This document shows positions 1 to 38,845 of a stretch of DNA of 38,845 nucleotides, one piece after another. Each line of letters begins with the position of its first letter. Position 1 is the stretch's first letter. Location of the stretch: the IMG/VR virus record IMGVR_UViG_3300020045_007055, positions 1 through 38,845 of that record. One strand, given 5' to 3'. This DNA comes from a virus. Lineage: Duplodnaviria; Caudoviricetes. Position numbers and translations under genes: made by a program. The notes below the pieces were generated by a model, which did no database searches, was not told where the DNA came from, and worked only from the letters and a program-made list of their open reading frames with translations.

Positions 1-111
1 GGAAGATGCTCATTTGATATCCACCATTTCGTCGTTTCATCTCTCACCCGCTGTTTTTTGAGCAGACGCTCGATCTCTTTGGGCGTCTTCGCGCCAACCA
101 TTACCACAACG
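1..111. repeat. Terminal direct repeat (circular-assembly overlap), copy 1
   Basis: GGAAGATGCT...CCACAACG at 1-111 is identical to 38735-38845, and a reading frame runs through the junction. Confidence 0.97.
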
Positions 112-167
112 TCTACAAAATAAAGCGGGATGTGGAAGTAGATAGAATAACAATTCTTTTTTTTCAT
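1..167 (-). CDS. 5' part of origin-spanning HExxH protein (continues as 38509-38845)
   Basis: ATG at 167 reads MKKKNCYSIYFHIPLYFVDVVVMVGAKTPKE..., in frame with the listed 38509..38841 ORF once circularised. Confidence 0.8.
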   Translation of the reverse strand, partial: MKKKNCYSIYFHIPLYFVDVVVMVGAKTPKEIERLLKKQRVRDETTKWWISNEHL

Positions 168-170
168 ATA

Positions 171-270
171 GTTTTCTTCCACCAACCTCGTGCTGGCCTA
201 CTAACATCGTCTCCGAAGAAACGACCCATGCGTGTGTCTAACGCATACCGCGCGAGATTGATGGGAGAGA
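171..270 (-). other. Intergenic structured RNA element (long outer stem with two inner hairpins)
   Basis: Minus strand: TCTCCCATCAATCTCGCGC pairs with GCACGAGGTTGGTGGAAGA using G-U pairs. Inner hairpins are ATGCGT/ACGCAT and TCGTTTC-TTCG-GAGACGA (cUUCGg tetraloop). Confidence 0.55.
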
Positions 271-298
271 ACCCCCGAGAGCCTCGGGGAGATGCTCG

Positions 299-520
299 TT
301 AGCCGGAGCCGGAGCCGGAGCTGGAGCCGTAGCCGGAGCCGTAGCCGGAGCCGGAGCCGGAGCCGGAGCCGTAGCCGTAGCCGTAGCCGGAGCCGCAGCC
401 GGAGCCGTAGCCGGAGCCGGAGCCGTAGCCGTAGCCGGAGCCGGAGCCGGAGCCGCGGACGGAGCCGTAGCCGGAGCCGTAGCCGGCGCCGGAGCCGGAG
501 CCGGAGCCTACATTTCCCAT
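299..520 (-). CDS. Gly/Ser/Tyr low-complexity repeat protein
   Basis: GSGSGYG repeats from GGCTCC/GGCTAC hexamers. The start overlaps the end of the upstream ORF, a pairing commonly seen in phages. Confidence 0.6.
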   Translation of the reverse strand: MGNVGSGSGSGAGYGSGYGSVRGSGSGSGYGYGSGSGYGSGCGSGYGYGYGSGSGSGSGYGSGYGSSSGSGSG

Positions 521-855
521 ATTTTTACATCAGCGATAGATTTTTTAGCTTTCTCTGTGCAAGGTAGCACCTCGATGATTTCTGTTAATTCCACGAATGG
601 TACTTCACATGGGAACTTGCAATTCTCTGGAATCGCAGTTCCTTCTTGGGAAAGTTGAGAGAGTGACGCAGCACCATCCCAATAAAAAATGCGACGAGCT
701 TTTAATACTTTTCCGCGCTTCCCATCCTCACTTCGTTCTGTGAGATATCCAGCGAAAACACCAGCAGAATATGTACGCACGATGACGTAAAGATCATCGG
801 TGATGTTTGTGACCTGCTCAGACTTTGGAACGTACTCGATACCATCGATTATCAT
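508..855 (-). CDS. Conserved phage hypothetical protein (DUF6948-like)
   Basis: Motifs YVIVRTYSAGVFAG, ARRIFYWDGAASLSQL, EIIEVLPCTEKA; A-rich leader. Family name is from recall. Confidence 0.75.
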   Translation of the reverse strand: MIIDGIEYVPKSEQVTNITDDLYVIVRTYSAGVFAGYLTERSEDGKRGKVLKARRIFYWDGAASLSQLSQEGTAIPENCKFPCEVPFVELTEIIEVLPCTEKAKKSIADVKIWEM

Positions 856-877
856 ATTTTTATTTACTGCGGGTTAA

Positions 878-947
878 TCCCCGCTCGGGATGGACGATAT
901 AGGATGAGCAAACAAACCTATATTCGACGTCCTCCCTGAGCGAGGGG
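878..947 (-). other. Long imperfect intergenic hairpin upstream of the 855 start
   Basis: CCCCTCGCTCAGGGAGGACG...ATATAGG pairs with CCTATAT...CGTCCATCCCGAGCGGGG. Confidence 0.5.
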
Positions 948-1042
948 CCAGATGTGCAATCTGACCCATGAGAGAGAAAAGAACGATGTACCTCACGCGA
1001 GGGAATATCGGCGTGTTTCAGCCGACGGGCCGCTCGTTTCGG

Positions 1043-1243
1043 TTAGGGGGTCGCACGTCTTGAGAACGTGCGGACGCTGTCCAGGTGGTAGATGTCGAGG
1101 TGCATCAGCTGCTTCCCGACGTGGAAACGGACAGTGATGCGAGCCTTGGCCTTCTGCATGACGTTGTAGAGCACCTCCAGCTCACCGAGCGTGATGTCAG
1201 GACACTCGACGGGCTTGCCGTCCTTGAAGTAGGCGACACACAT
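1043..1243 (-). CDS. Hypothetical protein (MCVAYFKDGK...)
   Basis: ATG at 1243 preceded by GGAG and 2 nt after the previous stop. Confidence 0.65.
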   Translation of the reverse strand: MCVAYFKDGKPVECPDITLGELEVLYNVMQKAKARITVRFHVGKQLMHLDIYHLDSVRTFSRRATP

Positions 1244-1245
1244 GG

Positions 1246-1383
1246 CTACTTCTCCGGCTTCTTCATGAAGCGACGATGCGACGAGCGGATGAGCGCCTTG
1301 ACCGGAGCGGGTTTGGGAGGGTTCTTTTTCTCCTCCTGCTCCTTGGCCCAGTCGATGAGCTTCTTGCCCTTCTTCTTGCTCAT
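1246..1383 (-). CDS. Small Lys-rich protein, 45 aa (MSKKKGKKLIDWAKEQ...)
   Basis: Read manually. Strong SD AAGGAGGT, ATGA overlap with the 1380..1592 stop. Confidence 0.65.
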   Translation of the reverse strand: MSKKKGKKLIDWAKEQEEKKNPPKPAPVKALIRSSHRRFMKKPEK

Positions 1384-1592
1384 GCGCCACCTCCTTCACA
1401 GTTCACAGGAGGCTTGTGACGCTCCAGCGCCTGCAAGTAGAACTCGTGAGGGCCGGACTTCGTGAAACGCGGGTCGAACTCGTCCCATGCCTTGAGGCAC
1501 AGGTCGTCACGACACACGATGTGCGTCTTGTGGTGCTTCGGCTCCACGTTGTCCTGGAGAGTCTTGCGACACATGATGCAAGTCTTGAGCAT
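1380..1592 (-). CDS. Small Cys/His (possible Zn-binding) protein
   Basis: CxxC...HxxC....C pattern; SD AAGGAG upstream. Confidence 0.65.
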   Translation of the reverse strand: MLKTCIMCRKTLQDNVEPKHHKTHIVCRDDLCLKAWDEFDPRFTKSGPHEFYLQALERHKPPVNCEGGGA

Positions 1593-1609
1593 TGGGGGGA
1601 CTCCTTTGC

Positions 1610-1739
1610 GGATTCATATTCCGCTGTGAGGAGTGATAGAAGGCAACCGACAAACGAGATTCAAACGGCATAGTTTCGAGCAAGCCTCTCTCCTTTTGTC
1701 AGCCCCCGTCTATCACTCCTCACAGCGAGATATGAGTCC
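1610..1739 (-). other. ~50-bp stem RNA hairpin
   Basis: Perfect 19-bp inverted repeat CGCTGTGAGGAGTGATAGA (1622-1640) / TCTATCACTCCTCACAGCG (1709-1727), extended by imperfect pairing on both sides. Confidence 0.7.
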
Positions 1740-1915
1740 CACCCGCACCGCTCCTGTGTCTCGAAAGTCACACACGAACGGTTCGGGCGGGAGGCGATAG
1801 CTAGATGATCTCCGCTCCGCAGCGAACATCAGTCGGCGATAAACGCCACCTTGTTACTATCGCTCCGTCCCGCCTGATAGAATGGGACGAGAAGCTGATC
1901 TTTTCTTCTCGCTTG

Positions 1916-1990
1916 GGCGGGAGGCAACGTGCAGTCCGTGGCCGTTGGACTCCTAGCGTTGAATTATCAACGACGTTGCGATGTCCCGCC
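1916..1990 (-). ncRNA. Candidate three-way-junction structured RNA
   Basis: GGCGGGA/TCCCGCC and GCAACGT/ACGTTGC close the hairpins CGTTGA-TAAT-TCAACG and GTCC-AACGGCCAC-GGAC. Confidence 0.4.
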
Positions 1991-2041
1991 TTCCGACCGC
2001 TTAGCTCTAAACGATCAGGAGGCGAGAGGCGAGGATAAGGC

Positions 2042-2335
2042 TCACCAACTGCCTATGACTTCAAGACAGTCTAATTGTAAAGATTCGCTCAAGCACAGCG
2101 AATGTATGCACACAGCTATTATTTTCCCGTTTCTTGCGTCTCTAACCGTTTTTTGTTTTTCAGCAATTTGAGCCGCGCGATCTGCAAGAATCGTGACCTG
2201 CTTCTTGCTAGCCTCTGTGGCTAATTGCGCGACCTTCACTGCTTCATCCCAAAGCTCACGGAACTCTTGGCCATTGGCCTTTTCAAGACGTTGTAAGGCT
2301 ATTTCTGCTATGAAAGGAATTGATAAATTATGCAT
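2042..2335 (-). CDS. Hypothetical helical protein (probable start MHNLSIPF)
   Basis: Open frame in the leftward operon with an A-rich leader. Confidence 0.55.
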   Translation of the reverse strand: MHNLSIPFIAEIALQRLEKANGQEFRELWDEAVKVAQLATEASKKQVTILADRAAQIAEKQKTVRDARNGKIIAVCIHSLCLSESLQLDCLEVIGSW

Positions 2336-2548
2336 ATTGTCATTAGTTTTGTTCCCGCCATCCACCGCTTATGTCGCAACGAAAGTGACGTAAGCAGTGA
2401 GTGGCGAGACCCGTGACGCAGACACGGGTACCACCTGGGGGAGAGATTTCGTCGCTCCCGCGTTCACCACCCCGTCGATGCTTGCTTCCGCAAGTGTGTG
2501 CAGGTGCGCTACATCACAAAATGCAGGACGTGCGGGGCAGTTACTGGA

Positions 2549-2680
2549 TTAGCGCTTTTTGGTCAAGCGCTCGCTTTCCTTTTTTAACCACTCGATGAAA
2601 TCTTCGTCAGACATGCTTTGCTTATGTGCCCATACTTTTGCCATCGCAACAATGCGCTTACTCAGCTCATCTGAAATCAT
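2549..2680 (-). CDS. Small hypothetical protein, 43 aa (MISDELSKRIVAMAK...)
   Basis: Read manually; starts 5 nt after the previous stop. Confidence 0.55.
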   Translation of the reverse strand: MISDELSKRIVAMAKVWAHKQSMSDEDFIEWLKKESERLTKKR

Positions 2681-2685
2681 ATCAA

Positions 2686-2976
2686 TCACCAGTAAACTTC
2701 GACGGTCCTGATTTGCTTGCCGTAGGCTTTTGCTTCTTTGAGCGTGTCTTTGTAGATATCGAATCGGTTGTCGTACTTTCGTGCAAGGCGATCATCGCAA
2801 GTAAACGCATTTCCACCAATAAGAGCGATTGCTGTTTTTGCAATGCGTCGAGGGCATGCAATAGAGCGACCTGCCTCCGGTTGCTTTCCCATGGCGTTAA
2901 TGCAAGTGGACTGGCCTTCGCATGTGTACGCGGTTGTGACCGCTTGGATGATTTCATAGTGTGGGCCTATAAACAT
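2686..2976 (-). CDS. 3D-domain (MltA-like lytic transglycosylase fold) protein
   Basis: TTAYT...IACPR...CDDR...RFDIY....A..YG.Q...V.V matches the 3D-domain pattern. Confidence 0.7.
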   Translation of the reverse strand: MFIGPHYEIIQAVTTAYTCEGQSTCINAMGKQPEAGRSIACPRRIAKTAIALIGGNAFTCDDRLARKYDNRFDIYKDTLKEAKAYGKQIRTVEVYW

Positions 2977-3233
2977 ATTACCTTCTCGACTGTCACTTCG
3001 AAGCCTTTGTATGTGTTGATACGTCCTTCGAGATATACACGCGTTCCTTCAGCGCATCGCGCGTTCACGATCTCGCCGATCTTGTTCCATGCGACACAGG
3101 GGATTTCGTTGACGTGTTCGCCTTGCTCACAGAGCAGAGTAAAACAGATTGATGACGTATCGTTGTCGTATTCGTAGAACGGCTGCAAGTTGCCTATAAG
3201 GCCAAGGAGCAGAACTTTATTTGATGAGGTCAT
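2967..3233 (-). CDS. ssb: SSB-like OB-fold protein lacking the acidic tail
   Basis: NKVLLLG...IPCVAWNKIGE...GTRVYLEGRINT. Confidence 0.75.
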   Translation of the reverse strand: MTSSNKVLLLGLIGNLQPFYEYDNDTSSICFTLLCEQGEHVNEIPCVAWNKIGEIVNARCAEGTRVYLEGRINTYKGFEVTVEKVICL

Positions 3234-3255
3234 TGCTTGAAATTTGTGCGCCTAA

Positions 3256-3747
3256 TTAAAATGGCGCAACCTGATCCTTGTCTTCCGCTTCTTCACGCAA
3301 CTGCATGAGGATGCTTGGCTGTGCAGCGATCTCAGCGACTTCAGCAGGCGTGAGTGCGGTATTGGATCGTGCGGCCATAACCGTGTAATCCGTTTCCATG
3401 CCAGCGCCGGATTTTGTAATGATGATATCGAACGGAGGCAAGCCATCGAATGCAGTCTCAGATGCCGTGGCGAGTGTCTTCAATCCTTTCATAATCATGA
3501 CACCAAGCTCAGCAACTTTGATCTTGCCGTCGGCGCGGTCAATCACCCACATAGCATAACGCAATTTCGCCTCCTTATCTTTTTCTGCTGCCTCTTTGGT
3601 GAGGTACTTCTTTGCGGTTTTCTCAACGCGATTGAACGAGGTCCATGTTGGAATCGGCTCCCCAACAATACGGACTTTATTCTCACCGTCCTGCAACCGA
3701 TAATACATCCCACCGTCTCCACCAAGCTCTAAGTCTTTAAAAGACAT
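3256..3747 (-). CDS. Phage ssDNA-binding protein (gp32-like/other phage SSB)
   Basis: YYRLQDGENKVRI...FDIIITKSGAGMETDYTV with an acidic C-terminus ending in APF. Confidence 0.65.
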   Translation of the reverse strand: MSFKDLELGGDGGMYYRLQDGENKVRIVGEPIPTWTSFNRVEKTAKKYLTKEAAEKDKEAKLRYAMWVIDRADGKIKVAELGVMIMKGLKTLATASETAFDGLPPFDIIITKSGAGMETDYTVMAARSNTALTPAEVAEIAAQPSILMQLREEAEDKDQVAPF

Positions 3748-3812
3748 ATGCCTTCAATGGCTATTGTCGGGTAATCCCCGACTGAACGAATGGCCCACGG
3801 TGGCCATCGTGT

Positions 3813-4127
3813 TCAATCGACAATTCTCTTGTGTGTTGCTAATTCAAAACAAACAGCGGATACACGCAGAAACTCCTCGACGAGCGATGCGTCGTCAAGA
3901 TTTGGATTCACGAGTGAACATCTGAAGTACTCCATCTCACGCCAAATGGCGTCGCGTTGGAGTGACTCAACCGTGTCCAATTCAAGCGCAAGGAATACTT
4001 TATCCATTGCGGATGCGAGTGCATGTCGCTTCATGCTCGCTTCCTCTGGGATTACCTCACAATGTTCTTTACATGCTGTACAAACGTCCAAGCGAACCGC
4101 TGCGCTACAACAATTTGATTGGTTCAT
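3813..4127 (-). CDS. Hypothetical protein with N-terminal Cys cluster (SNCCSA...CTACKEHC)
   Basis: Zn-ribbon-like N-terminus; probable start MNQSNCC. Confidence 0.65.
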   Translation of the reverse strand: MNQSNCCSAAVRLDVCTACKEHCEVIPEEASMKRHALASAMDKVFLALELDTVESLQRDAIWREMEYFRCSLVNPNLDDASLVEEFLRVSAVCFELATHKRIVD

Positions 4128-4128
4128 A

Positions 4129-4371
4129 TCATTTCCGATTACCTGCAATCATTGGGTCACTCTCCATGGTTTTAAGAGCGAAGATCCACTCGTCAGCATT
4201 ATCATCGAAGACGTACTCGCGATCCGGTCCGAACGTGTTACGGACCGCGGTGGCTTTTTCTTCGGCTCCGAGGATCGGCAACGTGATCGTCTCCTTGGCT
4301 TCCCATCCTGGCTCCACGACGTCACGTGGATCGTCTTGGATAGGGTCAAAGTCGATTGGGATTATGCGCAT
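4129..4371 (-). CDS. Hypothetical acidic protein
   Basis: Tightly packed ORF in the leftward operon. Confidence 0.55.
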   Translation of the reverse strand: MRIIPIDFDPIQDDPRDVVEPGWEAKETITLPILGAEEKATAVRNTFGPDREYVFDDNADEWIFALKTMESDPMIAGNRK

Positions 4372-4541
4372 ACGATTGGCGTTGTGTTAGGTGCATTATA
4401 GGACCATGCGTATTCATGCGCCATATCTTCGAGCGTCTCGTCCGAGAGGCGAGTGATGCTGTCAAAGTCTGGCATGTCGTCACCGATGAGCGCGGACAGG
4501 ATGCGCTCCTTTTCTTGCAAGTAGGAAATAAAGGCTTTCAT
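4362..4541 (-). CDS. Hypothetical protein, 59 aa (MKAFISYLQEKE...), first gene of the leftward operon
   Basis: Read manually; AT-rich leader; overlaps the next start. Confidence 0.6.
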   Translation of the reverse strand: MKAFISYLQEKERILSALIGDDMPDFDSITRLSDETLEDMAHEYAWSYNAPNTTPIVCA

Positions 4542-4759
4542 AATAATGTTTAGCGTCCGACTAAGCGTCAGGCGCAGATATGGGCAGGCAGAGGCACGAC
4601 TGGCTCGTGTAGGTCCGCCCGTATCTTCATTTGTGAATGGTCGTCGTCCCCTTCACGCGCTCCCGTTCATCAGGGTTTCACTCTGTCTGAGAGCGGAGAG
4701 GATATTGGCAGTTCGCACCACCGCTTCCGTCTCCGCCTTGCCGTCTCGTCTATGGGTAC

Positions 4760-4788
4760 AGAATAACAGATTTCTGCATGTAGTGCAA
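4760..4788 (-). promoter_or_regulatory. Leftward sigma70 promoter
   Basis: TTGCAC-17 nt-TATTCT with extended TG, followed by a ~210-nt structured leader. Confidence 0.6.
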
Positions 4789-4820
4789 GTGCCTGATTCT
4801 ATTGGGTTTTCTCTCTTTTC

Positions 4821-4829
4821 TGTGGATAA
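4821..4829 (-). promoter_or_regulatory. Consensus DnaA box
   Basis: TGTGGATAA = TTATCCACA on the minus strand. Confidence 0.4.
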
Positions 4830-4949
4830 GTTTCCACGATAACTACACACCATTTACCGTCTATCTGTTCGATATTTGCCGTTCCTTTTCCTCTATACGC
4901 GGATAGCGACAGGAGCGCGGCGTTTTCAGACGCAAACGGGAGGACCCAT

Positions 4950-5129
4950 CTATTTTCGCGTTTTGGCATGTGAGCGCAAACGCTTTAACGTCTCCGGTGA
5001 GATGCCACGCGTGGTTAAAATCCTGAGCGTGTATTCAAGATCAAGCGACTTCATCCACGCTTTGACTGTGTTGTGCGAGACGCCGAGTTCTTTTGCTGTT
5101 TCAACGATTCCGTATATTTTCTGTTTCAT
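4950..5129 (-). CDS. Helix-turn-helix DNA-binding protein (MerR/excisionase-like)
   Basis: YGIVETAKELGVSHNTVKAW. Confidence 0.75.
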   Translation of the reverse strand: MKQKIYGIVETAKELGVSHNTVKAWMKSLDLEYTLRILTTRGISPETLKRLRSHAKTRK

Positions 5130-5158
5130 ATGCATGTAGTGTATACTACGACTGCACT

Positions 5159-5380
5159 ATGAGCAATCATGCTTACGATGGAGAGTCACTTTTCCATATT
5201 GTCGATGATGAAACGTTCGCGCTCGTCCATAAACGGAAACTAGAGGCAAACGGATATAATGTTCGCATCACGCACAACCTTAAACAGGGCGCGTGGAAGG
5301 TATACGCGAAACTCACGCCCTATTGCGCACCTAAGAAAAAATATAAACGTCTCCAGATGGAGTGGGATGCAATCGTATGA
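5159..5380 (+). CDS. Hypothetical protein (MSNHAYDGES...)
   Basis: ATG at 5159, divergent from the HTH gene; ATGA overlap with the next gene. Confidence 0.6.
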   Translation: MSNHAYDGESLFHIVDDETFALVHKRKLEANGYNVRITHNLKQGAWKVYAKLTPYCAPKKKYKRLQMEWDAIV

Positions 5381-5877
5381 AGGAATCCGATATTCAGCGT
5401 GCCATTATAGACTATCTACACCTCGTCGGGTGCTACGCGATCAAGATACAGTCAGGCGCAGCTATTAACGCGATGACTGGCACGTTCATCCAGATGGCAG
5501 AGAAAGGCACGCCTGACTTGATCGTGTCGCGCAAACCGTTTATCCGTGACGACCGCAAATGTTTTGAGATTGGGTTCGTGGAGGTCAAAACACCAGTCGG
5601 ACGTTTATCTGATGCGCAGATATACAGACTCCGGGATCTGCATAAACGCGGCCACTCTTGGTGTGTTGCTACATCTATTGACGATATCAAGCGCTGGCTA
5701 GATGACGTGACGTACCACGGACCAACAAAACTCGTGGACAAAGTTTTTGACGAGGACAATAAATTTGTATTCAAGCCGACTCGTGGGAACAAACTATCCA
5801 TGTCGGCATTCAACGAATACACGCGCTGGGCTGATAAACGCGACATATCCCCAAACGAAAGCAATATCCCATTTTGA
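5377..5877 (+). CDS. VRR-NUC (PD-(D/E)xK) nuclease / putative resolvase
   Basis: MKESDIQRAIIDYL...GTPDLI...FVEVKTPVGRLSDAQ. Confidence 0.88.
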   Translation: MKESDIQRAIIDYLHLVGCYAIKIQSGAAINAMTGTFIQMAEKGTPDLIVSRKPFIRDDRKCFEIGFVEVKTPVGRLSDAQIYRLRDLHKRGHSWCVATSIDDIKRWLDDVTYHGPTKLVDKVFDEDNKFVFKPTRGNKLSMSAFNEYTRWADKRDISPNESNIPF

Positions 5878-5935
5878 GGTGTGATATACTACCGGCCATA
5901 AGCAACCTAATGCCCAGTCGGGCGAGCAAAGAAAT

Positions 5936-6388
5936 ATGCTCTTACAAGGTCCGGTCAATCAGTCGCATCTGATTCGCATGATGCTCGAAAACGAGTACGC
6001 TTTTTCTGTACAGTACGAAGATAAAAAGGAGATACGTTGCGCGCATTATAAGGGTTTATGGACAGTCGCATTTTATAAAAATGGTCTTCTATGGAAGACA
6101 TTTTGCATGGATGATACTTGCAACATGGATAATCATAGCTGGCAGATTGATCCAATCTTAAAGGGGTTCATGGAGGCGCGAAAGGAGCGGCTGGAATCAA
6201 AGTACGAGAATGGTGACTTTCATCGTGAGTATCCGGCAGAAGTCCTGTATGACATTCTCGTTCTCTTGGCCGGACATAACAATAACATTCAGACAATAAA
6301 TATCGTTCAGCCTGGGCGTAATGCCAGAATTGATGAATTTACTGGCGAATTTTTCCTCGCACCACGAGAAGGTGAGTTCAAAAAATAG
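5936..6388 (+). CDS. Hypothetical protein
   Basis: 150-aa ORF with TGATATACT extended -10 upstream (5882-5890). Confidence 0.7.
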   Translation: MLLQGPVNQSHLIRMMLENEYAFSVQYEDKKEIRCAHYKGLWTVAFYKNGLLWKTFCMDDTCNMDNHSWQIDPILKGFMEARKERLESKYENGDFHREYPAEVLYDILVLLAGHNNNIQTINIVQPGRNARIDEFTGEFFLAPREGEFKK

Positions 6389-6394
6389 ACTGCT

Positions 6395-6784
6395 ATGAAA
6401 TCCAAGGAGCTCCTTATCAATTTTCCTGAGAGTTTGCGTAGCAAAAAACAATGGGTGATGTGGAAGATGGTTAAAATCGTAGATAAAAAAACAGGTGCAG
6501 ACAGATATACCAAAGTACCTTTTCAAGTTAATGGACGAAACGCCGCGGTCGATAATCCGAATACATGGAGTACATTCCAGGCATGTTACGAAGCGGCCGA
6601 CAAGTGGGATGGTGTCGGGTTTGTATTTACGGATGGCATTATCGGCATCGATCTCGACAAGTGTTTTGAATACGACGGAACATTAAAAGACTTCGCGCAG
6701 GACATTCTCTTATCGTTTGATTCTTATACAGAGCGATCTCCGAGTGGGAATGGACTGCATATCATCATAGAAAGCAACATATAA
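6395..6784 (+). pseudogene. N-terminal primase-polymerase (AEP) domain, truncated
   Basis: QWVMW...KVPFQ...NPNTWSTF...GVGFVF..GIIGIDLDKC...YTERSPSGNGLHII, then an abrupt stop at the inversion junction. Confidence 0.85.
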
Positions 6785-7056
6785 AAGTCTCTATCTTCTG
6801 TGCTGAGCGTGCTTTCGACGTGCCACGGGCTTCCTAGTACTCGTAGCGCTGTGCTTTTGCGCCATCCTTGCTTACCCTCCAGCACAAGCACCTGATCGAA
6901 CTGACACCCTGGATGGAGTACACGTGATACAAGGCCCTTCATCCAATTTGCGCCCATACTCTCGTGCAGCTCGTTATTTGGCACTCCGAACGTCTGATGG
7001 AGCCAATAGTCCAGTCTCGGCACCTCGTCCCATCGTAAGCCGCGGAGATAGTCCAC
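6780..7056 (-). pseudogene. Inverted internal fragment of a VirE/VapE P-loop helicase domain
   Basis: DYLRGLRWDEVPRLDYWL...WMKGLVSRVLHPGCQFDQVLVLEGKQGWRKST (Walker A-like), lying antisense to the flanking pieces. Confidence 0.85.
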
Positions 7057-7322
7057 AGGAGGAACTAGAGGCCCTACAGGAGACCAAAACCGAGCAGGAC
7101 GACTACACGGAGGCGATGATTAAATGGTACGAGGGGCTGAATGAGTGGGACAAGCTAAGCGGCATAACGCCACAGATGGCGTATAACGGTGCGATTGATC
7201 CAAATCGGACAGATATCCCGAAGGAGATTGGATGGCGTATTAAGAAGGTTTTGAAGTCAGCTCTCAAATTACAGAGCAAAAACAAGAAAGTCGGGGAAAG
7301 GGTGCTCAAACGATGGTTTTGA
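7054..7322 (+). pseudogene. C-terminal fragment of the primase/VirE gene
   Basis: EELEALQE...DDYTEAMIKW...RIKKVLK.L....K....RVLKRWF is typical of the VirE C-terminal winged-helix tail; no credible start of its own. Confidence 0.7.
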
Positions 7323-7325
7323 CCA

Positions 7326-7645
7326 GGTAGCGGATGCGCTACCGCATCCGCTACCACAACCGCTACCGGATATGGAGGCTTAACAGAGCCAAAATATCCG
7401 GTTTTTTATGTAAAAGGTAGCGGTAGCGGTAGTGTTTTCCAATCTTTTCCCAAATCACCTCTCTCATTTTACTATATAGTTCTAGAAACTTTCTAAACAG
7501 TGATTTTATCCGCTACTACCGCTACCAGCGCTCAACCCAGCCAAGAAATCGATTTTTTGCATCCGCTACCATCCGCTACCAGCCGCTACCTTTACAAAAA
7601 TCTGGGCTAAGTTGAGCCATATAATGAGAAATGTAATCCGCTACC
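7326..7645. repeat. Iteron-like (C)CGCTACC repeats, putative replication origin
   Basis: About 12 copies in both orientations around an AT-rich core. Perfect hairpin GGTAGCGGATGCG-CTAC-CGCATCCGCTACC (7326-7355). Lies immediately downstream of the primase gene. Confidence 0.8.
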
Positions 7646-7665
7646 TTTACACGATTTTTGACCAC

Positions 7666-7695
7666 TTATCCCCATGATTGTGGTAGTTATCCCCA
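7666..7695 (+). promoter_or_regulatory. Two DnaA-box-like TTATCCCCA motifs
   Basis: 7666-7674 and 7687-7695, each one mismatch from TTATCCACA. Confidence 0.4.
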
Positions 7696-7859
7696 TGGGA
7701 GCGGGTCTGTGCTATACTTTTTAGCAGAACACACCCAAGAGATCGCACACGTCGAAGCTCACACGGATGTGTTTACCCCCCTGGACCACTGGAGTGTCCC
7801 GGCGCGTACATTCGCATGGCCAACTGAGTGTATGGTGTCAGGCGCATTGGTGCGCGCAG

Positions 7860-7894
7860 CACAAGGAGTCATCTCTGCAGGTGACTCTTTTGTG
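7860..7894 (+). terminator. Terminator-like hairpin before terS
   Basis: CACAAGGAGTCA...TGACTCTTTTGTG followed by TTTT. Confidence 0.5.
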
Positions 7895-7899
7895 TTTTG

Positions 7900-7908
7900 T
7901 GATATAAT
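7900..7908 (+). promoter_or_regulatory. Extended -10 promoter of the packaging genes
   Basis: TGATATAAT, 12 nt upstream of ATG 7921. Confidence 0.6.
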
Positions 7909-7920
7909 GTCTCTAAAAAC

Positions 7921-8304
7921 ATGCCATTCCAAAAAGGGAATACGTTGGGAATCAAGAAGGGCCAAGTGCTGAACCCTGAGGGCGCTCCGACAAAAGAGCG
8001 TTACAATTTGAAGTGGGAGATTATCGATGGATATATCAAAGACGCAATCAAAGTTGCACATTCCATTGTGGAAGGTACACACCCGGATATCCTCGGTGTG
8101 AAAAAAGAGCGAGATCGTCTTGAGCTGATCTTAAAAGCAACAGGCCACCTTTTGAAACTTGCGCCACAGCGTCAGGCAAATGCTGATGGTGATAATATGC
8201 CAGCGCCAATTTTGGCTTATGTATCTAGTGACAACCGCGACACGAAAGATAATGGCGATGCAGAAGCGAATCCGGGCGGTACAGGGGGGAACGTCAGCCA
8301 GTAA
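7921..8304 (+). CDS. Terminase small subunit (putative)
   Basis: MPFQKGN...KKGQVLNPEGAP N-terminus; overlaps the terL start. Confidence 0.75.
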   Translation: MPFQKGNTLGIKKGQVLNPEGAPTKERYNLKWEIIDGYIKDAIKVAHSIVEGTHPDILGVKKERDRLELILKATGHLLKLAPQRQANADGDNMPAPILAYVSSDNRDTKDNGDAEANPGGTGGNVSQ

Positions 8305-9394
8305 GACCATTTCGATCTTATTAAACCTCATTCACCTTGCGCAGACAGACAAGACGCCCACGATGACGTCTATTGTCTCGGAGAGTTTTCCGCATCTGAA
8401 GCGTGGGTGTATGCGCGATTTCCTGTCGATTTTAGAGCAACACAATTATTACAAGGACGAGAGATGGAACAAGACAGACTATATCTACACATTCGAGACG
8501 GGGAGTAAGATCGAATTCTTTAGTGCAGACCAACCGGATAAAGTGCGTGGTCCCCGTCGTGATCGATTGTTCGTGAACGAGGCGAACAACATTCCGTATG
8601 AGGCATTCGATCAGCTCGAAGTGCGTACAAAGGATTTTATATTCTTGGATTGGAATCCAACAAACAGCTTTTGGTATTTTGACGAAGTGGAAAAGCGCGA
8701 CGACAAGGAGTTTATTATTTTGACATACAAGGACAATGAAGCGCTTGACGCGAATATCGTGCGCTCTATTGAGCAACGTAAGAATAATAAGAATTGGTGG
8801 ACCGTCTACGGTCTTGGCCAGCTTGGGGTCACAGAAGGCCGTATCTTCAAAGATTGGGCTATCTTGGATGAAGTGCCGCATGAGGCTCGTTTAGAACGCT
8901 ACGGGCTTGATTTTGGCTATACGAACGATCCTACGGCATGTGTGGCAATCTATAAGTACAACGGCGGATTCATCTTTGATGAGATCATTTTTCAAAAGGG
9001 ATTGAGCAACAGGCAGATTGCTGACGTGTTCCTGAATATAGATAGGGCCCTTATCGTCGCAGATAGTGCGGAGCCAAAGAGCATCGACGAAATCAAGAGC
9101 TATGGGCTTGCGTGTGTCCCGTCAAAGAAAGGCGCGGGGAGTATCAATGCGGGCATCCAGTTCATGCAGGATCAAAAGATATCGGTCACAAAGCGCAGCA
9201 CGAATATCATCAAAGAGTTTCGCAACTATATTTGGGACACAGACAAGGATGGCAAGATCCTTAACACCGCGGCACCGGGATTTGACCACACGATGGACGC
9301 AGCACGATACGGCTTGGAAGCGTATACCATCCTCCGCGATCAGCAGATTGTCCGTCGCGAACTCTCCTTCGATGATTCATTCGTTACATACTAG
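8219..9394 (+). CDS. terL: Terminase large subunit, PBSX family
   Basis: Walker A QGGTSASKT, Walker B LFVNEA, DWNPT, nuclease motifs GLDFGYTNDPTA, ADSAEPKSI, DHTMDAARY. Confidence 0.97.
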   Translation: MYLVTTATRKIMAMQKRIRAVQGGTSASKTISILLNLIHLAQTDKTPTMTSIVSESFPHLKRGCMRDFLSILEQHNYYKDERWNKTDYIYTFETGSKIEFFSADQPDKVRGPRRDRLFVNEANNIPYEAFDQLEVRTKDFIFLDWNPTNSFWYFDEVEKRDDKEFIILTYKDNEALDANIVRSIEQRKNNKNWWTVYGLGQLGVTEGRIFKDWAILDEVPHEARLERYGLDFGYTNDPTACVAIYKYNGGFIFDEIIFQKGLSNRQIADVFLNIDRALIVADSAEPKSIDEIKSYGLACVPSKKGAGSINAGIQFMQDQKISVTKRSTNIIKEFRNYIWDTDKDGKILNTAAPGFDHTMDAARYGLEAYTILRDQQIVRRELSFDDSFVTY

Positions 9395-9426
9395 AAAAAG
9401 TGCTATAATGTAGGCAAAAAACAAAT

Positions 9427-11358
9427 ATGCAAACGCAAAAGACGGCTGAGGAAAAGTTGAAGCCGAGCGATACCACCATGAAGGTGTATAAAAATTACAC
9501 CTTTGGGATGCAGGTGCTCCAGAAGTCCGAGGTATTTTTCAATAATCGCTCGCCGCTTGAATACTGGGCAGAAGGCCGTTTGCGTTTCAACGTGTACGTT
9601 CCACAGCGCCAAAAGAACAGCAAAGCATGGCGCACGCTGTATCGATCCGCCATGGTGCGCAATAAGATTCTGGGGATCGTCGCGCATGTTTTGGGCATGA
9701 TGCCTGAGCCATCCATTGTCGCGCAGAACGAGAATCAGCAGGAGGATGTCGTCGCATCGCAGTTTTTTAAGGATTTCGTGGAGTGGTCCATGGATCACGA
9801 GGGATTTGATATCAAGGCGTTCTGGGGTTTGATTACAGCCGTTGCCGAAGGCACGGTGATCCTGAAGGATGATTACGGAAACTTTGAACGAAAGGTGAAG
9901 GATATCGTCGAGATCGATGAACAGACAGGGAAAGTGACATGGAAGCCAAACAAGACATACACGGATTTTGTCGGTGCGTTTACTGAGATCGTGCCAAACG
10001 ATGAGCTGTTAATCGCGAACCCATACATCACAGATATCCAAGAGCAGCCCTGGCTTATCCGTCGCAAGCGCATGCCGATCGATAGATTCCGTGCGAAATA
10101 CTACAAATACGCGAACGCGGACATAGTGAAGCCGGGGATGCCGAACTCGTGGATGTACTCGTCCGATTACTTCCAGCCGTATATCTCGTGTACGTTTCTC
10201 GCTTCGAACATGGTCGAGGTGCTTGAGTACTGGGAAAAAGATGGCGACCACTACGATATCATCGCGAACGGCGTGCAGTTGACTGATGACGAGAATCCGA
10301 ATCCACGCCCGGACAAAAAATATCCATTTGCCAAATCAGGTTTCGAGCCAATCGATTACTCGTTTTTCTGGTACAAGTCGCTGTCGGATAAACTCTCCCC
10401 TGAGCAGGACGTGTACGACGCGGTGTTGCGCATGAGCATCGACGCGGTGCATCTGAATCTTATCAAACCACTCTCCACGAATAACCCGGCGCTTGTGAAT
10501 GAAGATGTCGCGATTCCGGGGAACATCGTCTATACCGGCGCGGCTGATAATTTCAAGATTGAGCCAGTGTTCGGGTCCGTGCCAGTGGGCATGGATGCAG
10601 GCACATCGAATATCTTGTCGACGATGATGAGCAATGCATCGCAGTCTTCGCTTGATCCGATGCAAACCGGTGGCGCACCGAGTGGCGGAAGTAATCCAAC
10701 CGCATCGCAGGTGTTGCAAATGGCACAGAACGCCAAGATCATGCTTGGCCTCTTTGGATGGATGTATGGCTATCTGATCACCGAATGGACCAAACTCCGC
10801 TGTCAGACGCTCCTGTGGCGCGTGGCGAACGATATGGACCTAAGCAAGATCACCATGTCAGGCCGCGTGTTAAAATCAGGTCGCTTGGGCAAGCGTACAT
10901 ATATTTTTGAGAGAGGATTGAGCAAGCAAAGCGCAAAGCTAAAGATGGAACTATCCGCGAAGATCGCCAAGGTGCAGGAAGCGCTCGGCGGTTCCGAGGA
11001 GATTGTCGCTATGGACGCGAACGAACTCGCAAACCTCGACCTATTCGTGCGTATTGGTGCAGATCCGAAGCCGAAGCGCACAGATGCGATCATGCAGGCG
11101 CTCGCGGCTGAGAAGTGGAATGTGAAGGCACAGGCGCCGCAGGTATGGAATCTGAACTATGCCGCGGTGCAGCTCGCGAACGCATGGGGAGAGGACCCGA
11201 CTGAGGCGATCAACAAAGCGCAGGAAGCGCCACAGCAACCGCAGCCGGACCAAGCGCCACAGGAGGGTGCAAACCCCATCATGCAGCAAATGGGGAGTAC
11301 GATGAAAAACGCGCTTGGTATGCAACAACAGAATCCCGCACTCGCTAAAACCGCATAA
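9427..11358 (+). CDS. Portal protein (podovirus-type)
   Basis: 643 aa directly after terL; helical with Gln/Pro-rich tail; TGCTATAAT promoter at 9401. Confidence 0.85.
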   Translation: MQTQKTAEEKLKPSDTTMKVYKNYTFGMQVLQKSEVFFNNRSPLEYWAEGRLRFNVYVPQRQKNSKAWRTLYRSAMVRNKILGIVAHVLGMMPEPSIVAQNENQQEDVVASQFFKDFVEWSMDHEGFDIKAFWGLITAVAEGTVILKDDYGNFERKVKDIVEIDEQTGKVTWKPNKTYTDFVGAFTEIVPNDELLIANPYITDIQEQPWLIRRKRMPIDRFRAKYYKYANADIVKPGMPNSWMYSSDYFQPYISCTFLASNMVEVLEYWEKDGDHYDIIANGVQLTDDENPNPRPDKKYPFAKSGFEPIDYSFFWYKSLSDKLSPEQDVYDAVLRMSIDAVHLNLIKPLSTNNPALVNEDVAIPGNIVYTGAADNFKIEPVFGSVPVGMDAGTSNILSTMMSNASQSSLDPMQTGGAPSGGSNPTASQVLQMAQNAKIMLGLFGWMYGYLITEWTKLRCQTLLWRVANDMDLSKITMSGRVLKSGRLGKRTYIFERGLSKQSAKLKMELSAKIAKVQEALGGSEEIVAMDANELANLDLFVRIGADPKPKRTDAIMQALAAEKWNVKAQAPQVWNLNYAAVQLANAWGEDPTEAINKAQEAPQQPQPDQAPQEGANPIMQQMGSTMKNALGMQQQNPALAKTA

Positions 11359-11359
11359 T

Positions 11360-11464
11360 ATGAAACCATCCATCACCAACTATTCGTCATTTTCAAAAAA
11401 GTCAGTCACGAATAGTACGCTGAAAGGTCGAAGTAAACCTAAATCATCCAAGAGGAAGAGCTAA
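11360..11464 (+). CDS. Small basic Lys/Ser-rich peptide, 34 aa
   Basis: MKPSITNYSSFSKKSVTNSTLKGRSKPKSSKRKS; starts 1 nt after the portal stop. Confidence 0.5.
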   Translation: MKPSITNYSSFSKKSVTNSTLKGRSKPKSSKRKS

Positions 11465-11487
11465 CCAGCCATTGGATTAAAAATCCA

Positions 11488-11625
11488 TTGGCTAAGAACT
11501 ATATCCCAAATAACCTGATGAAGGCGAAGCTCGGTATCACGAAAAAGCCGACAACTAAGGGCATTACGCCTGTGAAGCTCGGCGTGCCACACCGCACGGG
11601 TCGTGTCGCCAACAAGAAAAAATAG
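11488..11625 (+). CDS. Small basic peptide, 45 aa (TTG start; alternative ATG at 11518)
   Basis: MAKNYIPNNLMKAKLGITKKPTTKGITPVKLGVPHRTGRVANKKK. Confidence 0.45.
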   Translation: MAKNYIPNNLMKAKLGITKKPTTKGITPVKLGVPHRTGRVANKKK

Positions 11626-11688
11626 TGGTATAATTAAGTAAATAAGCAACGGACGCGGGCCGTTGGAAAACAAATCGCGTAAAACCTT

Positions 11689-12411
11689 ATGGAGGAAACT
11701 CCAACATGGGAGCAAGCCCAAAGTGCTGCAAAGGCATCCAAGGCAGACGAAGCCACTCCCGCTTCTACTGAGACAGTACCGGATGTAACAGAGACGAAGA
11801 CTGAAGTACCGGAAACGGTGAAGGACGAATCTCCAGCTGTCGATTACGCAGCCGAACTTGCAAAATACAAGGATAAGCTGAGCGAAGCCGAGAAAATCGC
11901 TGAAAAGCGATTGAAAGCACTGGAACGTATCTCAAAAGCAAAAGACGCCGCGCCTGAGGTTGCTGATGAACCGACAGAGAAATCTGACGATTTTGAGGCA
12001 ATTATTGAGCGCAAGACGACTGAGCGATTAGAGCGTTTCCAGCGTGAACAGGCCGCAGATGTGATCGACGACATCTTGGACAGTTTCAGCGATGACGCGA
12101 ATGAGAAGTCATTGGTTAAGACCCTCTACGAGAACGGCGAAGTGAAACCATCGGGATATACGCGGAAAGCGATCGAAGCGGATATCAAGAAGGCGTTTCT
12201 CTTGGCCAATGCTCCGCGACTCGAATCTATCGCACTAGAGAAGGCACAGATCCGCTTGAAAAAACAAGAGGCTGAAAAGAAGGCTATCTTGCAAGCATCA
12301 TCCTCCTCCGGTGCCACTGGACGTGAGCCGCCACAGACTTCGACTACTCCGGCATTGAATGACAAAGAACAGCAATGGATGGATTACCTTGCTGAAAAAC
12401 AAAAGCGGTAA
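11689..12411 (+). CDS. Capsid scaffolding protein (putative)
   Basis: Acidic N-terminus, coiled coil, located between portal and capsid; TGGTATAAT promoter at 11626. Confidence 0.75.
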   Translation: MEETPTWEQAQSAAKASKADEATPASTETVPDVTETKTEVPETVKDESPAVDYAAELAKYKDKLSEAEKIAEKRLKALERISKAKDAAPEVADEPTEKSDDFEAIIERKTTERLERFQREQAADVIDDILDSFSDDANEKSLVKTLYENGEVKPSGYTRKAIEADIKKAFLLANAPRLESIALEKAQIRLKKQEAEKKAILQASSSSGATGREPPQTSTTPALNDKEQQWMDYLAEKQKR

Positions 12412-12438
12412 AGTTTTACAAATAAAAAACAAAACAAT

Positions 12439-12894
12439 ATGGCATCCGGCAACATGTACCGAACCCGTGGCCCAAGCACGATCATGCGCTTCCTCGTGAA
12501 GGCAGGTGCAGCGGCTTCAATCAAGGCGGGTGAACCTGTTATTCAGAACACATCGGGTGATGTGGAATACGTGAAAGCTCCAGGCGCAAGCGTTACGACC
12601 TCCGACACGTTCGTTGGTATCGCAACGTCAGACTCAACGGATACCGCAGCCGCCGACGGTTTCGTTTATATCGAAATGCCTTCATTTGGCACAGTGTTTC
12701 GTGGCATTGCAAAGACAAAAGCAAACTTGGCAGCCTCTGTGCGCTTGACAAAGGTTGTGATTGACTACACGTCACCAAACTACACAATCGATGAATCAAC
12801 CACGACCAACGGTCTCTGTCAGATCGTTGATTATAATGCAACAACCGGCGAAATCGACTGGGTGTTGGACATGTCGGAAGCGTTGAACGCATAA
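12439..12894 (+). CDS. Capsid cement/decoration protein (putative)
   Basis: IKAGEPV...FVGIA..DST beta-rich protein immediately before the major capsid gene. Confidence 0.65.
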   Translation: MASGNMYRTRGPSTIMRFLVKAGAAASIKAGEPVIQNTSGDVEYVKAPGASVTTSDTFVGIATSDSTDTAAADGFVYIEMPSFGTVFRGIAKTKANLAASVRLTKVVIDYTSPNYTIDESTTTNGLCQIVDYNATTGEIDWVLDMSEALNA

Positions 12895-12920
12895 CCGCTG
12901 AATAAAACCAAAACAAATAT

Positions 12921-13853
12921 ATGGTAACGAATCAATTAAACGGAAATATAGTCAAGACCTTCCTCGACGGTCTTTTCTTCCCGGAATTCAACTTGAATGA
13001 GAACCCGGAAATCGCACAAGCCGAAGATTCTCTTCTCTTTAACCAAGAGAAGTCGAACAAGGCACAGGAAACCTTGGAACAGTTCAAGGGAATCGGTGAC
13101 TGGGATGCTCGTGGTGAATTGCAGGTTGCATCAGAAGCGCAGCCACAATCACTCTACACGCAGACCTTCGTCAACAATGAATTGGCCAAGGGTGTCACGC
13201 TCTCCGGCCGCTTCTTCGACGACGATCAGCAGAGCATGGTCGCCATGGTTGTCCGCGATTTCGCGAACAAGGGCAAGGCTGCTAAGAACAAGGACGCCTT
13301 CTCCATCTTCCGCGACTTCACCACGACGTATGGCGATGGAAAGTCCATCTGGTCAACCTTGCATCCTGTTGTTGGTGGTACACAGTCCAACCTTGAGACA
13401 GCAAAGCTCTCCGAATCCTCGTTGAACACGATGATCGTTGATCTCGCGACTGCAAAAGAATTGGACGGTGTTGTCTTGGGCCGTATGCCACAGACGCTCC
13501 TCGTCGATGTCTCGAACTACAAGCGCGCTTCGATCATCCTCGACTCGGAACTCCGCTCAGGCACAGCGCAGAATGACATGAACATTTACTCCACCAAGTA
13601 CAACTTGTACTTGAAGGCCACGCCATACATCGGCACGGTCGCTGGTGGTTCGAATGACTATGCCTTCTTGCTTGCACGCAATCACGGGATCATGCGCTTC
13701 CTCCGTCAGGATGTGAAGACCAAGATCATTGATCGCTCGGTTCGTGAGAACGACAGCTACTACTACTTTGGGAACTTCCGCCAGTCGGTCGGCGCGATCT
13801 CCTGGGTTGGTTCAGTGGCTACGTCGGGTACGACAGGATCATACGACGCATAG
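12921..13853 (+). CDS. Major capsid protein (HK97 fold, Mu gpT-like)
   Basis: 310 aa; GDGKSIWSTLHP, LSESSL, PQTLLV, IL.SELRSGTAQND.N; strongly biased codon usage. Confidence 0.88.
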   Translation: MVTNQLNGNIVKTFLDGLFFPEFNLNENPEIAQAEDSLLFNQEKSNKAQETLEQFKGIGDWDARGELQVASEAQPQSLYTQTFVNNELAKGVTLSGRFFDDDQQSMVAMVVRDFANKGKAAKNKDAFSIFRDFTTTYGDGKSIWSTLHPVVGGTQSNLETAKLSESSLNTMIVDLATAKELDGVVLGRMPQTLLVDVSNYKRASIILDSELRSGTAQNDMNIYSTKYNLYLKATPYIGTVAGGSNDYAFLLARNHGIMRFLRQDVKTKIIDRSVRENDSYYYFGNFRQSVGAISWVGSVATSGTTGSYDA

Positions 13854-13860
13854 TGATAAT

Positions 13861-13893
13861 TCAATGGGGGCTGGGCAGCTGGCCCCCACTTGA
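13861..13893 (+). terminator. Hairpin after the major capsid gene
   Basis: TCAATGGGGGC...GCCCCCACTTGA followed by a T-rich tract. Confidence 0.5.
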
Positions 13894-13905
13894 TACTTTT
13901 GTTTT

Positions 13906-14541
13906 ATGGAAAAAATCTTAAAACCAATCTGGTTCGCGCTTTGTCTTGGTGCGTTCGCCTGTTGCGTCTACCTCGTGTTTCGTCCAGCCAGTGTCTTGAT
14001 CGTCTCTGACGGCAAGGCGGTGCAGACGACACAGAAGTTTGGTGGCACGACCGGCCTCGACTCGCTCGCATTGGTCGGCAATTTGTCCGTTGGTGGCACT
14101 GCCACGCTCACGGGAGCGCTCACGGTCTCATCTCTCGACGAAACGCTTAGCTCGGGCAATGTTGTCCCGGCTCGCGCGATTCGCGCCACGATGTCGTCGT
14201 CTGCCACGACAACTGCTTGCACGATTCTGAATACCTCTGGTGCGACGAAAGTCATTACCGGTATCGGTGTCATTGATCGTGGATCTGCTGTAAGTACCGG
14301 CGCAGTTGTTTGGACCGCTGGTACGTCAACGTACAACGGCGCAAATGGATCATCCGCAGCGACGTACACGAAGTTTGTGAACACCATTGCCACTCGCGTG
14401 TCGGGTGTCGATACGCTGACAACAACGTCTACTGTCCTCGGTTCATCCGGTGTGTATGGTACGTGGGAAAACAATGTTGCCCTGAACTTTGTCTCTGGCT
14501 CTACGACGAACCTTGGTTCGTGCTGGGTCACAACAAACTAA
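13906..14541 (+). CDS. Virion-associated protein with N-terminal hydrophobic helix
   Basis: PIWFALCLGAFACCVYLVF followed by a Thr/Gly-rich beta domain. Confidence 0.7.
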   Translation: MEKILKPIWFALCLGAFACCVYLVFRPASVLIVSDGKAVQTTQKFGGTTGLDSLALVGNLSVGGTATLTGALTVSSLDETLSSGNVVPARAIRATMSSSATTTACTILNTSGATKVITGIGVIDRGSAVSTGAVVWTAGTSTYNGANGSSAATYTKFVNTIATRVSGVDTLTTTSTVLGSSGVYGTWENNVALNFVSGSTTNLGSCWVTTN

Positions 14542-14635
14542 TGGTCATCCTCTGTCCTCCTAAGAGGGCAGGGATATGCCCACTAACAATATAATTACTC
14601 GCACACGAGCGCAGCGGGCAGAATTCCAGCGCTTC

Positions 14636-14755
14636 ATGGCGACGGCGAAAGCCCCATCTCACGATGCAGAGATATTACCTACGCAGACCGCGGAGGATAT
14701 TGTCGTTCCACCTCTAAAGAAAAAAGGACGACTCCCTAAAACAAAAACCGAATAA
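14636..14755 (+). CDS. Small protein with KKKGRLPK (AT-hook-like) tail
   Basis: Read manually; frame open back to ATA at 14591; stop 3 nt before the next ATG. Confidence 0.45.
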   Translation: MATAKAPSHDAEILPTQTAEDIVVPPLKKKGRLPKTKTE

Positions 14756-14758
14756 ACT

Positions 14759-15358
14759 ATGATTGTTCATCCAGTAGGAAAGTATTTCGCGACTCCGCCA
14801 ACACTCGCTGACGGCGACTTAAAGCATCTCCGTGTCGATTCAACCGGCGCACTTGTCACGGCGGGCGCAGGCTCGACAGAGGCAACAGGCAACGTCGCGT
14901 CCGGTGCGACTGATTCAGGCAATCCAGTGAAGGTTGGTGGCAAGTACAATGCTACGGCTCCGACGCTTCTTGACGGTCAGCGTGGTGATTTGCAGATGGA
15001 TTCTCTTGGCAATACGCAGATCAATAGCTACACGAAGATTGCAGGTGAGGATCTTACGAACGATGTGACAAAGGTGGAGGTTCAGACAAGCTACACAAAC
15101 ATCTCAGCGTCAGCACTTATCAAGACTGGCGCAGGTCGCTTGTCAGCCATCATCGTTAACTCTGCTGCCGCCGGTGCAACGATCAAAGTTTGGGACAACA
15201 CAAGTGCAGCCACGACCGTGTTGCTTAACACGATTACTTTTGCTGCCGCTGCCACGCAGGGTGGTGCGATCTTACGCTTCCCAGAGATCAAGTTTAATAC
15301 TGGCTGTTACGTGACGATAGCCGTTGCAGCTATGGACGCAACTATCTGTTGGAACTAA
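14759..15358 (+). CDS. Putative virion structural protein
   Basis: Repeated PTL.DG....L..DS.G motif plus a C-terminal beta-sandwich. Confidence 0.75.
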   Translation: MIVHPVGKYFATPPTLADGDLKHLRVDSTGALVTAGAGSTEATGNVASGATDSGNPVKVGGKYNATAPTLLDGQRGDLQMDSLGNTQINSYTKIAGEDLTNDVTKVEVQTSYTNISASALIKTGAGRLSAIIVNSAAAGATIKVWDNTSAATTVLLNTITFAAAATQGGAILRFPEIKFNTGCYVTIAVAAMDATICWN

Positions 15359-15364
15359 ACGAAT

Positions 15365-15613
15365 ATGTCTACATTTGAAATCACAAAAATCGACAAAGAA
15401 AAGGGTCACGTTTCCGTTGTCTACTCCGTTGACGGCGTGGAACAGACCATGTGCGACTGTCCGTTAGATAGCGAGGAAAGTACCAAGGCGTTCTTGGAGG
15501 ACTACGGCAATCGCTATGAAGCAGCAAAAGCAGTCGAGGCAGCAAAAGCAGCATCAGCAACCGTCGATGTGCTTGTTGGCAAAGTAATTGAGATCACGCC
15601 AGCGGCTCTCTAA
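15365..15613 (+). CDS. Hypothetical protein (possible fibre chaperone)
   Basis: 82-aa ORF tightly packed in the operon. Confidence 0.7.
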   Translation: MSTFEITKIDKEKGHVSVVYSVDGVEQTMCDCPLDSEESTKAFLEDYGNRYEAAKAVEAAKAASATVDVLVGKVIEITPAAL

Positions 15614-15622
15614 CACAAAACC

Positions 15623-18100
15623 ATGTCAAGATACGCTATCAGGTCACAGCCAGCGTCTGTGTTGATTGGCAGTGGTGCTTCGAGCGTTAGATCTACTAAC
15701 AACTGCTCAATCACTGGCAACTCCGCGACCACGATCGGAGCTTTAGCATATCTGCCAGCAGCAGGCACTGCATTCAGCGGCGTGATTTCCTTCGGTACAT
15801 TAACCGTTGGTCAGGCGTACTATCTTGGTACAGACGCTTCAAATGGATTTGGACTCGGTATTTATGGAGCGTTTTACTCAAGTGGGCGCACTTTCCCCGT
15901 TGGCAGATGGGCGCGTGTAATTACTTCTTGGGACGGCGTGAACACCATAAGATATTATATTGACGGTGTTTTGATATCTACATACGTTGCTGCTCTGACG
16001 CCAAATATCGTTGCTGGTAAAATACACGTTGGAAACGTCATCGGTGGGTCATTCCCATTTTTGGGTAAGATCCGCGAAGCATTTGTGTACAATCGCGTGT
16101 TGAGTGACGTTGAAGTGTCCACAGTGGAATTAAACGGTGTCTATCCATCGAGCGGGCTTGAAGCTCTGTATAAATGCGATGAGAACACGGGAACCACAGT
16201 CGCCGATTCATCCGTAAACGCGAACACCGGTACGTTCGTTGGTACAGTCTCATGGGCATCTGGCCCAGTTTCATCGAGAACCGCAGTCGCGCAACAGCAG
16301 AACCTTGTTTATCCATCGGAAGTTTTTACTGGATGGAACATGGTAGGAACGACGATTGGTGCATCCATCGAAGGCCCGTATGTTGGCATGACAGCCACAG
16401 GCATGGTTGAGAGTACCGCAAGCACCAGCCACAACTTTTTTCAGGTATACACAAATACTGTTGGTAAGTTGCATACAGAGTCGATCATGGCTAAAAAAGG
16501 TGATCGCTCCTGGCTCTTGCTCGCTCCAGACAGCGCAGCGCCTAAAGTATGGTTTAACTTAGATACAGGTGTTTTAGGGTCTACAGCAGGTGGAGCAACA
16601 GGGAAGATCGAAGCTCTACCAAATGGTTTTTATCGTTGCTCTATTACATTTACGGCCGGTCTTGTTCAGGGTGTTCTCCGCGCTTATGCAACGACAGCGG
16701 ATACCGTGCAGACGTACGTCGGTACAGTAGGCTTAAATGCTATTTATGTCGTAGGAGCGCAAGCCGTGACATCGAACTGGGAAGGCCCATACAAAAAAAC
16801 AACCGCGTCGGCATATAACGTCGGCAACATCCGCCATATTGTTCCACAGAGACAGAACTTGCTGGCATACTCAGAAGATATCACGCAAGCTAGCGCATGG
16901 AATCTGTCGAATTTGGCCACGCCTACGTTTACTACTGACTATCTTGGTAATAACACGGCACAATTCGTACGTGATAATGCTGTTGCTGGTGTTCATCAAT
17001 TCTGGGAGGCGTATAGTAATATCCAGAACGCGGTATATACTCGGTCGCTCGATATCAAAGCTGTCGGGTCTAATTGGGTCTGGCTTGGAGAGAATAACGG
17101 TACGTCTTATACATACTTCGACCCGACGAATGGCGTATTCGGCATTACTTCCGCCAATCTATTGAATAGACAGGTAAGAAGCTTGGGTAACGGTTTCTGG
17201 CGCGTAGCTATTACTTTTGTTGGTACGAATGGAACGCAATCTCGTTTTACTGTCGCGTCTGGAGGCGACGGATCAGCGATATCATACACGGGTGACGGTT
17301 CAAAGGGTTTCATTGTTGCGCGCAATCAGCTCACTCGTGGTGAGTTTGATTGGCGTTATACGAAAACAACAACAGCAGCCATAAATACTGGCAATATGCG
17401 TGATTTGGCGCGACCAAGAGGCATCGCTGACGGTGTAGTTCCATCTATCCAAGGGCTTAATGCTTGGTATCGCGCAGATGTTGTTGAGCTAACATCGTCC
17501 CTTGTAAGTTCCGTGATCGATTTATCCGGTAAGGGAAATACGTTGATTCAGCCAACAGCGGCATATCGCCCATCCGTGGTCATGTCGGCGGCATTCAATA
17601 ACAAGCCTGTACTTCGTAGCGATGGTACGCGATCTATCGGAAACACGACTAGAAACGTGTTTCCAGCAGACGCTTGTACTATATTCGCTGTGGTCGCCAG
17701 TTCTTCATCTGGTACATCCGGCCAATGGTTTGCAGAGGTACACGGTGGAGGATCTTTACGTTGGCATTTCTACGGCGCTTCAGAGACTGAATTCCAGCGC
17801 TGGAACTCAGCCACGTGTGAACAAACGCTAACGTCTCAGACGGCAGCGATTATCACATACACCGCATCTGGCGTTAACGAGACGATGTATAAGAACAGCG
17901 GTGGCGCTGCCACCTCAGCGTCACGCCCCGGGAATACGAACAGAAACTTAATACTTTTTGCTTCAAATCTCTCATCTTCGTTCCCACGTGCATGTGATAT
18001 TGCGGAGATCATTATCTTCGACAGAATCCTCTCGGCTGGTGAGATTGCATCAGTGAACAGCTATTTATCGACACGATATAACATAACACTCACGCCTTGA
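15623..18100 (+). CDS. Multi-domain LamG/concanavalin-like fibre or adhesin protein
   Basis: LamG motifs (W..V...WDG...YYIDG, G.I.E..VYNRVLS..EV; C-terminal DIAEIIIFDRILSA.EI..V.SYL..RY) with two internal repeats (QQNLVYPSE / RQNLLAYSE). Confidence 0.85.
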   Translation: MSRYAIRSQPASVLIGSGASSVRSTNNCSITGNSATTIGALAYLPAAGTAFSGVISFGTLTVGQAYYLGTDASNGFGLGIYGAFYSSGRTFPVGRWARVITSWDGVNTIRYYIDGVLISTYVAALTPNIVAGKIHVGNVIGGSFPFLGKIREAFVYNRVLSDVEVSTVELNGVYPSSGLEALYKCDENTGTTVADSSVNANTGTFVGTVSWASGPVSSRTAVAQQQNLVYPSEVFTGWNMVGTTIGASIEGPYVGMTATGMVESTASTSHNFFQVYTNTVGKLHTESIMAKKGDRSWLLLAPDSAAPKVWFNLDTGVLGSTAGGATGKIEALPNGFYRCSITFTAGLVQGVLRAYATTADTVQTYVGTVGLNAIYVVGAQAVTSNWEGPYKKTTASAYNVGNIRHIVPQRQNLLAYSEDITQASAWNLSNLATPTFTTDYLGNNTAQFVRDNAVAGVHQFWEAYSNIQNAVYTRSLDIKAVGSNWVWLGENNGTSYTYFDPTNGVFGITSANLLNRQVRSLGNGFWRVAITFVGTNGTQSRFTVASGGDGSAISYTGDGSKGFIVARNQLTRGEFDWRYTKTTTAAINTGNMRDLARPRGIADGVVPSIQGLNAWYRADVVELTSSLVSSVIDLSGKGNTLIQPTAAYRPSVVMSAAFNNKPVLRSDGTRSIGNTTRNVFPADACTIFAVVASSSSGTSGQWFAEVHGGGSLRWHFYGASETEFQRWNSATCEQTLTSQTAAIITYTASGVNETMYKNSGGAATSASRPGNTNRNLILFASNLSSSFPRACDIAEIIIFDRILSAGEIASVNSYLSTRYNITLTP

Positions 18101-18109
18101 TCGTTCTTT

Positions 18110-18421
18110 ATGTCAGAAAACAAAAGTATAGAGTTTAAGATCGGTGAATTGTCAGGACAAGTAACCTCACTCGTTGCATCAATGCGCGATTTCATGGAAG
18201 CTCTTACACGGCTTGAAGGGAAGGTCGAACGCGCGTTAAATGAAGCGAACAAGGATTTTTCTGATTCTATGGCTAAAGTACAAGGACGCATCACTGACAC
18301 GGAGCTTGATATCCGTGAGCTAAAAACACGCGCCGCGATGTGGGGAGGACTCACAGGTATCGCTGGTGCTATATTCATCCAAGTCGTTATTTTGCTAATT
18401 CAGCACTTCATAACCCCGTAA
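18110..18421 (+). CDS. Coiled-coil protein with C-terminal TM helix (lysis-associated, putative)
   Basis: Heptad pattern, then AAMWGGLTGIAGAIFIQVVILLI. Confidence 0.7.
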   Translation: MSENKSIEFKIGELSGQVTSLVASMRDFMEALTRLEGKVERALNEANKDFSDSMAKVQGRITDTELDIRELKTRAAMWGGLTGIAGAIFIQVVILLIQHFITP

Positions 18422-18422
18422 T

Positions 18423-18653
18423 ATGTCGCAGATCGCATTTCAGCTTGACCCAGTGACAGTCGCTAAAATCAAGAAGTCGGCGCTGCTCTCACTCGCAGGT
18501 TTCACGGTAGCAGCAGTTGGTATCCTTACATCCTCGCCAGACGTTCTGGCATGGTTGCAGGCGCACCCGCTTGTTGCAGCGTTCGTCGCATCATTCTCTC
18601 CACTTATTATCAATGCGATCAATGAGTGGCGCTCAGGACAGAAGGTGTTATAA
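18423..18653 (+). CDS. Putative holin (2 TM helices)
   Basis: Two hydrophobic segments, 76 aa, upstream of the peptidases. Confidence 0.65.
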   Translation: MSQIAFQLDPVTVAKIKKSALLSLAGFTVAAVGILTSSPDVLAWLQAHPLVAAFVASFSPLIINAINEWRSGQKVL

Positions 18654-18684
18654 TACGTTTATAATTCGTTTAAGCATTATTGCT

Positions 18685-19032
18685 ATGAACAACTTTGAAG
18701 TCACGCCAGAGATGATTACCGTGTGGGGTAATCACTTCGGCGCAAAATCCATCGATGATGTGCCAGGTATCATTGGTTCCATGAATGCTTTGTCGCAAGG
18801 CATGGGCGAATTGCCTGCCGCATTGTTTGATGCAGAAGCCACTCGCGACATGTTCGCCAAGCTCCGCAGTCTCTATTTCTCGGCACAAGGCAAGGCAGAG
18901 CCTGCTTATTCGGTCATTGATGAGCCAGTCGTCGCGCCTGTCGAGGCAGAAGTCGCGCCAGTCGTTGAGGAGGTCGCGCCTGTTGCAGAGGAAGCCGTGG
19001 AAAAAACGGAGGAGGTTTCTTCGCAGGAATAA
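18685..19032 (+). CDS. Hypothetical protein with acidic E/V/A/P-rich tail
   Basis: Start MNNFEV at 18685, after the TGTTATAAT promoter (18646). Confidence 0.7.
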   Translation: MNNFEVTPEMITVWGNHFGAKSIDDVPGIIGSMNALSQGMGELPAALFDAEATRDMFAKLRSLYFSAQGKAEPAYSVIDEPVVAPVEAEVAPVVEEVAPVAEEAVEKTEEVSSQE

Positions 19033-19119
19033 TCCCGCCTCTATTCATCAGGGAAAGGCTTAAACACAACCTTCCTTGGTGAGTAGTCTCCCGGCGTGTC
19101 AGCGACGCGCTGGGTGGCT

Positions 19120-19560
19120 ATGCCACAATATATTTGGCCGCTCGACAAGGTATTCATTACGCAGTCATTTGGTGTTAATCCAGCCATATATGCCAAATAC
19201 GGCATGAAAGGCCACGACGGGATTGATCTTCGTGTACGGTTCGTGGATTCGCCGCTCGGACGTCGCTACATTAAGGCATCGCGTGATGGTTGGTGTGAGT
19301 GCCGTTGGGACCGCACCGGATATGGCTACCATGTGCGCGTACACCACCCGGATGGTGCTTTGACGATCTACGGGCACATGTCGAAGATTCTTGTCGCGAA
19401 TAAACAGATCGTAAAACAGGGGCAGCACATAGGGTTGACTGGCACGACGGGATTTTCCAGCGGTCCCCACCTCCATTTCGAGGTCAGACCGCCAAATTGC
19501 AACGTAAAAAATGGATTTGCTGGTGCTGTTGACCCAATTCCGCTACTTCCGAAGCTATGA
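19120..19560 (+). CDS. M23 family peptidase (endolysin)
   Basis: HDGIDL, GYGYHV, YGHMS, GTTGFSSGPHLHFEV. Confidence 0.93.
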   Translation: MPQYIWPLDKVFITQSFGVNPAIYAKYGMKGHDGIDLRVRFVDSPLGRRYIKASRDGWCECRWDRTGYGYHVRVHHPDGALTIYGHMSKILVANKQIVKQGQHIGLTGTTGFSSGPHLHFEVRPPNCNVKNGFAGAVDPIPLLPKL

Positions 19561-20018
19561 TTGTCTATCAAGGCGCGAAAAAGTCATGCGTGGCATGTTC
19601 TTTGGCATGGATGGCCATGTTTTGGCACAAAGGCACGGAATACGACTGGAATGTACTTTGGAATAATCTGAATGGTGACGATGACGGGCTTGAACCGAAG
19701 TACGCCATGCGTCTTGCGCGTGTCCTCGGCTGGTTCCGTGTCACGGTTCGCATCCCTGTCGCGTTCATTCGGTTTTTTCTTTGGCTCGGTTTTCCTGTTG
19801 TCATAGGTGTGCCCATGAACCGTTTGTTTTGGTCCGGTACATCATACGAGCATCCAGTGGTTTGGAATGGTGACAATGATGAGGATCATATGGTTGTTGC
19901 AACAGGGCATGACGGTCTTGGAAACTGGCACATTGTCGGCTGGGGAAACGAAACAGAGCAGGAATATCGATTGCTCGACAAGTATTATCCGATTAAGCAG
20001 GCCTACATATGCCGTTAA
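19557..20018 (+). CDS. Papain-like (C1/C39) cysteine peptidase
   Basis: Q....SCVACS and HMVVATG..., with a Cys/His dyad pattern. Confidence 0.65.
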   Translation: MIVYQGAKKSCVACSLAWMAMFWHKGTEYDWNVLWNNLNGDDDGLEPKYAMRLARVLGWFRVTVRIPVAFIRFFLWLGFPVVIGVPMNRLFWSGTSYEHPVVWNGDNDEDHMVVATGHDGLGNWHIVGWGNETEQEYRLLDKYYPIKQAYICR

Positions 20019-20182
20019 AAACGGGCAAGTCAGATTCAGTTTTTGTGTATAACGCCAAAGAGATGATGGCCTCCGGGCGTTCCATGAATGATGCGCTCGC
20101 CTCCGCAAGCGTAAAGCGTGATGCACATGTTGCGGCGTACACGAAACGAGATATTGCTCTCGCAGACAAGCGGAAAAAGTAG
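20009..20182 (+). CDS. Small conserved phage protein (MPLKTGKS...EMMASGRS...), 57 aa
   Basis: Read manually; resembles the widespread MPLKKGKS...SGRPQKQAVA phage mini-proteins. Confidence 0.6.
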   Translation: MPLKTGKSDSVFVYNAKEMMASGRSMNDALASASVKRDAHVAAYTKRDIALADKRKK

Positions 20183-20217
20183 TATAATGTATTCATAATT
20201 CATTAACTTTTCTCACC

Positions 20218-20301
20218 ATGAAAAAAGTTGCAAAGAAGGTCGTCAAGAAGGTGGCCGCCAAGAAAGTCGTCAAGAAGGTTGCGAAGAAGGGCAAGAAATA
20301 A
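20218..20301 (+). CDS. 27-aa histone-H1-like basic peptide MKKVAKKVVKKVAAKKVVKKVAKKGKK
   Basis: Read manually; TATAAT at 20183 upstream; synonymous codon variation across the repeats. Confidence 0.7.
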   Translation: MKKVAKKVVKKVAAKKVVKKVAKKGKK

Positions 20302-20319
20302 TCCTAAAACAAAAACAAA

Positions 20320-21552
20320 ATGTCGCGAACTTACTCTCAGCTTTATGCGGCAGTAAATAGCAAACTGCAAAAGGCGGGAGGCACAATCACCACCGCTGAT
20401 TTTTTGGCCGGTGTGAATCTTGCGCTCGATGGCATTTTGCTGGAAATCGAACCGCCGGAGCTTCAGCGCACGCAATCGCTGTCTCCGGCTTTGTTTAAGG
20501 ACGTGATCGTCTACTCGGTCCCCTCGGACCTGCAAGGCGACGCGATCATTGATATCCGCCCGCTTGTCGAACTTCCTAGCAAGTCGATGCCGAACGCTTG
20601 GCGCAAGAACACGACTGTCGCGTTCGAGCAGAATTTGATCGGCGACAAGACACAGCAAGCGTGGACAATCGAATACAACAACGGGTCGCGCTATCTCCGC
20701 GTGTTAGCTGACAATAACGGCCTCACGCAGAACGTGCAGATCGATTCGTGTGATTCTTACAATGGCAACGGCACATGGACCGCAGACGCGACAACGGATG
20801 CACTGAACGTCACGACGAACAACGTCAATTACTTCGAGGGCACGGGGGCAGTTTCGTTCGATGTCTCGGTTGCTCAATCGGGTAATAATTACGCGACCAT
20901 TTACAACAACGGGATCTCCACTTTGGATATTTCAGGTTTGACCGCTCCTTATTTATTTTTCTACGTTTATTTACCTTCCGCGACGTATGTCACAAGCGTG
21001 AGCATGGTGCTGGGATCTGGTGCATCGGTTACGCCATCCACCAAAGCGGACTACCAAACCTTTACCGCAACAACACAGTTCGACGGAACGGCGTTTGTGT
21101 CTGGTCGCAATCTGATCGGCGTACCGCTTTCATCGGCTGTACAGACTGGCACGTTCGCTTCGACAGCGTTGACGTACCTTGAACTGACAGTCAACTATTC
21201 CGCGTCACAAGCGAATATGACGGGCGTGTTGCTCGATGGTATCTATCTTCGAGAGGGCATGTTGTACGAGATCCGATACATCTCGCAAAGCGCCGTTGTC
21301 TCCGTGTCTGGTACGCGCAAGCAATACTTCACAGCAGACGACGACACGCTCGCCTTCAACGCCGAAGGTGAATTAGTTTTTGTTGAATACACGGCGGGAT
21401 ATCTTGCGCCGAACGTCAAAGACGTTCAGACGGGTGAGCTGTTCGGCAATCGCGCATCTCGGTTTATCTCGCAATACAATTTCCGCTATCCAAAACAGCG
21501 CCGGTTAACGTCAAAGAACTGGTATGATTCAGGTGAGGGATATCTTATCTAG
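20320..21552 (+). CDS. Head-tail adaptor / tail tubular protein A-like, with inserted beta domain
   Basis: Helical N- and C-termini (YSVPSDL motif) flank a beta-rich insert; precedes the nozzle. Confidence 0.65.
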   Translation: MSRTYSQLYAAVNSKLQKAGGTITTADFLAGVNLALDGILLEIEPPELQRTQSLSPALFKDVIVYSVPSDLQGDAIIDIRPLVELPSKSMPNAWRKNTTVAFEQNLIGDKTQQAWTIEYNNGSRYLRVLADNNGLTQNVQIDSCDSYNGNGTWTADATTDALNVTTNNVNYFEGTGAVSFDVSVAQSGNNYATIYNNGISTLDISGLTAPYLFFYVYLPSATYVTSVSMVLGSGASVTPSTKADYQTFTATTQFDGTAFVSGRNLIGVPLSSAVQTGTFASTALTYLELTVNYSASQANMTGVLLDGIYLREGMLYEIRYISQSAVVSVSGTRKQYFTADDDTLAFNAEGELVFVEYTAGYLAPNVKDVQTGELFGNRASRFISQYNFRYPKQRRLTSKNWYDSGEGYLI

Positions 21553-21555
21553 CCT

Positions 21556-23610
21556 ATGGCACGTTCATATAACCTTGTCCCGTGGTGTGAACTGACGGAA
21601 GGCTGGAATAATCGCGTCGATTCTCCAAAAGCGCCTGGTCTTTTGACCATGCAAAACTCTGTCATCACGGATCGCGGCGGTGTGGCTACTCGCCCCGGGA
21701 CTGAATTGCTCGGCGCGTCTGACAATTCTGGCGTCGCGTGTACATCGCTTTTCACAGCAGTTCGACGCGATGGAACGCAGATTTTACTTCGCGCGGCTGG
21801 GACTGTTTTGGAATACTACAACACAGCGAGCGCTGTATGGGCGACGCTAAAATCTGGCCTCACGAACGCACAAGCATTCGGCTTTGCAAACCACAACATC
21901 AACACGGATCAGATCGACTATCTCTATTTCTGCAACGCCGTCGAGCCATACAGCCGATGGACGATGGCGTTCGATAAAACCACAGCGATTGTCGCGCCAG
22001 CTGCAACAGCCATCCCCGTCACGACGACACTGGAACCGAACGTCTACCACACAAACACCGCCTCGTCGGTGACAACAACAACAATCGATGTGCCCGCTGG
22101 CACATGGGCCGCAGACATTTGGAATGTCGGTTTTTATGTGCGCATCACATCAGGCGCACAGTCTGGTTCTATCTCGCCAATCTCAGCTACAACGGCGACA
22201 CAAATCACGTTCACGGCAATCGCCGGACTCGCTGGCACGCCGACATTCGAGATTCGACGCTTAAAGTTCCCTGCCGCTGGGTCAATCATCGACGGGAACG
22301 GTACGATCACGGCGTATTCACAGATTGTATCGGATACCTCGCTCCCGGTTGCGTCAGCGCCAGCCATGGTGTCTGGGCTTTCAATCGCATCAGTACCAGA
22401 TGAGCTGATGTCAAATGGCTGTCCCCGCGGGAATATCCTTCAAACGATGTTTCAGATCATGCTCGTGGCCGGCACAAAAGATCATCCGACAACGCTTTAC
22501 CGCTCTAAATTATCGAACGCGGCAGATTTCGGCTATTCCGCGCCACGTGTGGCGGGTGAAGGCGACGTGATCGAATTCCCGGATGGAGGCGGGCGCATCA
22601 CAGATATTTCCGTCCGTGAAGATCAGGTTGAGGTTTTAAAAGAATCAGCAATCTTCGACCTCACGTTCACGCAAGACGCGAATGATTTGCCAGACAAAAA
22701 AACGCGCGTTAACTCTCCGCTTATCGGTACTGCTGGGCGCTCATTCCGCATGGGTGACGAAATTGTGTTTGTCTCTCCGGCAAAAGAGGTCACATCACTT
22801 TCCCGTGTCGCGCTCCGTGATAACCAACCGCAGCGCACAAACCTCGCGTGGCCTATTAAGAATGCGATCCGCAATTACTCATTTGACTCTGTGCGCGGGT
22901 ATACGTTCAAAAATTACACGGTGCTCGCTGGCAAAGAAACTGCATCGAGCCTGACGAACGACAAGGTGCTGGTGTTCGACAATAACCTCCAAAAATGGAT
23001 TGGCGAGTGGAATATCCCTGCTGCTGATTTTGCGGTGTACAACAATGAACTGTATTTCGCGTCGTCGTCGTCAAAGGAGGTCTATAAGATGTTCACGACA
23101 TCGACATCTACGGTGAAAGGGTCCGACGTGACAGGGTTTGATACGTATTGCGAGACACAGTGGACGAATAAGACCTCTGACGCGCTCTCGACGCAGAATT
23201 TTAATATTCTGGCGGTAACTGGGTACGTTCGCCTGAATACACCAATCACGTTTGGCCTTTGCTACGATTTCAACCCTATCCCGCATGTCACCTGGACGTT
23301 TGACCCCGCTTTGGCGTCCGTCGTCGATGTAAATATTGTCGGCTCTACGCCGGGGAACTCCATGGGCGTAACTGCTCTTGGTGTTACGCCGCTTGGAACA
23401 GAGGTCGCGGCAGCATCAGGCGATCACGACGAACAGCGCTTTATCGTGTATTTCCTCGTGCCGTATATCGATCACAATTGGGCGAAGCTCTCGTGGGCGA
23501 CAAGTGGGTCGAACAAGTACGTCGAGATCACAGACATCAAGAGCAACTTCGTAGAAGGTAACACGCAGATTCAGCAAAAACTACAGCGATCAATTGAATC
23601 AACAACATAA
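21556..23610 (+). CDS. Tail nozzle / tubular protein B-like (beta-propeller)
   Basis: GWN...MQN..I...GGVATRPG N-terminus typical of podovirus nozzle proteins; 684 aa. Confidence 0.75.
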   Translation: MARSYNLVPWCELTEGWNNRVDSPKAPGLLTMQNSVITDRGGVATRPGTELLGASDNSGVACTSLFTAVRRDGTQILLRAAGTVLEYYNTASAVWATLKSGLTNAQAFGFANHNINTDQIDYLYFCNAVEPYSRWTMAFDKTTAIVAPAATAIPVTTTLEPNVYHTNTASSVTTTTIDVPAGTWAADIWNVGFYVRITSGAQSGSISPISATTATQITFTAIAGLAGTPTFEIRRLKFPAAGSIIDGNGTITAYSQIVSDTSLPVASAPAMVSGLSIASVPDELMSNGCPRGNILQTMFQIMLVAGTKDHPTTLYRSKLSNAADFGYSAPRVAGEGDVIEFPDGGGRITDISVREDQVEVLKESAIFDLTFTQDANDLPDKKTRVNSPLIGTAGRSFRMGDEIVFVSPAKEVTSLSRVALRDNQPQRTNLAWPIKNAIRNYSFDSVRGYTFKNYTVLAGKETASSLTNDKVLVFDNNLQKWIGEWNIPAADFAVYNNELYFASSSSKEVYKMFTTSTSTVKGSDVTGFDTYCETQWTNKTSDALSTQNFNILAVTGYVRLNTPITFGLCYDFNPIPHVTWTFDPALASVVDVNIVGSTPGNSMGVTALGVTPLGTEVAAASGDHDEQRFIVYFLVPYIDHNWAKLSWATSGSNKYVEITDIKSNFVEGNTQIQQKLQRSIESTT

Positions 23611-23615
23611 TCTAT

Positions 23616-25079
23616 ATGGCCGCAAATAATTTTGTATCTACTCCCGAGCTGGTGATGAAGGCGGATGTACTTTCCACCGACGCATCGTTCAAGCTCCAAA
23701 ATATCAACTGGTATACCGGCTCCGATGGCGTCGTCGTTCCGCTGACGTCCGGTGCGTTTGGCTCGTCAGGTGTCGGTTTCGGTGTGTTCGATGAACGCAC
23801 GCCGTCACAGGAATTCTTTACATGGGACACGTCCACGCTTGCGAACGCGACGACATCCGGTATCACAATTCTCTCCCGTGGTTTGCCATGGGGGAGCGAC
23901 TACACAACCGAAGCGACATCGCGAAAGTTCTTCCATGCGTCTGGGTCCAAAGTGTTGCTCTACACGAACTCTCCCGCTTTCTACAACACGTTTGCGAATA
24001 AAGAGAACGCTGAAACCATCACGGGGAAGTGGGTTGTGCCGACGTATACAGCGTCAGATATCCACCAGGTCGCATCGATTGAGTACGCAAATGCGCTCGC
24101 TATCGCGGGGGCATCTGACGCATCTACAACAGTAAAAGGTATCAGCCAAATCGCCACAGGCGCACAGCTCGCAGCAAGCACGGGCACTGGTAGCACCGGG
24201 GCTGTTCTTGTGGCGGCTGGGTCTAGCTTCAAGAATACGTCAGCCGGTGCAGGAGACGCGAATAAAGTGCCTGTGTTGAACGGAAGCGGTTTATTGGATT
24301 CCTCTTTTATCGGCAACATCTCTAAGACGGCAGCGGAATTGCAAGTGACGACTGACGCGACGAACGCGAATGACGCCGTTCGATATTCCAAGGCTCAGAG
24401 CATGGTGTCACAGGGCGAAGCAACCGGAACATCTGGAGAGGCTTTTAGCGTTGGACAAGCCCTATACGTCAAAGCGTCAGATTCTAGGCTTTACAAAGCG
24501 GTCGGTACATCAGATGAGCCAACATTTTCTTTTGTTGGCATCGCGCTTGATGCAGCCGGTGGAGCTGGAACAGCCGGAATTCGTTTCGCTAAACCTGGAG
24601 GTATTGCTACTGGACTTTCCGGTTTGACTGCTGGATCATATTACTATGTGACTGATACGGCTGGAACAATTGGAACGACGCCAGGGACGCGATTTGCAAA
24701 AGTTGGGCAAGCGTTATCAACAACAACGCTCCGTGTATGTGAACCGAAATTTGTTGTGAGTGGATCACAAACGGTTTCATCGGCAACAACATATACACAA
24801 ACGACTGGTTTTTATCCCGCACGTATTATTGTTACCGCAGGTCTCGGCAACTCTGGCGTCTCCATGGGCGTTGATAATAATTGCACCTATGCGTCGCTTA
24901 CCAGCGCGGGCAACACGGGCGGAGATGGAACTGGCAACGCGTGGTATGTACGTGATGCAAACACAAACACAACTGGCAGCATTGGAACAATATCATCTAA
25001 GACTGCCACGGGCTTCGTTCTAACGTGTGGAACGTATAAAACAAGCACGGTCGTGAATTGGACGGCGTATAGCGAATAG
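23616..25079 (+). CDS. Tail fibre protein
   Basis: DASTTVKGISQIAT repeat motif and GL.AGSYYYV.DTAG.I...PG domain. Confidence 0.75.
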   Translation: MAANNFVSTPELVMKADVLSTDASFKLQNINWYTGSDGVVVPLTSGAFGSSGVGFGVFDERTPSQEFFTWDTSTLANATTSGITILSRGLPWGSDYTTEATSRKFFHASGSKVLLYTNSPAFYNTFANKENAETITGKWVVPTYTASDIHQVASIEYANALAIAGASDASTTVKGISQIATGAQLAASTGTGSTGAVLVAAGSSFKNTSAGAGDANKVPVLNGSGLLDSSFIGNISKTAAELQVTTDATNANDAVRYSKAQSMVSQGEATGTSGEAFSVGQALYVKASDSRLYKAVGTSDEPTFSFVGIALDAAGGAGTAGIRFAKPGGIATGLSGLTAGSYYYVTDTAGTIGTTPGTRFAKVGQALSTTTLRVCEPKFVVSGSQTVSSATTYTQTTGFYPARIIVTAGLGNSGVSMGVDNNCTYASLTSAGNTGGDGTGNAWYVRDANTNTTGSIGTISSKTATGFVLTCGTYKTSTVVNWTAYSE

Positions 25080-25082
25080 CCT

Positions 25083-25979
25083 ATGACTCCCTATCAGCCA
25101 AATGCGTCACAAACGATGGCGGGTCGCGTGCAAATCGCGACGGCTGACAATATTGCAGCAGGTGACACCATAGGTTCAACAGGTGCGCCGCTTGTCGTGC
25201 CGGCAAATCTTGCCGGTGGTGGTGGCGGAGGTGGCGCACCAACAAGCGCGTCGTATGTGACGCTCTCGTCCGATGGTACGCTCACAGCTGAACGGGTACT
25301 CACTGGCACGACGAATCAGATTACGATTACTGACAACGGCGCGAACAGCACGGTTGTTCTTTCAACGCCTCAGAACATCCACACGGGCGCGTCTCCGCAG
25401 TTTGCTGGCATCAAAGTCGGAACGCTCACGGGGATCATCAAGGGCACGTCTGGTACGCTTGGTGCGGCTACGCCAGGCGTGGATTATGAGAATCCCCTCA
25501 CGTTTTCAACCGGCTTGAATCGTGCAATAGACACCATCACGGTTGCCGATAACACGACGACACAGAAAGTGGTTGTCTCAAAGGATGGCTCAACTGTCGG
25601 GACACGCAAGCAGATCAATCTTATCGAGGGGACAAACGTCTCGCTCACGGTTGCAGATAACGCAGGATCAGACAGCGTGGATGTGACAATCACGTCTACG
25701 GCAGCGGGTGGCGCTACGCTCACGGAGGTTGAAGTTGACTTCGGGACCAAGCCGACAACTGACGCGCAATTCACGATCACAGATGCGAGCGTGTCGGGTA
25801 CGAGCAAGATCACTGTCACGCCTTCTGGCAATACGGCAACTGGGCGTGTCGCTGGTGACAACCAATGGGATAGCGTCATGTACTCTGCACTCGCGGCGAC
25901 GGGCAATTTTATTCTGTATGCAGTGTGTTCAACGGGTAGTCTTGTTGGAAAGCGCAAAGTTTATTATTCAATAGCATAA
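25083..25979 (+). CDS. Tail fibre / virion structural protein
   Basis: Gly hinge, LTAERVLTG and INLIEGTNVSLTV motifs of phage fibres. Confidence 0.75.
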   Translation: MTPYQPNASQTMAGRVQIATADNIAAGDTIGSTGAPLVVPANLAGGGGGGGAPTSASYVTLSSDGTLTAERVLTGTTNQITITDNGANSTVVLSTPQNIHTGASPQFAGIKVGTLTGIIKGTSGTLGAATPGVDYENPLTFSTGLNRAIDTITVADNTTTQKVVVSKDGSTVGTRKQINLIEGTNVSLTVADNAGSDSVDVTITSTAAGGATLTEVEVDFGTKPTTDAQFTITDASVSGTSKITVTPSGNTATGRVAGDNQWDSVMYSALAATGNFILYAVCSTGSLVGKRKVYYSIA

Positions 25980-25983
25980 AATT

Positions 25984-27462
25984 ATGGCAGTCATTGACTC
26001 AGGATCATCTTCCGCAGGAAAGGTAAACGTGGACGCTGGGTTTAACCTAAACGTCACGCTTCCAACAAACGATGCGTACACGGGAAAAGTGCGCATGATG
26101 AGTGAGAACGACGCAGGGGAGATTACAGGATCGCCATTTTTAAAAAGCCCTGAAACATCGCCAGACTATCGGTTGCGTGTAGGCGTGGACACATTACTAT
26201 TTGAGGATTCATTTAATGCCGCCGCACAGAATACAAACCTCTGGGCGTATACGTTCGCAACGCTCACAGCTGCACAGCCCGGGGCTGGAACAGTAAACTT
26301 CTCTACGGTGCAGGGCACGACAAGCGCACATGGTGCGTTCATGCGCACGTTCCAACACTTTCCATTGACGAATACGGCGCCGCTCGCAATTGAATTCATG
26401 GGGGGGTCTTTCATTGCGCCGCTCGTGGCAAACGAAAACTGGCTTGCTGGCATTGGCTTGCCTTCATCAGCAGTCGCACGACCTACTGATGGCGTATGGT
26501 TTAAGCTCACGACAGCGGGCCTTGAAGGCGTACAGGCATTTAACGGAACAGAAACGTCGACTGGTGTCTTATATCCGTTTGAATCAATTCAGACAGGCGT
26601 AATGGGTAAATATCTCATTGTAATTGGTGAGCGTGAAATTGAATTCTGGGTTGATGATATATTATTGGGTGAATTGGAAATTCCAACTGGCAATGCGGTC
26701 CCGTGGCTCGGTGTGTCAGCTCCTGTTTTCTTGATGAAATACAACACTGGCGCTGTTTCAAATACAAACCAAATGCGCGTTGCACGTATCGGAGTATCTT
26801 TAATCGATCTCCAGAGCAATCGTACATGGGCAACAACAAAGGGCGCATCTGGGTGCAGTCTGTCTGTTGGTCAGAACGGCTACGCAATGGGTAACACGGG
26901 CGGGAATGTAGGCACAACGTCTGCTATTGCGGGAACGCAGGCCGGGTCAAATACAGCGCCAAACGCCGTCATGGCTGGGTTGGGTGGTATTTTTCAGATG
27001 ACTGCACAGGCCAGCGCCGCTGGGGCATCTGGTGACATGATCGCGTCGTATTACCTCAATCCGATTCCGACAATAAATATCACGGGGCGCAATTACTTGG
27101 TTTACGGATGCAAGATAACGGCTATCAACTACGGTGCAGTTGTGGCGACAACGCCAACAACACTCATTTGGGGCTTGGCATATGGCCATACGAATGTGTC
27201 GCTAGCGACAACAGACACAGGTTCATTCGTGACAGCGACAACGCACTCGCCACGTCACATCATGCTTGGGTCAAACTACGTGCCTGTTGGTGCTGTTGTT
27301 GGTCAGCCATATGATAAGGAGATATTGATGCGCTTTGATGGGTGTCCGATTGTTGTCCGTCCGGGGGAATATTTAGCAACAACAGTACGCTTTATCGTGG
27401 GTACAGCCACCGCATCGCAGACGGTACTTTATACCGTTACATTTGATGGCCACTTTGAATAA
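25984..27462 (+). CDS. Virion structural protein (beta-rich, possible receptor binding)
   Basis: 492 aa, lectin-like middle region, in the tail operon. Confidence 0.7.
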   Translation: MAVIDSGSSSAGKVNVDAGFNLNVTLPTNDAYTGKVRMMSENDAGEITGSPFLKSPETSPDYRLRVGVDTLLFEDSFNAAAQNTNLWAYTFATLTAAQPGAGTVNFSTVQGTTSAHGAFMRTFQHFPLTNTAPLAIEFMGGSFIAPLVANENWLAGIGLPSSAVARPTDGVWFKLTTAGLEGVQAFNGTETSTGVLYPFESIQTGVMGKYLIVIGEREIEFWVDDILLGELEIPTGNAVPWLGVSAPVFLMKYNTGAVSNTNQMRVARIGVSLIDLQSNRTWATTKGASGCSLSVGQNGYAMGNTGGNVGTTSAIAGTQAGSNTAPNAVMAGLGGIFQMTAQASAAGASGDMIASYYLNPIPTINITGRNYLVYGCKITAINYGAVVATTPTTLIWGLAYGHTNVSLATTDTGSFVTATTHSPRHIMLGSNYVPVGAVVGQPYDKEILMRFDGCPIVVRPGEYLATTVRFIVGTATASQTVLYTVTFDGHFE

Positions 27463-27465
27463 TCT

Positions 27466-27669
27466 ATGAATCAATCCGCACCTCTTGGCGCGAAGCCAAC
27501 AACAGCATCAAGCATCGTTGACGCATACCTCGCGCCACAGCAGTCAGCCACTGTGTCAAGTGAAATGTACGATCAGCAAAAACAGCAGACGATGGATCGT
27601 TTGATGAAGCTCCAAAATAAACAATCGTACATGCAGCGGTCCGGCATGGCGCCTCCTCCACAAATCTAA
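27466..27669 (+). CDS. Small Gln-rich protein (possible ejection protein)
   Basis: TAATCTATG junction shared with the neighbouring genes. Confidence 0.6.
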   Translation: MNQSAPLGAKPTTASSIVDAYLAPQQSATVSSEMYDQQKQQTMDRLMKLQNKQSYMQRSGMAPPPQI

Positions 27670-27674
27670 TCTAT

Positions 27675-30407
27675 ATGGCAACAACACAAACACCACCAGT
27701 CACAAATGGGCAAAACGGTAATATCACCGTGCCTATTCAGTCAACGGGAGGGTACACGCAGGCACAGGTGTCGGATTTAGCAAAAGCGAATCCGGGGCAG
27801 GTGGTGCAGGGCGCACAAACCGGATCGACAGTTGGCGGTCAGGGCTTGCCTCCAGTTGCCACGTACGCGCAGTCATACACGGCGCCGGCAGTCAGCCCGG
27901 ATGCGCAGAAGTTCCTCGACCAACAAAAGCAATACGAGGCGAACACACAGCAAGCCATTTTAAATCAGCAGAACGCGAACAAAGTCGCGACAGCCTCTGG
28001 CACTACTTCCTATTTCGATTCCGCCAGCGGCACGTGGAAGTCAGGCTCTAGCCCACAGACACAAGCGGTTCAGCAGCAGGTCGCGACGCAGTCGAGTGGC
28101 ACAGCCGGCACGGGTGCGACAACATCGACTACGGACGCGAATTACGCGAACGATCCGCGCATGAAGATACTTGACCAACAGGCCGAGTACATCAAAAATA
28201 GTTTGAATAACCAGCAGCAGGCACTCAATGCGCAGTTCGATCAGAAGATACGAGCCGCAGCAGCGCAGCAAAAATCAGAATCTGGCCAGAGTTCAATGAC
28301 GCTCGCTCGCATGGGTGCAATGGGTACAACGGCATCCGGTGTCAGCTACATGCAGTCACTCGATGCACAGCACGCATCTACCATCAGCCAGATGGAGCAG
28401 GAACGACAGGCGTCTCTCATGCTGGCGCAAAATGCCGCAGATAGCCAATTGCTTGATCTTGCAGCGAAGCGTTTAGATGCCGTCGATGAAATTGACGCGA
28501 AGTACGAGAAGGCGCAGGCGAACAGGCTCGCGCAGCTATCCAAATATCAGGACGTGCAGGGCAAGAGCTATGACGCGCTCGCGGAAGCGGGAAAAACACT
28601 CGAAGATTTCCCTGAGGGATTTTTTGCGCACCAGGATGAGGTGCTGAATTCTTACGGCATCCAAGTGCCAGCAGGTACATCTGAGGCGCTGTTTGTTGCG
28701 TCACAGAAGGCGAATGAGGCCGCAAAAGCAGAAACTATCGCCGATCAGACGGACAAGGCAACAGCCGTCGCAAAGGATATCCAAAGCATCATGTCGAATA
28801 TGATGCCTGGCCAAGCCGTGCCAATTGGGTCCGGCACGTATTTCAACACCTCCGGGAGTGCCATTATTGAGGCAGACGCGAAAGGCATTGCGCGCATGAG
28901 CATCACGAAAGCGGATGGCACACAGGAGATCAAAAATCTTGGTCCTGTTGGGAAGGCGAGTGATCTCACGCGTGAAATGCATAATGGTAAAGAGATGCTT
29001 TTCAATAAGACGACGCAAACATACACAGATATTTCCGGCGAGCCGTCGTTACGCGACACGATGATTAAGTTTTTCCCGAGTGGCAAAAAACCGCCTATCG
29101 GCAACGGCCAATGCGGGAATTCTTGGAATCTCGTTACCGGTGGGAAAGCGGGGAGAGTCGGTGATTCGCTTGAATCTAAAGTTGCGCTCACAGATCCATC
29201 GCTGAATATCTACCAGCTCGTACCTGGCGATTCATTCGTCATGTCAACAAATAAGCCATACGGTCATATTGGATTCATCAACCATATTGATCGTTTGGAC
29301 GATGGCCGATTGCAGTACACGTTGAGTGAAAGCAATTGGGACGGACAGGGCACGTGGACGAACGAGCGCAAGATGTTCTCTGATGATCCACGGTTGAAAG
29401 GATATATCTCTACACATGACAAGCTACCTGCTGAAATGATGGCAGAGACGATTGGTGGAGAGGGTGTGCCTATGCAAACAGATGTACCAGACGATTCATC
29501 CAATGGGTTCACAATTCCTAATAACCCGCTTACCGCGTTTTCTGGTACGATGAAAGAATTTGATACTGCTAAGAAAGCAGAGGAACAGGCGGTACTCGCG
29601 GCAAAATCACTTGTGTCCAAAGATTTGAAGATTACGGAAGTTCCCGCTGGTGTCCGAGGACGTGCGCTTGAAATTGCAAAAGCAAATGGATATAACCAAG
29701 AGGAAGGCGAGGCATCAGAAAATCCATTTGCGAAAGGATTGATCGACGGCACGATCAAGCTGACTGAAATCCCTATGGCTTCACGAAGAGAGGCGCTGTC
29801 ATTAGCGCAAAAAGCCGGGTATACACCAAAGGGAAACAAGAAATTTCAAGACATGAGCGAGACAGCAAAAAATGAGTTTACAGATCTGCTCACCATGGAG
29901 GATCAGATCAATAATATTGAGGCGTTTAAGACAACTGGAGCTGAAGGAAAAGAACAAGACACTGGTCCACTCGCGGCAGGGACAAACGCAATACGTGGTT
30001 GGTTCAATATGGCAGATCAAAATTTGCTTGATATAGACTCAATCACGCAGGATTTGAAATCGAATATCATGAAACAGCGCTCAGGCGCAGCGGTACACGA
30101 ATCAGAAGTCAAACGCTTGTCGAAGTTTATCCCGAGCGTTTCTGATAACGATCAAGCCTTCAACACGAAGCTCGCGCACTTAAAAGAGACGTATAAAACG
30201 ATGCTTGAAAATCAAGCTAAGCTCCATGGTTTTTCTGATTTAGCATCATTCAAAAAGGAGTTCGGCATTGGTACGCAGGACCCCGGCACGGAGGAAACTA
30301 ACGCTACACCTACCGCCGATCTATCTGTAACAACGCCGGATGGGCAGACATTCACGTTCAGCTCGCAAGCAGATCTCGAAAACTTTAAGAAACAAGCAGG
30401 GCTCTAA
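27675..30407 (+). CDS. Internal virion (ejection) protein with an embedded CHAP amidase domain
   Basis: Gln/Ala coiled-coil N-half; GQCGN...PGDSFV....PYGHIGFI...LSESNW is the CHAP Cys-His-Glu pattern. Confidence 0.8.
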   Translation: MATTQTPPVTNGQNGNITVPIQSTGGYTQAQVSDLAKANPGQVVQGAQTGSTVGGQGLPPVATYAQSYTAPAVSPDAQKFLDQQKQYEANTQQAILNQQNANKVATASGTTSYFDSASGTWKSGSSPQTQAVQQQVATQSSGTAGTGATTSTTDANYANDPRMKILDQQAEYIKNSLNNQQQALNAQFDQKIRAAAAQQKSESGQSSMTLARMGAMGTTASGVSYMQSLDAQHASTISQMEQERQASLMLAQNAADSQLLDLAAKRLDAVDEIDAKYEKAQANRLAQLSKYQDVQGKSYDALAEAGKTLEDFPEGFFAHQDEVLNSYGIQVPAGTSEALFVASQKANEAAKAETIADQTDKATAVAKDIQSIMSNMMPGQAVPIGSGTYFNTSGSAIIEADAKGIARMSITKADGTQEIKNLGPVGKASDLTREMHNGKEMLFNKTTQTYTDISGEPSLRDTMIKFFPSGKKPPIGNGQCGNSWNLVTGGKAGRVGDSLESKVALTDPSLNIYQLVPGDSFVMSTNKPYGHIGFINHIDRLDDGRLQYTLSESNWDGQGTWTNERKMFSDDPRLKGYISTHDKLPAEMMAETIGGEGVPMQTDVPDDSSNGFTIPNNPLTAFSGTMKEFDTAKKAEEQAVLAAKSLVSKDLKITEVPAGVRGRALEIAKANGYNQEEGEASENPFAKGLIDGTIKLTEIPMASRREALSLAQKAGYTPKGNKKFQDMSETAKNEFTDLLTMEDQINNIEAFKTTGAEGKEQDTGPLAAGTNAIRGWFNMADQNLLDIDSITQDLKSNIMKQRSGAAVHESEVKRLSKFIPSVSDNDQAFNTKLAHLKETYKTMLENQAKLHGFSDLASFKKEFGIGTQDPGTEETNATPTADLSVTTPDGQTFTFSSQADLENFKKQAGL

Positions 30408-30412
30408 AATCT

Positions 30413-33262
30413 ATGGCAATCGACTACGCGGCCTTAGCCAAGAAAAATGGAGGCGCAGTCAAGACTGATTACACGGCCTTGGCAAAACAATTCAACGGTA
30501 CGGCACAGTCTGCACCAAAGCCAACGCCCGCGACGGACGGGACATTGGACTATCTGAAGACGACTAATGCGCCGCAGGGTGCATGGGACATTGCGAAGGG
30601 GTTTGCAAAGACAGCCATTGAAAAGCCGTTCAATGCCGCTAAACTTGGCATGTCGAACGCAGCGCAAACAGCAGTGGACTATTTCCCCATTGGTTTTGAC
30701 CGTGAGAAACGAGATGTTCTTACGTTAGGCGAAGCCATCAAGCGCGACATGGGCACGCTCGCATCGTACTTGTCGCCTGAAAAGAAAAAGGAACTTCACG
30801 ATAAAGCGCAGGAGGTTCAGGCTGGGCTTCAGAAAGGCGCGACGCCATTTGCGCTCTTGGAACGTAATAACGCCGGTGAGCGCATGGGTGAATTCGTCGA
30901 GCGTACGGGGGAAATGATTGCAGCTGGTGGCATGTTCAATGCTGCTCCTACGACAGGCATGGCACGTCTTCCGGCTATCTTGCAGAATTCGCTCGTGACT
31001 GAGGCGACGACCGCACTCCAAAAAGGGGATATCACGCCGGAGGATCTAATGGGGTCTGTAGCATTCGGAGGCATGACGCAGCTTGGGGCAATCCCAAATG
31101 CGCTTTTTGGTACGGATCAGGCCATTGGCGCTATAAAGTCAGCCAAGGAGGGAAATTACGAGCAGGCCATTCAGGAGGGTGTGATGGGTGCTATGGGTAT
31201 TCACGGAGCCATGAAACAGCGCGGCATGATACTTGATAGGCCGATAGGCGATATTGGCCCTGTGCCAGCGCCAAAAGCCTCTGGGACACGATACGCGTCG
31301 GCATTTGAGCCGGAGGGAAATATCATCAATAGATTTGGGAAAAAACAGCAAATGGCTATTATTAAGCCAACGCGAAAAGACATTGACAATGGGTTCGATG
31401 TCAACACGCTTACTGAGTTTGGTCTGGGAGGATCAACAGACAAAATGTGGGTCAAGACGAATGCGAAGATCGCTGAATATGGCGAGCACCTGGCTAAGAT
31501 CAGACAAGAGTGGGGCGATCCAATGGTTATTGACATGCACAAGGCGTATCAAGATACGGTTGCTGATCTAACGGCTAAAGGAAAGAGCTTTCATCAGGAG
31601 GAGACGCAAAATGCCTTAAATAAAATGGCACGTGAGATTGAGCTGAATCATCCTGAATGGAAAGATCAAAAGGTTTCATTTAACGATGGATGGAATGCCA
31701 AACTTCAGTCGGGAGACGAGGCAGCGTTTCATAGTGATCCAATGAAGCGCGGCACGGAGTCGCCACAAGAGGAGGCGTGGAATACGCTATATCGTAAGTT
31801 AAAATTGCAGCTTGAGGAAAACGCACCGCCAGAATATAAGCAGGTAAATGAGGCACTCACAAAACTGATTCCTGTGCGCCAAACACTCTTCCGTGCGTTG
31901 AATCAAGAGGGGCGCAATCACGTCCTGTCACTCCACGATGTGATTGCTGGCGCGGCGATTACAGCACATCCAAGCGCCGCAGCGTTTGCTATTACACAGA
32001 AACTCTTGCGGAATGGTGGTATTGCGGGTTTTCTCGCTGGTCTTGGCCGTTCCAAGACTGCATTCAAGCCAGGGGAAATATCAAAACGTCCTCAGTATCT
32101 CACGCTTCCGCCAGGTAAGACGCAGTATGCGGGTCCGGCAACAACACCGACCGGCGAATCACGCCTTATGTCGCAAGGTGAGGCGGTCCAATCCTACCGT
32201 GAGCAGGGGTCAGCCATGGGTCTGACAAAGGAGGAACATATGGCAGCAGCGCAACCGAAGTCGGTATTTGCAACACTGGAAGCTGCACAAAAACCAGAAT
32301 CAATGCCAGCAATGTTGCCATCGGAATTGGCGTCACTTGAATCGAGCTACAATGGCGGAGATACAGCGCGGATCGCGGCGCGGAATATCCAACAGAGCAT
32401 CAAACAGGAAAACGCGCAGATACGCGAACAGACGCAGGCTGAACGCCAACAGCAGGCACAAGCGTTTAACGAATCGCGCAATCCATACTTGGATAATCCG
32501 CGTGTGCTTGGTGCTATCAAGGCACATGCTGAATATCGCCGTGAAGGCAGGGTCAAGGATACGATGGGCGAGGGTGCTATTTATGAACGCGATGGTAAAT
32601 ATCGAATTGCCAGTACACCAGCCGAAAAAGAGGCGCTATCATCATTAGGGTTCAAGAACAGTGGTATTGGCGTGGATTCGCTCGCGGAGGAAGCCGGATT
32701 CACGAATGGCGAGGAGTATCTGAATGCGGTGTTAAAGCAGGCGGAGGGAGCGAAGATGTATGGAAAACCCATAGACACGAGCGGCTATACACCGGCGTCA
32801 AAATTGCTTGAATCGGCTTTTAACGCTTCAAGAAATATTGACAACATATATAAAGATTTTGACTTAGGTTCTTTTGGAAGAAACCATCAGGATAGAAAAA
32901 TCGCCGAAGGTAAGTTTGACAGATTCCCTGAATCTGAGCTTGTAGATACATTAAAAAATGCTGAGCCATTTTCCCGTGGGTCAAATGATCCAAGTAATTA
33001 TCGTGTTGATAACACTATTTGGATAGCTGAGATGCCTAATGGCGAAACACGTGCTATTTATACAAGAAAAAATAAAGCCGGAAATAATGAAATTGTTAAC
33101 TGGCACGAAATACCGGAAACAAAAAAGGACAGCTATTTATTCAAACTGTCCACTTTTGGTGTCCCCAATGGGATTCAAACCCATATTGACGGCTTAGAAG
33201 GCCATGCGCCTATTCAGTTGGCGGATGGGGACAGCCAAAGTATAGCACCCAGCGCAGAATAA
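30413..33262 (+). CDS. Large internal virion (ejection) protein with a putative C-terminal RNase-toxin-like domain
   Basis: MAIDYAALAKK repeat N-terminus, Ala/Gly helical body, last gene of the structural operon, compositionally distinct C-terminal alpha+beta domain. Confidence 0.75.
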   Translation: MAIDYAALAKKNGGAVKTDYTALAKQFNGTAQSAPKPTPATDGTLDYLKTTNAPQGAWDIAKGFAKTAIEKPFNAAKLGMSNAAQTAVDYFPIGFDREKRDVLTLGEAIKRDMGTLASYLSPEKKKELHDKAQEVQAGLQKGATPFALLERNNAGERMGEFVERTGEMIAAGGMFNAAPTTGMARLPAILQNSLVTEATTALQKGDITPEDLMGSVAFGGMTQLGAIPNALFGTDQAIGAIKSAKEGNYEQAIQEGVMGAMGIHGAMKQRGMILDRPIGDIGPVPAPKASGTRYASAFEPEGNIINRFGKKQQMAIIKPTRKDIDNGFDVNTLTEFGLGGSTDKMWVKTNAKIAEYGEHLAKIRQEWGDPMVIDMHKAYQDTVADLTAKGKSFHQEETQNALNKMAREIELNHPEWKDQKVSFNDGWNAKLQSGDEAAFHSDPMKRGTESPQEEAWNTLYRKLKLQLEENAPPEYKQVNEALTKLIPVRQTLFRALNQEGRNHVLSLHDVIAGAAITAHPSAAAFAITQKLLRNGGIAGFLAGLGRSKTAFKPGEISKRPQYLTLPPGKTQYAGPATTPTGESRLMSQGEAVQSYREQGSAMGLTKEEHMAAAQPKSVFATLEAAQKPESMPAMLPSELASLESSYNGGDTARIAARNIQQSIKQENAQIREQTQAERQQQAQAFNESRNPYLDNPRVLGAIKAHAEYRREGRVKDTMGEGAIYERDGKYRIASTPAEKEALSSLGFKNSGIGVDSLAEEAGFTNGEEYLNAVLKQAEGAKMYGKPIDTSGYTPASKLLESAFNASRNIDNIYKDFDLGSFGRNHQDRKIAEGKFDRFPESELVDTLKNAEPFSRGSNDPSNYRVDNTIWIAEMPNGETRAIYTRKNKAGNNEIVNWHEIPETKKDSYLFKLSTFGVPNGIQTHIDGLEGHAPIQLADGDSQSIAPSAE
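33121..33151 (-). terminator. Intrinsic terminator of the nested tRNA
   Basis: Minus strand GGACAGTT-TGAATAAAT-AGCTGTCC-TTTTTT, 5 nt after the tRNA CCA. Confidence 0.75.
33157..33232 (-). tRNA. tRNA-Arg (anticodon TCT), antisense inside CDS 30413..33262
   Basis: GTCCCCA TC CGCC AACTGAATA GGCG C ATGGC CTTCTAA GCCGT CAAT ATGGG TTTGAAT CCCAT TGGGGAC A CCA: 76 nt, all four stems paired, encoded CCA. Confidence 0.9.
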
Positions 33263-33267
33263 GTAAA
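33239..33267 (-). promoter_or_regulatory. sigma70 promoter of the nested tRNA
   Basis: TTTACT-17 nt-TATACT with extended TG (TGCTATACT); 6 nt separate the -10 box from tRNA base 1. Confidence 0.8.
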
Positions 33268-33269
33268 CT

Positions 33270-33300
33270 AAAAACATCCGCCTTGCCAGCGGATGTTTTT
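33270..33300. terminator. Bidirectional intrinsic terminator between convergent operons
   Basis: AAAAACATCCGC-CTTGCCA-GCGGATGTTTTT. Confidence 0.9.
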
Positions 33301-33344
33301 CTATTCCTCAATCCACACGCACCAAAGCAGAAACAGCACAGCGA

Positions 33345-33596
33345 TTATTGCTGCGACCATACAACGCCGACCCAGTAGCCGCAGGTCACGGTTATCGCGA
33401 ACGCGCATAAGAAAATCTCGACCCATGACATCTTGGACTCCTCTTTGCTCCTAAGCACACCGCCTACAACCAAGAGTACACCCATAAGCACCATCACAAA
33501 TGGCCATATGGCGATTCTTAGCATGGGATACAGCAGCCCCTCGCGCGTCTGGTACACGAGCGCGAGTGCGATGATACATAATAGGAATATAATCAT
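33345..33596 (-). CDS. Small membrane protein
   Basis: Three hydrophobic segments. Confidence 0.55.
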   Translation of the reverse strand: MIIFLLCIIALALVYQTREGLLYPMLRIAIWPFVMVLMGVLLVVGGVLRSKEESKMSWVEIFLCAFAITVTCGYWVGVVWSQQ

Positions 33597-33629
33597 ATAA
33601 ATATATTAGATACTAAAAAGAGGATTTTG

Positions 33630-33986
33630 TCAATCCTCTTCGCCTGACACCATGCGTTTCGCGTCCTCCGCGTATGTTGTCGTGTCCTGTACGTTCGATG
33701 CTGTTGCCATCCATGTGTTCAGATACGCGTGTAGCTCTGCCAGACCGATTACTTTGCCTCGTAGCACGTCTGAATCAGCGTCACGAAGAATTTTCTGCGC
33801 TGATCCGTTCACAACGCTCTTAAACGCGAATTGGAATAGCTCTGATTCGAGGATGCGTTTTGCCTGGCGCTTCCATGCGTTTTTCCTGTTTTCCGTCATC
33901 CGTGGCATCACAGGCGGGTCGATAAGCACTTCGCGCATCATCTCCGTCGTGATATCTCGCACGATTCGTTTTGTTATTTGTTGCAT
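33630..33986 (-). CDS. Hypothetical protein
   Basis: 118 aa, overlaps the upstream stop. Confidence 0.7.
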   Translation of the reverse strand: MQQITKRIVRDITTEMMREVLIDPPVMPRMTENRKNAWKRQAKRILESELFQFAFKSVVNGSAQKILRDADSDVLRGKVIGLAELHAYLNTWMATASNVQDTTTYAEDAKRMVSGEED

Positions 33987-34231
33987 ATTTTCTTTATAGT
34001 TCGTGGCATCGTCCGCAGATTTTCTGCTGCTTGTTTACGGTGTTTTTCAATCGCTCGCTCGCGGAACTTCCCCGGTGCAATCCCAGCGACTAGCGCTCTC
34101 TCAGTGTAGTCGCGGACGGGCATGGGCGCACTATATGCACCACATGCATCACACTTATGCGTGACTTCACCGTCCTCCATGTGCCGCACGAGCTGGTATG
34201 CGTGTTGATTGTTGCAATTTGGACAGATCAT
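33974..34231 (-). CDS. Zn-ribbon protein
   Basis: CPNC...CDAC. Confidence 0.7.
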   Translation of the reverse strand: MICPNCNNQHAYQLVRHMEDGEVTHKCDACGAYSAPMPVRDYTERALVAGIAPGKFRERAIEKHRKQAAENLRTMPRTIKKICNK

Positions 34232-34234
34232 ATT

Positions 34235-34435
34235 TTACCAATATCCATGGGTTACGACTATCTTCGCCATCTCGTCTGCCTCACAGAGCGCCTTGTCGCG
34301 TATATGCCACGCGAGAGATGGCGTGTGGTATACACCTTGCAGGCTATCCATGTGCAAGAGCGCAGCATATACAACAGGCGCTTCCGCCATGATTGTTTTG
34401 CGCCATGCTGATATGGTTTGTTTAGTAGTTGGCAT
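34235..34435 (-). CDS. Hypothetical protein
   Basis: Packed ORF with A-rich leader. Confidence 0.6.
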   Translation of the reverse strand: MPTTKQTISAWRKTIMAEAPVVYAALLHMDSLQGVYHTPSLAWHIRDKALCEADEMAKIVVTHGYW

Positions 34436-34460
34436 ATTATTTCTCCGTGCGGCTCCTAGG

Positions 34461-34649
34461 TCACCTTAGTGGTAAATTCTCGCCGGACGTATATGGGGGT
34501 TGTGTATTCAGAATAACGCTCGGAGCTTTACGCACTTGCCCACATGTTGGACATGTCGGGAGTGTCTGTGCGCATGTTGGGCAGATGTGCGTTGCATTGG
34601 ATGAGTAAATAGAGAAAAGCCCACGGTCCCAATCTTGTCCTATTGTCAT
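34461..34649 (-). CDS. Small Cys-rich protein (CPTC x2)
   Basis: Start MTIGQ 1 nt after the previous stop. Confidence 0.6.
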   Translation of the reverse strand: MTIGQDWDRGLFSIYSSNATHICPTCAQTLPTCPTCGQVRKAPSVILNTQPPYTSGENLPLR

Positions 34650-34650
34650 A

Positions 34651-34920
34651 TTATTTCTCCGTGTTGTCATCTAGCCAATCAAAAAACTCGTCCACACGCA
34701 GGATGTTCCCCACCTGCTTTTTTATCGCCTCTGCCTGCTCCCTCGTAAACGTAACTTCTGGCTTGATCCAGTCGAGCTTGTCGGCGTCTGGCATATCCAT
34801 GAAAAAACTGCAATTCTTGTAATCAATCCTGAAGCAAAGAAAATAAGTGTTTAATACGTCCGCCACTTCCCACATCCACGGTCCGAGCTTAAATTTATCG
34901 CCTACAGAGACATTTTTCAT
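34651..34920 (-). CDS. Hypothetical protein
   Basis: 89-aa packed ORF. Confidence 0.65.
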   Translation of the reverse strand: MKNVSVGDKFKLGPWMWEVADVLNTYFLCFRIDYKNCSFFMDMPDADKLDWIKPEVTFTREQAEAIKKQVGNILRVDEFFDWLDDNTEK

Positions 34921-35428
34921 ATTTTTTAAGTTGATATGGTGCGTATTTTTTATTAGAGAGAATTGAAGCTATCGGCAAGTCTCTAAATAGCCTTGATCTT
35001 ATTGTTGACTCATTTATTCCGATAAATTCTGACCACTCTTTTACTGACATCGTTTTTCTTTTAAACGTTATTGTTAATGTGTTTTTTCGGTTCTTGTTCT
35101 GTTCTAATACTGTAGCCCATCTGCAATTTTCTTTTGAATAAGATTTTTTATTATTGATTCTATCGATGGTTGTATTTTTAGTGCCGAATTTTTTGCAATG
35201 AGCAAGATAAGAATCGTACATGTCATCTCTGAACTCTTCAAAAGATTCCCATTCTATTTTTATTCCATTACCGCCATAGTTCTTGTAATCCTTGTCATTT
35301 TTGACATAACATCTTCTTTTCATTCTTTGCCATTTTCTATAAAAAATTGTTTTTGTCATCCCATGCGTTGTGGCGCGGAGTCTCAAATAATCTTTAATTT
35401 TTTGAGTGTGTGTTGATCCTTTTTCCAT
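34895..35428 (-). CDS. HNH homing-endonuclease-like protein
   Basis: THGM...W..MK.RC...YKNYGG.GI...W.SFE.F...TIDRINN...YSKENCRWAT..EQ..N; markedly AT-rich. Confidence 0.88.
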   Translation of the reverse strand: MEKGSTHTQKIKDYLRLRATTHGMTKTIFYRKWQRMKRRCYVKNDKDYKNYGGNGIKIEWESFEEFRDDMYDSYLAHCKKFGTKNTTIDRINNKKSYSKENCRWATVLEQNKNRKNTLTITFKRKTMSVKEWSEFIGINESTIRSRLFRDLPIASILSNKKYAPYQLKKYEKCLCRR

Positions 35429-35440
35429 ATCAAAGAGATT

Positions 35441-35602
35441 TCAGCCTTCTCTTTCTAATTCTCCAGCCCAAGCTACATAAACATCATCCTCAAACACATG
35501 CTCCTTTCCATTCTGGCAGAGGTACCATTTATGCTCTGACTGGAGACTGCCGACTGTTGACTTCATCAGCCCACAGCGGGTGCAGGTAGGGTTGGGGGTC
35601 AT
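35441..35602 (-). CDS. Small Cys/His protein, 53 aa (MTPNPTCTRCG...)
   Basis: Read manually; ATGA overlap with the previous gene. Confidence 0.55.
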   Translation of the reverse strand: MTPNPTCTRCGLMKSTVGSLQSEHKWYLCQNGKEHVFEDDVYVAWAGELEREG

Positions 35603-35787
35603 AGCTGTTTGTCAACTACCCAACCGGCTTTTGTTAGCTCGTAATGCGTGTAAAAACCTTCAATCCTTGACTCCCAATCTGCTCCTACCCCCGTGGATGG
35701 AGACACAAAAACAAGATCTCCATATACTTCCACAACTCTCTTACGAAAATCGTTACGAATGATGTACTCACCTTTTTTGTATGTCAT
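35599..35787 (-). CDS. Hypothetical protein
   Basis: Packed ORF. Confidence 0.6.
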   Translation of the reverse strand: MTYKKGEYIIRNDFRKRVVEVYGDLVFVSPSTGVGADWESRIEGFYTHYELTKAGWVVDKQL

Positions 35788-35788
35788 A

Positions 35789-36043
35789 TCAATGTTTCTT
35801 CTCCATCTCGTTAATAAGCATCATCAGCAATCGTCGCCCGTTCCCTGCTACGGGCATCTCAGCGAGGCATTGGCGGAGCTTAGCGAGCCACTTCGCATCG
35901 CGGATCTCGTTAGCGCGGGAGATTATATCTTCCATCATTTGTTCTTCATCGTCTTCATCAATGACGACATAATCGTTCTTTGCAAGATATTTTTTATAGA
36001 TGGTTTTCCACCATCCTTTCGTCTCTGTGTCTGAGATGGGCAT
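35789..36043 (-). CDS. Hypothetical protein
   Basis: Packed ORF. Confidence 0.6.
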   Translation of the reverse strand: MPISDTETKGWWKTIYKKYLAKNDYVVIDEDDEEQMMEDIISRANEIRDAKWLAKLRQCLAEMPVAGNGRRLLMMLINEMEKKH

Positions 36044-36044
36044 A

Positions 36045-36194
36045 TCATTCTCTCTTGTCTTTTATTGTGAATACGATCTCCTTCGCTTTGCCGAACGCGA
36101 TAGCAGCATTCCAGAGTGCGAGCGATGCTACGCATAGAGCTATCGTCCAGAGAGTCGTGCAGATGATGTCGAGCGCAAGTAACCAAATGGGCAT
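36045..36194 (-). CDS. Small membrane protein, 49 aa (MPIWLLALDIIC...)
   Basis: Read manually; one long hydrophobic segment; fills the gap exactly. Confidence 0.6.
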   Translation of the reverse strand: MPIWLLALDIICTTLWTIALCVASLALWNAAIAFGKAKEIVFTIKDKRE

Positions 36195-36196
36195 AA

Positions 36197-36403
36197 TCAA
36201 ATCAATTTATTTTCAATAGCTTCAAACTCAACGATGTCGCACATTCTATGAGTACTTCCAGTTGCGTCTATATCACTTTCAAAGGCAATACGTGTGCCAA
36301 GTTCGGTCAGCATAATCGAGGGGAAATTGTAGTGAATTTCCGTTATGTTTTCCATGATCTCTTCTCTACCATCAGAGAATTTTATACGAACGGTGAATGG
36401 CAT
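36197..36403 (-). CDS. Hypothetical protein flanked by 18-bp direct repeats
   Basis: Start MPFTV at 36403. Confidence 0.65.
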   Translation of the reverse strand: MPFTVRIKFSDGREEIMENITEIHYNFPSIMLTELGTRIAFESDIDATGSTHRMCDIVEFEAIENKLI

Positions 36404-36405
36404 AA

Positions 36406-36792
36406 TCAAATCAATTCGTTTTCTTTAAGGTAGATCCAAATTTTAGCCATGGCGTCTGCGAGAGTAGGCCCGTCATCGACGTGGCACCCTCGTAGGTCCA
36501 TATGATTTCCATAACCTACGAACCATCCTGGACTAAACGAATGACAGATTTGTAGATCGCCTCCGTGAGTTGGACAGCTTCTAGGCAGCACCTCCCCCAG
36601 CTCTCCCGCTGTTGGTGCGGCGATGCAGATTTTACTTTTGAGAGTTCTTCCGTCTATCGCTCTTTGTTCAATAACCTGCCAGGCACTCATTGCGTTTGGT
36701 TCCCACCATACAAAAAGACTCTCCTGCGGATATCCCAATTCCTTCATTCGTTCCGCGAGTTCACGAGAACAGACGAGATTTTGAGGGGTCAT
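36406..36792 (-). CDS. Conserved phage hypothetical protein
   Basis: S.ELA..MKELG.PQ...APT.GEL.E.LP...ADA.AK..IYL. Confidence 0.7.
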   Translation of the reverse strand: MTPQNLVCSRELAERMKELGYPQESLFVWWEPNAMSAWQVIEQRAIDGRTLKSKICIAAPTAGELGEVLPRSCPTHGGDLQICHSFSPGWFVGYGNHMDLRGCHVDDGPTLADAMAKIWIYLKENELI

Positions 36793-36971
36793 AGACCTTT
36801 CACTTTTAATGCTTGCATGAGTTCTGCGGCAATCTGTCTGGCTTGAACGTCAGATATATATTGACCATTCACGCCTAAAGAAATGCGAATCGTCCGATCA
36901 AAACACTTCTCAGGTTTATCTGCGCTAACCCATTCTCCGGTGAACAATCTTGTTGGTTCAAAAGTGCTCAT
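36789..36971 (-). CDS. Hypothetical protein
   Basis: ATGA overlap with the downstream gene. Confidence 0.55.
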   Translation of the reverse strand: MSTFEPTRLFTGEWVSADKPEKCFDRTIRISLGVNGQYISDVQARQIAAELMQALKVKGL

Positions 36972-36977
36972 ATTTTT

Positions 36978-37157
36978 TCATCGAATACAAATAACTGATT
37001 TAACTCCCGCAAAATCAAAAGCGCCTTTGATCGAAATGCCTTTACTAAGGTATCCGTCTATAGCTTTCCTTTTTTCTTCAGACAAACGAGGATAAACATG
37101 CTCCATCATGAATTTTTCGATTGTTCTTCTGGCTTCAATTTCTTGTTCAACATGCAT
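36978..37157 (-). CDS. Hypothetical protein, 59 aa (MHVEQEIEARR...)
   Basis: Read manually. Confidence 0.55.
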   Translation of the reverse strand: MHVEQEIEARRTIEKFMMEHVYPRLSEEKRKAIDGYLSKGISIKGAFDFAGVKSVICIR

Positions 37158-37231
37158 ACTTTCGTAGGATTGTTCTATCTAAACATCTAAATCTCCGTGC
37201 TCATCGTCTTCACAGACGAGATTTTGAGGGG

Positions 37232-37606
37232 TCATAATAGTTTGCTTAGATATTTATCGACGGCTGCCATGGCTTCGGGTTCGGTGGGGGCGGAATAATA
37301 TTTCTCGCAAAGATCTGCTGCCCTATCTCTAATGTGCGAGAAATTTGCCCAACTCCAGTCCCCCTTCTTCTCCGCAATCTTCGGCAGGATGCGGAGCAAT
37401 TCGGAGAAGGTTGGGGCGGGATAACGCTCGTGCGCAATACCGAAATACTCACATATCTCGTCATTAAACGGAGTACGCAACTTTTCCCATAACAACCATT
37501 CACCTGTATTTTTGTCGGTTATGCGTTCCCATTTCCATTCTGTCCCATACTCCCCCACCAGCTCATAAATCTTCTTCGATGTTTCGAGAGAAAGTGTTGA
37601 GGACAT
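37232..37606 (-). CDS. Hypothetical protein, distant paralogue of 36406..36792
   Basis: SLETSKKIYEL...PAPTFSELLRILP...EAMA. Confidence 0.65.
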   Translation of the reverse strand: MSSTLSLETSKKIYELVGEYGTEWKWERITDKNTGEWLLWEKLRTPFNDEICEYFGIAHERYPAPTFSELLRILPKIAEKKGDWSWANFSHIRDRAADLCEKYYSAPTEPEAMAAVDKYLSKLL

Positions 37607-37607
37607 A

Positions 37608-37808
37608 TCATTTCCAATTCTCAAGCGTTGCTTTCTTAATAATTTCAAACTGCTCTTCGGACAGTGATACATTCAACACTGTCTCGATGAACCGGTCTTT
37701 TTCGTGCTGCTCACGGTCATCTTGTGAGTAGCTAAAAGTGTCTATTTTTGGTTTTTTGTATAATAGATTCTTTTCGTAGCGCGTGACTGTGAGTTGGTAT
37801 GTGGGCAT
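37608..37808 (-). CDS. Hypothetical protein
   Basis: Packed ORF. Confidence 0.6.
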   Translation of the reverse strand: MPTYQLTVTRYEKNLLYKKPKIDTFSYSQDDREQHEKDRFIETVLNVSLSEEQFEIIKKATLENWK

Positions 37809-37810
37809 AG

Positions 37811-38185
37811 TTATTTACATAAAACGTTGTGAATGACATTGATCGTAGCCTCCTCTTGTAGGTTCAGATCGTCAGCACAGAGGTTCCAGTAGAGAACTGT
37901 TTTCATGATCGGAATACGCTCGTCCATCGCCAGCAAAACATCAGCAAGACGGATAGGACGACCGAGGATGATTTCATCATCTGTAAGAGTGATCCTATCA
38001 ACAGATTTTTTCCCATCCCGAACACAGAAAACCTTGTCCTCATGTCTAGAGACAACTGTATAGATTCTATTGCTATCTCCCCATCTTCCGAATCTAACTT
38101 TGCACCCAAACTTCAGCTCCACAATCTCAGGATTCACACTGATGCACGCTTCTCGGATTGCGTTGATTTTGTCTTGAGTAGTCAT
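37811..38185 (-). CDS. Hypothetical protein
   Basis: Start MTTQDKI at 38185 with ATGA overlap. Confidence 0.65.
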   Translation of the reverse strand: MTTQDKINAIREACISVNPEIVELKFGCKVRFGRWGDSNRIYTVVSRHEDKVFCVRDGKKSVDRITLTDDEIILGRPIRLADVLLAMDERIPIMKTVLYWNLCADDLNLQEEATINVIHNVLCK

Positions 38186-38502
38186 AGTTTTATTTTGTTG
38201 AGCCACAGAATAAACCTCATCCACAGACTCGGCTCTTCTTGTTGCCATATCGACAAATCGTATTTCTTTTCTAAATACTCTTTAGACCCATATGTCATGT
38301 TCTTCAAACACGCTGGGCAGCCTGGCTCTATTTCACCATCATCAAACATAAAAATTTTTTCGGTTTGGCCATAGACACACTTGCAGGAAAGGCAGACCCA
38401 CAAAGACTCACAGAAGAGGCCAATGCGCTTATTGAAGTCACTTACTGTGAGCACGGTGATCTTTTTAGAGCTACTTATTTTTTTCGTTATTTTCCATTTC
38501 AT
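38182..38502 (-). CDS. Hypothetical Zn-ribbon protein
   Basis: CLSC...CPAC. Confidence 0.6.
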   Translation of the reverse strand: MKWKITKKISSSKKITVLTVSDFNKRIGLFCESLWVCLSCKCVYGQTEKIFMFDDGEIEPGCPACLKNMTYGSKEYLEKKYDLSIWQQEEPSLWMRFILWLNKIKL

Positions 38503-38508
38503 AAAATC

Positions 38509-38845
38509 TCAAATATTTTTTCGTATTGTTGAGAACAAGTACTCCGACAGATACGCACGCGCCTCTGTTTCTTCTACAAAATTTTTAAACTTAGCTATTG
38601 AATCAACCATATGTGATACCTCATGCACGAGTGTTTTTAGATGCTCTTCATCGTCTTTCCAGTCTTTGAAATGGTAAATAATTTCAAGCTCTTTCTCACG
38701 AACGAGTGATCCAGCTTCTTTTTCAAGAAGCCAAGGAAGATGCTCATTTGATATCCACCATTTCGTCGTTTCATCTCTCACCCGCTGTTTTTTGAGCAGA
38801 CGCTCGATCTCTTTGGGCGTCTTCGCGCCAACCATTACCACAACG
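38509..38845 (-). CDS. 3' part of origin-spanning HExxH (zincin-like) protein
   Basis: TLVHEVSH followed by ETEARAYL. Confidence 0.7.
   Translation of the reverse strand, partial: VVVMVGAKTPKEIERLLKKQRVRDETTKWWISNEHLPWLLEKEAGSLVREKELEIIYHFKDWKDDEEHLKTLVHEVSHMVDSIAKFKNFVEETEARAYLSEYLFSTIRKNI
38735..38845. repeat. Terminal direct repeat, copy 2
   Basis: Identical to 1-111. Confidence 0.97.

Follow-up and report, generated by a model that had tools for sequence, protein, structure and literature searches.

A tRNA-Arg(UCU) gene nested antisense behind a predicted colicin-D-like RNase domain in a phage virion-module gene, and its possible role as an antidote

Introduction

Why would a phage keep a complete tRNA gene, with promoter-like and terminator-like signals, on the opposite strand of DNA that also encodes one of its virion-module proteins? 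The question is raised by IMG/VR virus record IMGVR_UViG_3300020045_007055 (Duplodnaviria; Caudoviricetes), analyzed here over positions 1 to 38,845 (“the window,” 38,845 nucleotides). A first-pass annotation, made from the sequence alone, had described a promoter-tRNA-terminator unit antisense inside the coding end of a 949-residue gene, and had proposed that the tRNA is deliberately expressed, almost leaderless, and travels as one cassette with the adjoining protein domain; the colicin-D-like RNase identity predicted below for that domain had been missed. The answer favored here, at somewhat better than an even chance, is that the protein is a virion-delivered tRNA-Arg(UCU) nuclease, and that its antidote is a resistant replacement tRNA encoded inside its own gene.

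Results

The ORF (P0001; 30413..33262, plus strand) stays open for 949 aa, uninterrupted across the tRNA unit. It is the last gene of the virion module, behind terminase, portal, capsid and tail genes; from this gene order it would be a virion protein, likely of the ejection or polyvalent type, and it has itself no Pfam or PHROG match. On the minus strand, a 76-nt tRNA-Arg(UCU) with encoded CCA lies at 33157..33232: it is the sole ARAGORN tRNA call in the window, scores 49.3 bits against Rfam RF00005 (gathering score 29; E 9.3e-08), and has the cloverleaf as its minimum-energy fold (-27.8 kcal/mol, z -2.76). Arginine tRNA identity depends on A20, C35, U36 and a purine at position 73, plus CCA, and the nested tRNA carries all of these (with A73), together with A19-U56 in place of G19-C56 and a non-canonical D stem. 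Its minus-strand promoter has a -35 box TTTACT (33262..33267) overlapping the last base of the TAA stop, a 17-nt spacer, and an extended TG (33247-33246) with a -10 box TATACT (33244-33239; the whole, 33239..33247); this last reads in the ORF frame as the codons AGT ATA (Ser-Ile), and is separated from tRNA base G1 by 6 nt. On the other side of the tRNA, in codons of the domain's last helix, is a minus-strand terminator-like hairpin (33151-33127) followed by U6 (33126-33121; together 33121..33151), with a folding energy of -10.9 kcal/mol (z -3.8) but absent from the list of a consensus terminator scan. Promoter, tRNA, terminator and open frame are thus as first described, base for base. A 13-bp terminator-like hairpin at 33270..33300, between the late operon and convergent minus-strand genes, had been called bidirectional: each strand has a T run, and the listing in the terminator scan covers the minus-strand half of that claim.

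Two of these features are ordinary when taken singly. A promoter match of 9/12 is expected at about the frequency seen (14 found vs. 9.5 ± 2.9 expected in 6 kb), and an antisense frame is open across 77/111 control tRNA-Arg(UCU) genes. What exceeds chance, beyond either, is the conserved coupling of domain and tRNA in relatives.

What does the plus strand encode at this point? Directly preceding the tRNA is a domain of ~113 residues (residues ~803-915; 32819..33157), whose DNA is 35% GC vs. 51% upstream; the 34 codons and stop that follow (33158..33262, plus strand), the antisense reading of tRNA and promoter, encode a peptide predicted to be disordered (AF2 pLDDT <50 at model residues 122-148). 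The AF2 model of the domain (pLDDT at least 87 in 10-residue blocks 11-110) has a pre-helix, helix and antiparallel sheet, as in the BECR colicin-like group. Of 48,161 solved chains, the one it matches best is 5znm_B, the colicin D tRNase (VIA Z 7.0, rmsd 2.7, 83 aligned), a middling score, reachable by unrelated folds and tied with BrnT (6.6); a second colicin D chain, 1tfk_A, has Z 6.2, and the five chains with Z of at least 5 are all BECR-type toxins. No match was returned by Foldseek on the domain model at E ≤ 0.001, by a sequence search of solved structures, by the Colicin_D profile (PF11429) at E ≤ 10, or by the profiles for PBECR3 (PF18812) and LPD3 (PF18798). These last two appear only as Atlas feature scores of 0.88-0.92 for a homologue, P0003; PBECR1, 2, 4 and 5 and MuF_C were covered by whole-Pfam scans only.

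Residues K829, D836, R837, R864, T884, N887, E893 and H898 are invariant (35/35 sequences), and K829 (pre-helix) and H898 (terminal strand) lie in the same elements that house the active site of the colicin-like group, whose targets are mainly tRNAs (BECR preprint 10.64898/2026.08.28.747851). Colicin D itself cleaves tRNA-Arg at 38/39 (PMC9990079). In colicin D a catalytic His lies on the first helix; the domain columns conserved in at least 90% of sequences include no helix His, and a Lys is conserved in its place. A BECR fold is predicted, with an active site formed by helix Lys829 and terminal-strand His898. A predicted RNase of the colicin D kind would supply a reason for the coupling of protein and tRNA.

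The Lys in place of the colicin D His would also suit a counter-defense role, in which the tRNA stands in for the tRNA-Arg(UCU) that a host defense nuclease cuts, and the domain either binds and shields the tRNA uncut or targets something else (mRNA, CRISPR RNA or the defense protein). It is established that phages can offset host tRNases with tRNAs of their own (PMC12409363; PMC10264068), and Iyer et al. (2017; PMC5512222) favored mRNA or CRISPR RNA as targets of PBECR domains, with host tRNA probably spared. This is nevertheless improbable in our view, since it gives no reason for the distance of 14-21 codons at which the tRNA follows the last His of the domain in all carriers; among phage tRNA-Arg(UCU) genes, nesting is the exception.

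Is the pairing peculiar to this phage? A tRNA-Arg(UCU) lies antisense directly behind the domain in 8/8 related DNA loci (including L007, a repeat of L005, and the near-copies L001 and L004), while none of 111 ordinary viral tRNA-Arg(UCU) genes is preceded by 115 open codons in the matching frame. At the protein level, the translated footprint of the tRNA follows the domain in 37/37 proteins, a sample outside which distant relatives, with any that lack the tRNA, would lie: 35 have both T-loop and anticodon marks, and two end exactly at the codon that would become TGA with a TTCAA T-loop. The full signature has no other occurrence in 41,452 residues. Carriers of the domain belong to 15 unrelated protein groups, with the cassette mostly mid-gene, so that it is a mobile cassette, more than a C-terminal quirk; the proposal that the unit travels with the domain is borne out, and its placement at a coding end is not the usual one. 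Phage polyvalent proteins are marked by effector domains that occur in varied multidomain proteins of the virion module, and the domain of P0001, with its 15 carrier groups, has this distribution. Among 15 carriers scanned, LPD38 was found in two and peptidase M90 in one; neither P0001 nor these has a MuF match.

Another possibility is that an ORF, having lost its stop, extended over an ordinary tRNA that served codon supply or as an attachment site, and that the overlap was inherited without any functional link. Open antisense frames over tRNA-Arg(UCU) are, as noted, frequent (77/111), the peptide is predicted to be disordered, and in 8/37 cases the protein ends inside the tRNA or directly past it. 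This reading is very doubtful, being largely refuted already by the 37/37 coupling: the pair is intact at 36-88% domain identity and in 15 unrelated carriers, which often continue for 700-1400 residues past the cassette. Codon supply is also a poor motive here, as AGA accounts for only 7/217 Arg codons in the window's core structural genes, which argues that the tRNA does not serve late-gene demand; this avoidance is not general, since L001, L003 and L004 use AGA more than any other Arg codon. As for attachment sites, neither tyrosine integrase (PF00589) nor resolvase (PF00239) profiles match in five related virus records (53-92% complete), and the nested tRNAs are unlike the host copies sampled. 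Autoregulation through an AGA-rich domain was considered separately and dropped, AGA making up 5/8 here but 0/9 in L043.

The tRNA itself has been maintained as a structure. The anticodon is UCU in all nested DNA copies, though their stem positions are merely 38-71% alike. Across six sequences, 96.2% of stem cells are paired and 17/22 pairs have changed on both sides, a level reached by 0/500 shuffles and by no slid control (≤55%); with seven sequences, 141/147 cells are paired vs. 101.8 ± 4 when shuffled. The signals show a similar pattern: in 8/9 loci the -10 box stops 6 nt short of the tRNA, and the -35 box is TTGACA or TTGACC in 6/8 relatives, while the terminator hairpin is weak in 3/9. 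As far as conservation goes, this spacing supports the deliberate, almost leaderless expression originally proposed. A companion check had been suggested, whether AGTATA (“SI”) stands behind each homologue: the position of the -10 box is conserved, and the literal Ser-Ile is not.

These data also bear on cis-antisense control, in which the minus-strand transcript would silence or truncate the toxin mRNA, the tRNA shape merely stabilizing it. The transcript would be fully complementary to the mRNA and the promoter is convergent; the pairing, however, would fall mostly downstream of the nuclease codons, and neither an invariant UCU anticodon nor a covarying cloverleaf is necessary for antisense pairing. 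We consider it the least probable of the readings weighed here.

Two further groups of observations concern what happens to the cassette elsewhere. The likely host-chromosome copies (L005/L007 and L006) have lost half of the nuclease, namely its N-terminal portion with Lys829, and keep promoter and tRNA, although in L006 the tRNA is degenerate, under the Rfam cut-off, and has a long leader. Nuclease-broken chromosomal copies that retain the tRNA are likely to be comparable, by analogy, to orphan immunity genes. In the five loci with downstream sequence, the genes following the cassette differ, and no conserved small gene was found there.

Relatives are sparse. A DNA pattern combining tRNA and domain returned 16 loci: four already known, one new (L086), and 11 unrelated, which were dropped from the relative set. 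Annotated phages yielded no relative of the domain, a DNA search there giving tRNA-sized pieces only, and single- and two-sequence scans of viral contigs found nothing. The domain matches one of 401 genomes in the phylum of G001, namely G001 itself, where no further tRNA-Arg(UCU) is present among the 34 other tRNAs called; as many tRNAs are missing from that genome, the absence was given no weight. The window's capsid protein has no match in these 401 genomes and no relative among viral contigs. Co-evolution of domain and tRNA is not claimed: the tree is mostly unresolved, and tRNAs with a 5-nt variable loop do not form one clade.

How might a nested tRNA differ from the tRNAs it would replace? 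In the anticodon loop, nested and host tRNAs share the same types, so that no escape change is visible for a cut at 38/39; G32 was considered as such a change and rejected, as host tRNA-Arg has G32 too. Differences appear elsewhere: A26 is found in 0/9 nested tRNAs vs. 101/112 viral controls, and a GAGC D-strand in 1/9 vs. 75/112. A first comparison with host D stems was biased, its search pattern requiring RAGC; in an extra host set without this demand, itself enriched for genomes missed by the first pattern, GAGC was present in 19/34. These consistent differences could alternatively reflect protein-coding constraint.

They could also point to an antitoxin that acts by binding, a tRNA-shaped decoy or inhibitor in the active site of the nuclease that is not needed for translation. 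Type III toxin-antitoxin pairs are a precedent for RNA sitting in a nuclease active site. The 37/37 coupling fits this equally well, an unchanged anticodon loop is what a substrate mimic needs, the odd D-arms and the degenerate, long-leader tRNA of L006 are in keeping with it, and competition by viral tRNAs has been raised as a possibility for PARIS (PMC12409363). Against it, the examined loci keep CCA, purine 73, a paired acceptor and T-stem, and A20, as in a charged tRNA. We regard binding as unlikely.

Discussion

Since every relative found keeps domain and tRNA together, the tRNA is likely a built-in antidote to the phage's own toxin. Under this favored reading, of a nuclease paired with a replacement tRNA, the plus strand would encode a colicin-D-like RNase, likely packaged and injected with the virion, which would likely cut host tRNA-Arg(UCU); this substrate is suggested because the anticodon is invariant and the domain resembles colicin D. 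Host polymerase would transcribe the minus-strand tRNA-Arg(UCU) gene, whose product would replace the destroyed tRNA: a transcript starting at tRNA base 1, as the promoter position suggests, would need no RNase P step, and could be charged by host ArgRS. Resistance to cleavage would lie in the changed D-arm or hinge, the anticodon loop not being involved.

The toxin would thus enter as protein and the antidote solely as DNA. A cell that destroyed the incoming phage DNA would remain poisoned, AGA-dependent host translation would be paused until the phage was established, and during later bulk synthesis of the nuclease the phage would be protected by the tRNA. Encoding the antidote in codons adjoining the toxin would keep the pair joined while domains are shuffled between polyvalent proteins.

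Coupling and the nuclease-broken chromosomal copies suggest a toxin-antitoxin character. Whether this amounts to a new class, with a working tRNA antitoxin antisense in the toxin frame, an injected tRNase acting as a dead-man's switch, and hosts capturing the tRNA half as orphan immunity, is a more tentative proposal, to which we give a little short of an even chance. Other RNase families of polyvalent proteins may hide other nested RNAs: if so, the nested anticodon would name the substrate of each nuclease.

Since 2017 it has been an open question what the predicted RNase domains of polyvalent proteins in phages act on. For one of them there is now a candidate substrate that can be tested directly, and the target indicated is a tRNA, where the founding paper (PMC5512222) argued otherwise. 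Self-immunity to the phage's own toxin would be another answer, in place of codon supply or host defense, to the puzzle of single tRNAs in small phages. Even if the mechanism is wrong the anatomy is unusual, with promoter, tRNA and terminator sharing DNA with a protein domain and linker, and the cassette moving as an in-frame unit of ~450 bp. It would be overlooked by pipelines in which tRNAs overlapping a CDS are discarded; protein databases can be searched for it through its peptide footprint. If real, a nuclease paired with a resistant tRNA to match would be a tool for codon-specific translation control.

In type III toxin-antitoxin systems an RNA neutralizes the toxin, the antitoxins being repeat pseudoknots, upstream and on the same strand, and in CreTA the toxin CreT is an RNA that targets tRNA-Arg(UCU); in neither, to our knowledge, does a tRNA gene lie within the gene for a nuclease. 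The literature searched contained no description of a nuclease-nested tRNA cassette, though the domain family may already be listed in supplementary material to PMC5512222 or the BECR preprint.

The PBECR/LPD3 polyvalent proteins (PMC5512222) are similar in that a BECR-like domain recurs in different large proteins of the virion module through shuffling; these are predicted to be injected, some with LPD38 or a metallopeptidase. They differ in having His or Arg on the first helix where the present domain has Lys and matches neither profile, and the paper's treatment of these domains mentions no linked tRNA and argues against tRNA targets. The MuF polymorphic toxins of temperate phages (PMC5576092) are likewise structural-module proteins with an exchangeable toxin domain and a partner next to it; their partner, however, is a small downstream protein gene (a small ORF, putatively for immunity, comes after 89.4% of the toxin genes), rather than an opposite-strand tRNA gene inside the ORF, and the domain here is often internal.

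Phage tRNA variants that take the place of a cleaved host tRNA include the tRNA-Lys of T5, which acts against PARIS AriB (PMC12409363), and those treated by van den Berg et al. (2023; PMC10264068). In these cases the nuclease belongs to the host and the tRNAs are in free arrays, whereas here both would be the phage's, on shared DNA, with no anticodon-loop change seen. The prophage anticodon nuclease HepS (PMC13043305) is, like the present candidate, a phage-encoded tRNase obliged to spare its own phage; it has a HEPN fold and acts in trigger-activated abortive infection, with self-avoidance by a non-triggering tail tip and not by a tRNA. Colicin D and the colicin-like CDI tRNases remain closest in structure, and colicin D cuts tRNA-Arg. 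These are secreted antibacterial toxins with an immunity protein, where the partner here is a tRNA, and colicin D, with a catalytic His611, cuts four Arg isoacceptors, where a single one is implied by the nested tRNA.

The nested tRNA unit

At 38,845 bases, with a terminal repeat of 111 bases, the window is a complete phage genome, and its plus strand carries terminase, portal, capsid and tail genes. The gene closing this module is the 949-aa ORF P0001 (30413-33262, plus strand), in which GC content drops from 51% before the predicted RNase domain to 35% at it. On the minus strand, its last 47 codons contain a promoter-like site (TTTACT-17-TG-TATACT, a motif match), a 76-nt tRNA-Arg(UCU) ending in CCA (33232-33157) and a hairpin with U6 (folding z -3.8). 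The first-pass annotation had placed these three elements here, and ARAGORN and Rfam (49.3 bits) agree on the tRNA: its minimum-energy fold is the cloverleaf, the tertiary pair G19-C56 is exchanged for A19-U56, and no second tRNA was found in the window genome. In isolation, the promoter match (14 such matches found vs. 9.5 expected) is not unusual, nor is the open antisense frame (open in 77 of 111 ordinary viral tRNA-Arg(UCU) controls), so the case for a nested unit rests on its relatives.

Elsewhere in this genome, a 910-aa protein (27675-30407) without a Pfam match has a stretch, QCGNSW...YGHIGF...SESNW, that by eye resembles a CHAP-type cell-wall hydrolase, and an ORF at 292-567 very rich in Arg (36 of its 91 codons; CGG in 21 cases) is probably a short repeat tract.

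Related proteins and loci

Protein searches yielded 36 further proteins with the domain ahead of a tRNA footprint (37 with P0001; pairwise identity 36-88% among 35 full-length domains); the searches were seeded on this domain family, and a distant tRNA-less branch may have escaped them. In all 37, the antisense reading of acceptor stem and T-loop, G-x-P/S-x-x-x-R/Q-T, lies 14-17 residues past the last His of the domain. Four residues beyond it stands LE or IE (29 proteins) or xR (6), which reflect the anticodon loop in its two phases, set by variable loops of 4 or 5 bases; the remaining two proteins end exactly at the codon that a TTCAA T-loop would turn into TGA. In 41,452 residues the full signature turns up 35 times, always at this site; judged from the protein sequence, LE is compatible with Gly(UCC) as well as Arg(UCU), and xR with any Arg anticodon. 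Of the 27 proteins that extend far enough to show it, 17 have V-K/N, the antisense of TTGAC, at a single fixed offset. Without the domain, the carriers sort into 15 unrelated groups; P0001 alone makes up one of them, though its domain is nearest those of two homologues, P0003 and P0004. Domain and tRNA are a mobile in-frame cassette: the earlier proposal that the tRNA travels with the C-terminal domain of the protein was right about the cassette, which these proteins and the DNA loci below extend, but not about its location, which is usually mid-gene.

Eight other DNA loci were compared (L001-L006, L043 and L086; L007 repeats L005, and L001 and L004 are near-copies). All eight have a tRNA-Arg(UCU) on the opposite strand directly behind the domain, with anticodon UCU in every DNA copy; the Rfam cut-off is passed by all of the seven loci scanned except L006, and also by L043 and L086. 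Stem positions are merely 38-71% alike between these tRNAs; 141 of 147 stem cells are paired, vs. 101.8 ± 4 (maximum 117) after shuffling (seven sequences), and among six gap-free sequences 17 of 22 stem pairs have changed on both sides, matched by none of 500 shuffles, with slid controls reaching at most 55% pairing. The -10 box ends 6 nt ahead of tRNA base 1 in eight of nine loci (63 nt in L006), with an extended TG in eight, and a strict fixed-offset promoter rule holds in six of nine vs. 2 of 111 controls; given the usual sigma70 spacing, by which the start was placed, transcription would begin at base 1. The hairpin after the CCA is strong in six of the nine and weak in L003, L005 and L086. 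The nested tRNA is the sole Rfam tRNA in three of five related virus records, and among control viral tRNA-Arg(UCU) genes the antisense frame stays open for at least 100 codons in only 2 of 112, neither domain-like. A separate 101-nt Rfam tRNA match (L249, G406:C1:37797-37897; 47.3 bits), lacking an ARAGORN call, is possibly an unusual or interrupted tRNA.

The predicted RNase domain

By sequence, the domain has no match in Pfam, PHROG or PDB. In its AlphaFold model the domain is predicted with confidence, and the tRNA-derived peptide is disordered. Among 48,161 solved chains, the colicin D tRNase domain ranks first by structure (Z 7.0, rmsd 2.7, 83 aligned), followed by BrnT (6.6), a second colicin D entry (6.2), the CDI NC101 toxin (5.4) and, lower, other BECR toxins. 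Foldseek returned weak rows alone, including BrnT, CDI toxins, MuF-C and LPD3 proteins; structural re-ranking confined to that list puts BrnT first, and Atlas points P0003 to LPD3 and PBECR3. The model thus suggests a BECR fold with fair confidence, and colicin D as its nearest relative at the level of a tie. Eight residues are invariant in 35 of 35 domains (K829, D836, R837, R864, T884, N887, E893, H898); in the predicted structure the first helix bears K829 and the last strand H898, the two places where the colicin-like group is described as having its active site (10.64898/2026.08.28.747851). The catalytic helix His of colicin D, given as His611 in PMC9990079, is not conserved across the family. 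The domain matches none of the Colicin_D, PBECR3 and LPD3 profiles, and a search for a MuF domain found none: the cassette would act like its BECR/MuF/colicin-type kin but falls outside their families.

The host

The host is probably a Patescibacterium, because Shine-Dalgarno-like motifs are few (5 of 53 hand-picked window ORFs, 0 of 22 late genes) and two cassette copies are chromosomal; against this, the capsid protein had no match in any of 401 genomes of that phylum. The leaders of the window's late genes are rich in A, which would fit a Patescibacteria-like host. In G001, a Patescibacteria-type genome, two tRNAs (L011 and L023) are both called Ile(TAT), and a chromosomal element, TTCTAG-A/C-AATAGAGTG..GTTC, recurs in several Patescibacteria genomes (e.g., G018, G046, G071, G084, G095); its T-loop spacing is tRNA-like.

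Possible mechanism

In every relative found, a tRNase-like domain accompanies one particular tRNA, for which a toxin with its antidote is the simplest reading. The likeliest mechanism, at somewhat better than even confidence, would be a phage tRNase toxin with a resistant replacement tRNA; some direct toxin-antidote link, including a version in which the tRNA-shaped RNA is a decoy blocking the nuclease, we consider probable. Within this scheme, we infer that the protein is injected, what it cuts, that the tRNA is charged and resistant, and how the phage gains. A working replacement is favored over a decoy, since the nested tRNA retains A20, the anticodon, purine 73 and CCA. Counting against the scheme, the anticodon loops of the nested tRNAs are ordinary; their consistent departures from the usual tRNA-Arg(UCU) lie at position 26 (A in 0 of 9 nested tRNAs, but in 101 of 112 viral controls and 28 of 34 additional host copies), in the D stem (GAGC in 1 of 9, vs. 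75 of 112 and 19 of 34) and at A43 (7 of 8 vs. 16 of 112 viral controls). These may be a resistance surface, or may be a by-product of the protein frame, in which A26-C25-G24 would read as Cys.

The toxin-antidote reading also fits the failure to find a small gene common to the loci downstream of the cassette, unlike MuF toxin genes, 89.4% of which are followed by one, and it fits the chromosomal copies. In both housekeeping-flanked copies (n = 2) the front of the domain is gone, and Lys829 with it, but promoter and tRNA are kept: L007, on a contig labelled as a Saccharibacteria MAG, near trp-repressor-, Clp-, rplT- and smpB-like genes and a tmRNA, and L006, near a folP-like gene and a tRNA-Gly (labels partly by eye). 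Within L007 (G001:C5), positions 635-2023 form a phage-like patch among housekeeping genes, with a broken nuclease, an intact tRNA unit and other short frames; its nested tRNA is the sole Arg(UCU) detected in G001, an incomplete genome. In L006 (1634-2435), a host tRNA-Gly(GCC) lies next to what by eye resembles the C-terminus of a serine recombinase, and the truncated cassette comes after it. The tRNA of that cassette follows a 63-nt leader, and its D-loop is short and its anticodon stem weak; two carriers, P0021 and P0038, seem to share this long-leader form. Counting against a tRNA target, the founding PBECR paper argues that such domains probably spare tRNA.

Supplying codons to late genes is ruled out as the reason for the tRNA, since AGA makes up just 7 of 217 Arg codons in the core structural genes (14 hand-picked, excluding the AGA-rich LamG fiber gene). 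In the window's minus-strand genes it accounts for 31 of 95, and three related phages use it more than any other Arg codon, which counts against general AGA avoidance. The core structural genes (11689-27669) are nearly devoid of AGA or AGG; AGA abounds in the LamG fiber gene (15623-18100, 12 AGA) and in an HNH gene (34895-35428, 11 of 16 Arg codons), which suggests that both are imported modules.

Comparison with known systems

The anatomy of the cassette is well supported. A full-text literature search, covering material outside subscription journals and supplements and judged mostly by title and abstract start, found no phage nuclease gene described with a tRNA gene inside it and no tRNA described as an antitoxin. 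A patescibacterial phage with four tRNAs, including tRNA-Arg(TCT), has been described, with no nuclease link mentioned in the available text (10.1101/2024.03.08.584096). The separate parts have known kin: polyvalent proteins also carry BECR RNases; prophage anticodon nucleases (PMC13043305) resemble the predicted tRNase; phage tRNAs reported to outlast host tRNases (PMC12409363, PMC10264068, PMC7824862) resemble the nested tRNA; and MuF toxin-immunity pairs likewise join a toxin to a partner, though the cassette has no MuF domain.

Follow-up and report, generated by a model that had tools for sequence, protein, structure and literature searches.

Domains of the PBECR1-5 and MuF-C groups, as described in the accessible part of PMC5512222, have a BECR-like fold and are embedded in giant, virion-associated multidomain phage proteins. 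The cassette reported here consists of a domain of predicted BECR-like fold and, behind it, a nested tRNA gene; it occupies the same setting of polyvalent virion-module proteins, and relatives of its carrier bear LPD38, LPD14, PBECR5 and SNF2 domains. Where PBECR has a His or Arg in the helix, the cassette domain has a Lys, and on the last strand it usually has an Asn in place of a Thr or Ser. The cassette differs also by its fixed nested tRNA gene, none being mentioned for PBECR in that part of PMC5512222.

Colicin D is the best structural match to the cassette domain, and its substrate, tRNA-Arg, is the isotype that the cassette carries. Unlike the cassette, colicin D depends on a His for catalysis and on an immunity protein (accessible part of bioRxiv 10.64898/2026.08.28.747851; structure 1tfk), cuts four tRNA-Arg isoacceptors (accessible part of PMC1669751), and is secreted rather than phage-borne. 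A viral tRNA variant that restores translation after tRNA cleavage is known from phage T5, whose tRNA-Lys acts against PARIS, and from the work of van den Berg et al. 2023. Such rescue tRNAs are directed against a host nuclease and come from free-standing tRNA genes, whereas in the cassette both components are phage-borne, share one reading frame and move together. In type III toxin-antitoxin systems an RNase toxin is paired with an adjacent RNA antidote; the antitoxin consists of repeated pseudoknot RNAs encoded upstream on the same strand, which the toxin processes and binds. The antidote candidate of the cassette is instead a single true tRNA, located downstream, antisense and inside the ORF, and the type III hallmark of a repeated pseudoknot RNA upstream on the toxin strand was not found in it.

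No description of the cassette was found in the literature searched, the supplements and web tables of PMC5512222 and 10.64898/2026.08.28.747851 and most subscription journals lying outside the scope of that search. What we regard as new is the architecture of the cassette, which is shown directly; the domain by itself adds a new family to a known fold, and a mechanism is what we infer in the last section.

The carrier gene and its predicted colicin D-like domain

The window, by which we mean the whole stretch of DNA analysed (G000), represents a podovirus-like phage; its 38,845 bp make up a complete virus record, and it carries direct terminal repeats. Its terminase, portal, capsid and tail genes all lie on the + strand, and the run closes with two large unannotated ORFs, of which the carrier P0001 is the last; judging from the gene order, both are likely ejection proteins. 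P0001 itself gave no Pfam or PHROG matches. The structural run ends with the carrier also in 4/4 related phage genomes mapped, in agreement with the virion-module setting implied by the first-pass annotation. At the window gene starts inspected by eye (n=16), Shine-Dalgarno motifs were absent. The locus contains the following features:

30413..33262, + strand: carrier gene P0001 (949 aa), which closes the virion module; its product is likely an ejection/polyvalent protein
32816..33157, + strand: predicted BECR-fold, colicin D-like domain (aa 802-915), based on 111 relatives, conservation and a model with pLDDT 94.5
33121..33151, - strand: predicted intrinsic terminator (8-bp stem, 9-nt loop, U6) found by folding, after the CCA and within the codons of the domain's last helix
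33157-33232, - strand: tRNA-Arg(UCU), 76 nt, CCA encoded (ARAGORN; Rfam RF00005, 49.3 bits, E 1.4e-8)
33239..33267, - strand: sigma70-type promoter motif, -35 TTTACT (33267-33262), 17 nt, TG-extended -10 TATACT (33244-33239)
33270..33300, no strand assigned: strong hairpin with runs of A and T on its flanks, just beyond the stop codon, likely a bidirectional terminator

The entire cassette measures about 450 bp. The stretch before the tRNA had been described as AT-richer than the gene body, and this difference is real: codons 802-915 have a GC content of 0.35 (GC3 0.27) vs. 0.52 (GC3 0.51) for codons 1-801, where the lowest 342-nt window has 0.44. The peptide quoted in that description lies inside ORF 30413-33262. 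The AT dip is not universal, the corresponding values for locus L001 being 0.52 vs. 0.53.

A phmmer search with aa 803-949 against 1.84 billion representatives returned 111 relatives, mostly within giant polyvalent proteins. The resulting family alignment has 112 rows, of which 106 were scorable (residue present at G916), and more than 100 aa follow the domain in 81/106 of these proteins. No Pfam family and no convincing PHROG or PADLOC family was found for the domain; a Pfam PBECR or MuF_C match at E<=10 was obtained for 0/18 family members tested, no sequence relatives of the domain were found in the PDB, and tblastn against GenBank phages and plasmids gave no match.

Residues conserved in the domain are G819, G822, K829, D836, R837, R864, N867, R885, N887, E893, N896 and H898, among which K829 (108/110), R864 (111/111) and R837 (109/111) are near-invariant. 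K829 sits on helix 820-831. The last strand holds N896 (84/111, with Ser/Thr in 14/111) and H898 (80/110), the latter being replaced by Phe in 28/110 sequences that form one clade and still keep the tRNA. The helix His noted in the first-pass annotation does not withstand this comparison as a catalytic residue: H825 is retained in just 26/111 aligned sequences, and it is Lys829 and Arg864 that are conserved instead.

AlphaFold on the single sequence gave an unusable model (pLDDT 47); the model built from a 67-sequence alignment reached a pLDDT of 94.5. It runs from a hairpin-helix-helix unit through a 4-strand meander to a C-terminal helix, in agreement with the plan of the BECR Colicin-like group (a pre-alpha helix and an alpha-beta1-4 core), and, as is typical of that group, its pre-alpha helix and terminal strand both hold conserved residues. 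Of the secondary structure first read by eye, the short helices followed by a beta meander are recovered in the model.

The best VIA match to the model was colicin D (5znm; Z 7.1, rmsd 3.2, 91 aligned, 8% identity). The top seven rows comprised colicin D twice (second row: Z 6.2, rmsd 2.8, 77 aligned), BrnT, three CDI toxins and one toxin-antitoxin toxin. BrnT, with Z 6.8, ties with colicin D inside 1 Z unit, and all VIA Z scores here are below 8, values which may reflect merely a common arrangement. In the Foldseek check suggested by the first-pass annotation, the AlphaFold model gave no match at E<=0.001 against the PDB. Neighbours in BFVD and Atlas were MuF-C/PBECR, the Atlas scores (0.85-0.88) being leads only. 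Because three routes (Atlas, VIA and BFVD) agree despite the modest Z, we consider it very probable from the model that the domain has a BECR/colicin D-like fold, as had been proposed by eye. The catalytic His of colicin D is numbered His611. In the aligned ranges (model 21-115 to 604-697) K829 would fall near this residue, the register being inferred. Colicin E5 is an active tRNase without a His, and uses Arg/Lys (accessible part of PMC1669751).

An antisense tRNA-Arg unit inside the reading frame

ARAGORN detected a single tRNA, tRNA-Arg(TCT), over the whole window, and over 30000-36000 the tRNA was the sole Rfam match above the cut-off. An OrzO-P match under the cut-off (E 0.13) turned out to be the downstream terminator, not OrzO-P. 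The tRNA is also a lone one in 3/5 related phage records. Its complement is translated in the carrier as aa 915-940.

Comparison of the window with 10 relatives showed 219/231 stem cells to be paired at 50-98% identity. A37, U8 and R73 are each present in 11/11 tRNAs, the A20 position is kept in the D-loops, and the CCA end is encoded in 10/11, L010 having CCG. With a cloverleaf, a UCU anticodon, A20, R73 and CCA (L010 excepted), the cassette tRNAs have the sequence properties of tRNA-Arg(UCU). The window tRNA carries A20 and A73, and A19/U56 replaces G19/C56 with the tertiary pair preserved; only this phage has the odd pair (U56 in 1/11 cassette tRNAs). The anticodon loop is host-like in most cases (C32/A38 in 7/11).

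The D-stem differs from that of host tRNAs. G11-C24 is found in 8/11 cassettes, compared with C11-G24 in 28/29 Patescibacteria host tRNA-Arg(UCU), and U12-A23 in 1/11 cassettes vs. 29/29 of the host tRNAs. The odd D-stem is not imposed by the ORF, as 21/29 host tRNAs would stay open in frame. Colicin D reads the D-arm of its tRNA substrate. From the sequences, the D-stem difference may be called compatible with immunity rather than a sign of it. It is no cassette-specific immunity signature, because non-cassette phage tRNA-Arg(UCU) deviate too: the canonical GCUC D-stem occurs in 2/11 of them, and further G11-C24 cases are seen among phage tRNA-Arg. A short variable loop as an immunity mark was ruled out, given that the Arg tRNAs of the bacterial MAG G001, considered below, have short loops themselves.

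The -10 box of the window lies 6 nt ahead of tRNA nucleotide 1; from this spacing transcription is predicted to start at nucleotide 1 and to give a leaderless transcript. TAnnnT at the exact 6-nt gap was present in 11/11 cassettes vs. 1/29 host tRNA-Arg(UCU) genes (background 2.4%). The TG extension was seen in 8/11 cassettes and a -35 with at least 5 of 6 consensus positions in 7/11, and tRNA nucleotide 1 is a purine in all 11. Peptide footprints in relatives contained the -10 in 62/87 (background 7%) and the -35 in 37/87 (background 0.7%). The leaderless layout is not unique to the cassette, as 71 other viral tRNAs fit the pattern.

On the other side of the tRNA, the window terminator hairpin beats 99% of synonymous recodings in stability; a terminator scan with a loop limit of 8 omits it on account of its 9-nt loop. 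A post-CCA hairpin beat synonymous recoding in 6/11 cassettes (p<=0.056), and 5/11 are without a hairpin. The hairpin beyond the stop codon of the carrier would likely insulate the tRNA promoter.

Linkage, selection and movement of the cassette

DNA scans yielded 11 relative loci (5 viral, 5 metagenome, 1 genome), which correspond to 10 distinct ones, L011 and L012 being identical; L002 and L008 are close relatives. L013/L014 were repeat finds of known loci and L016/L021 false pattern matches. In 11/11 fetched loci (10 distinct) a tRNA-Arg(TCT) lies antisense and directly behind the domain, and the frame is open across it in 9/10 distinct relatives, with a stop inside the tRNA in L007. At the protein level, the tRNA footprint is read through (at least 26 aa) in 91/106 scorable proteins, while 15 stop earlier. 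The coupling of the domain to its own tRNA, first noticed in the window, thus extends to the family.

Within the 91 footprint peptides, G stands at offset 0 in 89 and RT at offsets 6-7 in 89-90. A UCU anticodon fits 89/91 footprints, 67 reading [LIV]E and 22 Arg (one re-registered by eye); [LIV]E and xR are the two stop-free phases in which a UCU anticodon loop is read when the variable loop has 4 or 5 nt. Proteins of the xR type carry Arg tRNAs, because the residue in this phase is the decoded codon itself, and the [LIV]E phase determines U34-C35 only and leaves position 36 free. The two remaining proteins, P0085 and P0091, read FE, which implies a UCG or UCA anticodon. Single-protein scans of IMG/VR gave no match, including DNA for P0085 and P0091. 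Co-variation of the anticodon with the domain clade, proposed as a check in the first-pass annotation, was not observed. The anticodon is UCU in 11/11 DNA loci and both tRNA frame types are scattered on the domain tree, on which the variable-loop type switches many times and the tRNA stays Arg.

Outside the cassette, the 94 carriers of at least 600 aa fall into 66 clusters, and the first 790 aa of P0001 match one other carrier only. The cassette moves between unrelated carrier proteins. Between L002 and L008 the domain shows 31 synonymous and 14 non-synonymous codon changes (51/300 nt differ), while 1/75 nt differ in the tRNA and 2/48 in the terminator stretch, with no codon periodicity across the tRNA. 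Judged by these substitutions, the domain is under selection for its protein sequence, whereas the tRNA and terminator are selected at the RNA level. As a control, among 74 viral tRNAs with the promoter layout the domain was found only in 3 known cassettes and in 0/71 others; among 24 matches to the G11-C24 tRNA-Arg pattern it was found only in 2 known cassettes and in 0/22 others. The cassette architecture, with its fixed order, strand and phase and its promoter motif at a fixed position, is established with hardly any room for doubt.

The sole cellular record of the cassette comes from MAG G001, labelled Saccharibacteria, so that Patescibacteria are only weakly indicated as hosts. Across two samples of 401 genomes, taken from the phylum and the class to which G001 belongs, the domain occurred in G001 only, and no relatives of the window capsid protein were found in the 401 genomes. 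The G001 fragment starts within the domain and is devoid of G819, G822 and K829, with the tRNA and promoter intact. Such a remnant fits a useful tRNA next to a dispensable or harmful domain; the tRNA set of this MAG is incomplete. That the cassette replaced the host tRNA is faintly suggested by its being the sole Arg(TCT) of 35 tRNAs in G001, but Asn, Tyr and others are missing there too.

Possible functions of the cassette

The reading to which we give about half of our confidence is that of a virion-delivered anticodon nuclease for tRNA-Arg(UCU), with the cassette tRNA as antidote or replacement. The carrier would be packaged and then ejected together with the DNA, and the domain would cleave host tRNA-Arg(UCU) through Lys829, Arg864 and Arg837, not through the helix His. 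Host RNA polymerase would make the tRNA immediately on DNA entry, and little processing would be needed because the tRNA is leaderless and CCA-ended. By resisting or out-supplying cleavage, the cassette tRNA would restore AGA decoding. Rescue would be confined to cells with surviving phage DNA, and would be repeated late in infection upon carrier synthesis. The host-type promoter and the fast-maturing tRNA match the timing of an injected effector, and this favours a nuclease with a replacement tRNA. No immunity-protein candidate was found downstream of the carrier in the window, where the terminator is followed by convergent genes.

A possible but rather doubtful elaboration is a dead-man's switch, in which the injected nuclease poisons cells and the sole antidote is the leaderless tRNA encoded within the same gene. 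If so, cells whose restriction or CRISPR systems degrade the phage DNA on entry would remain poisoned, AT-rich, AGA-rich defence genes would stall first, and the cassette, with its three overlapping layers of coding (ORF, tRNA with promoter, terminator), would spread whole among phage ejection proteins. If the domain is a tRNA-Arg(UCU) nuclease, a candidate substrate could be named for one of the phage BECR effectors, whose targets the 2017 work did not settle. The cassette would also reverse the known logic of phage tRNAs, from rescue from host nucleases to rescue from the phage's own weapon. Here a full RNA transcription unit evolves within carrier proteins that reach 3,700 aa.

The main rival, which we hold to be on the unlikely side, takes the cognate tRNA as a ligand of the domain. 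In one form, an inactive BECR domain would package the tRNA or protect it from host tRNases as a counter-defence; in the other, an active nuclease would be inhibited by the bound tRNA in a type III-like manner. The missing helix His speaks for a tRNA ligand, and the main support for a non-catalytic domain would be the F898 clade (n=28), in which the tRNA is retained in spite of the loss of H898. Also in line with it are an inactive and probably RNA-binding PBECR in Mu MuF (Iyer 2017, accessible part of PMC5512222), phage tRNAs that counter host anticodon nucleases (accessible parts of PMC11464382 and PMC10264068), and the non-canonical D-stems common in phage tRNA-Arg at large. Yet K829, R864 and R837 are near-invariant where colicin-like active sites lie (accessible part of bioRxiv 10.64898/2026.08.28.747851), full Arg identity and CCA exceed the needs of a decoy, and G001 has kept the tRNA alongside an incomplete domain. 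We find it quite improbable that the domain is an RNase for another RNA (mRNA, crRNA or defence RNA) and the tRNA an independent anti-defence gene hitchhiking inside the frame. Although mRNA or crRNA have been proposed as PBECR targets (Iyer 2017, accessible part of PMC5512222) and BrnT scores level with colicin D, polyvalent domains shuffle freely, but the domain and tRNA are found together across the 66 carrier clusters. Moreover, the tRNA stays Arg through its many variable-loop changes, and no second tRNA footprint was found elsewhere in the carrier proteins.

The one cassette fragment in a bacterial MAG could also suggest an attachment or recombination site, or an element of tRNA-dependent lysogeny, a reading that we disfavour and consider very improbable. 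tRNAs often serve as att sites. Lysogeny dependent on a tRNA is likewise known (accessible part of PMC10865867), but a Pfam scan of window ORFs showed no integrase, the window record is complete and has terminal repeats, the tRNAs are whole, just 50-98% alike and have their own promoter, and recombination at the tRNA would split a virion gene. A similarly slender chance is given to a global shut-off in the style of colicin D, in which all host tRNA-Arg would be destroyed and the phage would rely on AGA and its own tRNA. The four Arg isoacceptors cut by colicin D (accessible part of PMC1669751) and an AGA share of 39-44% of Arg codons in genomes G003 and G005 would suit such a strategy; however, this share, which tracks GC3, is 12% in G002, 8% in G004 and 9% in the window late genes, where CGN makes up 88%. 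For the window phage, codon usage rules out both codon supply and total Arg shut-off, and the 9% AGA of its late genes indicates that the benefit of the tRNA is not codon supply.

Phage tRNA-Arg(UCU) genes and predicted leaderless tRNAs

Many of the free-standing phage tRNA-Arg(UCU) genes (L183-L204, L062-L117) carry non-canonical D-stems (G11-C24, GUAU, GUGA), which differ from those of the 29 Patescibacteria host tRNA-Arg(UCU) genes checked, suggesting that phage tRNA-Arg(UCU) generally escape some Arg tRNase that reads the D-arm. The promoter TTGAC..TAnnnT, ending 6 nt before tRNA nucleotide 1, was matched at 71 viral tRNAs outside the cassette (within L061-L134), including 17 Met/CAT, 13 Trp and 3 with a CTA anticodon. 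Judged from this layout, phage tRNAs of leaderless type may be widespread; our literature search found no paper on them.

The FE clade and a cassette fragment in a bacterial MAG

In a small clade of cassette-domain relatives, P0085 (aa ~725-745) and P0091 (aa ~776-796), the peptide read through the antisense tRNA at the anticodon is FE, which implies an anticodon UCG or UCA. The position of the near-invariant K829 is Arg in P0085. A specificity switch in this clade is possible. Single-protein scans of IMG/VR found no DNA encoding its members.

In the Patescibacteria-type MAG G001, a phage cassette fragment flanked by host-type genes was observed (L012:635-2023; G001:C5, near 27100-28500). The N-terminus of its domain is missing, yet promoter and tRNA are intact, and this tRNA is the sole tRNA-Arg(TCT) among the 35 tRNAs found in G001, an incomplete set. 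Possibly, the host has captured a phage tRNA. The same set holds two tRNA-Ile with a TAT anticodon (L139, L151) and none with GAT.

Other features of the window, P0001 and a related phage

292-567, + strand: long Ser/Arg-repeat frame (short tandem repeat), adjoining the next feature
508-855, minus strand: DUF6948 gene
6395-6784: 129-aa ORF with an early stop, by eye resembling the N-terminal part of a primase-polymerase
27675-30407: 910-aa ORF neighbouring the P0001 gene; its aa 516-554 weakly resemble CHAP (E 0.022)

The 129-aa ORF had no Pfam match, and no helicase partner was obvious where its frame ends. The 910-aa neighbour is likely an ejected peptidoglycan hydrolase. Within the carrier protein P0001, aa 698-782 are common to P0011 (35% identity, E 8e-10) and form a second small mobile domain, unnamed. 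In the related 37-kb phage G005, a GroEL-family chaperonin gene (L058:6-1457) lies directly upstream of the terminase.
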